From positions 330,001 to 362,000 of the forward strand of contig NC_006138.1 in assembly GCF_000025945.1 (NCBI RefSeq): a stretch of 32,000 bases of DNA, read 5' to 3'. A program made the position numbers and the translations under genes. This DNA comes from Desulfotalea psychrophila LSv54. Lineage in GTDB: Bacteria; Desulfobacterota; Desulfobulbia; Desulfobulbales; Desulfocapsaceae. Of the stretch, positions 1-32,000 are shown one piece after another; the first letter of the stretch is position 1; every line of letters starts with the position of its first letter. The notes beneath the pieces were generated by a model, which did not search any database, had not been told where the DNA came from, and saw only the letters and a program-made list of their open reading frames with translations.

Positions 1-64
1 TAACCGCCAAAAAGCGCCATATGCGCTCCCTGCTCTACATGGTAAGTATGTAATGTCGTTTTTT

Positions 65-574
65 TTACGTCTGTATTTTCCATCGAATAAGTCCCCTATG
101 TATGGTGGAAACAGGATATCGCCCCTCTCCTAAAGTGAGAGGGGTACCTTCAACGTTAAAGCTCTTATAAACAACGAAGGTCTCTACCTCGCCCACATTA
201 TCAATAGTGCAAACCTCATCATTATAAAATTCTAGCATGCTGAAGCCAGAGGTCAAGGCAACGGTGAGAATAAGATCATAACGGCCGGTGACAACACAGA
301 CAGAGATAACCCCCCGAAGTCTACTAAATTCCTCACCCTTCTTAACAAGGTTCATGTCCTTTACCCGGACACCAACCATGATAACGCTCTGCTCAGGCAT
401 GAGATCTGGATCAATAAGGCCGGTTATCTGAAGAACCCCTTCATCCTGCATCTTCTTTACCCGGGATCTGATTGTTCCCTCAGCAACGCTGAGATTTTCA
501 GCGATTTTTTTGTAGGCCATGCGTCCATCGCGAAGATGCTCAAGGATGGCAATATTTATTTTATCCAGTTTCAT
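65..574 (-). CDS. Lrp/AsnC family transcriptional regulator
   Basis: 169-aa ORF. N-terminal HTH (LDKINIAILEHLRDGRMAYKKIAENLSVAEGTIRSRVKKMQDEGV) is followed by an AsnC-type ligand-binding domain. It is divergent from lpdA across an AT-rich gap. Confidence 0.85.
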   Translation of the reverse strand: MKLDKINIAILEHLRDGRMAYKKIAENLSVAEGTIRSRVKKMQDEGVLQITGLIDPDLMPEQSVIMVGVRVKDMNLVKKGEEFSRLRGVISVCVVTGRYDLILTVALTSGFSMLEFYNDEVCTIDNVGEVETFVVYKSFNVEGTPLTLGEGRYPVSTIHRGLIRWKIQT

Positions 575-724
575 TTATTTATTATATTTTGAGAATTGAT
601 TTAAAAGGTCATTTTAGTATATATTGCTATTATACATATTTTTGAAGCATGAAAATACCTATTTCGTACTTTGATGCCGTGAATAACAGCATATTCCACA
701 ATAAACACTATGGGAACCACTGAG

Positions 725-2149
725 ATGAAAGTTAAAATTGTTGTTTTAGGAGCAGGACCTGGCGGATATGTAGCGGCAATACGAGCAGCGCAGCTTGGTG
801 GAGACGTCACTGTAATAGAAAAAGAAAATGTAGGTGGCACCTGTCTCAACTGGGGATGCATCCCTTCAAAAATATATAAGCAGAGCGCTGACACCCTTAA
901 CTCCATCAAAGATTCTGCAAGCTTTTGCATAGATGGGATCAGCGAAGGCAAACTCAACCTGGAGAGACTTCAAGAACGAACCAAGGGTATCATTGCCTCC
1001 CAATCTAAGGGCATCCACGGCCTCCTGGCAAAAAACTCCATCTCTTATATTGGGGGAGAGGCCAAGATGTCCGGTAGCCATAGCCTCTCTGTCACCAGGA
1101 AAGACGGCGAGACAGAGGAGGTGCAATTTGATAAGCTGATCATCGCCACCGGTAGCACACCGATGGCCCTCCCCTTCCTCCCCTTTGACGGAGACAGGAT
1201 ACTCTCCAGTGATCATATCTTTTCTCTTAAAGAAATACCAGAGTCCATTACTATTATAGGTGGCGGAGTCATTGGCTGTGAATTCGCCTGCATCCTGCAG
1301 AGCTTTGGCGTTGAGGTGACTCTGGTGGAAGGCCTTGAACGCCTCCTCCCCCTCCCCTCCGTTGAGGAGGAGTGTTCAAAGCTTCTTCTCCGGGAGATGA
1401 AGAAAAAGAAGATCAAGGTCGAGCTGAAGACAACCCTGGCCTCGGCAAGCCAAAAAAATGGTATGGTTCAGCTCAATCTGGTTAGCCAGGGGAAAAACGG
1501 TACAGAAAAAGCCAAACAGATAGAATCAGAAAAGGTACTGGTCTGCATCGGACGCAGGGCCAGTAGCGCCAGTTTGGATCTAGACCAGGCAGGCGTAGAG
1601 ACCACAAAGCGGGGCTGGATAAGCACCGGGGCCAACCTACAGACAACGGTTCCTCATATCTACGCCATTGGTGATGTGCTTGGCCCCGAACGAATCATGC
1701 TGGCCCATACTGCCTCAACCGAGGCGGAGATTGCGGCTGAAAATTGTTTTGGCGGCGCAGAAGAGATGAACTGGCAGGTAATGCCAAGTGCTATTTTCAC
1801 CATGCCCGAAATCGGTTGCGTGGGACTCTCCGAAGCCCAGGCCGCCGAACTGTACGGCAAGGAAAATATCCGGGCTGAAAGCAGTCTCTTCAGAACCTTG
1901 GGCAAGGCTCAGGTCATCGGCGAGTTAGCAGGAGTCACCAAGATAGTCTGTGCCAAAGAGGATGGAAAAATTCTTGGGATCCACATTGCCGGTGCCCATG
2001 CCACGGATCTCCTCGGCGAGGCCACCCTGGCCGTGAGCAACGGCATAACAGCGAAACAGCTCACTAAAACCATTCACGCCCATCCAACCCTTGCTGAGAT
2101 CCTTCTAGAAACCGCCTTTAAGATCGAGGACATGCCTCTACACGGCTAA
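725..2149 (+). CDS. lpdA: Dihydrolipoyl dehydrogenase (class I pyridine nucleotide-disulfide oxidoreductase)
   Basis: FAD-binding GAGPGGY, redox-active disulfide motif GGTCLNWGCIPSK, NAD-binding GGGVIGCEF and a C-terminal HAHPTL dimerisation motif. The ORF opens at 710, but the ATG at 725 (MKVKIVVLGAGPGG) has a GGGAA box upstream and gives the typical N-terminus. Confidence 0.9.
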   Translation: MKVKIVVLGAGPGGYVAAIRAAQLGGDVTVIEKENVGGTCLNWGCIPSKIYKQSADTLNSIKDSASFCIDGISEGKLNLERLQERTKGIIASQSKGIHGLLAKNSISYIGGEAKMSGSHSLSVTRKDGETEEVQFDKLIIATGSTPMALPFLPFDGDRILSSDHIFSLKEIPESITIIGGGVIGCEFACILQSFGVEVTLVEGLERLLPLPSVEEECSKLLLREMKKKKIKVELKTTLASASQKNGMVQLNLVSQGKNGTEKAKQIESEKVLVCIGRRASSASLDLDQAGVETTKRGWISTGANLQTTVPHIYAIGDVLGPERIMLAHTASTEAEIAAENCFGGAEEMNWQVMPSAIFTMPEIGCVGLSEAQAAELYGKENIRAESSLFRTLGKAQVIGELAGVTKIVCAKEDGKILGIHIAGAHATDLLGEATLAVSNGITAKQLTKTIHAHPTLAEILLETAFKIEDMPLHG

Positions 2150-2159
2150 GAGCTGCAGA

Positions 2160-2216
2160 GCAAAAAGCAAAAAGCAAAAAGGGGCCGGAACCGTTCGTAA
2201 ACAACGATTCCGGCCC
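2160..2216. terminator. Strong hairpin preceded by (GCAAAAA)x3; reads as an intrinsic terminator on the minus strand
   Basis: The 9-bp perfect stem GGGCCGGAA (2182-2190) / TTCCGGCCC (2208-2216) has an inner 4-bp stem CGTT/AACG. On the minus strand the stem is followed by CUUUUUGCUUUUUGCUUUUUGC. On the plus strand, 33 nt after the lpdA stop, there is no U-tract. Confidence 0.5.
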
Positions 2217-2591
2217 ACCCCACAATGGCACCAGCCAGCCCCGCAGGTAATCGCCACACCTCCACCTCATCATCACCACTCCCCTTAATAACAGCGCTGG
2301 CACTCCCCCTCCACAAACAACGAAATGACATCCATCGGCAAAGTAACTCTGGCAATGATCGCGCCAAAAAAGCAGCTCAACAAAGAGAGGCCACTCCTCC
2401 AGAGTTAGCAAAAAAAACGGCAAAGCTTGGCCTTAGGGTAGATTTCATTTTCCATAGCCCATATAATGTTACTGAATATGGGAGAGGAGCAAATATCCGC
2501 CAATGCCCCCCTCAGACCGAGAGAAGAGATGGGCGATATCAACCAGAGGTGCAACTCCATCTATTAAAAAACAGTTAAGCAAGGAGTAGAA

Positions 2592-2954
2592 ATGACCCCA
2601 ATATATGGTAGAGATGCTGAGCTGACAGGTTGGTATGATGGCATGAATATATTTAGTCTGGATCTGGACTGGTTAGCATTTCACAATGATGGCAATCTAT
2701 TTTCAGCCCACAATCTAAAGTGGCTTGGCCCCGTTGATGACGGCTTATTCTTAGACAGAGAGGGCAAGCCGGTAGCCTGGATTGAAGATTGTACCCCTTC
2801 CACCTCCACCAAGCCTATCAAACCGCCCCCACCCTCACCCCCGGCAAAACCCTTCAAACCACTCCAACCCATAGATCCAACAAAACCGCTAAAAGCTCTT
2901 ATAATCCAAGATGGGTGGTCGACTCTTACATGGCAACAGTGGCTCAAGGCCTAA
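2592..2954 (+). CDS. Hypothetical protein, '4-fold beta flower'-like N-domain with proline-rich tail
   Basis: AAGGAG Shine-Dalgarno lies 6 nt upstream of the ATG. The N-terminal half has short beta-repeat-like segments (GWYDGMNIFSLD..., GLFLDREGKPVAWIED). It is followed by PIKPPPPSPPAKPFKPLQPIDPTKP and a W-rich end (GWSTLTWQQWL). The family match is from memory only. Confidence 0.6.
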   Translation: MTPIYGRDAELTGWYDGMNIFSLDLDWLAFHNDGNLFSAHNLKWLGPVDDGLFLDREGKPVAWIEDCTPSTSTKPIKPPPPSPPAKPFKPLQPIDPTKPLKALIIQDGWSTLTWQQWLKA

Positions 2955-3074
2955 GCAGAACAGGCCAGCAAGGCCAGCCTATCTCCGTTCACAGGCTACG
3001 AACGAGAGAAACAGGAGTTTATCAAAAAAATAATTACCTTAATCTCCCCTATTTGAAACTTACGAGATCTCTCT

Positions 3075-4298
3075 ATGACTCCTTCCACCTTTGAACCCCT
3101 CCTCATCCTCGGTCTTGTTTTAGTTACCGGATATTTCGCCGGTAGAGCCGCAAATTTTTTCGGCCTGCCACGGATAAGCGGATATATCGTCAGCGGTCTT
3201 ATTTTTTCTCCTTCAGTCAGCGGCATTATCTCTTTTCAACAAATTGACCATCTCTTTAGCTTCACATCCGAAATAGCCCTGGCCTTTATCGCCTATTCCA
3301 TAGGCGGAAGCCTTCTCATGTCCCGGGTTCGTGGACTGGGAAAAGAAATTCTATGGATAACCCTGACCCAGGGCCTTGGTGCCTTTATCTGTACCTGTCT
3401 TACCGTTTACGCCGTGCGGGACTTCCTACCAGCCTCTATAGGTGAAAGCGGGAACACATTCCTGTCTGTGATCCTTATCCTGGGAAGTATTTCAGCTGCA
3501 ACCGCCCCGGCAGCAACCATGGCGATAATACATGAGCTTCGAGCCAAAGGCCCCCTGACCACCACCCTGCTTGGGGTTGTCGCACTCGATGATGCCCTGA
3601 CTATCATCATCTTTTCCGGGGCGATCACCATCGCCAGCCAGTTATTATTGGGCCAGACAGACAACTCTCTTATTATGCAGGGCATTACAACCGTTGCCGG
3701 GGCCATAGCAATTGGTCTTATCGGCGGACTCATCTTCAAAAATTTCCTTGATCCGGCAAAGCACACCGAGAGCAACCTCATGCTCACCCTTGGGGCAATA
3801 TTTCTGATCAGCGGCTCAGCAGACAGGTTCGGTTTTTCCCCACTCCTGGCAAATATGGTTATGGGCTTTGTCATTATCAACAGGGTCAAACACGCTGAAG
3901 ACCTGTTCCATAAAGTGGACACTATTAAGGAGACGATTTTCTGCCTGTTCTTTACCCTGGCGGCGGCCCATTTTGATCCCAGCGTGTTTGCCTCATCCGC
4001 CTTCCTCGGCATCGTCCTCCTGATCGGGCGATTCAGTGGCAAACTTATCGGCACCTTTCTTGGCGGTAAAATCTCTAAGGCCTCACCCCAGATATATAAA
4101 AACCTTGGCATGGCCCTTTTACCGAAGGCCGGCCTCTCTCTGGGGCTCATACTTCTCGCCAAACCGATATTGTCGGCAGAAATTTTCGATCTACTGCTCA
4201 ATGCAATGCTGGTCTCAATTACCCTCAATGAAATTATTTCGCCACCACTGGCAAAATGGGCAATTACGCGGGCAGGCGAAGCCAATCCTGACAGGTGA
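3075..4298 (+). CDS. Cation:proton antiporter (Na+/H+ exchanger, CPA-type) membrane protein
   Basis: 407-aa polytopic hydrophobic protein with about 11-12 predicted TM segments and Kef/NapA-like sequence flavour (VALDDALTIIIF, LPKAGLSLGL). Its stop overlaps the start of the next gene (GTGA). Confidence 0.8.
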   Translation: MTPSTFEPLLILGLVLVTGYFAGRAANFFGLPRISGYIVSGLIFSPSVSGIISFQQIDHLFSFTSEIALAFIAYSIGGSLLMSRVRGLGKEILWITLTQGLGAFICTCLTVYAVRDFLPASIGESGNTFLSVILILGSISAATAPAATMAIIHELRAKGPLTTTLLGVVALDDALTIIIFSGAITIASQLLLGQTDNSLIMQGITTVAGAIAIGLIGGLIFKNFLDPAKHTESNLMLTLGAIFLISGSADRFGFSPLLANMVMGFVIINRVKHAEDLFHKVDTIKETIFCLFFTLAAAHFDPSVFASSAFLGIVLLIGRFSGKLIGTFLGGKISKASPQIYKNLGMALLPKAGLSLGLILLAKPILSAEIFDLLLNAMLVSITLNEIISPPLAKWAITRAGEANPDR

Positions 4299-7054
4299 GC
4301 CAAAGGGACGCAATGAAAACCACTCAATCTTGGCACGACAAAACCTGCGAACAAAGCCTAGCTGAACTGAAAACAGGGACCGCAGGTTTGGATGAGATCG
4401 AGGCGAAACAACGACTCTCCAATTTTGGCCCTAATCGGTTGACGGAACCGGCACGACGTCATGTCCTCCTCCGTTTTTTGCACCACTTTCACAACATCCT
4501 CATCTACGTTCTCCTCATTGCCGCCGGCATTACCACCCTGCTCGACCGCCTGCTTAATACATTTGTGATCATTGCCGTGGTGATTATCAACGCCATCATC
4601 GGTTTTTTACAGGAGGGCAAAGCAGAGACGGCCATGGAGGCTATACGGCATATGCTGGCTCTACGTGCAGCCGTTATTCGCGGCGGCAGACGACAAACCA
4701 TAGTGGGCGAAGAGTTGGTCCCCGGTGACATTGTCTTGCTGGAAGCTGGCGACAAGGTGCCAGCTGATTTGCGCCTGCTCACCAGCCACGGTTTACAGAT
4801 CCAGGAATCCATTCTCACCGGCGAGTCCATGGCCGCTACAAAACAGACAGAGCCCGTCGCGAAAGGCGCACCGCTTGGCGACCGTTCCTCCATGGCCTAT
4901 AGCGGCACAACCGTCGTCTCTGGACAGGCAATGGGGGTGGTGGTTGCCACCGGCGGAGAGACGGAGATCGGACGCATCAGTGTCCTGCTCGCGCGAGTGG
5001 AGATGCTGACCACTCCCCTGGTAGCCAAGATGGAGGTCTTCGCTAAGTGGCTTACCCTCTTCATCCTTACCTTGGCAAGCCTGATTCTTCTCGTCGGCTA
5101 CTTTGTCCTCCATCAGGACTTTACCGATCTGTTCATGGCGGTAGTAGGTCTCTCTGTCGCGGCCATACCAGAGGGATTGCCGGCAGTGCTGACCATCACT
5201 CTGGCCATGGGAGTGCAGATCATGGCGCGCCATAATGCCATTATTCGCCTTCTGCCGGCCATCGAAACCCTGGGATCAATATCTGTGATCTGTTCCGACA
5301 AGACGGGTACCTTTACCCGTAATGAAATGAAAGTGGCTTCGGTGATCACCAGCCGGAACCACTTCAATGTCGACGGATCAGGCTATGAACCAGCGGGAGA
5401 TATTAGGCTGGAAGAGCAGACTGTCACCATTGCCAATCATCCAGCACTGCTGGATCTAGGCCGGACGGCAGCGCTTTGCAACAACGCTGTCCTGACAAGA
5501 GTAGCTGAAACATGGCAGGTTGAAGGCGATCCTATGGAGGGTGCCCTGCTGGCCTTTGCCGGAAAAACCGGCTTTGATGATCACAAGGCGCACATTGAAT
5601 GGACATGCACCGACATGATACCCTTCGACGCCGAACATAAGTTCATGGCCACCCTCAACCACGACCATAAAAACAAGGCCGCTATCTTCGTCAAGGGTGC
5701 CCCGGAGAAGGTGCTTACCATGTGCCGGAAACAGGGGCTTAGTGCAAGCGAAACAGAACCACTGGATCATGACTACTGGGAAGAGCAGGCCCAGTTCATT
5801 GCAAGCCAGGGCCAGCGCGTACTTGCCCTGGCAGCCAAGCCAATGAAACCGGAGCATATGGTACTGGCACATGCAGATATAGAGGATTCACTGATATTTC
5901 TGGGACTGGTTGGCCTCATGGACCCGCCGCGGCCAGAGGCAATTATGGCGGTGGCTGAATGCCACCTTGCCAGCATTGAGGTGAAGATGATCACCGGTGA
6001 TCATGCGGCAACAGCAGTCGCCATCGGCAACCAACTCGGACTAAGAAACACCAACAGGGTACTGACCGGGGCAGAGCTGGACACACTTGACGAAGCAACG
6101 CTTGCGGCAAGAGTCAGTAAAATCGGGATCTTTGCCCGCACCAGCCCGGAGCATAAATTACGACTGGTAATGGCCCTACAGGCCAATGGCATGACCGTAG
6201 CCATGACCGGAGACGGGGTTAATGATGCACCAGCACTCAAACGCGCCGATGTAGGCATATCCATGGGTAAGAACGGTAGCGAAGCAGCCAAGGAGGCGGC
6301 AGAAATTGTCCTGACCGATGACAATTTCGCCTCTATTGTTGCAGCGATACGCGAGGGACGAAGGGTCCACGACAATATAAAGAAGGTAATAAACTGGACC
6401 CTACCGACCAATGCCGCCGAGGCCCTGACCATCGTTCTGGCCCTAATGCTGGGGATGACCCTGCCCATCACCCCGATCCTCATCCTCTGGGTGAACACCA
6501 TCACTGCGGTGACCTTGGGTATCGCCCTGGCCTTTGAACCGACAGAAAAAAAAGTCATGCTCCGTCCGCCCCGACCCCACGGTGAACCGCTCTTGAGTGG
6601 CGAACTGCTATGGCATGTCGCCCTGGTGGCGAGTCTATTTCTGATTGGGGTATTTGGCATCTTCAACTACGCCATTGAACGCGGCTACTCTGTGAATCTG
6701 GCCCGGACCATTGCCATGAATACACTTGTGATGCTGGAAACATTTCAGCTTTTTTTCATCCGCAATATGCATGTAACCTCACTCAGCTGGAAGGCAGTAC
6801 GCGGAACAAAGGCAGTATGGATAGCGGTCAGCACCGTCATCCTTGGCCAATTTGCCATCACCTATTTACCATGGTTACAAATGGTGTTCGAAACTGAGGA
6901 GATAGCGTTATTGGATCTCTTTCTGATAATCGGCATAGGCGCACTGACCTTTATCGCTATCGAGATCGAAAAGCAGATACGTCTTCGCCTGTACAGAGAG
7001 TTCACCCTGGTTGGCATCTTCAAAAAAATATATCGGAAATTTAGCATGATGTAA
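4295..7054 (+). CDS. Cation-transporting P-type ATPase (type II, Ca2+/Mg2+/Na+-like)
   Basis: TGES actuator motif, phosphorylation motif CSDKTGTFT, KGAPE, MITGDH and hinge motif TGDGVNDAPALKRADVGISMG, with about 10 TM segments. A GTG start at 4295 overlaps the antiporter stop. An alternative ATG lies at 4313. Confidence 0.9.
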   Translation: MSQRDAMKTTQSWHDKTCEQSLAELKTGTAGLDEIEAKQRLSNFGPNRLTEPARRHVLLRFLHHFHNILIYVLLIAAGITTLLDRLLNTFVIIAVVIINAIIGFLQEGKAETAMEAIRHMLALRAAVIRGGRRQTIVGEELVPGDIVLLEAGDKVPADLRLLTSHGLQIQESILTGESMAATKQTEPVAKGAPLGDRSSMAYSGTTVVSGQAMGVVVATGGETEIGRISVLLARVEMLTTPLVAKMEVFAKWLTLFILTLASLILLVGYFVLHQDFTDLFMAVVGLSVAAIPEGLPAVLTITLAMGVQIMARHNAIIRLLPAIETLGSISVICSDKTGTFTRNEMKVASVITSRNHFNVDGSGYEPAGDIRLEEQTVTIANHPALLDLGRTAALCNNAVLTRVAETWQVEGDPMEGALLAFAGKTGFDDHKAHIEWTCTDMIPFDAEHKFMATLNHDHKNKAAIFVKGAPEKVLTMCRKQGLSASETEPLDHDYWEEQAQFIASQGQRVLALAAKPMKPEHMVLAHADIEDSLIFLGLVGLMDPPRPEAIMAVAECHLASIEVKMITGDHAATAVAIGNQLGLRNTNRVLTGAELDTLDEATLAARVSKIGIFARTSPEHKLRLVMALQANGMTVAMTGDGVNDAPALKRADVGISMGKNGSEAAKEAAEIVLTDDNFASIVAAIREGRRVHDNIKKVINWTLPTNAAEALTIVLALMLGMTLPITPILILWVNTITAVTLGIALAFEPTEKKVMLRPPRPHGEPLLSGELLWHVALVASLFLIGVFGIFNYAIERGYSVNLARTIAMNTLVMLETFQLFFIRNMHVTSLSWKAVRGTKAVWIAVSTVILGQFAITYLPWLQMVFETEEIALLDLFLIIGIGALTFIAIEIEKQIRLRLYREFTLVGIFKKIYRKFSMM

Positions 7055-7244
7055 GCTTGCCATTGCAGAAAGAGAGAGGATCTTAAATCAGTACATTCTG
7101 CAACCAATGAGCCAGCAAGCTCTACCAGAAAAAAAACTGGCGCGGGTAAATCCTCTTAAAAACAGATTTTGAGCATCTCACTGAGGTGGAACAAGACAAA
7201 TCATTCACATTGACCTAACAGCATAGTTTTTTTTGGAGAAAATA

Positions 7245-8387
7245 ATGAGCGACAAAGACATCACCTGCCCCAAGTGTTCACACCAACAAAACAGTGAGGC
7301 AGAATGCGAGTCCTGCGGTATTATTTTCGCAAAGCATCAACTCTTTCTTGAAAAGAAAAAGGCGACAGCAGAGGCGCAAGAGATTCCACTCCCTGAGAGA
7401 AAAAGAGAGGTCAGCGGCCCTTCATTTACCATCCTGATCCTCCTTCTGGTCTTATGTACTGCCGCCACCACCTATTATTTTGTAAAACCAAGGGCCACCG
7501 CCCCGCCGCCAACTATCACAGCCAGCGAAAGCAGAACTGTAAAACCTGCGTCCACAGGTAAAATTACCCGACAAGAGCTTGCTCCCCTAACCAATTTGAC
7601 AACAACAGATGCTATTGCCAGGGCCCTACGGGCGACGGTACAGATACGGACAGCATGGAGTACCGGCTCCGGTTTTTTCCTCACCGATAGTTTTATTATC
7701 ACCAATCGGCATGTGGTAAAAGCCGTAAAACAGGACTTTTCGGAGCAGCGAAGAAATATCAACAATACAAGAAAACTGGTGGAGCTTGAAAAGCAGAAGA
7801 TACGCAATCTCCATGCACGGCTGAAAAAGATGGCCAAGGGCCCGGGACGCGAACAGCTAAAAATTATTATTGCAGAACATGAACGCCAACTTGCCCTGGT
7901 ACTCCCAAAACTTTCACAGAAAGAAAACGAATTAAAAAATTTGGAAAAGGCAGTGACAGAGAGAGGTGACATTGTTGTCTATATGGCCGATGGTAGCAAA
8001 CACACTGGATATCTCACCCAGGTAAGTGACCACTATGACTTAGCTCTTCTTTCTATCTTTTCCGTCGAGCATGGCAAAATCCCCCTAGCGCCAGCGGGCT
8101 CAAAGCTCCAACAGGGAGATAAGGTTTATACTATAGGCAGCCCCGTCGGCCTACAAAACACTGTTACTGCAGGCATTTTCTCTGGCTACAGAAGAGCAGA
8201 TGACAGTAAAAAAATATATCTGCAGACAGATGCGGCAATTAATCCAGGAAATAGCGGTGGGCCGCTCATTGACGAAAACGGTCATATTCGTGGCATAAAC
8301 ACCATGGTTCTAAAAAATACAGAGGGTATTGGCTTCGCCATTCCCATTGAAAAGGTTTATGAGGATTTTGGTTCAGTCCTTTACTAA
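7245..8387 (+). CDS. Membrane-anchored trypsin-like (S1C/HtrA-like) serine protease with N-terminal zinc ribbon, no PDZ
   Basis: CPKC...CESC zinc ribbon, one TM (FTILILLLVLCTAATTYYFV), catalytic His (ITNRHVV), Asp (YDLALLSI) and Ser (NPGNSGGPL). GGAG lies 6 nt before the ATG at 7245; the track ORF opens at a TTG at 7233. Confidence 0.85.
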   Translation: MSDKDITCPKCSHQQNSEAECESCGIIFAKHQLFLEKKKATAEAQEIPLPERKREVSGPSFTILILLLVLCTAATTYYFVKPRATAPPPTITASESRTVKPASTGKITRQELAPLTNLTTTDAIARALRATVQIRTAWSTGSGFFLTDSFIITNRHVVKAVKQDFSEQRRNINNTRKLVELEKQKIRNLHARLKKMAKGPGREQLKIIIAEHERQLALVLPKLSQKENELKNLEKAVTERGDIVVYMADGSKHTGYLTQVSDHYDLALLSIFSVEHGKIPLAPAGSKLQQGDKVYTIGSPVGLQNTVTAGIFSGYRRADDSKKIYLQTDAAINPGNSGGPLIDENGHIRGINTMVLKNTEGIGFAIPIEKVYEDFGSVLY

Positions 8388-8569
8388 ACAATTAGCTTAA
8401 CAGCTGGCCATGCGTCCGAGTTGAAGGAGGGGCATGAAACTAGCTGGCAAGATGTACAACAAAATACAATTATTCACAGTTATCTCCCCTAGGCAGTAGC
8501 TTAAATCAGCAAACAGCTTCTAACAAACAGATCTATTCCCCCCCCGAAATCCATCCCTATGGAGGAAGT

Positions 8570-10213
8570 ATGATTACAGTTTTGCATGGATACCTGCTTG
8601 AAGGCTCAGGAAGCAACCTATGGACCCGTGCCACTGTCCAATCTCTCTGTGAAAGCGGAGAAACCGTCCACCTCATGTGTCAAGAAAACCATCCGGATCT
8701 CTATGATTTTATCAGTGACGCAATACTTTATAAGGCAAATGGGAAGAGGGAAACCTTACTAAAACGCAAACCCATCTATCCAGGCAGATGCATTATGCAT
8801 AAACCGCATATAGGAGAGACACTGCCTGTCTATGTAAAGGATAAATATGAAGAATTTTCTGACGTACGACCAATGGTTGAACTCAGTGATGGAGAAATTG
8901 AAACATATCTGCGGACAAACGTTAAAATACTCCAGCAAATAGTAGACGAAAATGAAATTAAGGTTATTCTTGCCAACCATGCCGTTCTTATGTCTGTCGT
9001 TGCCCAACGAGTAGGAAAGACACGAAATATCCCCTATGCTATAATGCCCCATGGGAGCGCCATCGAATATGCTGTAAAAAAGGACAGGAGATATTTTAAC
9101 TATGCCGAAAGTGCATTTGCTGAGGCACAGAGAATATACGTCATTGGCAAAGAGATGAGAGAGAGGCTCAAGAACCTATTCACAAAATTGCCTCAGATTG
9201 AAGACAAAATGAAAGAGTTAAATCTGGGGGTCAACACCTCCCTCTTTAACCCCATAAAGAGAGAAGAGAGAAAAGACAATATAGGCAAGCTCTGCCTGGC
9301 ATTAGAAAAGGTGCCACGGGGCAAGACAGGCTCTCAACAGTCCATGCCAGAACAACTGACAGCCGATATTTCCAAGCGAAACTTATTGAGTATTATACAT
9401 GCCTCATCCTCTTACCATGCAAAATTTCCAGATGATAATGTCGAAGAAAAGTTGCAAATGGTGGAGTGGAATAATGAAAAAATCATTCTATTTGTTGGTC
9501 GACTCATCGCAAACAAAGGTCTCCATTCAATCATAGCCGCCCTACCTGAAATACTTGCCAATCAAGTAAATACACGCCTGATCATAGTAGGACACGGTCC
9601 ACAACGCGAACAACTTGAAACACTTATTTGGGCATTACAAAACGGACACTCAGACTTAGTCCTTAATCTTGTAAACTGGGGAAGAGAGCTGGAGGGTGAC
9701 GGGGAAAGCGCCTGGCAAGAGATACAGCTCTATTTTAATCACCTGAAAAAACATGATAAGCTGACTCCATATTTTAAAAAAGCGCAAAAGCACCTGAAGC
9801 AAGACAGCGTAATATTCACAGGATACCTTACTCACAAAGAGCTGTGTCACCTGTTTCCTGCATGCGACGTAGCAATTTTTCCATCTATTGTCGCCGAGGC
9901 CGGCCCCCTGGTATTTTTAGAGGCAATGGCCTCAGCTTGCTTTCCCATCGGCACATATTTTGCTGGCATGGCGGCGAGCATAGATTCCGTAGCAGATGCC
10001 CTTCCTCAGAATGTAGTAGACTTAATGAAAATAAGTCCACGGCCTGAGCAAACGGTAATGGATATCATAGCGAAGACAAAAGGCGCCCTCTCTGTTGACA
10101 GATATTACAAAGAAAAATTACGCAGGATTGCCATTGAAAAATATGATTGGAAAAACATCAGCAAAGTCCTGGCCTCAGATTTACACAGATTGCAGACATT
10201 AGTGAAAAGATAA
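8570..10213 (+). CDS. GT-B fold glycosyltransferase (family 4 / 'glycosyl transferases group 1'-like), unusually long
   Basis: 547 aa with GGAGGAAG SD upstream. The C-terminal half has the GT4 pattern (ILFVGRLIANKG..., FPSIVAEAGPLVFLEAMA with the E-x7-E-like motif). Extra inserts sit between the two Rossmann halves. Substrate is unknown. Confidence 0.75.
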   Translation: MITVLHGYLLEGSGSNLWTRATVQSLCESGETVHLMCQENHPDLYDFISDAILYKANGKRETLLKRKPIYPGRCIMHKPHIGETLPVYVKDKYEEFSDVRPMVELSDGEIETYLRTNVKILQQIVDENEIKVILANHAVLMSVVAQRVGKTRNIPYAIMPHGSAIEYAVKKDRRYFNYAESAFAEAQRIYVIGKEMRERLKNLFTKLPQIEDKMKELNLGVNTSLFNPIKREERKDNIGKLCLALEKVPRGKTGSQQSMPEQLTADISKRNLLSIIHASSSYHAKFPDDNVEEKLQMVEWNNEKIILFVGRLIANKGLHSIIAALPEILANQVNTRLIIVGHGPQREQLETLIWALQNGHSDLVLNLVNWGRELEGDGESAWQEIQLYFNHLKKHDKLTPYFKKAQKHLKQDSVIFTGYLTHKELCHLFPACDVAIFPSIVAEAGPLVFLEAMASACFPIGTYFAGMAASIDSVADALPQNVVDLMKISPRPEQTVMDIIAKTKGALSVDRYYKEKLRRIAIEKYDWKNISKVLASDLHRLQTLVKR

Positions 10214-10306
10214 GGGTTAAGAGGATCTTCTTAAACTCGATTTCCGGCATCCAGCCAAATAAAGACATTGCTCGTCGGTGAATCCAATAATAAATGGGAG
10301 CAGATA

Positions 10307-10771
10307 ATGAGACGCCGTGACAAGGAGATAAAGGAGAGGAAAGAGATAGACAAGATTATTAACAGATGCACAGTATGCCGATTGGGAATGGCAAAAGACA
10401 ATATCCCCTATATAGTCCCCCTATCCTTTGCCTACGATGGATTAAACATCTACTTCCATACAGCTAAGAAAGGGCAAAAGATAGAGTATATAAACTCAAA
10501 CAGTCAGGTTTGCCTTGAATTTGAGACCGATATTAAGCTCATATCTGATGAAACATCACCCTGTCAATGGGGATTCTCATTTCAGACCGTCTTCTGCCAG
10601 GGCATGGTTACAGAAATTACCAATAAAGAGAAGAGAGTTGAGGCACTCAAACTGATAATCGCCCATTACTCAGAGAAGAAATGGGCGCTAGATGAGAGGA
10701 TGCTCAAATCAGTCAGAGTTTGGCAGGTCTCAATAAAGAGTTGGACAGGAAGCTCATCCAAGGACCGTTAA
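10307..10771 (+). CDS. Pyridoxamine 5'-phosphate oxidase-like FMN-binding protein (Nim-like subgroup)
   Basis: [62 protein letters not shown] matches the N-terminal pattern I recall for Nim/PNPOx split-barrel proteins. GGGAG lies 6 nt upstream of the ATG at 10307; the track ORF opens at a TTG at 10268. Confidence 0.75.
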
Positions 10772-10789
10772 TAATAATAATAATAATAG
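10769..10789 (+). repeat. (TAA)x6 + TAG microsatellite: seven consecutive in-frame stop codons
   Basis: Read directly: TAATAATAATAATAATAATAG begins with the stop codon of the PNPOx-like gene and ends 10 nt before the DHFR start. Confidence 0.95.
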
Positions 10790-10799
10790 AAGAGGTCAT

Positions 10800-11273
10800 A
10801 TGAAGATTTCACTCATGGCGGCAAAGTCTGAAAACGGAGTCATTGGTAAAGGAGCGGATATCCCCTGGATGGTCAAAGGGGAGCAGCTCTTATTCAAGGC
10901 GATAACCTTCAATCAATGGCTACTGGTTGGGAGAAAAACTTTCGACTCCATGGGGGTTCTGCCCAACCGTAAATACGCAGTCATCACCAGATCCGGCCTC
11001 CTCTCGCAGAATGACAATGTCCTCGTTTTTCCTTCCATAGAGGATGCTCTCCGTGAACTTGCTCAACAGACAGAGCATATTATAGTTGCAGGTGGTGGAG
11101 AAATATTCAAGGCCATGATTAACAGAGCCGACACCCTACATCTATCAACGGTTCATCAAAATATCGACGGAGATATTACCTTTCCTCAAGTACCGAAGGA
11201 TTTTAAATTAGTATTTGAGCAGTACTTTGAATCAAATATTAATTATACCTACCAGATATGGCAGAGACCATAG
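10800..11273 (+). CDS. folA: Dihydrofolate reductase, DfrA1-like (type A trimethoprim-resistance family homologue)
   Basis: 157 aa. DHFR motifs are [53 protein letters not shown] and a C-terminal [11 protein letters not shown]. By hand it aligns colinearly, without gaps, to my recalled DfrA1 sequence at roughly two-thirds identity (memory-based, unverified). Confidence 0.9.
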
Positions 11274-11806
11274 GCGACAGCAGACAGGATAAGTGTTGGG
11301 TTCCCACATGATTACAAAACCAAATCTACTCATATCAGCAAGAGCCATGAATTAGGCCACCACACCTTTGAAGCGGATCATATTCGAAAAGACGGGACAA
11401 TCTTTCCTGTCTATCACGACGTGACAACGGTGATAGATGAAGAGGACAGGCCTCTCTACAGTATCGTCAATATGTTGGATATCACCGATAGAAAAAGAGA
11501 TGAAAAAATTTCGTACTCACTTGGAAAAGCTTGTCGATGAACGGACCCAAGAGCTACAAAAGGCCTTAAATGAAATTAAGACATTAGAGGAAATAGTACC
11601 CATCTGTTTACATTGCAAAAAAAATACGCGACGACAAGGGCCACTGGAATCTCTTGCAGGCATTCCTAGAAAAACACTCCGACGCCTCCTTTAGCCATGG
11701 GATCTGCCCCGGATGCGTAGAAGAGTTCTATGGAAACGAGCCCTGCTCACAAGTCAGGTTCGGCTACTCATTCTATTTTCCAAGAGACTATGATAGTCTT
11801 CTATGA
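11274..11806 (+). pseudogene. 5'-truncated, twice-frameshifted remnant of a PAS-domain signalling protein with Cys-rich C-terminal tail
   Basis: Three frames read consecutively: ...FEADHIRKDGTIFPVYHDVTTVIDEEDRPLYSIVNMLDITDRK (PAS C-terminus), then MKKFRTHLEKLVDERTQELQKALNEIKTLEEIVPICLHCKK, then IRDDKGHWNLLQAFLEKHSDASFSHGICPGCVEEFYG. The frame switches fall at an A5 run (11492-11496) and an A8 run (11617-11624). The first frame has no start codon and runs in frame directly from the DHFR stop codon. Confidence 0.6.
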
Positions 11807-11959
11807 AGAGAGGGGGCGATCCCCTTCAGACTCCTGCAACCAGAGCGCTGAGGATCAACCAATAAGGCACGGTAAGATTTTCAATACCCCGTTACCCTGT
11901 CCTAGCAGGACATTTACAACAGTGCCCGTACATTGAACCCTTAACAGATAAAAAACGGC

Positions 11960-13309
11960 ATGAAGACATTTAACTTATTCAGAAAACACCCCCTCATCCT
12001 GATAGCAGGGATATGGACAATCCTCGTGAGTGCCCTGATTGCGCATGAGATAAACCACCTGCATGCCGAAACAGAGACAACAGCCATAACTGAGGCCCAT
12101 ACCATTTTTAAAAAGGATTTGGCCCTGCGCCACTGGGTCGCCTCTCATGGCGGAGTCTATGTCCCCATCGATGCCACGACCCCGGCAAATAAGTACCTTG
12201 TCCACCTGCCGGAGCGTGACATCCAAACGCCCTCAGCGAAAAATCTCACCCTGATGAACCCGGCCTATGCCATGCGGCAGATGCACGAGTCCTATGCCAA
12301 GACATATGGAGTAAGAGGGCATATCACCAGCCTCAAGCTGCTTAGACCGGAAAATATAGCGGATCTGTGGGAAACAAGGGCCCTGCAGTCCTTTGAACAG
12401 GGAAAGAGGGAGGTGAGTGAGCTTACCGATCTCAGCGGCAAGCCATTCCTCCGCTATATGTGGGCGATGATCACCGAAAGGCCCTGTCTTAAATGCCACC
12501 AGGGATACCAAGTGGGAGATGTCCGGGGAGGCATCTCTGTATCAATACCAATGACTGATCTCCTGGCAAAGGAAAGTCGGGAACGTCTAGAGCTGCTCTT
12601 ATCACATGGTCTGATATGGCTTAGCGGTTTGCTTCTCATCTACTTTGGGGGGCGGAGAGTGATGCTTAGCACAGAGGAGCGCAATCAGGCCAATAAGGAG
12701 CTGCTGCGCCATAAGCAGCATCTTGAAATTAAAATAAGGCAACGCACTGCAGAACTCACCGAGGCCAATCAAAAATTAGAGCATATCTCACTCACCGATG
12801 GCCTGACAGGTATAGCCAATCGTCGCCATTTTGATAATCTCATCGCCAAGGAGTGGTCTCGGGCCATACGGGAGAAAACCCCCATTACTCTCATCATGAT
12901 TGATATTGATTATTTTAAACTATTTAATGATCTCTATGGCCATCCTGAGGGTGATATATGTCTCAAAACAGTTGCCATGGCCCTCAATGCTGAGATGAGA
13001 CGATCGACTGACTTTGTGGCGAGATATGGCGGGGAAGAGTTTGCAGCTATCCTGCCTAATACGGGCGGGCCAGGAGCTCTGGTCATGGCAGAGAAGATGA
13101 GGGCAAGTATTGCCAAACTTGAGATTGAACATAAAGATTCAGAGATAAATAACTACCTCACCATTAGTCTGGGCGCTATCTCAGTCGTCCCCAAAAAAGG
13201 TTCAGACTTCAGCCATTTCATTGAGCAGGCGGATAAGGCCCTATACACGGCGAAGACAGAGGGTCGTAATCAGGCAAGAGCTTTCTCGCCTGATGGTGAG
13301 AATGCCTAA
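11960..13309 (+). CDS. Sensor diguanylate cyclase: periplasmic DUF3365-like heme-c domain + TM + coiled coil + GGDEF
   Basis: N-terminal TM, a periplasmic domain with a CXXCH motif (PCLKCH), a second TM, then a GGDEF domain (LTGIANRRHF..., RYGGEEFA active site, KALYTAKTEGRN). Confidence 0.85.
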   Translation: MKTFNLFRKHPLILIAGIWTILVSALIAHEINHLHAETETTAITEAHTIFKKDLALRHWVASHGGVYVPIDATTPANKYLVHLPERDIQTPSAKNLTLMNPAYAMRQMHESYAKTYGVRGHITSLKLLRPENIADLWETRALQSFEQGKREVSELTDLSGKPFLRYMWAMITERPCLKCHQGYQVGDVRGGISVSIPMTDLLAKESRERLELLLSHGLIWLSGLLLIYFGGRRVMLSTEERNQANKELLRHKQHLEIKIRQRTAELTEANQKLEHISLTDGLTGIANRRHFDNLIAKEWSRAIREKTPITLIMIDIDYFKLFNDLYGHPEGDICLKTVAMALNAEMRRSTDFVARYGGEEFAAILPNTGGPGALVMAEKMRASIAKLEIEHKDSEINNYLTISLGAISVVPKKGSDFSHFIEQADKALYTAKTEGRNQARAFSPDGENA

Positions 13310-13404
13310 AAGCCCTAACCGAAACAGCACAGCCAATCACTTGCGGGCAGCTAGCCCCGCAAACGACTCTGCCAGCACCCAAAAAAGACAAAAGGAGAAC
13401 CACG

Positions 13405-13989
13405 ATGAAACTGACAGCCTTTCTCCTGCTAATACTCTCACTTTCCTCAGCATCCCAAGTCATGGCGAAGAGCACAGTACTGGCCGGAGGCTGTTTTTGG
13501 TGTATGGAATCGGATTTTGAAAAACTTGACGGGGTGAGCGGGGTGGTTTCAGGCTTTAGTGGAGGGATCTTGAAGAACCCGACTTATAACGGCAGGCATA
13601 CGGGTCATGTTGAGGCCGTTCAGATAAGCTATGATCCCCAAAAGATCAGCTATCGCGAGCTGTTGGAACATTACTGGTTTAACATCGATCCCTTTGATGA
13701 CAAAGGACAGTTTTGCGATAAGGGGCCAAGCTATCTGGCCGCCATCTTTGTCGCAAGCAAAGAAGAGAGACACATTGCCGAAGAATCTAAAAGGGCCATA
13801 GAGAAGAGATTTCCAAACAGGAGAGTGATAACCCCCATCTTAAAGGCCACAACCTTTTACCCGATCAAGGGCCACGAGAGTTACCACCAGGACTACTATA
13901 AAAAGAGCGCCATTCGCTACAAGCTCTACCGTTGGAACTGTGGTCGAGACAGACGTTTGCAGGAGATTTGGGGCGACAGACAAGATTGA
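13405..13989 (+). CDS. msrA: Peptide-methionine (S)-S-oxide reductase MsrA, secreted form
   Basis: Signal peptide MKLTAFLLLILSLSSASQVMA, catalytic GGCFWCME motif and conserved YHQDYY. AAGGAG SD upstream. Confidence 0.9.
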   Translation: MKLTAFLLLILSLSSASQVMAKSTVLAGGCFWCMESDFEKLDGVSGVVSGFSGGILKNPTYNGRHTGHVEAVQISYDPQKISYRELLEHYWFNIDPFDDKGQFCDKGPSYLAAIFVASKEERHIAEESKRAIEKRFPNRRVITPILKATTFYPIKGHESYHQDYYKKSAIRYKLYRWNCGRDRRLQEIWGDRQD

Positions 13990-14105
13990 GATAAAGTCCG
14001 CATCAAGCTCTATCTATGTTAATATCATAGGAGAAAAAGCCGACAGCATAGGCACTATCCATAAGCTGCGGTCAAACAGCCCCCATCCCAAAAGAGGAAA
14101 AAGAT

Positions 14106-14699
14106 ATGAGTATCACCCTACCCGAGCTTCCCTACCTAAAAAATGCCCTGGCACCATATATCAGCTCTGAGACATTGGATTTTCATCATGGCAAACACCA
14201 CAGTACCTATGTCACCAACCTGAATAAGCTCATCGCCGGTACTGAACTGGAAAATGCGACATTGGAAGAGATCATAAAAAAGACAGTAAACGATGCCAGC
14301 AAAAGCGGAGTCTTCAACAATGCCGCCCAGATTTGGAACCATACATTTTACTGGCAATCAATGAAGGCCGAGGGTGGTGGTATGCCAAGGGGTGCCATTG
14401 CCGAAAAGATCGATGCCGACTTCGGTAGCTACGACAACTTCGTAGAGCAGCTGAAAAATGCCGGTCTTACTCAGTTCGGCAGCGGTTGGGCCTGGTTGGT
14501 CCTGAACAACAACAAGCTGGAAATCATGAAAACCGCCAACGCCGATACCCCCATAGCCCATGGTTTGCAAGCTCTTCTGACCGTGGATGTCTGGGAACAT
14601 GCCTATTATCTTGACTACCAAAACGGCCGAGGCACCTACCTGGATGCCTTTTTCAACAACCTTATCAACTGGGATTTTGTTAACGCCAATCTCGCCTAG
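14106..14699 (+). CDS. sodB: Iron superoxide dismutase
   Basis: LPYLKNALAPYIS...HHGKHH, the Fe-type AAQIWNHTFYW and the metal-ligand motif DVWEHAYYLDYQN. AGAGGA SD upstream. Confidence 0.9.
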   Translation: MSITLPELPYLKNALAPYISSETLDFHHGKHHSTYVTNLNKLIAGTELENATLEEIIKKTVNDASKSGVFNNAAQIWNHTFYWQSMKAEGGGMPRGAIAEKIDADFGSYDNFVEQLKNAGLTQFGSGWAWLVLNNNKLEIMKTANADTPIAHGLQALLTVDVWEHAYYLDYQNGRGTYLDAFFNNLINWDFVNANLA

Positions 14700-14731
14700 A
14701 GGATAGCCACCGGGCAAGGGCTCCGCTCTTT

Positions 14732-15349
14732 TTAAGGGTGGGGCTCCTGCAGAAGACGATAGGCAAAAAATACTCGAACGACGGTGGTCACCAGACAGAG
14801 CAGGGCGAAAAAAAGCGCCAGAGCGGGGAACCACTGGGGCAAGAGACAGAAGAGAATAAAAAAACAGATGGTCTCCGTCCCCTCGGCAAGACCGCCAAGA
14901 TAGTAAAACCCCTTAGAGGGATAGACAATAAGGGGAAGAGACCTCCTCTCGGCGAAGACGGCAAAGGCCAAAAAAGAGGAGGAGGTACCCATAAAGGCAG
15001 CCAGAAGCAGGTCAGCAGCCAGGGCATTCTCCCCAGGCGCGGCCAGGGCAAAGCCCAGAACTACCACGGCATAAAAAATAAAATCACAAACTATATCAAG
15101 ATAGGCTCCATCATCGCTTGCCCCCTGAATACGGGCCAAGGCCCCATCCACCCCATCCAAAAACCGATTAAGACAGATACAGAACAGGGCAGGAATATAC
15201 TGTTCGACCGCTAAAAGAGGCAGGGTAACAAGGCCACAGCAAAGGCCAAAGAGGGTTACCCGATTGGCAGTGATGTCCCGGGCATGGAGGAGACGAGCGC
15301 AGAAGGATAAAAAAGAGCTGGTTCTGGGTAGTATATAACGATCGAGCAT
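14732..15349 (-). CDS. CDP-alcohol phosphatidyltransferase family membrane protein (YnjF-like)
   Basis: Signature D(x)2DG(x)2AR...G(x)3D(x)3D is seen as LDGVDGALARIQGASDDGAYLDIVCD, with multiple TM segments. The ATG for MLDRYILP at 15349 lies 4 nt after the upstream ATPase stop; the track ORF extends to 15403. Confidence 0.8.
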   Translation of the reverse strand: MLDRYILPRTSSFLSFCARLLHARDITANRVTLFGLCCGLVTLPLLAVEQYIPALFCICLNRFLDGVDGALARIQGASDDGAYLDIVCDFIFYAVVVLGFALAAPGENALAADLLLAAFMGTSSSFLAFAVFAERRSLPLIVYPSKGFYYLGGLAEGTETICFFILFCLLPQWFPALALFFALLCLVTTVVRVFFAYRLLQEPHP

Positions 15350-15353
15350 AGCT

Positions 15354-15977
15354 TCACCCCTGAGAAAAAACGATTTTAGCAGCCAACACATCCTCACTGT
15401 CATGGGTCACCAACAGGGCAGGGATATCCATCTCCTCTACCTGCTCCACCACGAAGGCCCTAAAGCTCTGCCTGAGGGCTGCATCAAGCTGAGAAAATGG
15501 CTCATCAAGAAGAACAAGGCGTGGCCTTGCCAACAGGGTTCGCAGCAGTGAGACACGCGCCTTCTGCCCACCAGAGAGGGTCTGAACAGAACGCTCGGCA
15601 AAACCTGCAAGTCCCGCCCCTGCCAAGGCCTGCGCCGCTTGCAGAGGTCGCTGCTTACCCGGCACGGAACCGGGCAGGGCAAAGGCCAGATTCTGACCGA
15701 CATTCATATGGGGAAAGAGCAGGACTTCCTGAAAGAGAATCCCCACCTGCCGTCTCTCCATGGGCAGGCCCAAGAGAGAGGCCCCATCCAGAAGAATCTC
15801 TCCCGAGAAGGTAAAGACCGGATGCAGGCAACCGCTGACCAGGGAGAGCAGGGTCGATTTACCACAACCACTGGGCCCCATAAAGGAGAGAATCTCTCCC
15901 CGCGCCACCACGGCACTGACCGGGGCAAAGAGAGCTTTACCCTGCAGGGATATCTGCACATCTTTTAGTTCAAGCAT
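15354..15977 (-). CDS. ABC transporter ATP-binding protein (YnjD-like)
   Basis: Walker A GPSGCGKST, signature LSGGQKARVSL, Walker B LVLLDEPFSQLD and H-loop VTHD. The start MLELKDVQ at 15977 has an AAGAGGA SD. The 29-codon upstream extension in the track is low-complexity and unlikely to be translated. Confidence 0.85.
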   Translation of the reverse strand: MLELKDVQISLQGKALFAPVSAVVARGEILSFMGPSGCGKSTLLSLVSGCLHPVFTFSGEILLDGASLLGLPMERRQVGILFQEVLLFPHMNVGQNLAFALPGSVPGKQRPLQAAQALAGAGLAGFAERSVQTLSGGQKARVSLLRTLLARPRLVLLDEPFSQLDAALRQSFRAFVVEQVEEMDIPALLVTHDSEDVLAAKIVFSQG

Positions 15978-16104
15978 TTTTTCCTCTTTTGCCTTTGCTC
16001 TTGAGTTTGACCGACTGCACCGGAGAGAGCCACGGGGGCTGCTAGTTGAGCCAGCAATGCTCAACGGTTCAACACCTTTTATCAGGCTAATGATGAATGC
16101 CCTG

Positions 16105-16670
16105 TTATGCCCTTATATATCTACCGTATGATTCAACCCTTGTTAAAAGCCTATTAGAGAGTAGTTTGTTAGCTACATGAAGATGTTGGTGGATCAGCAG
16201 GGCCTCTTCTTTGTAGGCAAGGCGCCTTTCATTAGTCCAGGACCATGGTGGCTCTGATAAATTAGTTGTTCTGTCCGCCAGCTTTACCCCATCCATACCT
16301 CTTTCGGTTGTAACTTTATCCTGTTCAAGAAATCCAGTATCTGTTCTTTCTTGAAGGCAAGATCTTCGTTTTTGGTAAGGGCATTAACACCTTGGGCCAC
16401 TTCCAGGCCGAAATTGCCTTCAATAGTTTTAAAATCTACATCTGTATCTTCAATAGTGTCATGGAGAAGAGCGCATTGGATGGCAAGATCACCGTTTAGA
16501 TTGGGATTAGAATTTAGTCCGCAAATTAACTCCATAGCTACACTACCTATGTGGTTAAGATAGGGTATTCGTTGACCTTCGATCGGCGCTCCATATGCCT
16601 GTCCTTCATGCGCCATAGTTGCAAAACCCCAAGCTTTGACATATAGATCTTGAGACCAGTTTTGCGTCAT
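16105..16670 (-). pseudogene. RelA/SpoT-type HD (HD_4) phosphohydrolase, small-alarmone-hydrolase-like, split by a frameshift
   Basis: ORF 16284..16670 carries AHEGQ...PYLNHIGSVA...LLHDTIEDT...GVNALTK and ends ...KEVWMG*. ORF 16105..16296 continues in another frame with VKLADRTTNL... The junction is a G4 run (plus-strand CCCC at 16287-16290). Adding one G restores a single product of about 190 aa. Confidence 0.7.
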
Positions 16671-16755
16671 TTTCTATCCTTATTTCAGGGCTATTTTAGG
16701 CATATTTTAAATCAGGAGCGCGGCTTTTTGCATCCGCTAAAGTGTCATGTTAGAT

Positions 16756-17172
16756 TTATTCAATGTGTCGCTCTATCTCACTTCTAATATCATTAGCCGT
16801 CTGCTCAGGTGTTGCCAATCCAGCAGCAACCAGAAAACATAGAAAGGAAACAATTCCAACGAGAATTGTTGACGTGTTATTTTTGATTTTTAAATGAACC
16901 GAAATTATGAGCCAGATCCAAGACATACAACCAATAATAAATAATAGGTTGTATAATTTCTCTCCTGGCACTCCAAACCAGTTAACTGCTGAACAAGACA
17001 TGAGATACCCAGCAATAGCAAAAAGAAGCCACCCAATGGAAATCTCTTTTTCATCTTGATTTAATAATAATGTCCAATCAAAGTTCGAATCTTTAAATTC
17101 GTTATCGAGCTTTTTGACGGCAGTAACATTTTTTTGGATCTTATCCAATTTTGAACCAATATCAATTGACAT
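16756..17172 (-). CDS. Hypothetical 3-TM membrane protein with N-terminal amphipathic/coiled segment
   Basis: 138 aa. A strong AAGGAGG SD is embedded in the last codons of the upstream ORF, with a 3-nt gap. Three hydrophobic spans: IGWLLFAIAGYLMSCSAVNWF, LYNLLFIIGCMSWIWLIISV, ILVGIVSFLCFLVAAGLA. I recognise no family. Confidence 0.6.
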   Translation of the reverse strand: MSIDIGSKLDKIQKNVTAVKKLDNEFKDSNFDWTLLLNQDEKEISIGWLLFAIAGYLMSCSAVNWFGVPGEKLYNLLFIIGCMSWIWLIISVHLKIKNNTSTILVGIVSFLCFLVAAGLATPEQTANDIRSEIERHIE

Positions 17173-17175
17173 AAC

Positions 17176-17553
17176 CTACCTCCTTTTCGGAGGATTAAGT
17201 ACTTTGCCTATATCTTTATCTGCATCTCCTTCAGACCAATCCGTATCCTCTCCCTTAATGAAAAGTATACGATTCTCTTCCATAGATATGTTTGTTCCAC
17301 CAAATGTAACTCCATCGATGTTTCCACTAACAAGTCTCTGTGGTACTACTTTAAGTATCTCATTAACTGTTTCGTAGGTATCTTTTACCGAATAGTCATC
17401 TTGGAGGCCGCTCTCGAGCTTTACCTCTACGACACCGCCCTGCATCTTAGCGGGATAGACAATAATATTCATTCCAATATCACGCCTTAACCTAGGTTTG
17501 AGTACCTTTTGTATTTTTTCGATATATTTATTTATAATATTTCTATCTTTCAC
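17176..17553 (-). CDS. Hypothetical small soluble protein (orphan)
   Basis: 125 aa with a GTG start preceded by AAGGAG at 8-nt spacing. Basic N- and C-termini and a beta-rich middle. Translationally coupled to the 3-TM ORF. I recognise no family. Confidence 0.55.
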   Translation of the reverse strand: MKDRNIINKYIEKIQKVLKPRLRRDIGMNIIVYPAKMQGGVVEVKLESGLQDDYSVKDTYETVNEILKVVPQRLVSGNIDGVTFGGTNISMEENRILFIKGEDTDWSEGDADKDIGKVLNPPKRR

Positions 17554-17739
17554 ACTTGATTCTCCTTAAATGCCCAACAATTTATTATTCACAAACTAGA
17601 TATCTCCCCCGTAAGCCAAATCCCTGCCAAACAAAACCACTGCATCTTCTAGCAAGAAACCACCGCCAAGCCAAGCCATTTAACTTGTTTTTGAAGTAAG
17701 TTAGCAACGTAACAGCTACTTAGCCCCTACCTCTCCCTC

Positions 17740-19434
17740 TCAGGCCTTCGACTGCCGAGAGAAGAAGAGGGCAGCGGAGTAGACCAGCAGAGGGAGAGCA
17801 AGCTGGAGAAGGGCATAGACAGCGGTGACTCGCATATCGCCTCCTGAGACCCTATTCACCGCCTCGGTGGTGATTGTGGGGAAACGTCCTGCCCCCACAT
17901 AGAGGGTGGGCAGGTACTGGACAAGGCTTACAGAAAATCCCGTTGCCAGAGAGAAGGCAATGGTCTTTTTCAGCATGGGGAGCTTCACCTGCAAAAGAGC
18001 GCGCCACCACGACCCGCGCAGAGAGAGGGCCAGATCAAAATAACGATTATCAAAAGAGCGATAACTCTGCCCCAGGGTAATAAAGACATAGGGCAGAACA
18101 AAAACCACATGGGAGAAAAGAAGGGCGACAAAACTGCCATCAAGTCCTGAGAAAACCGCTACCATCTGCAGACCAAAGACAAAGGAGATCTGGGGAAGAA
18201 GAAAGGGCAGATAGAGTAACCACAGACTGCGCCGCACCCGCGTCCCCTCTCCCCGCTGAAGAAGAACTCGCTCATACTCCAGACATCCCACCACAAGAAC
18301 AAGAGAGATCAGAGCGGATAAAACCCCCAAAAGAAGGGTTACCACGATGGGTTCCTGGGCTGAAAGCAGGCCCCTGTACCAGTAATGCCAGCTATAACTG
18401 GCGGGGAGGATATCCGGAAAACGCCATCTCCGCGAAACGGAGAGCAGGGCCAGACCGGCAAAGGCCGCCATAAAGAGAAGGCCCAGAGCCATAAGAAGTG
18501 GCCCGGCCCCGGCAAATACTCTGTCAAAAAGGGACGATCTGCCTCCACCAAGAAGCAGGGTCTGCCCCAGGCGGGCAAGTAGCCTCTCCGCCAAATAGCA
18601 GAGAGTAATGGCCAAAAGCACCAACAGACAGAGGGAGGTGGCCCCGGCCGAGGCAAGAAAAAAAGAGCTCGCCTCCCCCTGAATAAACCAGGAATGAACC
18701 AGAACAGCCAGGGTTGGCGGGCGGGAGGGGCCAATAATAAGGGCCACATCCACCACAGAGAGAGAGTAGGCCAGAACTGCCCAGAAAGAGAGGCGAAGAT
18801 GGGGGTAGAGTTGAGGGAGAATAATGGTCAACCAGATACGGGTCGGACCATAGCCAAAACTCTTCCCCAGCCAAATGAGCTTACCCGCCTCAATACGGCT
18901 CAGGGCCGCTATCCCCATAAAGAGAAGAAAGGCAATCTCCTTACAGGCAAGGACAAAGGCCAAACTTAGCCCCCAGGGATCTGCCACCAGGGAAAAGTTG
19001 GGGGGAATAGTCCAGCCGGTAAGCAGTGAGGCCAAGAGGCGCATCAGCCAACCACTGGGACTCAACAAAAAGAGAATGCCCAGGGTAAAGGAGACATGGG
19101 GAATGGCCAACCAAAAACCCAAAATGCGGTGCAGGAAGGCCCACATCTTCGTTCCATAGAGCCCCGCCAAAAGAAATAGGGCAACAAAGAGGGCCGCAAA
19201 GGAGGCCGCGAAGCCCGTTGTCAAGGTCAGCAAGAAGGCATCCCTCACCGCCGGATGGTCGAGAAAACGACTCAGATATCTACCGGTAAAACCCTCTCCT
19301 CCCAAGGCGGGCCAAAAGCCAAGGGCGGGTAAAATTGTGGCCACTCCTCCGAGGAGGACGGGCAAGAGAAAGAGCGAGAGACTTAAACAGGGAAAAAGGG
19401 CCAGCAGGATCTCTTTAGTAGATCTTGCCATCAC
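17740..19434 (-). CDS. ABC transporter permease, fused two-domain type (YnjC-like)
   Basis: 564-aa polytopic protein with two tandem binding-protein-dependent permease halves. Its start overlaps the SBP stop (ATGA). Confidence 0.85.
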   Translation of the reverse strand: MMARSTKEILLALFPCLSLSLFLLPVLLGGVATILPALGFWPALGGEGFTGRYLSRFLDHPAVRDAFLLTLTTGFAASFAALFVALFLLAGLYGTKMWAFLHRILGFWLAIPHVSFTLGILFLLSPSGWLMRLLASLLTGWTIPPNFSLVADPWGLSLAFVLACKEIAFLLFMGIAALSRIEAGKLIWLGKSFGYGPTRIWLTIILPQLYPHLRLSFWAVLAYSLSVVDVALIIGPSRPPTLAVLVHSWFIQGEASSFFLASAGATSLCLLVLLAITLCYLAERLLARLGQTLLLGGGRSSLFDRVFAGAGPLLMALGLLFMAAFAGLALLSVSRRWRFPDILPASYSWHYWYRGLLSAQEPIVVTLLLGVLSALISLVLVVGCLEYERVLLQRGEGTRVRRSLWLLYLPFLLPQISFVFGLQMVAVFSGLDGSFVALLFSHVVFVLPYVFITLGQSYRSFDNRYFDLALSLRGSWWRALLQVKLPMLKKTIAFSLATGFSVSLVQYLPTLYVGAGRFPTITTEAVNRVSGGDMRVTAVYALLQLALPLLVYSAALFFSRQSKA

Positions 19435-20669
19435 CTATGACCATAGCGCGCTTGCCACTCCTCTTCTATCATCACCGTCCAAGAGGGATGCGGCTCAGGA
19501 TAGACCCTGCCCAGCTCCTCTGCAGAGAGGGTGGCTGGACCTGAATGACCGATAAAAAGTGCTTTTTGCCGATCATTCAACTTTTCCATGGCCAGTACCG
19601 TTGGATCACCCCAGACTGCCAGATCACTTTTTTGGGCCTGGGCCTCGGGTGAGAGTAGCATATTAATAAAGACCAGGGCGGCTGCCCTGTTTGAAGAGTT
19701 TCGAGGAACGGCCAGAAAATGGGTATTGGCCAGGGAACCACTGCTATGGACATAGGTCCGCACAGAGTCGGGGAGCTCTCCGTTTTCTATGGCCCTGCTG
19801 GCCTCGTTGGGATTAAAGGAGTAGGCAATAAATATTTCCCGGTTATCTAGGAGGGAGACAAGGGCCGGAGAACTGGTAACAAAGGTATTTCCCTTGCGCC
19901 ACATAAGGGGATGAAGACGATCCAGATAATGCCAAAGAGGGGCCGTCACCCGGGAAAAATCCTCTTTTTTGACGGGGGCGAGCAGTGCCTCTGGCTCCGA
20001 TATACTCTCCAGTAAGAGCTGTTTCAGAAAGGCTGTCCCGTAAAATGAAGGAGGGGCAGGATAGGTGAAACGACCGGGATGGGCCTCGGCAAAGACAAGT
20101 AGCTCCTCCATGCTATGGGGCGGCTGAGCCAGAACATCTGTATCGTACATAAAAACCAGTTGAGCCATTCCCCAAGGAGTCTCGTAACCATCCACCGGCA
20201 CGGTAAAATCACGTTGCACAGTCGGTTTCTGCCAATCCACCAAGGCGGCATTGGGTAGCAAATTGCGGGGAACCTGATAGAGCAGATCACTCTTTTTGAG
20301 TTGTTGAAAATTTTCCCCGTTTATCCAGAGCAGATCCACCCGCCCACCGTCAAGACGCCCGGCAGATTTTTCCACCAGAAGGCGACCAACAACTTCTGCA
20401 ATATCAGTGACCTTGACATGTTTGACCTCTATTCCATACTTCTCTTGGGCCCTTCGACTAGCCCAAGAAACATAGTCGTTTATGGGCTCAGAGCCACCCC
20501 AGGCATTAAAGTAGATGGTCTGACCACGGGCCTCCCCTTCAATCTGCGCCCAAGCCCCAAGGGCGGCAGAGGAGTTCTGGATAAAGAGGAAGAGAAAAGA
20601 GACCGTAACAAGAAACGGCCAAACAAACCTACCTTTCACCAAACATTTCACCAAAAAGTTTTTCCGCAT
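19431..20669 (-). CDS. ABC transporter periplasmic substrate-binding protein (YnjB-like)
   Basis: Signal peptide (FVWPFLVTVSFLFLFIQNSSAALG) and an extracellular solute-binding fold of about 390 aa. Alternative starts lie at 20675 and 20681. All candidate starts lie inside the 3' end of the K+ channel gene. Confidence 0.8.
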   Translation of the reverse strand: MRKNFLVKCLVKGRFVWPFLVTVSFLFLFIQNSSAALGAWAQIEGEARGQTIYFNAWGGSEPINDYVSWASRRAQEKYGIEVKHVKVTDIAEVVGRLLVEKSAGRLDGGRVDLLWINGENFQQLKKSDLLYQVPRNLLPNAALVDWQKPTVQRDFTVPVDGYETPWGMAQLVFMYDTDVLAQPPHSMEELLVFAEAHPGRFTYPAPPSFYGTAFLKQLLLESISEPEALLAPVKKEDFSRVTAPLWHYLDRLHPLMWRKGNTFVTSSPALVSLLDNREIFIAYSFNPNEASRAIENGELPDSVRTYVHSSGSLANTHFLAVPRNSSNRAAALVFINMLLSPEAQAQKSDLAVWGDPTVLAMEKLNDRQKALFIGHSGPATLSAEELGRVYPEPHPSWTVMIEEEWQARYGHR

Positions 20670-22332
20670 CTGCATTCCCAATAAGAATTAATTCGGTGGA
20701 TTTCACCAGAGGTAGGGTGGGGTCAGGGCCAACCAAAAGCTCTCCATCCATCCTTAGAGCCACAACACTACAACCCGTCTCTTGCCGCACATTACTTTCA
20801 GCCAGGGTTTTGCCAACCAGGGCCCCCGGAATCTGCTGAACAAAGAAGTTCATCCCCTCAATAAAGAGAGAGCCCTCATCGGGTTTAAAGACCTTCATGA
20901 TACGATTTGCCCCCATGGAGGCGTAGGACATTACCAAATCAGCACCAGCCATATGTAGCTTGCTGACACTTCTTTCATTGGTGGCACGACTGATAATCTG
21001 AATATCCGGGCGCAGTTGACGACAGTAAAAGGTGAGATAGATATTGGCGGCATCGTCGTGGGTGGTGATAATGGCGGCCCGGGCATTTTCTATTCCCGCC
21101 TCTATAAGAACATCTCTATTGGCCGCATCTCCCGCAACAAAATTCACTCCCCCTCTGGCAACAACGGCAGAGGACTTCTCAACCACCCGATATTTCACTC
21201 CATAGCCGTCAAGTACCTGACTCGCTGCCAAGCCCACCCGACCTCCACCCAAAACAAGAACCAGCTTATCGTCCTCGGAGGAGAGGTCTGTAATAATAAA
21301 TTTTTCTTCAAAGCAATCGAGTTGGGCCAGAGTGCCAGCCAGGAGAAGGCTTGAAGATTTATTAATAATAGTTTTTGCATGAAGAGCTTCAAACTGCCCC
21401 TTTTCCCAGAGGCCCACAAGAGTCGCCCCTGTTCGCGTGCGAAGCATGGTCTCGGTCAAAAGAAGCCCGCCCAGACTTGTCTGTGAAACGGGTATTTCGG
21501 CGATATGAAGCTGATCAAAGCTGCTGACAATCTTGGTCAGCCGCCCCACCCCCCGCACCCGTTCAGCAAGAGATTCACCCAACATCTTCATAAAGAGAAA
21601 GACCTGAGTATTTCCAGGAAAATTAAGAATATCAAGAGAATGCTCCTTATCAGCTGCGGCAACAATGGGCACCTTGGCGGTGATCCCCCGAATGGTAAAG
21701 GAGATATTTGTGGCCATCATATCATCGTTGGTAATCACCACCAGGGCCGCATCCTCCACCCTGACACTCAAAAAGGTATCCGGATCATCGGGCTCGCCAA
21801 CCACAATTTTGTAGCCCTGATCATGCAACTCCATACCCCTCTGAGCATCGGCAACAATGATCACATAGTCATAACCACGACGCTTGAGCTTTTCAACAAG
21901 CCTCTCGGTGATGGGATCGAGATGAGTAATGATAACATGGCCACTAACCCCCTTAACCAGCTCACGCGGGGTACGTTTTCTCGTCTGCGCCTCAAGCCAG
22001 GGCGCATAAAAGAACTGAATAAAGGAGAAGGGAAGCATGATGAGGAGAAAGACAACCCCGGAGAGGAGGACAACAATGGTAAAGAGGAGGCCCAGATCGG
22101 TATGAAAGGTGATATCACCGAAGCCCAGGGTCGACATCACCGTCAGGGCCCAGTAAATACCGGTTATCCAGGAGTACTCCTTACCCTCATAGAGCATAAT
22201 CAGATGAAAGAGTACGCTATACAAGGTTACCATGCACAGGAGAAAGACAAAGAACTTGGCCAGGGCGGCAAGGTTTCGCTGCGACCCCTTATTTTGAAAA
22301 AAGTAGAGTATCTGGGATGGGAGAAATTTCAT
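20629..22332 (-). CDS. Potassium channel protein with two RCK/TrkA-N domains
   Basis: 2-TM pore module with selectivity-filter-like TVMSTLGFGDIT, followed by two Rossmann-type RCK domains (HVIITHLD..., LVLGGGRVGLAAS...) with TrkA-C-like segments. Confidence 0.85.
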   Translation of the reverse strand: MKFLPSQILYFFQNKGSQRNLAALAKFFVFLLCMVTLYSVLFHLIMLYEGKEYSWITGIYWALTVMSTLGFGDITFHTDLGLLFTIVVLLSGVVFLLIMLPFSFIQFFYAPWLEAQTRKRTPRELVKGVSGHVIITHLDPITERLVEKLKRRGYDYVIIVADAQRGMELHDQGYKIVVGEPDDPDTFLSVRVEDAALVVITNDDMMATNISFTIRGITAKVPIVAAADKEHSLDILNFPGNTQVFLFMKMLGESLAERVRGVGRLTKIVSSFDQLHIAEIPVSQTSLGGLLLTETMLRTRTGATLVGLWEKGQFEALHAKTIINKSSSLLLAGTLAQLDCFEEKFIITDLSSEDDKLVLVLGGGRVGLAASQVLDGYGVKYRVVEKSSAVVARGGVNFVAGDAANRDVLIEAGIENARAAIITTHDDAANIYLTFYCRQLRPDIQIISRATNERSVSKLHMAGADLVMSYASMGANRIMKVFKPDEGSLFIEGMNFFVQQIPGALVGKTLAESNVRQETGCSVVALRMDGELLVGPDPTLPLVKSTELILIGNADAEKLFGEMFGER

Positions 22333-22516
22333 ATTTCATAATAGAATCAACTGTTCGCAATTCAGATGCAAATCTGACTCTATTCTACCTCATAAAAACG
22401 TTTAAGATAATCGGGGGACGGAAAAGATAAGCTTAATTTAAACATGCTTTCCCCCCAACCGCAAATGCCATCTGAAAAAAGCGAATCTCTCTACAAATCC
22501 CCCTTACAAACCTTAT

Positions 22517-22590
22517 ATTACAGCAAGACACGATTGGGAAAGTATTACATTGTTGTAAATAATCATTGCGACTACATTACATTATTGTTA
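22517..22590. promoter_or_regulatory. Candidate operator: repeated ATTACATT-N-TTGT(A/T)A boxes upstream of amt-glnK
   Basis: ATTACATTGTTGTAA (22544-22558) contains the inverted repeat TTACA-N4-TGTAA. ATTACATTATTGTTA (22576-22590) matches it at 13/15, with 32 nt start-to-start. An extra ATTACA half-site is at 22517-22522. The boxes lie 110-185 nt upstream of the amt ATG. Confidence 0.3.
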
Positions 22591-22700
22591 CTTTATGAAA
22601 AAGAGAAACGCTTCAACCAGCACAATCACCCATAGATGAGCCTAAAAGCAGAGCCCATATACACAACAAGGCTTAACCACAATCTAATAGGAGATACACC

Positions 22701-24385
<1,685 letters not shown>

Positions 24386-24493
24386 GCCATGCCGGGTAGC
24401 TTCCAACCATAAAAATAGATTGGCAGAACGGCATCTCTTTCAGTAAGATCAAAAACAGAAAACAAAGACCCACAAACATTAGAGGAGAAGAGA

Positions 24494-24646
24494 ATGGCTG
24501 AAGAAGAAGTTTCACAGGAAAAACTTGATACCATGGACGAGACCCTTATTCAAATGGAGATGCTCTACAAATCCCGCTGCGTAGGCATGCCAGGCACTAA
24601 CAATGTTACCATACGGGACATTCCCTGCAAAAAAGAAGAGGTGTAG
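24494..24646 (+). CDS. Possible small acidic protein (50 aa), hypothetical
   Basis: Not in the track because it is under 60 aa. The ATG is preceded by AGAGGAGAAGAGA. Product: MAEEEVSQEKLDTMDETLIQMEMLYKSRCVGMPGTNNVTIRDIPCKKEEV. I recognise no family. Confidence 0.35.
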   Translation: MAEEEVSQEKLDTMDETLIQMEMLYKSRCVGMPGTNNVTIRDIPCKKEEV

Positions 24647-24658
24647 ATCCCCCCGAAA

Positions 24659-25387
24659 CTACCACTTTTCCTGCAGATGCCTGGCCACCAGGGCGGCACT
24701 CCTTATTGCAGATTCGAAACTGGCATGAAAATCTGCAATAATCGTCTCATCAGCAGGATCAAACCTGTCTGCAATGGATTTTGCCACGGCATAGGGAAGC
24801 TGGAGGCGACCTGCCACCTGAGCAAAGCCTCCCGCCTCCATCTCAATCAGACCCACCCCCGAGACAAGCTTGGCAAGTTCCATTTTACGCTCACGGGTTC
24901 CGGAAAATTCGGCACCCGTCACCACACATCCCCTACAGCTCCGCAGTCCCACCACCCCCAAGCAGAGGGATGATAGCGTTTCATCCGGATAGAGACAGGG
25001 ATCGTGGCCCAAGCCATCGGCTCCAGAGCGTAGGGACTGCCCCGGCCGCACTAAAAAACGACCCATATCAAAAAAGGCACAGGAATCATGCTGTAAAATT
25101 TTCTCAGCTACAACCAAATCCCCCACCTCCCGGCTACTCTCCAGGGCACCACCGACACCCAATAGGACAAGGGCAGCCAGACTATAACGACAGGAGAGCT
25201 CCGTAACAGCGCAGGCCGCATTAACCCCGCCAAGCCCTGAATATGCCAGGATAATTTGCCTACCCGAAGAGCTAGTGGCACTATAGAGACCCGCGTGATG
25301 CTTTTTAACATTTTTTACCATGCGACAGATGCCCTTCAACTCCTGAGGCATGGCACAGAGAATCAACAGGGAAGGAGTTTCTTTCAT
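24659..25387 (-). CDS. Nucleoside phosphorylase superfamily protein (MTA/SAH nucleosidase-like)
   Basis: PNP_UDP_1-like pattern: LLILCAMPQEL..., YSGLGGVNAACAVTEL, LLGVGGAL, IEMEAGGFAQVA. The ATG for MKETPS at 25387 lies 1 nt after the tupC stop, so it is probably the last gene of the tup operon. Confidence 0.7.
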   Translation of the reverse strand: MKETPSLLILCAMPQELKGICRMVKNVKKHHAGLYSATSSSGRQIILAYSGLGGVNAACAVTELSCRYSLAALVLLGVGGALESSREVGDLVVAEKILQHDSCAFFDMGRFLVRPGQSLRSGADGLGHDPCLYPDETLSSLCLGVVGLRSCRGCVVTGAEFSGTRERKMELAKLVSGVGLIEMEAGGFAQVAGRLQLPYAVAKSIADRFDPADETIIADFHASFESAIRSAALVARHLQEKW

Positions 25388-25388
25388 T

Positions 25389-26423
25389 TTATAGACCGGT
25401 ACAGGAAATGGCATGTGAAGGAATAGTCACAGCCAGCTTATCGCCCACCATGAGAGAGAGGCTTCGATAGTTTTCGTAATTTGTATAGATAATAAGAGGA
25501 ATCCCAATATCAAGCTGCAGCTTAACAAGAGACCTATGTCGACTGATCCCCACGAGATGGCCTGAGTAAACATTATCCTCCTGCCCAACTGCCATGCCAC
25601 TCCCTAAGAGAGAAAAGCCTATCCCCTCGGGATCAACCCACAGCTTCAGCTCCTGTGCAGAGGAGGGGAGGCAGGCTCCTGACACTCGAAGAAGCAAGCT
25701 ACCAGCAAGCTGCCAAATAGTATCAGCCCCTTTCTCACCCACCAACTGCCCCCTATAGACATTTTCATTGAGGACATTGGAGAGAGAACCGTTTTGTAAG
25801 AGCAGAGTATGATCGGCAAGACGATGCCCCTGAGAAAGATAATGGGTAGAAAAGATTATCGATGTCCCCCTCTCCCTGTTTATCCTCTCCAGAACGGCAA
25901 GAATCATCTCTTGATTCTCATTATCAACATTAGCACTAGGCTCATCACAGATTAACACCTCAGGATAGACGGCCAGGGCCCGGGCCAGGGCAACCCTCTT
26001 CGTCTCCCCACCGGATAATTTTTGGGCATCATCACCGGAAAATTTTTCCAGACCGACCAAGCGGAGCATCTCGCCAACCCGAGCCACCACATCCACCTTT
26101 GCCAGCCTGCGTACCCGCAGACCAAAGGCCACATTTTCTGCAACGGTACCGGAAAACATAATGGGACTCTGATCAAGCTGCACCACCTGCCGCCTAAAGG
26201 CCAGGAGCTGTTTTTTGCCATAGGCCACCCTCTCGCCAAGAAACTCTATCTCACCGCTGCTCGGTCTATCGAGAAAGGAGAGCAACTTAAGCAGAGTCGT
26301 CTTACCGGCACCATTAGGCCCCGTCAAGCTGTAGACCTTACCCTTCTCCAGCAGAAGATCCTCAATATCCAAAACAACCCGATCGCCATAAACCCTGGTC
26401 ATTTTCTTTATTCTATAGAGCAT
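25389..26423 (-). CDS. tupC: Tungstate/molybdate-type ABC transporter ATP-binding protein with C-terminal TOBE-like extension
   Basis: Walker A GPNGAGKTT, signature LSGGETKRVALARAL, Walker B LICDEPSANVD and an extra C-terminal domain of about 110 aa. It overlaps tupB by 11 nt. Confidence 0.8.
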   Translation of the reverse strand: MLYRIKKMTRVYGDRVVLDIEDLLLEKGKVYSLTGPNGAGKTTLLKLLSFLDRPSSGEIEFLGERVAYGKKQLLAFRRQVVQLDQSPIMFSGTVAENVAFGLRVRRLAKVDVVARVGEMLRLVGLEKFSGDDAQKLSGGETKRVALARALAVYPEVLICDEPSANVDNENQEMILAVLERINRERGTSIIFSTHYLSQGHRLADHTLLLQNGSLSNVLNENVYRGQLVGEKGADTIWQLAGSLLLRVSGACLPSSAQELKLWVDPEGIGFSLLGSGMAVGQEDNVYSGHLVGISRHRSLVKLQLDIGIPLIIYTNYENYRSLSLMVGDKLAVTIPSHAISCTGL

Positions 26424-27117
26424 CTATTTTTGTCCTTCCCTGAAAAAGATGAAACAGCATATTTATAAAAAAAGCGAAGGTCATAAGGGTAATACCCAGG
26501 GCCACAGCCAAAACAAACTCCCCCTTATCATACTCCAGAGCCATGGCGGTGGTCATGGTTCGGGTAAACCCCTTGGCATTACCACCAAGCATCATACTGA
26601 TACCCACTTCAGCTATAACACGACCAAAGGCGGCAACTATAGCAGCACAAACGCCATAACGCGCCTCCCGTAGCACAGCCCAGGCCATCTGCCCTTGACT
26701 GGCACCAAGGGTCAGTGCGGTCATCCGATAGCGGCTGTCGATTTTACTAATGGCGGCAATGGTAAGGGTGGTAACAAGAGGCCAGATAAGAATAATTTGA
26801 CCTATAATAATGGCTTTCTGGGTATAGAGCAGCTCCCAACTGCCAAAGATGGCCCTACGCGAAATAAACGAGTAGACCAAAAGACCGATAACCACGGTGG
26901 GCAAAGCCAAAAGAGTATTCAGACAGGTCAACAAAAAACGCTTTCCGGGAAAGGAAGAGTAGGCAATGAGCAGGCCCATGGGAATGCCCAGAATAGAGGC
27001 AAAGACAGTTGCAAAAAAACTGACCCGCAGAGATACTGTCACAATTTGCAGAAAAGCAGGATCAAACTCCACCAGAAGCCAAAATGCAGACAAGAGACTA
27101 TCAAAAAGAAGATCCAT
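26413..27117 (-). CDS. tupB: Tungstate ABC transporter permease
   Basis: 234 aa, 5-6 TM binding-protein-dependent permease, located between tupA and tupC. Confidence 0.8.
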   Translation of the reverse strand: MDLLFDSLLSAFWLLVEFDPAFLQIVTVSLRVSFFATVFASILGIPMGLLIAYSSFPGKRFLLTCLNTLLALPTVVIGLLVYSFISRRAIFGSWELLYTQKAIIIGQIILIWPLVTTLTIAAISKIDSRYRMTALTLGASQGQMAWAVLREARYGVCAAIVAAFGRVIAEVGISMMLGGNAKGFTRTMTTAMALEYDKGEFVLAVALGITLMTFAFFINMLFHLFQGRTKIDAL

Positions 27118-27147
27118 ATCCTTCCCTTTCTACTTGAGAGGCAAAAC

Positions 27148-27187
27148 AAAAAAAAGCCCGGGCAAGCGATATACACTCGGCCCAGGC
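27148..27187 (-). terminator. Intra-operon stem-loop plus U8 tract between tupA and tupB (attenuating terminator)
   Basis: Minus-strand RNA reads GCCUGGGC-(16 nt)-GCCCGGGC, 8 bp including one G-U pair, followed by UUUUUUUUGUUUU. It lies 98 nt after the tupA stop and 28 nt before the tupB start. Confidence 0.5.
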
Positions 27188-27284
27188 TTCCATATACAAA
27201 GTTACCGAAACTTCCCTGCGGAAGATATTAGATATCTACCCCAAGTCCAAGTCTCCCGTCAACTCCTGTATCTTAGAAAAGAGA

Positions 27285-28181
27285 CTACTTTATAGCATCC
27301 GGGTAGAAGAGCTGCTTACCCTCAAGCCGGTAATCGCCAATCAACTTCTGACCGCGAGGTGAAACCAACCACTGGGCGAGCTCAACTGCCATATCATACT
27401 GGACAGTAGGATATTTCTTTGGATTAACAGGTATAATGCCATAAGGGTTGGCAAGATCAGCGCCACCCTCACAGAGGATTTCAAGATCTACAGCAGGAGT
27501 CTTACCATACTTATATTTAATGTAAGTACCACGATCAGACATGGTATAAGCTTGCTTTTCCTCGGTAAAGGTAATGGCCTTACCCATACCCTGGCCAATG
27601 GAAAGATACCAGGCAGCAGAGTCAGCTGGACGCATAGCAGTAACTTCCTTCTTCTTGCCCTTCTTAACAATAGTCTGGCTCACAGCGGCAAGTGGCACAC
27701 CGGATTGCTTCCAGAGATACTGCTCCTTGGTATGGGTACCGCTATCATCGCCACGAGAGACAAATTTTGCCTTCGCCTCGGCTATTTTCTGCAGAGATGC
27801 CGCCGCATCATGACTACCCTTGATACCGGCAGGATCTTTCTCTGAACCAAGAATAACAAAATCATTATGCATAACGGCATAGCGCTTGGTGCCAAAACCA
27901 TCTTTAACAAATTTTTCTTCACGACCCTTAGCGTGAACAAAAATAATATCAACATTACCATCCTGGCCATCACGGATAGCAGCGCCGGTTCCCTTGGCGA
28001 TAACCTTTACCCTAATGCCAGTATCTTTCTCAAATGCAGGCAAAAGAATATCCAATAGACCGGAGGACTGAGTGCTGGTGGTGGTGGACATTTTCAAAAT
28101 CTTCTCAGCACAAAAACCAGTGCCGGCACAAATGGCCACAAGACAGAGTACGGCAACCGAAATCAGACTACGCTTCATCAT
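27285..28181 (-). CDS. tupA: Tungstate-binding periplasmic protein TupA
   Basis: Signal peptide followed by the TupA-type anion-binding motif MSTTTSTQSSGLLD, plus GTGAAIRDGQDGNVDIIFVHA and NDFVILGSEKDPAGI. Confidence 0.85.
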   Translation of the reverse strand: MMKRSLISVAVLCLVAICAGTGFCAEKILKMSTTTSTQSSGLLDILLPAFEKDTGIRVKVIAKGTGAAIRDGQDGNVDIIFVHAKGREEKFVKDGFGTKRYAVMHNDFVILGSEKDPAGIKGSHDAAASLQKIAEAKAKFVSRGDDSGTHTKEQYLWKQSGVPLAAVSQTIVKKGKKKEVTAMRPADSAAWYLSIGQGMGKAITFTEEKQAYTMSDRGTYIKYKYGKTPAVDLEILCEGGADLANPYGIIPVNPKKYPTVQYDMAVELAQWLVSPRGQKLIGDYRLEGKQLFYPDAIK

Positions 28182-28189
28182 TTTTCCTC

Positions 28190-29113
28190 TTATTTTAAGT
28201 TATCCGGAAAAAGCATCTTTCCACATAGAGAGACATCATAGCCAACAAAAGAATCAGCTAATTGTCGAAAGGTCTCCTCGTGCAACAAACCAATGAAATC
28301 CTGAATGCCTCGCTCAAAGAACCTTTCCTTACTTATAATAAGGTCAAACCTCTCCCAACGAAGAGGGACAAAATCAAGATCAAGCATACCTGCAATCGCC
28401 CGAATACCAGGTGCCGCGTCAACCCTACCGGCAAGCACCTCCAGACCTCCATCCAAATGGCGACTCACCTCGCGGGAATAACCATCTATCTTTTGACTGG
28501 AAATCCTTCGTATAGAAAGTTCATGATCCAAAAGCACACGCGTACCTGTGCCCTGAGGACGATTGACAATGGAGATACCTTTTCGGGCAAGATCTTCTAT
28601 CCCCTCAATGCCCTTAGGATTTCCCTTGGCCACCAGCAGGCCCTGCTCTCTCTTACTAAAATTGACAAAAACGGGCGCTTGTTCGAGCTCCTGACTGGCA
28701 AAATCGAAGTTATACTCCTCATTCTCATCTTGCAAGAGATGACAGACACCAATATGGCATAATCCACGCCGCAGGGAAGAGACCCCGCCCATACTACCAA
28801 GATTTGCAAAAAAGGCAATTCGCCTTGGATAACGTCGTTGAAAAAGAGCGAGTGTCTGCTGAAAGAGGGGATCATCGCTACCGGCAACCAAAAGAATTAG
28901 GTCATCCACCGAAACCGTTGCAGGACGATAGTTTGTAACATTTACCTCAAGCCATTCCGCCACAAGCCTACGGGGAAACAACCATTTACCAGTGACCTTG
29001 CTGGCAGGTAGGCCCTTGTCATTCACAAGGGAATAAACCATCTTTTCATTTACATGTAAGAGTTCTGCTACCTCTTTCGTTGTAAGAAAAGGATTATCTT
29101 CTTGCCTTCTCAT
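28190..29113 (-). CDS. Transcriptional regulator: excisionase/MerR-type HTH fused to a periplasmic-binding-protein-like (molybdate/tungstate-type) domain
   Basis: N-terminal HTH (LTTKEVAELLHVNEKMVYSLVNDKGLPASKVTGKWLFPRRLVAEWL) plus a PBP-like domain of about 230 aa. It lies 8 nt upstream of tupA. The ATG is at 29113; a TTG alternative is at 29122. Confidence 0.75.
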   Translation of the reverse strand: MRRQEDNPFLTTKEVAELLHVNEKMVYSLVNDKGLPASKVTGKWLFPRRLVAEWLEVNVTNYRPATVSVDDLILLVAGSDDPLFQQTLALFQRRYPRRIAFFANLGSMGGVSSLRRGLCHIGVCHLLQDENEEYNFDFASQELEQAPVFVNFSKREQGLLVAKGNPKGIEGIEDLARKGISIVNRPQGTGTRVLLDHELSIRRISSQKIDGYSREVSRHLDGGLEVLAGRVDAAPGIRAIAGMLDLDFVPLRWERFDLIISKERFFERGIQDFIGLLHEETFRQLADSFVGYDVSLCGKMLFPDNLK

Positions 29114-29397
29114 ATAATTCAATAGTCAAAACGGGGTTACCAAAAAGGAGGTACGTCACGGAACCCTTTCCTGGCAGGGAAACAGAAGAACCATAACGCA
29201 CCAAATACCAACAAGAAATAACAATAACCCCTAAAGAAATAGACAAAAAAGATGTGCTTTTCAAGCATTAAACCCTCTGAAGAGCAAATAAACCAAGAGA
29301 ATACGCCCCAGAGGATAAGAAATGACCAAGAACAACCAAGACACCTATGCGGTCATTAAAACATCTCTCATAAAGCACCACTCTTGCCTAGGCAATC

Positions 29398-30576
29398 CTA
29401 GCTCGACAAGCGCCCCAATCCCATCGCCAACGACGAAAGCCCCGAAGAGCGCATCATTACGTAGGGTTTTTGACACTGCTTACATATCTTCTTCACGGTC
29501 AGACAGGCATCATGGCTCACGCAATCAACGGGACACATAACTGCATCTGCCTGAGCAAGCATAAGGGGCAGCCTACTCTTAGACTCCTCCTTACCTCCAT
29601 CATGGTGCAAAAAAGAGCCACCACTCTTTTCCACCAATGCTCGATAATGCGGAACCATCTTATGCATTCCACCAACATAGAGAACAAGCTTGCCACAGAG
29701 ATCTTTGCCTGGGCAGCTCTCTGTATGAGCCCTACCGCAACGAGCACAGCCTAAATCAAACAGGGATGCCTGCACAGATTTTTCCAGAAGAATATTCTCC
29801 TGTCTCTGCTGAGATATCTCCTGCTCAAGGCGCATAGCATTCTTCTGCAACTGGCCATTATGCTTTTCCAATTTTGCTATATAGAGAAGATGCTCCTCAT
29901 TCTCCCTCTCTAGCACACCCTTTACTGCCGGCGGAAAGCCCCCGGCAGATGAAGCAGATGAGCCCTTTTTTTCACGTTTTTTCAACTCTGCCTTAAGCGC
30001 TATGACCTCCTGCTTCTCTTTTCGCACCCGCTTTTCATGCAAAAATTGCCGATGAACTAACTGCGCATCGACATTTTTTTGTTTTTGCAGAGAGGAGGCT
30101 AACTTCTTTTTGATTCTCAAAAGCTCACTGACACTATCGTGAGACATCATATGCACATCCCCATAACACTCGGAGAGGACTGCCCCCGGAATATGGGGGT
30201 GAGAGCACACTGCCCAAAAAGCACCGGCGACCTCTCCAGCCTCCAGAGACTTTTGCCAAAGCCTACACAGATCCTCGCTCTCCCTAAGTCTGTGAAAGGA
30301 GATAATATACCTCTGATACTTCAAATTAAGAAGTTTCTGCATGGCCACACTTGCCACACATTGGTAATGGGCAAAACGAACAAACCTCGTGTGCAATTCA
30401 AAAGGAGAGACAAATTCTCCACCACGAACCTCTCTCTTTTTATTTATCTTAACCAGTTCTGGCTGGGTGATACAGGTACCAATAATGGCACATTGATAGC
30501 CATCTGGAACATCCCATAAATTCCGTCCCTTACCGCCAGTACAACGTTGAACCCTTCGCGCCTTTAAGCTTGCCAT
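29398..30576 (-). CDS. Cys-rich coiled-coil protein with C-terminal DUF2325-like domain, function unknown
   Basis: 392 aa with a GAGGAGG SD. The conserved-looking N-domain has YQCAIIGTC, AFWAVCSHPH and GDVHMMSH. A central coiled coil of about 130 aa follows. The C-terminus has CARCGRAHTESCPGKDLCGK, then VLYVGGMHKMVPHYRALVEKSGGSFLHHDGG...ADAVMCPVDCVSHDAC...KKICKQCQKPYVMMRSSGLSS. The DUF2325 pattern is from memory. Confidence 0.75.
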   Translation of the reverse strand: MASLKARRVQRCTGGKGRNLWDVPDGYQCAIIGTCITQPELVKINKKREVRGGEFVSPFELHTRFVRFAHYQCVASVAMQKLLNLKYQRYIISFHRLRESEDLCRLWQKSLEAGEVAGAFWAVCSHPHIPGAVLSECYGDVHMMSHDSVSELLRIKKKLASSLQKQKNVDAQLVHRQFLHEKRVRKEKQEVIALKAELKKREKKGSSASSAGGFPPAVKGVLERENEEHLLYIAKLEKHNGQLQKNAMRLEQEISQQRQENILLEKSVQASLFDLGCARCGRAHTESCPGKDLCGKLVLYVGGMHKMVPHYRALVEKSGGSFLHHDGGKEESKSRLPLMLAQADAVMCPVDCVSHDACLTVKKICKQCQKPYVMMRSSGLSSLAMGLGRLSS

Positions 30577-31075
30577 CCCCCCTCCTCAAAACATTATCAG
30601 CCAAGCAATCAATATATTAAACACCCCTAACTTTTACCGTCTTAATATAAAAAAAGCAAATATCTTACCTAAAACAAGGAGGTTTCTCAAAAGAGGCTGA
30701 CCAGCTCCACCACGCCAGTCAACAGGACTAGATCAGATGCCAGAACAAGCCCCGGCAGACTCTTCCGTTCATCGGCACCTAGTCAGCCCCATTCTGTTCA
30801 TGCCCCCTTAGCCCTTGAGCCTCGGTAAAAATTTGCAAAAGCACTTCACCTGAAGGCCTGCATCGATCCGCAACGGATGAGGGTGAGGTACACGCTTCAC
30901 TCTCTTTTTTCAAAGAGGGGTATAAAAAAAGCCCAACAAACCCAAGCAGATCTTTACGACCACCAACGGATCTGGTAAAAGAAATAATAGGGGCTATATT
31001 GCTGTAAGAACGTCTAGTTTCTCCAACTGAACAACGGATCGCTCTGCTCTATTTTTTACACCAAGAGGACGCTAT

Positions 31076-31420
31076 AAGAAGAGTTCTATTGTAGATGATG
31101 ATATTGCTCTGGATGCTGCAGAGAAATTTAAGTAAATGCTCCTCCATGTTGAATTCCTTGTTAGCAGTTCGGGGAAACAGACTCTCTCCTGCCTGAGTAG
31201 CAGAAGTGCTCAGTTGGTGGTAAACGATATCAATATGCCCGGGATGAATGGCCTGGACGAGGACGAACAATTTCAGGACGGCACCCTGCAAGTATCCGGG
31301 GAGCAGAGGCACCTGCAATAAGCGCCAGGACAGACCTGCAAACTCTCTTGCTAAAAGCTACAGTTAACAATAACGAAACAACAGAGAGGATAGCGAACGA
31401 GAAGAATTTGCAACCAATAA
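31076..31420 (+). pseudogene. Decayed response-regulator receiver domain
   Basis: The frame reads KKSSIVDDDIALDAAEKFK*MLLHVEFLVSSSGKQTLSCLSSRSAQLVVNDINMPGMNGLD. That gives the acidic pocket DDD and a phospho-acceptor D followed by MPGMNG. There is an in-frame TAA at 31133-31135 and no start codon back to the upstream stop at 31028. The expected P.I..SAR.D segment (PAISARTDLQTLLLKA) appears only in a different frame. The end coordinate is approximate. Confidence 0.55.
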
Positions 31421-31723
31421 ATTTGTTGAGCAGTGCATCGACATCAAAGGCGTTAACACCGCATACCTCGTTGGCCGGGATGGTTTTCCCCAGAACAGTA
31501 TCACCCGCCAGAGTATCAATACTGAAATGATAGGGGCAATTGTCTCCTCCGGTTTTAGTTCTGCCAAATCCATGGCAAACCAGCTAGGATAGTGAGAACT
31601 TAATACAACCATGTTAGAATATGAAAATAGCCCCGTCAGGACTGCCCCTTTTGCTCGCGAGGCATTTCTCGTTGCCATAGCTGATCGGGAAACAAATTTG
31701 GCTTGATCAAGAATCAGTATCAA
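31364..31723 (-). pseudogene. Possible second, degenerate receiver-like domain (convergent), frameshifted
   Basis: The TTG-initiated ORF reads LILILDQAKF...NMVVLSSHYPSWFAMDLAELKPEETIAPIISV, which has a REC-like layout but degenerate acidic residues. The REC-like C-terminal part (DTLAGDTVLGKTIPANEVCGVNAFDVDALLNKFIG) is in another frame. No SD. This is a weak call. Confidence 0.3.
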
Positions 31724-31817
31724 GAAAAATACAAAGAGAATAAAACAGGCAGCGGGTCTCTAAAGGATCTGTAAAAAATATACGTGTTCCAAACACATAA
31801 CAATTAATTAATTGCAA

Positions 31818-32000
31818 ATGAAGATAATTGGACATAGAGGTTCAGCAGGTACGACACCGGAAAACACCCTCCTCTCTTTCGCTGAAGTGATGAAAAGTGG
31901 AGCATACGCCATAGAATTTGATGTACAAAAATGCGCCACAGGCCAGCTCGTTGTCATCCACGATCCACGCGTCGACAGGACAACAAATGGTTCAGGACTT
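31818..32000 (+). CDS. Glycerophosphodiester phosphodiesterase (GDPD family), 5' part only
   Basis: MKIIGHRGSAGTTPENTLLSFAEVMKSGAYAIEFDVQKCATGQLVVIHDPRVDRTTNG shows the canonical HRG...PENT...E.D GDPD N-terminus. The gene runs off the window end. Confidence 0.8.
   Translation, partial: MKIIGHRGSAGTTPENTLLSFAEVMKSGAYAIEFDVQKCATGQLVVIHDPRVDRTTNGSGL

Follow-up and report, generated by a model that had tools for sequence, protein, structure and literature searches.

The window, our name for the whole 32,000-nucleotide stretch of DNA analysed, belongs to Desulfotalea psychrophila LSv54, an Arctic sulfate reducer, and holds a dihydrofolate reductase (DHFR) gene, dfr, between a flavoprotein gene and the remnant of a sensor gene. 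The features at the locus are the following.

10268-10771, + strand: DP0310, a flavoprotein of the pyridoxamine-5′-phosphate-oxidase (PNPOx) fold, distantly NimA-like (Pfam Pyridox_ox_2, 76.8 bits; identical protein 177439.DP0310)
10769-10788, + strand: (TAA)6.7 microsatellite (Tandem Repeats Finder: period 3, 6.7 copies, 100% matches)
10790-10795, + strand: Shine-Dalgarno-like AAGAGG, 4 nt 5′ of the dfr ATG (read from the sequence; AAGAGGTCATATG is identical in L085, the contig of a close relative)
10800-11273, + strand: dfr, DfrA1-family dihydrofolate reductase gene (ATG start, 157 aa, intact ORF)
11340-11806, + strand: remnant of a PAS-domain sensor pseudogene, N-terminally truncated (three-frame translations; Pfam PAS_9)

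Judging by the tag of its neighbour DP0310, dfr presumably carries the locus tag DP0311.

Identity of the dihydrofolate reductase

The dfr product matched Pfam DHFR_1 (PF00186) along the entire model (positions 1-159 of 159) with 134.4 bits against a gathering threshold of 25. The DfrA1-like model of NCBIfam, NF000330, scored 283.3 bits (curated cutoff 250; E = 4.4e-85; residues 1-156 on model positions 1-156 of 157), and the canonical FolA model PRK10769/NF008037 scored 88.8 bits, below its cutoff of 168. A HMMER comparison with PDB sequences aligned residues 1-156 without a gap to residues 1-156 of DfrA1 (5ECC; E = 4e-70) and likewise of DfrA5 (7R6G; E about 1e-70), bearing out an earlier reading made from the letters alone (the sequence-only reading), according to which the 157-aa product is colinear with DfrA1 and gapless. 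The hand count of about 100 identities in 157 given there is close to the MAFFT count of about 102/157 (DfrA1 reference L012, the same sequence as 5ECC), which is in line with the 65.4% across 156 residues obtained by tblastn, and the matching blocks quoted there, SNINY-YQIWQ included, are all present in the protein. By MAFFT the identities to the other references were 109/157 for DfrA7, 105/157 for DfrA27, 102/157 for DfrA37 and 45/157 for Escherichia coli FolA. The tblastn search of 72,556 plasmids gave 68.6% identity for DfrA17 and DfrA7, 67.3% for DfrA27, 64.7-65.4% for DfrA1, 64.7% for DfrA14 and 64.1% for DfrA5, with DfrE at just 44% and DfrA12 at 36%. Membership of the DfrA1-type family, as first proposed, is upheld by the NF000330 score above cutoff, by the 64-70% identity to clinical alleles (where a value below 40% had been named as fatal to the idea) and by a 200/200 clade in the tree described below.

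The ORF is a genuine, intact DfrA1-family DHFR gene on the chromosome of D. psychrophila. The family assignment is already known, the RefSeq label being "trimethoprim-resistant dihydrofolate reductase DfrA"; a look-up of the exact protein returned no record, and a search for publications on Desulfotalea with trimethoprim or DHFR found none that discusses the gene.

Comparison with characterized enzymes places the protein closest in layout to DfrA1 (PDB 5ECC, 5ECX), with which it shares the length of 157 aa, about 102 of 157 residues, the NF000330 profile and a Glu/Gln pair at E. coli positions 27/28; the alignment is gapless and the loop lengths are therefore identical. It differs from DfrA1 at 35% of residues, one of them a Phe for Tyr at E. 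coli position 100; the gene is chromosomal and lacks attC, an integron and the GGTTAAC stop core, and its resistance is a prediction. The closest clinical alleles, DfrA7 and DfrA17 (~69-70% over the full length), fall in the same family clade, but they are integron-borne and not sister to the window protein, forming their own 198/200 clade with a cassette copy from Vibrio hepatarius. With E. coli FolA the protein has in common the DHFR_1 fold and the conserved catalytic and cofactor residues W22, F31, T46 and R57, whereas identity is only 30% with gaps, Asp27/Leu28 are replaced by Glu/Gln and the gene is not adjacent to thyA.

Trimethoprim signature and selection

In the alignment to E. coli FolA, E28 and Q29 of the window protein correspond to D27 and L28. 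Krucinska et al. showed experimentally that DfrA1 and DfrA5 owe their trimethoprim resistance to one shared structural cause, D27E together with L28Q (E. coli numbering; PMC9106665), and the two substitutions introduced jointly into E. coli DHFR lower its affinity for trimethoprim ~100-fold (PMC9106665). As in DfrA1 and DfrA5, the Glu/Gln pair would shift the position of trimethoprim and weaken its binding. Given this signature, intrinsic trimethoprim insensitivity of the window enzyme is likely, and for D. psychrophila this probable insensitivity is the only practical consequence. The sequence-only reading had held that insensitivity could not be read from the sequence; this was too cautious, since an experimentally validated signature is present and makes it likely.

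Among the sampled DfrA1-like sequences, Glu occupies the first position in 158 of 159 and Gln the second in 158 of 159, while the canonical outgroups have Asp in 9/10 and Leu or Met in 9/10. Because of this near-uniformity in the sampled family members, the pair is an ancestral trait of the DfrA1-like family, and the insensitivity would have come by descent within the family and would owe nothing to exposure to the drug.

Residues W23, F32, K33, T47 and R57 are conserved, and all catalytic or binding positions checked are kept. F103 stands where E. coli has Tyr100; Phe is found at this position in 15/159 family members and 6/10 canonical outgroups, and F103 is probably a common and harmless natural variant. 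Against its 85% identical homologue P0002, a metagenomic protein encoded on contig L085, the gene showed dN 0.088, dS 0.76 and dN/dS 0.12. These values indicate that dfr is kept under purifying selection and point to a long residence. The product, a type-I enzyme (FolA fold), would be an active DHFR that reduces dihydrofolate to tetrahydrofolate with NADPH.

Whether the organism depends on this copy bears on a different explanation, in which other DHFR-type genes serve the cell and dfr is a decaying or non-functional paralogue, dispensable cargo. The SEED folate table lists for D. psychrophila LSv54 three genes as 'Dhfr0' (pegs 705, 311 and 3216) and a ThyX (peg 2228), and no ThyA (PMC1971073). 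Peg 311 is presumably dfr, and peg 3216 may, from its number, lie on the large plasmid. Both the three Dhfr0 genes and the presence of ThyX without ThyA fit such a paralogue, as does the pseudogene next door, and dependence on ThyX implies a low demand for DHFR whether or not another FolA-type enzyme is present. Nevertheless, the table's authors caution that Dhfr0 entries may include PF01872 relatives instead of true FolA (PMC1971073), and dfr itself has an intact ORF with a good Shine-Dalgarno sequence, full conservation at the catalytic and binding positions checked and a dN/dS of 0.12, which makes a dispensable or decaying gene very unlikely.

Upstream junction with DP0310

The gap of 28 nt between the DP0310 stop and the dfr start consists of (TAA)6.7 followed by AAGAGG-TCAT-ATG, and the two genes are probably co-transcribed with dfr as the second. 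The first TAA of the repeat is the DP0310 stop codon, the run ends in TAG, and shuffled sequences gave a chance expectation of zero matches. The 646-bp contig L085 is collinear with the window for 51 nt 5′ of dfr, comprising a 13/14-nt block within the end of the upstream ORF, TAA TGA TAA, and an identical ribosome-binding region. Since L085 has TAA TGA TAA at the same position, the (TAA)n run is a slipped expansion of tandem stop codons. On these 51 nt of a 646-bp contig, the DP0310-dfr junction appears to be shared with L085. The closest homologue of the DP0310 flavoprotein (64%) has no dfr following it. A role of DP0310 in nitroimidazole resistance, as a Nim enzyme, is contradicted by its NCBIfam NimABCDEF score of 58.5 bits, where the cutoff is 260.

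Absence of an integron cassette

Clinical copies of the family carry an attC hairpin that starts from the stop codon (GGYTAAC...GCGTTAG), and so do the marine loci L008, L019-L023, L027 and L041. That so many family members are cassettes of this kind lends some plausibility to a recent capture of an integron cassette by D. psychrophila, or to contamination of the assembly by a clinical resistance element. We scored attC with a test for hairpins paired AAC...GTT at their ends, a heuristic calibrated on the dfrA1, A5, A14 and A17 cassettes and not the IntegronFinder covariance model. This end-paired test detected no attC hairpin at dfr in the window or in L085. The stop codon lies in CCATAGG in the window, versus the GGYTAAC core in cassettes, so the R″ core is missing, and neither the window nor L085 has a TAAC context. 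Hairpin and TAAC context are also absent from the Vibrio salinus, Psychromonas PT13, two Marinomonas, Thermodesulfobacteriota MAG and Desulfatiglandales copies; marine relatives without attC include L010, L026, L032, L037 and L084. A tblastn search with IntI1 gave no match in the window and matched clinical loci only. A stricter attC heuristic (RYYYAAC/GTTRRRY with an energy cutoff) was discarded, having missed known dfrA1 cassettes.

One further point could be taken in favour of a captured cassette: 25 nt beyond the dfr stop is the heptamer GTTGGGT, a match to the R′ consensus of attC. As an attC remnant it was rejected, however: a partner arm is lacking, and such a heptamer by itself is common, since from the degeneracy of the consensus ~60 would be expected per 32 kb. 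Capture or contamination is further contradicted by an identity of at most 70% to any clinical allele, by DP0310 lying 28 nt away, at a junction that appears common to a relative at dS 0.76, and by the location of the protein on a single 3.52-Mb contig. The gene is chromosomally fixed and not an integron cassette, and recent capture or contamination is effectively refuted.

Downstream pseudogene

About 66 nt after the dfr stop, a PAS_9 domain starts in mid-model: the reconstructed peptide matches its C-terminal half, positions 54-103 of 103. A coiled coil comes next and then a Cys-rich tail, and the three parts lie in three reading frames. The two frame changes fall near A-runs, at ~11501-11507 and ~11618-11626, which suggests decay by slippage after truncation. 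A rearrangement on the 3′ side of dfr would have cut a PAS sensor gene, which would have decayed since; 3′ of dfr the window and L085 are unrelated. As a separate observation, the Cys-rich tail reads PICLHCKKIRDDKGHW...HGICPGCVEEF.

The sequence-only reading had seen a local indel event in the stop-codon repeat and the truncated gene. The truncated neighbour is real and marks a 3′ rearrangement, but no attC, integrase or transposase accompanies it, and the repeat is a mere expansion of stop codons. Across the 32 kb, Pfam scans of the large ORFs turned up no domain of an integrase, a transposase or any other mobile element. The GC content of dfr is 43.9%, with 42-46% in the immediate neighbours and a window mean of 48.5%.

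Relatives and phylogeny

With a threshold of E ≤ 1e-20, a protein search gave 436 matches, the majority at 63-75% identity and originating from metagenomes of marine or sediment samples. Relatives from named genomes were Photobacterium kagoshimensis (74%), Moritella, Vibrio salinus, Psychromonas, Porticoccaceae, Thiotrichaceae and Immundisolibacteraceae, and most of the named relatives among the matches listed are marine Gammaproteobacteria. At least 549 DfrA1-like loci occur in species-representative genomes (one genome per GTDB species), a scan that is a sample and in which LSv54 is not among the matches listed. The closest relative is P0002 at 85%, followed by sequences at 74-75%, one of them from Photobacterium; a metagenome scan returned nothing nearer than 75% to the window protein.

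We compared 169 distinct sequences in a neighbour-joining tree with 200 bootstraps. A DfrA1-like clade of 159 sequences, including the window protein, separated from canonical FolA in 200/200 replicates, and within it the window protein paired with P0002 in 188/200. This pair was joined weakly to P0007 and Photobacterium (89/200 and 56/200), and the backbone of the clade is a star, with support of at most 45% above the pair. The clinical alleles formed several well-supported groups, namely DfrA1, DfrA5 with DfrA14, DfrA7 with DfrA17, DfrA27, DfrA16 and DfrA37, none of which is sister to the window protein in this tree.

The marine DfrA1-like DHFRs of P. kagoshimensis, V. salinus, Moritella, Psychromonas and Marinomonas, together with P0002 and P0007, resemble the window protein in their 65-85% identity and chromosomal location, but they lie in non-syntenic contexts, some beside IS elements or in cassette arrays, and just L085 appears to share the DP0310-dfr junction. 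Comparison of the window ORFs with all 84 loci found no shared neighbours, and homologues of the downstream GGDEF protein (~60%) stand in other contexts with no shared synteny.

Part of the family is mobile at present. One identical DfrA1-like protein with a 126-nt attC occurs across genera, in a Neptunomonas MAG (L020), Bacterioplanoides pacificum (L021) and a Rheinheimera sp. (L022), which marks it as a mobile marine allele and shows that such genes currently move between marine bacteria. Near L020-L023 and L041, no homologue of IntI1 lies on the flanks examined, which reach 10 kb only for L021 and L041 and are much shorter for L022 and L023.

Several smaller observations concern individual loci. 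Near-identical copies of the L020-L022 allele occur in L023 (Corynebacterium lemuris) and L041, a spread that even crosses phyla. In Marinomonas sp. UCMA 3892 (L032:5900-9040), five ~90-nt repeats, 90-99% identical and spaced by 365-1684 nt, lie directly 5′ of the DfrA1-like gene, and this region looks like a chromosomal cassette array. In the phage collection only a P1-like element carried a clinical allele, and no marine phage vector is indicated. The stretches examined of the DfrA1-like loci hold no clear thyA; only in a Paraglaciecola psychrophila MAG (L044:8558-9358) does a weakly ThyA-like ORF (28% identity to the E. coli enzyme) directly precede the DfrA1-like gene. At the canonical folA loci L064-L080, thyA is on the same stretch in 15 of 17, usually immediately upstream.

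Acquired or native origin

We favour, with a probability of about 0.72, the reading that dfr is an intact, functional and chromosomally fixed DfrA1-like DHFR gene, probably encoding a trimethoprim-insensitive enzyme, that was acquired horizontally long ago and is neither a cassette nor the progenitor of a clinical gene. The old horizontal acquisition is by itself likely. The gene would have entered the Desulfotalea lineage long ago from the large marine pool of DfrA1-like genes, and would have come to stand where it is now, second behind the DP0310 flavoprotein gene. The dS of 0.76 to a relative that apparently shares the DP0310-dfr junction implies an old residence, and a GC content similar to that of the neighbours also speaks for age. 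We infer the direction and age of the transfer from such comparisons; the donor lineage and the direction are tentative, because the internal branching has at most 45% support.

Similar observations have to be weighed for a native gene, inherited vertically as the ancestral housekeeping DHFR of Desulfotalea or the Desulfobacterota, in which case the mobile family would in the end go back to this lineage as its long-standing reservoir. The main argument for such inheritance comes from the Desulfatiglandales, an order of anaerobic sediment bacteria of which seven species (L050-L056) keep a DfrA1-like DHFR gene in conserved synteny, at ~5200-11100 in each locus. Their operon comprises an aminotransferase, homoserine dehydrogenase, an ApgM-like mutase, ThiD, dfr (4-nt gap) and an FMN reductase. 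These DHFRs are 53-55% identical to the window protein, carry a GEQ signature and score 249.1 bits on NF000330, borderline to the cutoff of 250. A basal or sister branch of the DfrA1 family thus has a stable place in the chromosomes of this order, and the synteny there is a more interesting lead than the window gene. Vertical inheritance would also fit a Thermodesulfobacteriota MAG copy (L040; 273 bits on NF000330, with matching GC), the purifying selection on dfr, the neighbour-like GC of the gene and the lack of mobile-element genes in the window.

The pattern of identities argues the other way. The window protein is 74-75% identical to Photobacterium and metagenomic sequences versus 54% to the Desulfatiglandales clade, and it is also farther from the other 'Desulfotalea' copy, a 'Desulfotalea sp.' MAG (L049) whose protein is 67% identical, groups with Marinomonas in 197/200 replicates and comes from an unrelated locus. 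No synteny connects dfr with the other loci compared; the sequence-only reading had allowed that conserved synteny with ordinary Desulfobacterota FolA genes would speak against its view, and none was found with other Desulfobacterota DHFR loci. Also on this side, two Desulfovibrio genomes and Syntrophobacter have no FolA-type DHFR in the 2007 SEED folate table (PMC1971073), in which D. psychrophila has ThyX and no ThyA. The deep family branches are without support in either direction. On balance a native gene is unlikely, and an old acquisition remains the preferred explanation.

The L049 locus is of some interest in itself. On the 528-kb contig of MAG tPB_Delt2, an island directly 5′ of nrfHA (L049:9100-13600) holds the DfrA1-like gene together with HigBA-like and YefM/YoeB-like toxin-antitoxin pairs, two C-terminal fragments of IS91-like transposases and 86-nt repeats that are 99% identical.

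More doubtful still than native inheritance is a broader scenario in which the family began as a housekeeping DHFR of anaerobic sediment Desulfobacterota and escaped into marine gammaproteobacterial cassettes, with clinical integrons reached later; the Desulfotalea copy would be a surviving or re-acquired branch. If true, this would mean that the largest clinical dfrA clade has deep chromosomal roots.

Bearing on the clinical dfrA genes

The dfrA1/5/7/14/17 group comprises the commonest trimethoprim-resistance genes, and its chromosomal source is not known (PMC7725336), in agreement with what the sequence-only reading had said of the dfrA1 clade. The dfrA1/5/7/14 group has ~41% GC, a mismatch with its enterobacterial hosts (PMC7725336). 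The suggestion that dfr represents a reservoir or ancestor does not stand, for the protein is at most 70% identical to any clinical allele, is sister to none and belongs to one of at least 549 loci; the secondary acquisition offered as the alternative fits better. Because identity does not exceed 70%, dfr is too distant to be the source or a recent progenitor of the clinical alleles. It is an ordinary family member, one among hundreds of environmental ones, and for work on the origin of resistance it adds one more data point and does not solve the question of the dfrA source.

What the locus illustrates is the setting of the family. DfrA1-like genes with the Glu/Gln pair are old and are found widely among bacteria of the sea and of sediments that were never under trimethoprim selection; in the environment some are cassettes and others are fixed in the chromosome. 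The resistance of these enzymes therefore looks like a property that they already had before integrons exploited it.

Other features of the window

The window contains no tRNA gene and, by Rfam, no riboswitch or other RNA. The + strand shows a very strong AT skew (0.42-0.49) at 17740-19434, coinciding with a 564-aa, highly hydrophobic ORF on the - strand that has no Pfam hit. This ORF adjoins a solute-binding protein gene and looks like a two-domain ABC permease; since it lies there, the skew at ~18-19.5 kb is an effect of codon composition.

Follow-up and report, generated by a model that had tools for sequence, protein, structure and literature searches.

A probably acquired, mosaic islet between the permease and ATPase genes of a ynjBCD-type operon in Desulfotalea psychrophila LSv54

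The present study concerns a locus of Desulfotalea psychrophila LSv54 (genes DP0318-DP0322) at which a ynjBCD-type ABC transporter operon is interrupted between its permease and ATPase genes; the window, i.e., the whole stretch of DNA that was analysed, comprises 32,000 nucleotides. The gap is best read as a horizontally acquired, lineage-specific islet in a native operon. Since a phage-associated gene pair here adjoins an independent, broken hydrolase gene, the islet appears to be a mosaic of two units and not a three-gene system. On balance, we consider it probable that this acquired intergenic islet is such a mosaic, where the pair likely acts in phage exclusion or abortive infection and the HD-domain gene is a decayed passenger. 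The features of the locus are as follows.

14732 to 15349, minus strand: CDP-alcohol phosphatidyltransferase gene, ynjF-like, conserved fourth gene of the host operon (PF01066, E 4.4e-8)
15354 to 15977, minus strand: ynjD-type ABC ATPase gene, DP0318, right host flank, intact (207 aa from the ATG at 15977)
15978 to 16104, minus strand: spacer of 127 nt before the ATPase start, 50% G+C (host-like), as read from the sequence
16105 to 16670, minus strand: PaSAH-type small alarmone hydrolase pseudogene with a RelA/SpoT HD domain, DP0319 plus its -1-frame continuation
16671 to 16755, minus strand: spacer of 85 nt between the pair and the HD gene, 37.6% G+C
16756 to 17172, minus strand: orf2, DP0320, membrane protein of 138 aa, second gene of the pair, starting 3 nt after the orf1 stop
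17176 to 17553, minus strand: orf1, DP0321, soluble alpha/beta protein of 125 aa, first gene of the pair
17554 to 17739, minus strand: spacer of 186 nt upstream of orf1, 42.5% G+C, with an AAGGAG ribosome-binding site 7 nt before the GTG start
17740 to 19434, minus strand: ynjC-type fused double permease gene, DP0322, left host flank, apparently intact (564 aa)

The permease stop (17740) and the ATPase start codon (15977), both on the minus strand, are separated by 1,762 nt (15978-17739); this gap of ~1.76 kb and the gene layout around it are as first described in an earlier note on this DNA. The host genes have the composition of a ynjBCD-type operon, with a YnjB-type SBP (NF008633/PRK11622, 513.6 bits against a cutoff of 203), a fused double permease and a single ATPase, and depart from it in the lost adjacency of permease and ATPase. 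The permease is a 100% match to CAG35051 of D. psychrophila LSv54, labelled COG4135/K05778, and its C terminus aligns with those of four orthologues, being merely ~4 aa shorter. The ATPase DP0318 (ABC_tran, E 4.6e-31; labelled COG4136; 207 aa as WP_041277491.1) has its ATG at 15977 backed by alignment with two orthologues, which are 53 to 57% identical from the first residue onward. Two finer details of the earlier description needed revision. The SBP/permease junction, previously given as an ATGA overlap, reads GTGATG, i.e., a GTGA or TGATG overlap, and the 4-nt spacing between the ATPase and phosphatidyltransferase genes stands from the internal ATG at 15349 and fails with any other start. 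A literature search on DP0319-0321 or on ynjC/D/F function found nothing relevant.

The same junction was compared in related genomes, as had been suggested earlier, and the site was found empty in four syntenic loci and in E. coli. Specifically, the permease-ATPase distance is 0 to 81 nt in the four syntenic loci (L006, L007, L050, which is a Desulfopila MAG, and L051). All four have the order SBP-permease-ATPase-CDP-OH_P_transf, the phosphatidyltransferase thus occupying the same operon position, and three of them also carry the upstream K+ channel gene. In E. coli MG1655, ynjB, ynjC and ynjD are contiguous, in agreement with the earlier note, and the overlap of ynjC with ynjD is 1 nt. Since permease and ATPase lie 0 to 81 nt apart or overlap in these relatives, the insertion is lineage specific. 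It also appears to be intergenic, because a displaced 3′ remnant of the permease gene was looked for downstream of the insert and none was found. The syntenic loci were reached through protein homologues of the permease and their contigs; the comparison covers genomes outside the genus, the closest permease orthologue being 52% identical. The first scan of the genome collection found no close permease relatives, and the locus of a Desulfotalea sp. homologue (P0047) was sought and not found. Taken together, the islet would have landed in the permease-ATPase intergenic junction in the D. psychrophila lineage and left both flanking genes intact, in an operon whose native order would be the K+ channel gene, then ynjB-ynjC-ynjD, then the ynjF-like gene. 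As an event, this would be an ordinary small scar of horizontal transfer. Such a locus indicates that a foreign module can settle between the cistrons of a conserved operon with neither neighbour broken.

The base composition agrees with this reading. The G+C content of the gap is 0.400, whereas the window averages 0.487 (sd 0.036 among stretches as long as the gap), and the gap lies about at the G+C minimum of the window, 0.17% of the same-size windows being equally low. GC3 ranges from 0.32 to 0.41 in the four ORFs of the insert (orf1, 0.33; orf2, 0.32) and from 0.53 to 0.60 in all eight flanking genes, which places the gap ~0.2 below every neighbour. Thus, the impression of a compositionally foreign gap, first gained from spot counts, is borne out at window scale by sliding G+C and GC3 alike. 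This break bears on the view that the three genes belong natively to the operon and are linked to it in function, or else that an assembly artefact produced the gap. As would suit native components, the genes run in the direction of the operon, and a search of the coding strand of the insert revealed no terminator-like site. Against this stand the GC3 difference, the absence of the genes from the four syntenic relatives and E. coli, and the unrelated contexts in which homologues of the insert genes live. The record, moreover, is a finished 3.52-Mb chromosome, which argues against an artefact. We give this view scarcely any credence. The common orientation and the lack of a terminator-like site have a further consequence: the downstream ATPase and phosphatidyltransferase genes are probably still expressed, by read-through through the insert.

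How the islet arrived left few traces. Neither an integrase nor a transposase was recognised among the translated ORFs that were read (at least 130 aa in 1-12000 and at least 150 aa in 22300-32000), these being judged by reading the translations and not by a family-library scan. Flanking direct or inverted repeats were at chance level (up to 25 nt at up to 72% identity, or 10-nt perfect repeats). The earlier note had likewise found no integrase, transposase or flanking direct repeats. An IS or transposon insertion was accordingly rejected, no transposase having been seen and no repeat standing above chance. Promoter or terminator signals above chance were not detected in the spacers, and an Rfam search of the spacers was empty. 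The 186-nt spacer, which has no Rfam match, resembled neither other loci nor any further part of the window. When the intergenic DNA of the insert was compared with 14 related loci and the rest of the window, no likeness was seen beyond the last ~35 nt of the 85-nt spacer, which are conserved upstream of the closest HD homologue (blastn against L008, alignment to 16705). In the 127-nt spacer, which may represent the original junction between the host genes, a hairpin (GTTGAGC-N7-GCTCAAC) and a ribosome-binding site (AGAGGA) are present.

Within the insert, G+C content differs between the pair (0.35 to 0.38) and the HD gene (0.42 to 0.44). The HD gene had been taken as a whole hydrolase gene; it is broken by a 2-nt insertion. 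Its two pieces are a 128-aa ORF (16284-16670) and a continuation in the -1 frame (16105-16296); an inserted GG in the G-run at 16287-16290 brings a TAA stop (16284-16286) into frame after codon 128. At the frameshift, the window reads TGGATGGGGTAAAG and homologues read TGGATGGTGAAG or TGGATGGTAAAA. Removal of the GG restores an ORF of 187 aa, and intact homologues, 71 to 76% identical, are also 187 aa long. The repaired protein carries the Pfam HD_4 domain (29.6 bits against a cutoff of 27.2, positions 1-153 of 156), whereas the 128-aa ORF as annotated scores 22.9 bits, under the cutoff. Furthermore, residues 7-185 of the repaired protein align across the frameshift with residues 18-190 of the 191 of the Pseudomonas aeruginosa SAH (PDB 6YVC; E 3.3e-23), a characterised SAH, and the repaired protein also matches Mesh1 (E 3e-11 to 3e-8). 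The gene as it stands thus resembles this class in sequence and lacks the uninterrupted frame of ~185 to 190 codons. A sequencing error in the record, which dates from 2004, could also account for the frameshift.

The second unit of the mosaic would then be a PaSAH-type hydrolase, of an enzyme class whose substrates are (p)ppGpp and (p)ppApp, unrelated to the first. Being frameshifted by the 2-nt insertion, it is more plausibly a decaying passenger than a partner of the pair. The earlier note had proposed one cassette of three genes and likened it to defence or stress modules; in such a cassette, the HD hydrolase would degrade a nucleotide signal controlling the membrane protein. A common strand, closeness and low G+C speak for this reading, as does the known action of SAH-type enzymes on alarmones and their use as immunity proteins or antitoxins (PMC9293644, PMC7229694). 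In contrast, the HD gene lies beside the pair in 0 of the 41 other pair-carrying loci (259 kb), and the pair beside the closest HD/SAH homologues in 0 of 5 loci. The hydrolase is frameshifted ahead of its KLADR..N motif, and the two units are set apart by the 85-nt spacer and by the difference in G+C. The three-gene cassette is thus largely refuted, and we consider it very improbable. The broken alarmone hydrolase gene serves as a warning against taking neighbouring islet genes as one system.

The other unit presents a different picture. DP0321-DP0320 is, judging by sequence and gene order, a conserved and coupled two-gene unit, and would work as a translationally coupled module. Both genes had been called orphans. 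This label no longer applies, as orf1 is one member of a family that forms 137 clusters at 50% identity and the two genes recur as a pair elsewhere. Among the other loci with a complete orf1 gene, an orf2 homologue lies directly 3′ of it in 35 of 37 (31 of 33 cellular or metagenomic loci and all four viral contigs), mostly with junctions of 1- or 4-nt overlap. The G+C content of the pair is below that of its surroundings in six of seven loci. The best reading is that its two genes travel together among Proteobacteria and Desulfobacterota, with temperate phages, defence islands and the vicinity of integrases as their habitats.

The neighbourhoods of the pair point in the same direction. It adjoins GajA/GajB (Gabija; E 1e-283 and 1e-207) in L013, type I R-M genes in L015/L031 and L020, and a P4-type integrase with a WYL regulator in L045, while an AbiJ_NTD4+DUF7014 protein gene and a Mu GemA gene lie near it in L014. 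Four IMG/VR contigs carry the pair, as found in a second scan with a query from another clade, the first IMG/VR scan having been negative; on one of them (L047), a lambda-type integrase (E 4e-11) lies ~1.3 kb from the pair. Searches with tblastn for orf1, orf2 and a distant family member gave no match in 50,697 GenBank phage records and 72,556 plasmids. As a raw count, to be read with no background rate, a defence, integrase or viral context is present in ~9 of 18 non-redundant long loci (Gabija, AbiJ-like, type I R-M in two loci, P4-type integrase and the four viral contigs). Strictly known defence neighbours account for 4 of ~18 such loci. In L016, L037 and L044, the pair lies in regions of housekeeping appearance. 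The guess that the insert is a defence or stress module thus gains from context (Gabija, R-M, AbiJ-like, integrases, viral contigs) as far as the first two genes are concerned, and fails for the HD gene. Our best reading is an islet of phage or defence-island origin that has decayed and of which the pair is the live part.

The proteins themselves have few known relatives. The orf1 product matches phrog_18061 over its full length (E 1.3e-12, residues 3-118 against positions 3-119 of 125). Since phrog_18061 has no assigned function, this membership tells nothing of the mechanism. No match was found in Pfam or NCBIfam for orf1. Its AlphaFold2 model (pLDDT 85, pTM 0.80) has no relative in the PDB by Foldseek (best E 0.38), nor did a profile search of the PDB yield one, and a search of BFVD returned two uncharacterised phage proteins with TM-scores of 0.65 and 0.52. 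One member of the orf1 family is fused to an HNH nuclease. The orf2 product consists of a hydrophilic N-terminal portion of ~45 aa, three hydrophobic segments by hydropathy and a short C-terminal tail. A single-sequence AlphaFold2 model places helices at 46-65, 71-93 and 100-119 with low confidence (pLDDT 54), too poor for a fold search. For orf2, too, Pfam and NCBIfam gave no match, and a profile search of the PDB returned hydrophobic noise. Against the known anti-phage systems of PADLOC-DB v2, neither pair protein had a significant match: orf1 hit one model, PDC-M24A, at chance level (E 0.014), and orf2 with three homologues hit none.

We propose that orf1 is a sensor or adaptor and orf2 a membrane effector. 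The 125-aa soluble protein would sense or adapt a signal and control the 138-aa three-helix membrane protein, which would damage or gate the membrane. From genomic context, phage exclusion or abortive infection is the most likely function. A more ambitious version of this proposal holds that the pair is an undescribed, widespread two-gene anti-phage system of abortive infection or superinfection exclusion with a sensor that controls a three-helix effector, that its family spans at least 137 clusters at 50% identity with temperate phages and defence islands as carriers, that the sensor fold has no solved relative, and that an HNH nuclease fusion replaces the effector in at least one lineage. 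We advance this version tentatively, as a possibility that falls short of even chances. In any case, a compact, tightly coupled family without a Pfam, NCBIfam or PDB relative makes a cheap and testable phage-exclusion candidate.

An architecture in which two small genes overlap and the soluble product is encoded first, a patchy, AT-rich and mobile distribution, and retention inside an operon without mobility genes would also suit a selfish toxin-antitoxin or addiction module. In that case, orf2 would encode a toxin that depolarises the membrane and orf1 the soluble antitoxin to it, with no dedicated anti-phage role, and the pair would persist since its loss would kill the cell. However, no toxin or antitoxin family of Pfam, NCBIfam or PADLOC was matched by either protein. 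Type II antitoxins usually have a DNA-binding domain, and orf1 has no recognisable one. We regard an addiction module as rather unlikely here. Addiction is in itself compatible with abortive infection.

The phage connections of the pair could also be explained if it were an accessory (moron) set serving holin/antiholin-like lysis control, membrane remodelling or counter-defence, and were left here by a degraded prophage. The phrog_18061 match, the structural matches to two phage proteins, the four viral contigs (one with an adjoining integrase), the Mu-like genes near the pair in L014 and the decay of the adjoining HD gene would all fit. On the four viral contigs, however, no endolysin or lysis gene was recognised near the pair in the ORFs read, a reading made without a family-library scan. 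Moreover, many copies are in chromosomal settings without phage genes and adjoin Gabija or type I R-M, so that host defence islands fit better than lysis cassettes. A phage accessory set is thus improbable, and phage exclusion or abortive infection remains our preferred function for the pair.

The host operon matches E. coli ynjBCD with ynjF in its SBP family, in its COG4135/COG4136 labels and in the associated CDP-alcohol phosphatidyltransferase. The E. coli ynjF gene follows ynjE and is encoded on the opposite strand, whereas the ynjF-like gene of D. psychrophila follows the ATPase gene on the strand of the host operon. PaSAH, a member of the Mesh1/SAH branch of the RelA-SpoT homologues, degrades (p)ppGpp and (p)ppApp (PMC9293644). 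The HD gene resembles PaSAH in its end-to-end alignment, in the HD...HD...D motifs kept in the repaired protein and in a length of ~187 aa, as in intact homologues. Unlike PaSAH, the present copy stops at residue 128, before the KLADR..N motif. It stands alone in the 32-kb window, where no toxic alarmone synthetase was found among the ORFs of at least 130 to 150 aa, read by eye.

Integron cassettes, or attC clusters that have lost their link to an integrase, resemble the insert in consisting of small, AT-rich ORFs of unknown function that share one orientation, are poor in promoters and have no integrase close by. Unlike them, the insert has no attC core sites: RYYYAAC...GTTRRRY pairs at 30 to 160 nt spacing number zero anywhere in the 32-kb window. 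No integrase was recognised in the ORFs read, and an integron cassette was rejected.

The prophage-borne RexA/RexB of phage lambda, an abortive-infection pair, couples a soluble protein to a small polytopic membrane protein. Homology to it was considered and rejected, as neither pair protein has a Pfam family or a PDB match by fold or profile; the likeness is one of architecture alone. The gene sizes differ, and three helices are predicted in the present pair against four in Rex. What the two share is a soluble protein joined to a small membrane protein, a habitat in phages or defence islands, and, in the proposed model, a similar logic.

In the ynjBCD-type operon, 1,762 nt separate the stop codon of the permease gene from the start codon of the ATPase gene, matching the separation of about 1.76 kb given in the earlier note. 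The genes of the operon and of the gap (15978-17739) are listed below.

19431-20681, minus strand: substrate-binding protein (SBP) gene; YnjB-type NCBIfam model, 513 bits
17740-19434, minus strand: fused double permease, DP0322; labelled COG4135
17176-17553, minus strand: orf1, DP0321; 125 aa
16756-17172, minus strand: orf2, DP0320; 138 aa
16284-16670, minus strand: HD gene, DP0319; with a -1-frame continuation at 16105-16296
15354-15977, minus strand: ABC ATPase, DP0318; labelled COG4136
14732-15349, minus strand: CDP-alcohol phosphatidyltransferase

The ATPase start was assigned to the ATG at 15977 by alignment with two orthologues starting MLEI/MTLRL, in agreement with the 207-aa RefSeq DP0318. 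As first annotated (CAG35047), DP0318 has 236 aa and a TTG start at 16064; this version was rejected as too long, as it extends 29 codons into the spacer (15978-16064) and is contradicted by both the orthologue alignment and RefSeq. The SBP/permease junction, previously described as ATGA, reads GTGATG, and the 4-nt spacing between the ATPase and phosphatidyltransferase genes holds if the internal ATG at 15349 is used, and not otherwise.

The suspicion that the insert is compositionally foreign was borne out by sliding-window analysis. The G+C content of the gap is 40.0%, against a mean of 48.7% (sd 3.6) for same-size windows across the whole stretch, and only 0.17% of these windows are as low. 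The G+C at third codon positions (GC3) is 0.32 in orf2, 0.33 in orf1, and 0.38 and 0.41 in the two HD pieces, whereas all eight neighbouring genes, including the non-operon msrA, sodB, diguanylate cyclase and K+ channel genes, lie at 0.53-0.60. Therefore, the operon is host-like and the insert is not. At 50% G+C, the 127-nt spacer beside the ATPase gene is host-like, and it could represent the original junction. It contains, a short way before the ATPase gene, a hairpin with 7 perfectly paired bp (GTTGAGC-N7-GCTCAAC, minus strand, 16045-16065); since the hairpin has no T-tract, it is not terminator-like. Elsewhere, stretches of low G+C (0.39-0.43) occur at 250-1000, 8500-10500 and 22250-22750, one of them spanning a glycosyltransferase-like gene of 547 aa (8570-10213); these may be more acquired DNA or intergenic AT-rich DNA.

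The nearest permease homologues share only 45-52% identity. The order SBP, permease, ATPase and CDP-OH_P_transf occurs in four loci (L006, L007, L050 from a Desulfopila sp. MAG, and L051), with permease-to-ATPase spacings of 0, 0, 37 and 81 nt. Since they have this gene order in common and three of the four also carry the upstream Ion_trans_2/TrkA K+ channel gene seen in the window, they are orthologous loci. The ynjC/ynjD junction, whose comparison the earlier note had proposed, is empty in all four and in E. coli MG1655, where a 1-nt overlap joins ynjC to ynjD, in line with the contiguity of ynjB, ynjC and ynjD given in that note. At the insert edges, neither the C-terminus of the permease nor the N-terminus of the ATPase is damaged, and no displaced gene fragments were found in the gap spacers. 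By these comparisons, the insertion is intergenic and specific to the D. psychrophila lineage. Besides, the order of K+ channel, YnjB-like SBP, fused permease, ATPase and CDP-alcohol phosphatidyltransferase (14732-22332) is conserved in the Desulfobulbales-like relatives, and the E. coli counterpart region (L018, 6074-11404) retains ynjF, of the same enzyme family, at a distance of two genes from ynjD. The arrangement hints at a so far unexplored functional connection of the orphan ynjBCD-type transporter with a phospholipid head-group transferase.

As reported before, no insertion machinery was seen: no integrase or transposase was recognised in translations read by eye (ORFs of at least 130 aa in 1-12000 and at least 150 aa in 22300-32000), and there were no repeats above chance. 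The window contains no attC core pairs, Rfam elements were absent, and the gap spacers showed no similarity to other loci. The insert could plausibly have begun as a larger fragment of a phage or island that deletions later trimmed, a history with which the decaying hydrolase gene described next would be consistent.

The HD gene is evidently a broken small alarmone hydrolase (SAH). Its 128-aa ORF alone falls under the Pfam HD_4 cutoff, but together with the -1-frame continuation it covers the entire profile, and residues 7-185 of the joined protein align, unbroken across the frame junction, with the P. aeruginosa SAH (PDB 6YVC; E 3e-23), a hydrolase of (p)ppGpp and (p)ppApp (PMC9293644). Intact homologues (187 aa, 71-76% identity) read ...LQPKEVWMVKLADR... 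at the break site; their DNA there is TGGATGGTGAAG or TGGATGGTAAAA, against TGGATGGGGTAAAG in the window. With GG removed in silico, the frame is open for 187 codons and shows no second lesion. Thus the RelA/SpoT-type HD_4 identity of the proposed HD hydrolase stands, and its integrity does not. The break would be either a recent inactivation or a sequencing error. At the frameshift site (16284-16292, minus strand), ATG GGG TAA places a four-G run before a stop codon. If tRNA-Gly slipped by -1 on G_GGG while TAA occupied the A site, the product would be a full-length hydrolase of 188 aa containing ...WMG-VKLADR..., a reading less likely than plain GG insertion. The nearest HD homologues are solitary, beside transposases and repeat proteins. 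The SAH-family HMM had no match in 41 loci carrying the orf1-orf2 pair (259 kb), nor did the pair HMMs match any SAH locus; this marks the HD gene as a separate passenger, and the idea of one system joining membrane protein and nucleotide hydrolase was not upheld.

The other two genes proved not to be orphans. A word-indexed search retrieved only three orf1 homologues, every one with an orf2 homologue immediately after it. An exhaustive profile search extended the orf1 family to 137 clusters (50% identity), in which nearly every protein stands alone and is about 125 aa long, and scans of genomes, metagenomes and IMG/VR added 36 further loci. An orf2-family gene directly follows a complete orf1 gene in 31 of 33 cellular and metagenomic loci (the exceptions being L040 and the short contig L043; L042, truncated within orf1, is outside this count) and in all four viral contigs. 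In most cases orf1 and orf2 share 1 or 4 nt, against a 3-nt gap in the window, and the pair lies below its surroundings in G+C in six of seven loci examined.

Neither protein matches Pfam or NCBIfam; PADLOC gave only a chance-level PDC-M24A match for orf1 (E 0.014) and nothing for orf2. The AlphaFold2 model of orf1 is confident (pLDDT 85, pTM 0.80), with the order alpha-beta-beta-beta-alpha-beta-beta-alpha. No PDB relative was found by fold (best E 0.38) or profile search; the BFVD fold matches are two uncharacterised phage proteins (TM-score 0.65 and 0.52), and orf1 also matches phrog_18061 (E 1.3e-12). A GTN motif and IKG(D/E)D..W are among the conserved positions. Among ten fusions checked, the sole informative one (P0303, 447 aa, representative library) joins an orf1-family domain (4-121) to an HNH endonuclease domain (191-231); in P0358 and P0335, among the others, the N-terminal region is rich in Cys and has no Pfam match. 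The HNH fusion fits a role of the orf1 domain as a sensor or adaptor that could be coupled to different effectors. The orf2 protein begins with about 45 aa of hydrophilic character, followed by three hydrophobic segments and then a short tail; its single-sequence model is of low confidence.

In a Glaciimonas MAG (L013), a complete Gabija system lies directly downstream of the pair (7202-11031; GajB 569 aa, E 2e-207; GajA 711 aa, E 2e-283); upstream of the pair are umuDC and an SRAP gene, and the region resembles a compact islet of defence and SOS genes. A Desulfocapsaceae locus (L014) has an AbiJ_NTD4+DUF7014 protein two genes upstream and Mu-type GemA genes downstream. In Desulfobacula (L015/L031) the pair precedes ORFs reading as type I hsdM and hsdS, followed by a long ORF that may be hsdR, and the neighbour matches include type I methylase and specificity families; in L020 the pair directly follows hsdM-hsdS. 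Elsewhere, it lies between a P4-type tyrosine integrase and a WYL regulator (L045), or near a PIN_12 protein (L034), a CapR-domain protein (L036) or a weak TIR-like match (L023). Of the four IMG/VR viral contigs, L047 has a lambda-type integrase (E 4e-11 to lambda Int) about 1.3 kb away, and in L048 a cytosine methyltransferase adjoins the pair. The surroundings are housekeeping-like in L016, L037 and L044. On two short metagenome contigs, an 8xMP (PF24838) membrane protein lies upstream (L004, 51-524) and a 124-aa protein, DUF4160-like by eye at its N-terminus, downstream (L005, 1124-1498); both are small genes of the conflict type. Altogether, of some 18 long loci that are non-redundant, about half show a defence-island or temperate-phage setting, which is suggestive of such a habitat but no proof of it. 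The defence-module guess is thereby supported, by context, for the pair and not for the unlinked HD gene.

The original observation therefore holds and its interpretation holds in part, namely as to a foreign insert and an empty site in relatives. The insertion event as such is ordinary. Since the inserted genes run in the direction of the operon and no terminator-like site was found on their coding strand, the ATPase and phosphatidyltransferase genes are probably still co-transcribed. On the best reading, the gap is a mosaic foreign islet, whose intact part is a mobile two-gene module. The architecture and habitat of the pair point to phage exclusion or abortive infection, in which it would act through a membrane effector; the pair may alternatively have a toxin-antitoxin-like addiction role, or a phage-side role. 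This uncharacterised, moderately widespread family merits a simple phage-challenge test. A comparable architecture is that of lambda RexA/RexB, which the pair resembles in layout but to which it is not homologous.

Follow-up and report, generated by a model that had tools for sequence, protein, structure and literature searches.

The window, i.e. the whole stretch of 32,000 nucleotides analysed here, carries two small adjacent genes on its minus strand, which we call A and B. According to the ORF list, gene A (17176-17553, minus strand) starts with GTG and encodes a soluble alpha/beta protein of 125 aa, and gene B (16756-17172, minus strand) starts with ATG and encodes a 3-helix membrane protein of 138 aa. 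By direct reading of the sequence, we located the ribosome-binding region of gene A at 17554..17569 (minus strand), where AAGGAG (17567-17562) is followed by an 8-nt spacer and the GTG start codon (17553-17551). This GTG corresponds to residue 1 of the homologues in the alignments A1 and A5. Protein A ends in ...PPKRR, and its stop codon, TAG, lies at 17178-17176. The final codons of the gene, AAA AGG AGG TAG, contain the ribosome-binding site of gene B, AAGGAGG (17179..17185, minus strand). Read in the direction of translation, the junction consists of AAGGAGG (17185-17179), TAG (17178-17176), GTT and the ATG of B (17172-17170), with a 3-nt gap between the two genes. An earlier note on this DNA had described both the start and end of the 125-aa ORF and the placement of the second ribosome-binding site inside its last codons, and all these elements were read in the sequence as described.

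This arrangement is not peculiar to the window. In a co-occurrence survey, a B-family gene was found immediately 3' of the A gene in 42 of 44 related loci, as expected if, in the words of the earlier proposal, the two travel together. B started between -4 and +3 nt relative to the stop codon of A in 39 of the 44 loci, and a 4-nt overlap was the commonest spacing (24 of these 39 tightly coupled loci). Therefore, the tight coupling of A to B is conserved, and the two proteins may be made in a fixed stoichiometry. Across more than 40 loci, whose hosts range in GC from 0.35 to 0.70, the identity is 33–50% for A and 16–34% for B. B diverges faster than A (mean identity 0.31 versus 0.45), and the distances of the two proteins are strongly correlated (Mantel r 0.90, reached in 0 of 2000 permutations). 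No third conserved gene was found near the pair in an all-against-all BLAST of 175 neighbouring proteins. A and B thus form a real, conserved and co-diverging gene pair; the claim that both ORFs are genuine genes is borne out at more than 40 independent loci, where the proteins are conserved and their order and coupling kept. Two small co-oriented genes that often overlap, and a patchy, horizontally mobile distribution, are generic criteria of type II-like toxin–antitoxin (TA) modules, and A-B shows both.

We searched for relatives of A among 1.84 billion representative proteins and obtained 137 clusters at E<=1e-3. The family spans Gammaproteobacteria, Myxococcales, Planctomycetota and phages, and its distribution is patchy and of very low frequency. 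Against PHROGs v4, residues 3-118 of A aligned with profile positions 3-119 of the 125 positions of phrog_18061 (E 1.3e-12), and on this profile match A is assigned to that (pro)phage protein family. The description of the pair as orphans thus had to be given up for A. phrog_18061 has no annotated function, and the membership names A and explains nothing. We observed no Pfam match at E<=1, no NCBIfam model and no convincing match among the 5027 models of PADLOC-DB v2. The one PADLOC candidate, PDC-M24A (E 0.014), was rejected as a chance match, being present in only 1 of 62 family members. The AF2 model of A is confident (pLDDT 85, pTM 0.80). Its fold had no match in the PDB by Foldseek (best E 0.38, TM below 0.32) and only two marginal matches in BFVD, both to uncharacterised phage proteins. 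The A and B alignments, used as profiles against the PDB sequences, gave nothing meaningful. The conserved polar residues of A are N64, Q72, N78, T87, N88, E92, R95, K100 and D114; G86, directly before T87, and W106 are conserved as well.

Protein B begins with a polar, Lys-rich stretch of about 45 aa. Kyte-Doolittle windows placed its hydrophobic segments at about 44-60, 76-92 and 103-119, and the AF2 model, all-helical and of low confidence (pLDDT 59), has helices at 46-66, 71-95 and 99-116. Hydropathy and model therefore agree on the polar N-terminus and three transmembrane (TM) spans reported previously. Three hydrophobic segments were present in 37 of the 37 B proteins analysed. Conserved features of the family are a loop between TM2 and TM3 with the motif [QH]-L-[RK]-F-x-[ND], and a C-terminal amphipathic helix with [TS]-P-x-E. 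The three subfamilies of B are homologous to each other (hhalign probability 98.7-99.2%). The protein would be oriented with its N-terminus inside, so that the N-terminal ~45 aa and the basic TM2-TM3 loop would face the cytoplasm. No Pfam, NCBIfam or PADLOC family matched B, and PHROGs gave no convincing cover (2 of 36 members matched, at E 8e-4). Neither A nor B is thus covered by a Pfam, NCBIfam or PADLOC family whose function is known, and in this respect the earlier note, which recognised neither protein, still stands.

The pair resides in a low-GC island (16100..17740, no strand assigned) that stands out in the composition profile, with a GC of 0.35-0.43 against 0.50-0.60 in the flanks, and that also carries a broken HD gene. 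For the A-B cassette itself the values are 0.36 and 0.50, respectively. By NCBIfam match, the island is flanked by an ABC-transporter permease gene (17740-19434) on one side and an ABC-transporter ATPase gene (15354-16064) on the other, and it splits one ABC-transporter operon between these two genes. The gene content of the operon is complete without A-B; the island interrupts the operon and is not part of it. We found no direct repeats flanking the island, no Rfam families in the window and no promoter or terminator signals above the shuffled expectation.

A lower GC is also seen elsewhere. In 17 of 22 loci the cassette has a lower GC than its +/-5 kb flanks (mean -6 points, p 0.0015). Tyrosine integrases adjoin A-B in two loci (L055, where a WYL regulator is also present, and L047) and lie nearby in two others (L044 and L021). 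Type I restriction–modification (R-M) genes are close to A-B in L018 and L029. As few as 2 loci in a non-redundant set of about 22 thus touch an R-M system, and an enrichment in defence islands is at most suggested. A gene with the '8xMP' Pfam domain lies upstream in L005; a literature search on '8xMP' gave nothing relevant. Most copies of A-B are chromosomal and outside prophages, and housekeeping genes (GatB, ClpP, TsaB, DinG, LpxK) are neighbours at many loci.

Some copies are carried by phages. One of them, L064, is a Mu-like phage: in its major head protein it shares 57% identity with SfMu and 72% with phage HS6. Its cassette, consisting of A, B and an HNH gene, lies among the structural genes on the opposite strand and has a GC of 0.40 versus 0.61. 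In L065, the A-B pair lies beside a baseplate gene. The phage loci in IMG/VR were found with subfamily 3 only, and subfamilies 1 and 2 gave none; tblastn with three different A proteins gave no match in GenBank phages and PLSDB plasmids. We concluded that the A-B cassette has the behaviour of a mobile element and passes between bacteria and Mu-like phages.

B is not the only partner of A. In P0070, a single cluster, A is fused to an HNH nuclease (PF01844, 1.3e-12). A free HNH gene in L012, located two genes downstream of the A-B pair, is homologous to the HNH and C-terminal region of this fusion (E 1e-13), as is the HNH gene overlapping B in the Mu-like phage cassette. In L059-L061, the gene of P0121, a member of an A subfamily, overlaps by 4 nt the next gene downstream; the 203-aa product of the latter we call TIR-like on the basis of a 'faint' precomputed Pfam match, PF10137. 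The fusion P0125 is likewise followed by a homologue of this 203-aa protein (47% identity). The pair of the A-subfamily protein and the TIR-like protein sits among TA genes (HicB, RelB, DUF4258). Membrane proteins, HNH nucleases and TIR-like domains commonly replace one another as effectors in defence and TA systems. As judged from homology and gene order, A is the constant part of a system in which the partner varies: in other lineages an HNH nuclease or a TIR-like protein takes the place of the 3-TM protein.

From its architecture, the pair had been guessed to be a TA, abortive-infection or holin-like module. The first two guesses gain support because the cassette is mobile and of low GC and because A swaps partners (3-TM, HNH, TIR-like); the occurrence near Type I R-M genes, near integrases and in Mu-like phages points in the same direction. 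This support is real but indirect. The holin-like alternative did not survive. No lysis enzyme occurs among the top 25 Pfam families of 148 neighbours, and the two phage copies are located by tail/baseplate genes. Unlike a holin/antiholin cassette, which lies in a lysis module next to an endolysin or spanin gene, A-B occupies in its phage copies the opposite strand between the tail/baseplate and the head genes.

We favour the reading that A-B is a self-contained, mobile conflict module of the TA or abortive-infection type, with A as the regulator of a membrane effector, B, and we put its probability at about even. According to this proposal, the effector would be B, a small protein that crosses the inner membrane three times. 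When unrestrained, B would oligomerise and compromise the membrane, either by depolarisation or by permeabilisation, and the damage would stop the growth of the cell or of the infecting phage. A would be the cytoplasmic partner, translated first and coupled to B, and would bind the cytoplasmic face of B. It would either keep B inactive, like an antitoxin, or trigger B on a signal, like a sensor, as RexA does for RexB; the data fit the antitoxin and the sensor/activator role equally well. The physical contact between A and B, the toxicity of B, the nature of the trigger and any anti-phage effect are what we infer in this proposal. A broader version is possible, and we advance it only tentatively: A might be a previously undescribed regulatory or sensor domain, without a fold match in the PDB, that couples modularly to three or more types of cell-killing effector (a dedicated 3-TM membrane protein, an HNH nuclease, a TIR-like protein), and the systems built on it might form a new anti-phage abortive-infection family disseminated on Mu-like temperate phages and on genomic islands.

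A first parallel comes from prophage-borne pairs. In RexA/RexB of lambda, and in gp30/gp31 of the mycobacteriophages Sbash and Butters, the gene of a cytoplasmic protein adjoins that of a small polytopic membrane protein of ~140 aa; in the logic proposed for RexAB-like pairs, the soluble protein governs the depolarisation of the membrane by its partner, and abortive infection results (PMC6426596, PMC7542560). A-B resembles these systems in being a pair of soluble and membrane genes with copies on temperate phages. However, there is no sequence relation: A lacks DUF4747, the signature of RexA/gp30, and has no Pfam match at E<=1. A is also much shorter (125 aa, as opposed to ~280 aa for RexA), B has three hydrophobic helices instead of the four TM helices of the RexB-type component, and A, unlike RexA, also pairs with HNH and TIR-like partners.

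A second parallel is with PanT-D11:PanA (Panacea) and RosmerTA (RmrT/RmrA), type II TA systems with membrane-depolarising toxins. They are bicistronic and often overlapping, and their toxins have a soluble N-terminal stretch ahead of the TM helices; the soluble partner is predicted to touch the toxin directly in front of its TM segment, a single partner domain serves toxins of many unrelated types, and some of these systems are phage-encoded and anti-phage (PMC10440598). A-B shares the bicistronic layout, the soluble N-terminal stretch plus TM segments in B, and the combination of one partner domain with several effectors. On the other hand, A has no Panacea (DUF4065), Xre or M78-peptidase domain, as it has no Pfam or NCBIfam match, and, judging by the Pfam and PADLOC models, B has no relation to the PanT and RmrT toxins described so far.

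The alternation of TM, HNH and TIR effector classes beside one constant component is also a feature of CBASS, Thoeris, Pycsar and retrons. In A-B, however, the constant part is a 125-aa protein with no evident signal-producing enzyme. A single neighbour, the gene upstream of A in L021, resembled CBASS components, with a weak match to a cyclase model (E 6e-4) and a better one to a TIR-effector model (E 7.6e-7); neither a reverse transcriptase nor a SAVED/SLOG sensor was found among the neighbours of A-B. GhoS/GhoT, a type V TA system, similarly has a small soluble alpha/beta protein upstream of a small membrane protein, there a membrane-lytic toxin. GhoT is a peptide of ~57 aa that spans the membrane twice, and its mRNA is cleaved by GhoS, an RNase. 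Neither in sequence nor in fold was any similarity to this pair detected. Among the known and candidate anti-phage systems of PADLOC-DB v2, B had no match, and A had none apart from the PDC-M24A hit described above.

We considered several other explanations. One is superinfection exclusion, in which B, helped or placed by A, would act as a non-toxic membrane gate that blocks the entry of phage or other mobile DNA, or another membrane step. The insertion of A-B among the tail/baseplate genes of temperate Mu-like phages is in its favour, as this region is a classic site of exclusion genes, and so are the small polytopic nature of B and the mobility and low GC of the cassette. However, it fails to explain why A is paired with or fused to intracellular HNH and TIR-like proteins in the place of B, partners that point to A as a cytoplasmic regulator of toxic effectors, and most copies are chromosomal rather than prophage-borne. 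We consider this explanation unlikely.

The pair might instead serve an ordinary membrane function unrelated to conflict, for example as a stress or transport accessory with its cytoplasmic assembly factor, of the kind often encoded in variable regions. The housekeeping neighbours at many loci, the position of the window pair inside an ABC-transporter operon and the failure of all known defence models to match would suit such a role. We regard it as distinctly unlikely: no neighbour or pathway is conserved across the loci, the distribution crosses phyla in patches at very low frequency, the GC is below that of the flanks, and copies are carried by phages and lie beside integrases. The swapping of partners with nuclease and TIR-like proteins also argues against it, and the operon of the window, intact in gene content without A-B, is interrupted by the island.

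A further explanation reverses the roles, so that A or its domain would be the active or toxic component and B a membrane immunity protein or anchor. The downstream position of B and its faster divergence (0.31 versus 0.45) would suit an immunity protein, and the conserved polar residues of A could form an active site. Yet the 125 aa of A contain no recognisable catalytic or toxin domain and give no fold match, and the other partners of A, HNH and TIR-like proteins, are toxic effector types and not immunity proteins. The joining of the A domain to a nuclease in P0070 is also hard to square with A being the toxin. We hold the reversed assignment to be improbable.

The HD gene next to the pair raised the question of a larger unit. 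It lies in the same island 85 nt downstream of A-B on the same strand (16105..16670, minus strand), where two ORFs of 128 aa and 63 aa are separated by a 1-nt frameshift at a G4 run (16287-16290). When one G is added, a 188-aa product results, of which residues 7-185 align across the junction with the small alarmone hydrolase (SAH) structures 6yvc and 6z3n (E 3e-23). Small alarmone hydrolases act as antitoxins in toxSAS systems, and this homology, together with the proximity, is what speaks for A, B and the HD gene being one alarmone-based toxSAS/SAH-like unit. In contrast, tblastn detected no HD homologue in about 50 related loci, so that A-B differs from toxSAS in having no conserved SAH (HD) partner; A carries no RelA/SpoT synthetase signature, and the HD gene is frameshifted. 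We regard such a unit as very improbable and close to refuted. The link to HD hydrolases suggested earlier thus falls away, and the HD gene is, by its alignment, a putative small alarmone hydrolase gene, frameshifted, unrelated to the pair and outside the module. Finally, AT-rich non-coding DNA such as this region can carry long spurious ORFs, but the explanation that A and B are chance frames has a negligible probability and is already refuted by the identities of 33–50% and 16–34% over more than 40 loci, by the preservation of order, spacing and motifs, and by the confident AF2 model of A.

If A-B is indeed a TA or abortive-infection module, the ~800 bp cassette would represent an unrecognised defence or TA family and a minimal system for the gating of a small membrane effector by a soluble protein. 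Its constant subunit, A, would have neither a known fold nor a Pfam, NCBIfam or PADLOC (2023) model, and would join the few sensor/regulator domains known to act through membrane, nuclease and NADase-type effectors. In annotation, the 'hypothetical protein' entries of about 137 clusters could then be labelled, together with their membrane partners, as one module, and the 1.6-kb low-GC stretch in the ABC-transporter operon of the window could be labelled as an acquired island instead of a part of the transporter.

Gene A (17553 to 17176, minus strand) encodes a soluble protein of 125 aa that ends in PPKRR followed by TAG; its GTG start codon is preceded, eight nucleotides upstream, by an AAGGAG ribosome-binding site (17567–17562, minus strand). 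Gene B (17172 to 16756, minus strand) encodes 138 aa from an ATG located three nucleotides past the A stop codon. At the junction, which reads CCG AAA AGG AGG TAG GTT ATG on the minus strand, the last sense codons of A supply the AAGGAGG ribosome-binding site for B. The B protein has a polar, lysine-rich N-terminus of ∼45 residues, followed by three hydrophobic segments (about residues 44–60, 76–92 and 103–119 in Kyte–Doolittle windows; helices 46–66, 71–95 and 99–116 in the AF2 model). On re-reading of the sequence, every element of the earlier note's description of both ORFs was found to be correct. The translational coupling is likely to coordinate the synthesis of A and B, and is not by itself a proof of the fixed stoichiometry.

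A word-index search yielded three relatives of A at ∼50% identity, and on each of their contigs the gene that comes next encodes a 138–160-aa membrane protein alignable with B. With a HMMER profile searched against 1.84 billion representative proteins, we obtained 137 relatives of A at E ≤ 1e-3 and 77 at E ≤ 1e-10, nearly all of them single-domain proteins of ∼125 aa. Metagenome contigs and species-representative genomes contributed 41 more loci, including one Myxococcales MAG and one Planctomycetota MAG. The scripted survey covered 44 loci, in all of which the A gene is complete. A B-family gene is present immediately downstream of A in 42 of these 44 loci, the start of B falls at −4 to +3 nt relative to the A stop codon in 39 of the surveyed loci, and the junction is a 4-nt overlap of the ATGA type in 24. 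The B proteins form three subfamilies, whose homology is clear from hhalign (probability 98.7–99.2%, E 1e-16 to 1e-19). All three have a short soluble N-terminal domain and three TM helices, with TM2 and TM3 joined by a [QH]-L-[RK]-F-x-[ND] loop, and a [TS]-P-x-E amphipathic helix at the C-terminus. A and B have diverged together (Mantel r 0.90, reached by 0 of 2000 permutations), A being more conserved (mean pairwise identity 0.45 versus 0.31 for B). From the homologues, the kept gene order, the coupling and the co-divergence, we concluded that A and B are genuine genes forming an obligate two-gene unit with coupled translation. The earlier note's view that both ORFs are genes is thus borne out, the pair does travel together, and the term 'orphan' has to be given up.

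Scans of Pfam, NCBIfam and PADLOC gave no family match for A or B, in agreement with the first reading of the sequence, which had recognised neither. Along its full length, A fits phrog_18061 (E 1.3e-12), a family of phage proteins without annotated function. A weak PADLOC match of A to PDC-M24A (E 0.014) is seen in just 1 of 62 family members and was therefore discarded as a chance match. The AF2 model of A is a confident alpha/beta domain (pLDDT 85, pTM 0.80) that opens with a basic helix and closes with a C-terminal one; in between come a three-stranded sheet segment, a short helix, a conserved loop and a β-hairpin, on which the invariant G-T-N...E..R....K motif sits. Foldseek found no PDB match for this fold (best E 0.38) and only two marginal matches in BFVD, both to uncharacterised phage proteins, and profile searches of PDB sequences were empty. 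The model of B is all-helical and of low confidence (AF2, pLDDT 59). Over 37 B proteins, the TM2–TM3 loop has a net positive charge (+1.6) and the TM1–TM2 loop does not; under the positive-inside rule, this would place both the N-terminal domain of B and the conserved TM2–TM3 loop on the cytoplasmic side, within the reach of A.

The most telling functional evidence is the swapping of partners. In P0070 (447 aa), the A domain is fused to an HNH nuclease and a C-terminal domain (PF01844, 1.3e-12). The HNH-plus-C-terminal part of P0070 shares homology over 234 residues (E 1e-13) with a free-standing HNH gene located two genes downstream of A-B in locus L012, which in turn is homologous (E 5e-11) to an HNH gene overlapping B on a phage contig, L064. 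In place of B, P0121 (140 aa, from a divergent A subfamily) has a gene for a 203-aa TIR-like protein behind it, the two genes overlapping by 4 nt; the match of this protein to PF10137 (CAP12-PCTIR) is flagged 'faint'. Such pairs occur on three contigs (L059, 990–2020; L060, 1009–2039; L061, 347–1377), in the first two amid HicB, RelB-like, DUF4258 and DUF2283 toxin-antitoxin genes. Behind the fusion P0125, in which A is joined to an N-terminal domain, lies a homologue of the TIR-like protein at 47% identity, and a divergent A is coupled, with a 4-nt overlap, to a TIR-like protein of ∼200 aa in L056 (819–2572). Other distant members of A keep B-like three-TM partners (L057 and L062); in L062 (258–3051), a B-like three-TM protein of 132 aa comes after P0105, another fusion of this type. 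With HNH, TIR-like and membrane partners, it is thus A that stays constant while the partner varies. Membrane proteins, nucleases and TIR-like proteins are a classic set of toxic effectors. Among the functions suggested in the earlier note, a toxin-antitoxin or abortive-infection-type conflict module is the part that stood and is the best-supported reading, from mobility, phage carriage and partner swaps, at roughly even chances of being right.

Some further observations were made. By eye, the gene that comes after the pair in L059 (318 aa) also has a TIR-like or NDT-like appearance, as does the N-terminus of a 545-aa protein lying before P0105 in L062 have that of a GHKL/MORC-type ATPase (motif DNGCGM). 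Phage_rep_O and HTH_17 genes are present further along the L062 contig. In one Planctomycetota lineage (L014, 10382–10762; L039, 2117–2497), the gene after A encodes a 126-aa two-TM protein with no detectable kinship to B (hmmsearch, 1–4 bits), which may be another case of effector replacement or one of extreme divergence.

Phages carry the pair. Subfamily-3 pairs were observed on two IMG/VR viral contigs. GenBank phages and PLSDB plasmids yielded no member of the A family. L064 (IMG/VR UViG_3300043413_000122) is a Mu-like phage contig: its major head protein shares 57% identity with its counterpart in Shigella phage SfMu and 72% with the one in Pseudoalteromonas phage HS6. It has a three-gene version, A-B-HNH (8001–9587), with all junctions overlapping head to tail. 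This cassette has a GC content of 0.40 versus 0.61–0.625 in the flanks, and is wedged among structural genes on the strand opposite to the surrounding tape-measure and head genes. In L065, the pair adjoins a baseplate gene with 48% identity to the one in Vibrio phage PV94. Such positions are typical of temperate-phage accessory genes ('morons'), often defence or exclusion genes. That A-B forms a non-toxic exclusion complex is nonetheless unlikely in our estimate.

The pair is also mobile. Compared with its ±5 kb flanks, the cassette is the poorer in GC in 17 of 22 loci (mean difference −6 points; Wilcoxon test, p 0.0015); in the window, its GC is 0.36 versus 0.50. Across the related loci no conserved third gene lies beside A-B and the neighbours are heterogeneous. 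Type I R-M genes are close in two independent loci, in the order HsdR, two small genes, HsdM, HsdS, A-B (L018) or A-B, one gene, HsdM, HsdS, HsdR (L029). Tyrosine integrases adjoin the pair in L055, where a WYL/WCX regulator comes after A-B, and in L047, and are nearby in L044 and L021. ORF6N domains (three times), DUF4145 and HNH genes are other accessory neighbours; TsaB, DinG, DinB, ClpP and GatB are ordinary housekeeping neighbours at other loci. An ordinary membrane function for the pair appears slightly less probable than an exclusion complex. Two upstream genes were also recorded: a 303-aa gene directly upstream of A (L021, 8948–9859; the same as L022, 4671–5582), without a Pfam match and with partial PADLOC CBASS matches ('Effector TIR', E 7.6e-7; 'Cyclase', E 6e-4), and a 157-aa membrane protein just upstream of A-B (L005, 51–524; Pfam PF24838, 8xMP), for which a literature search under the domain name gave nothing relevant.

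Functionally, the closest analogues are RexAB and RexAB-like pairs, and type II toxin-antitoxin systems with membrane-depolarising toxins. RexAB and the Sbash and Butters gp30/gp31 pairs are prophage-borne and combine a soluble sensor with a small membrane channel (PMC6426596, PMC7542560), and PanT-D11:PanA and RosmerTA combine a membrane-depolarising toxin with a promiscuous soluble partner (PMC10440598). A lacks the DUF4747 of RexAB-like pairs and the Panacea, Xre or M78 domains of PanAT and RosmerTA, and B has three TM helices rather than the four of RexAB. Membership of the RexAB, PanAT and RosmerTA families fails at every testable feature, none of the PADLOC models match, and the holin-like reading fails on genomic context. 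A-B is thus new by its proteins, which are two unrelated families, and known by its kind of system. As a conflict module, B would be a membrane-compromising, toxic effector, and A a cytoplasmic subunit binding its cytoplasmic face, which would either restrain B or trigger it in response to some cue; resistance to phage may be the outcome. A-B is a credible candidate for a new compact defence or toxin-antitoxin family, having a constant subunit without a PDB fold match. A reversal of these roles between A and B is a little more doubtful than an ordinary membrane function.

In the window, the pair lies in a low-GC island of ∼1.6 kb (∼16100–17740, GC 0.35–0.43), together with a small alarmone hydrolase (SAH)-like HD gene located downstream of B. 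The latter is one gene broken at a G4 run into two minus-strand ORFs (16284–16670, 128 aa; 16105–16296, 63 aa) by a 1-nt frameshift at GGGG, 16287–16290. With one G added, the product is 188 aa, and its residues 7–185 align with the SAH structures 6yvc and 6z3n/6z3o (E 3e-23), straight through the frameshift junction; the frameshift marks a pseudogene or else is a sequencing error at the homopolymer. A single unit of A, B and the HD gene is very improbable, as no HD homologue is found beside A-B at any other related locus. The proposed link to HD hydrolases is therefore not supported, and the HD gene is a separate, possibly decaying, passenger of the same island. Finally, that A and B are chance ORFs can be dismissed.

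The island interrupts a single ABC-transporter operon, between the permease and ATPase genes, with neither flanking repeats nor an integrase or a tRNA in evidence around it. The operon, on the minus strand, consists of a PRK11622-type substrate-binding protein (19431–20681), a fused double permease (17740–19434) and the ATPase (15354–16064), after which comes a CDP-alcohol phosphatidyltransferase-like gene (14732–15403, minus strand). The longest ATPase ORF encodes 236 aa from a TTG start, and its 3′ end overlaps this next gene by 50 nt. P0154 is a 207-aa version of the same ATPase, and so the true start probably lies further downstream than the TTG.
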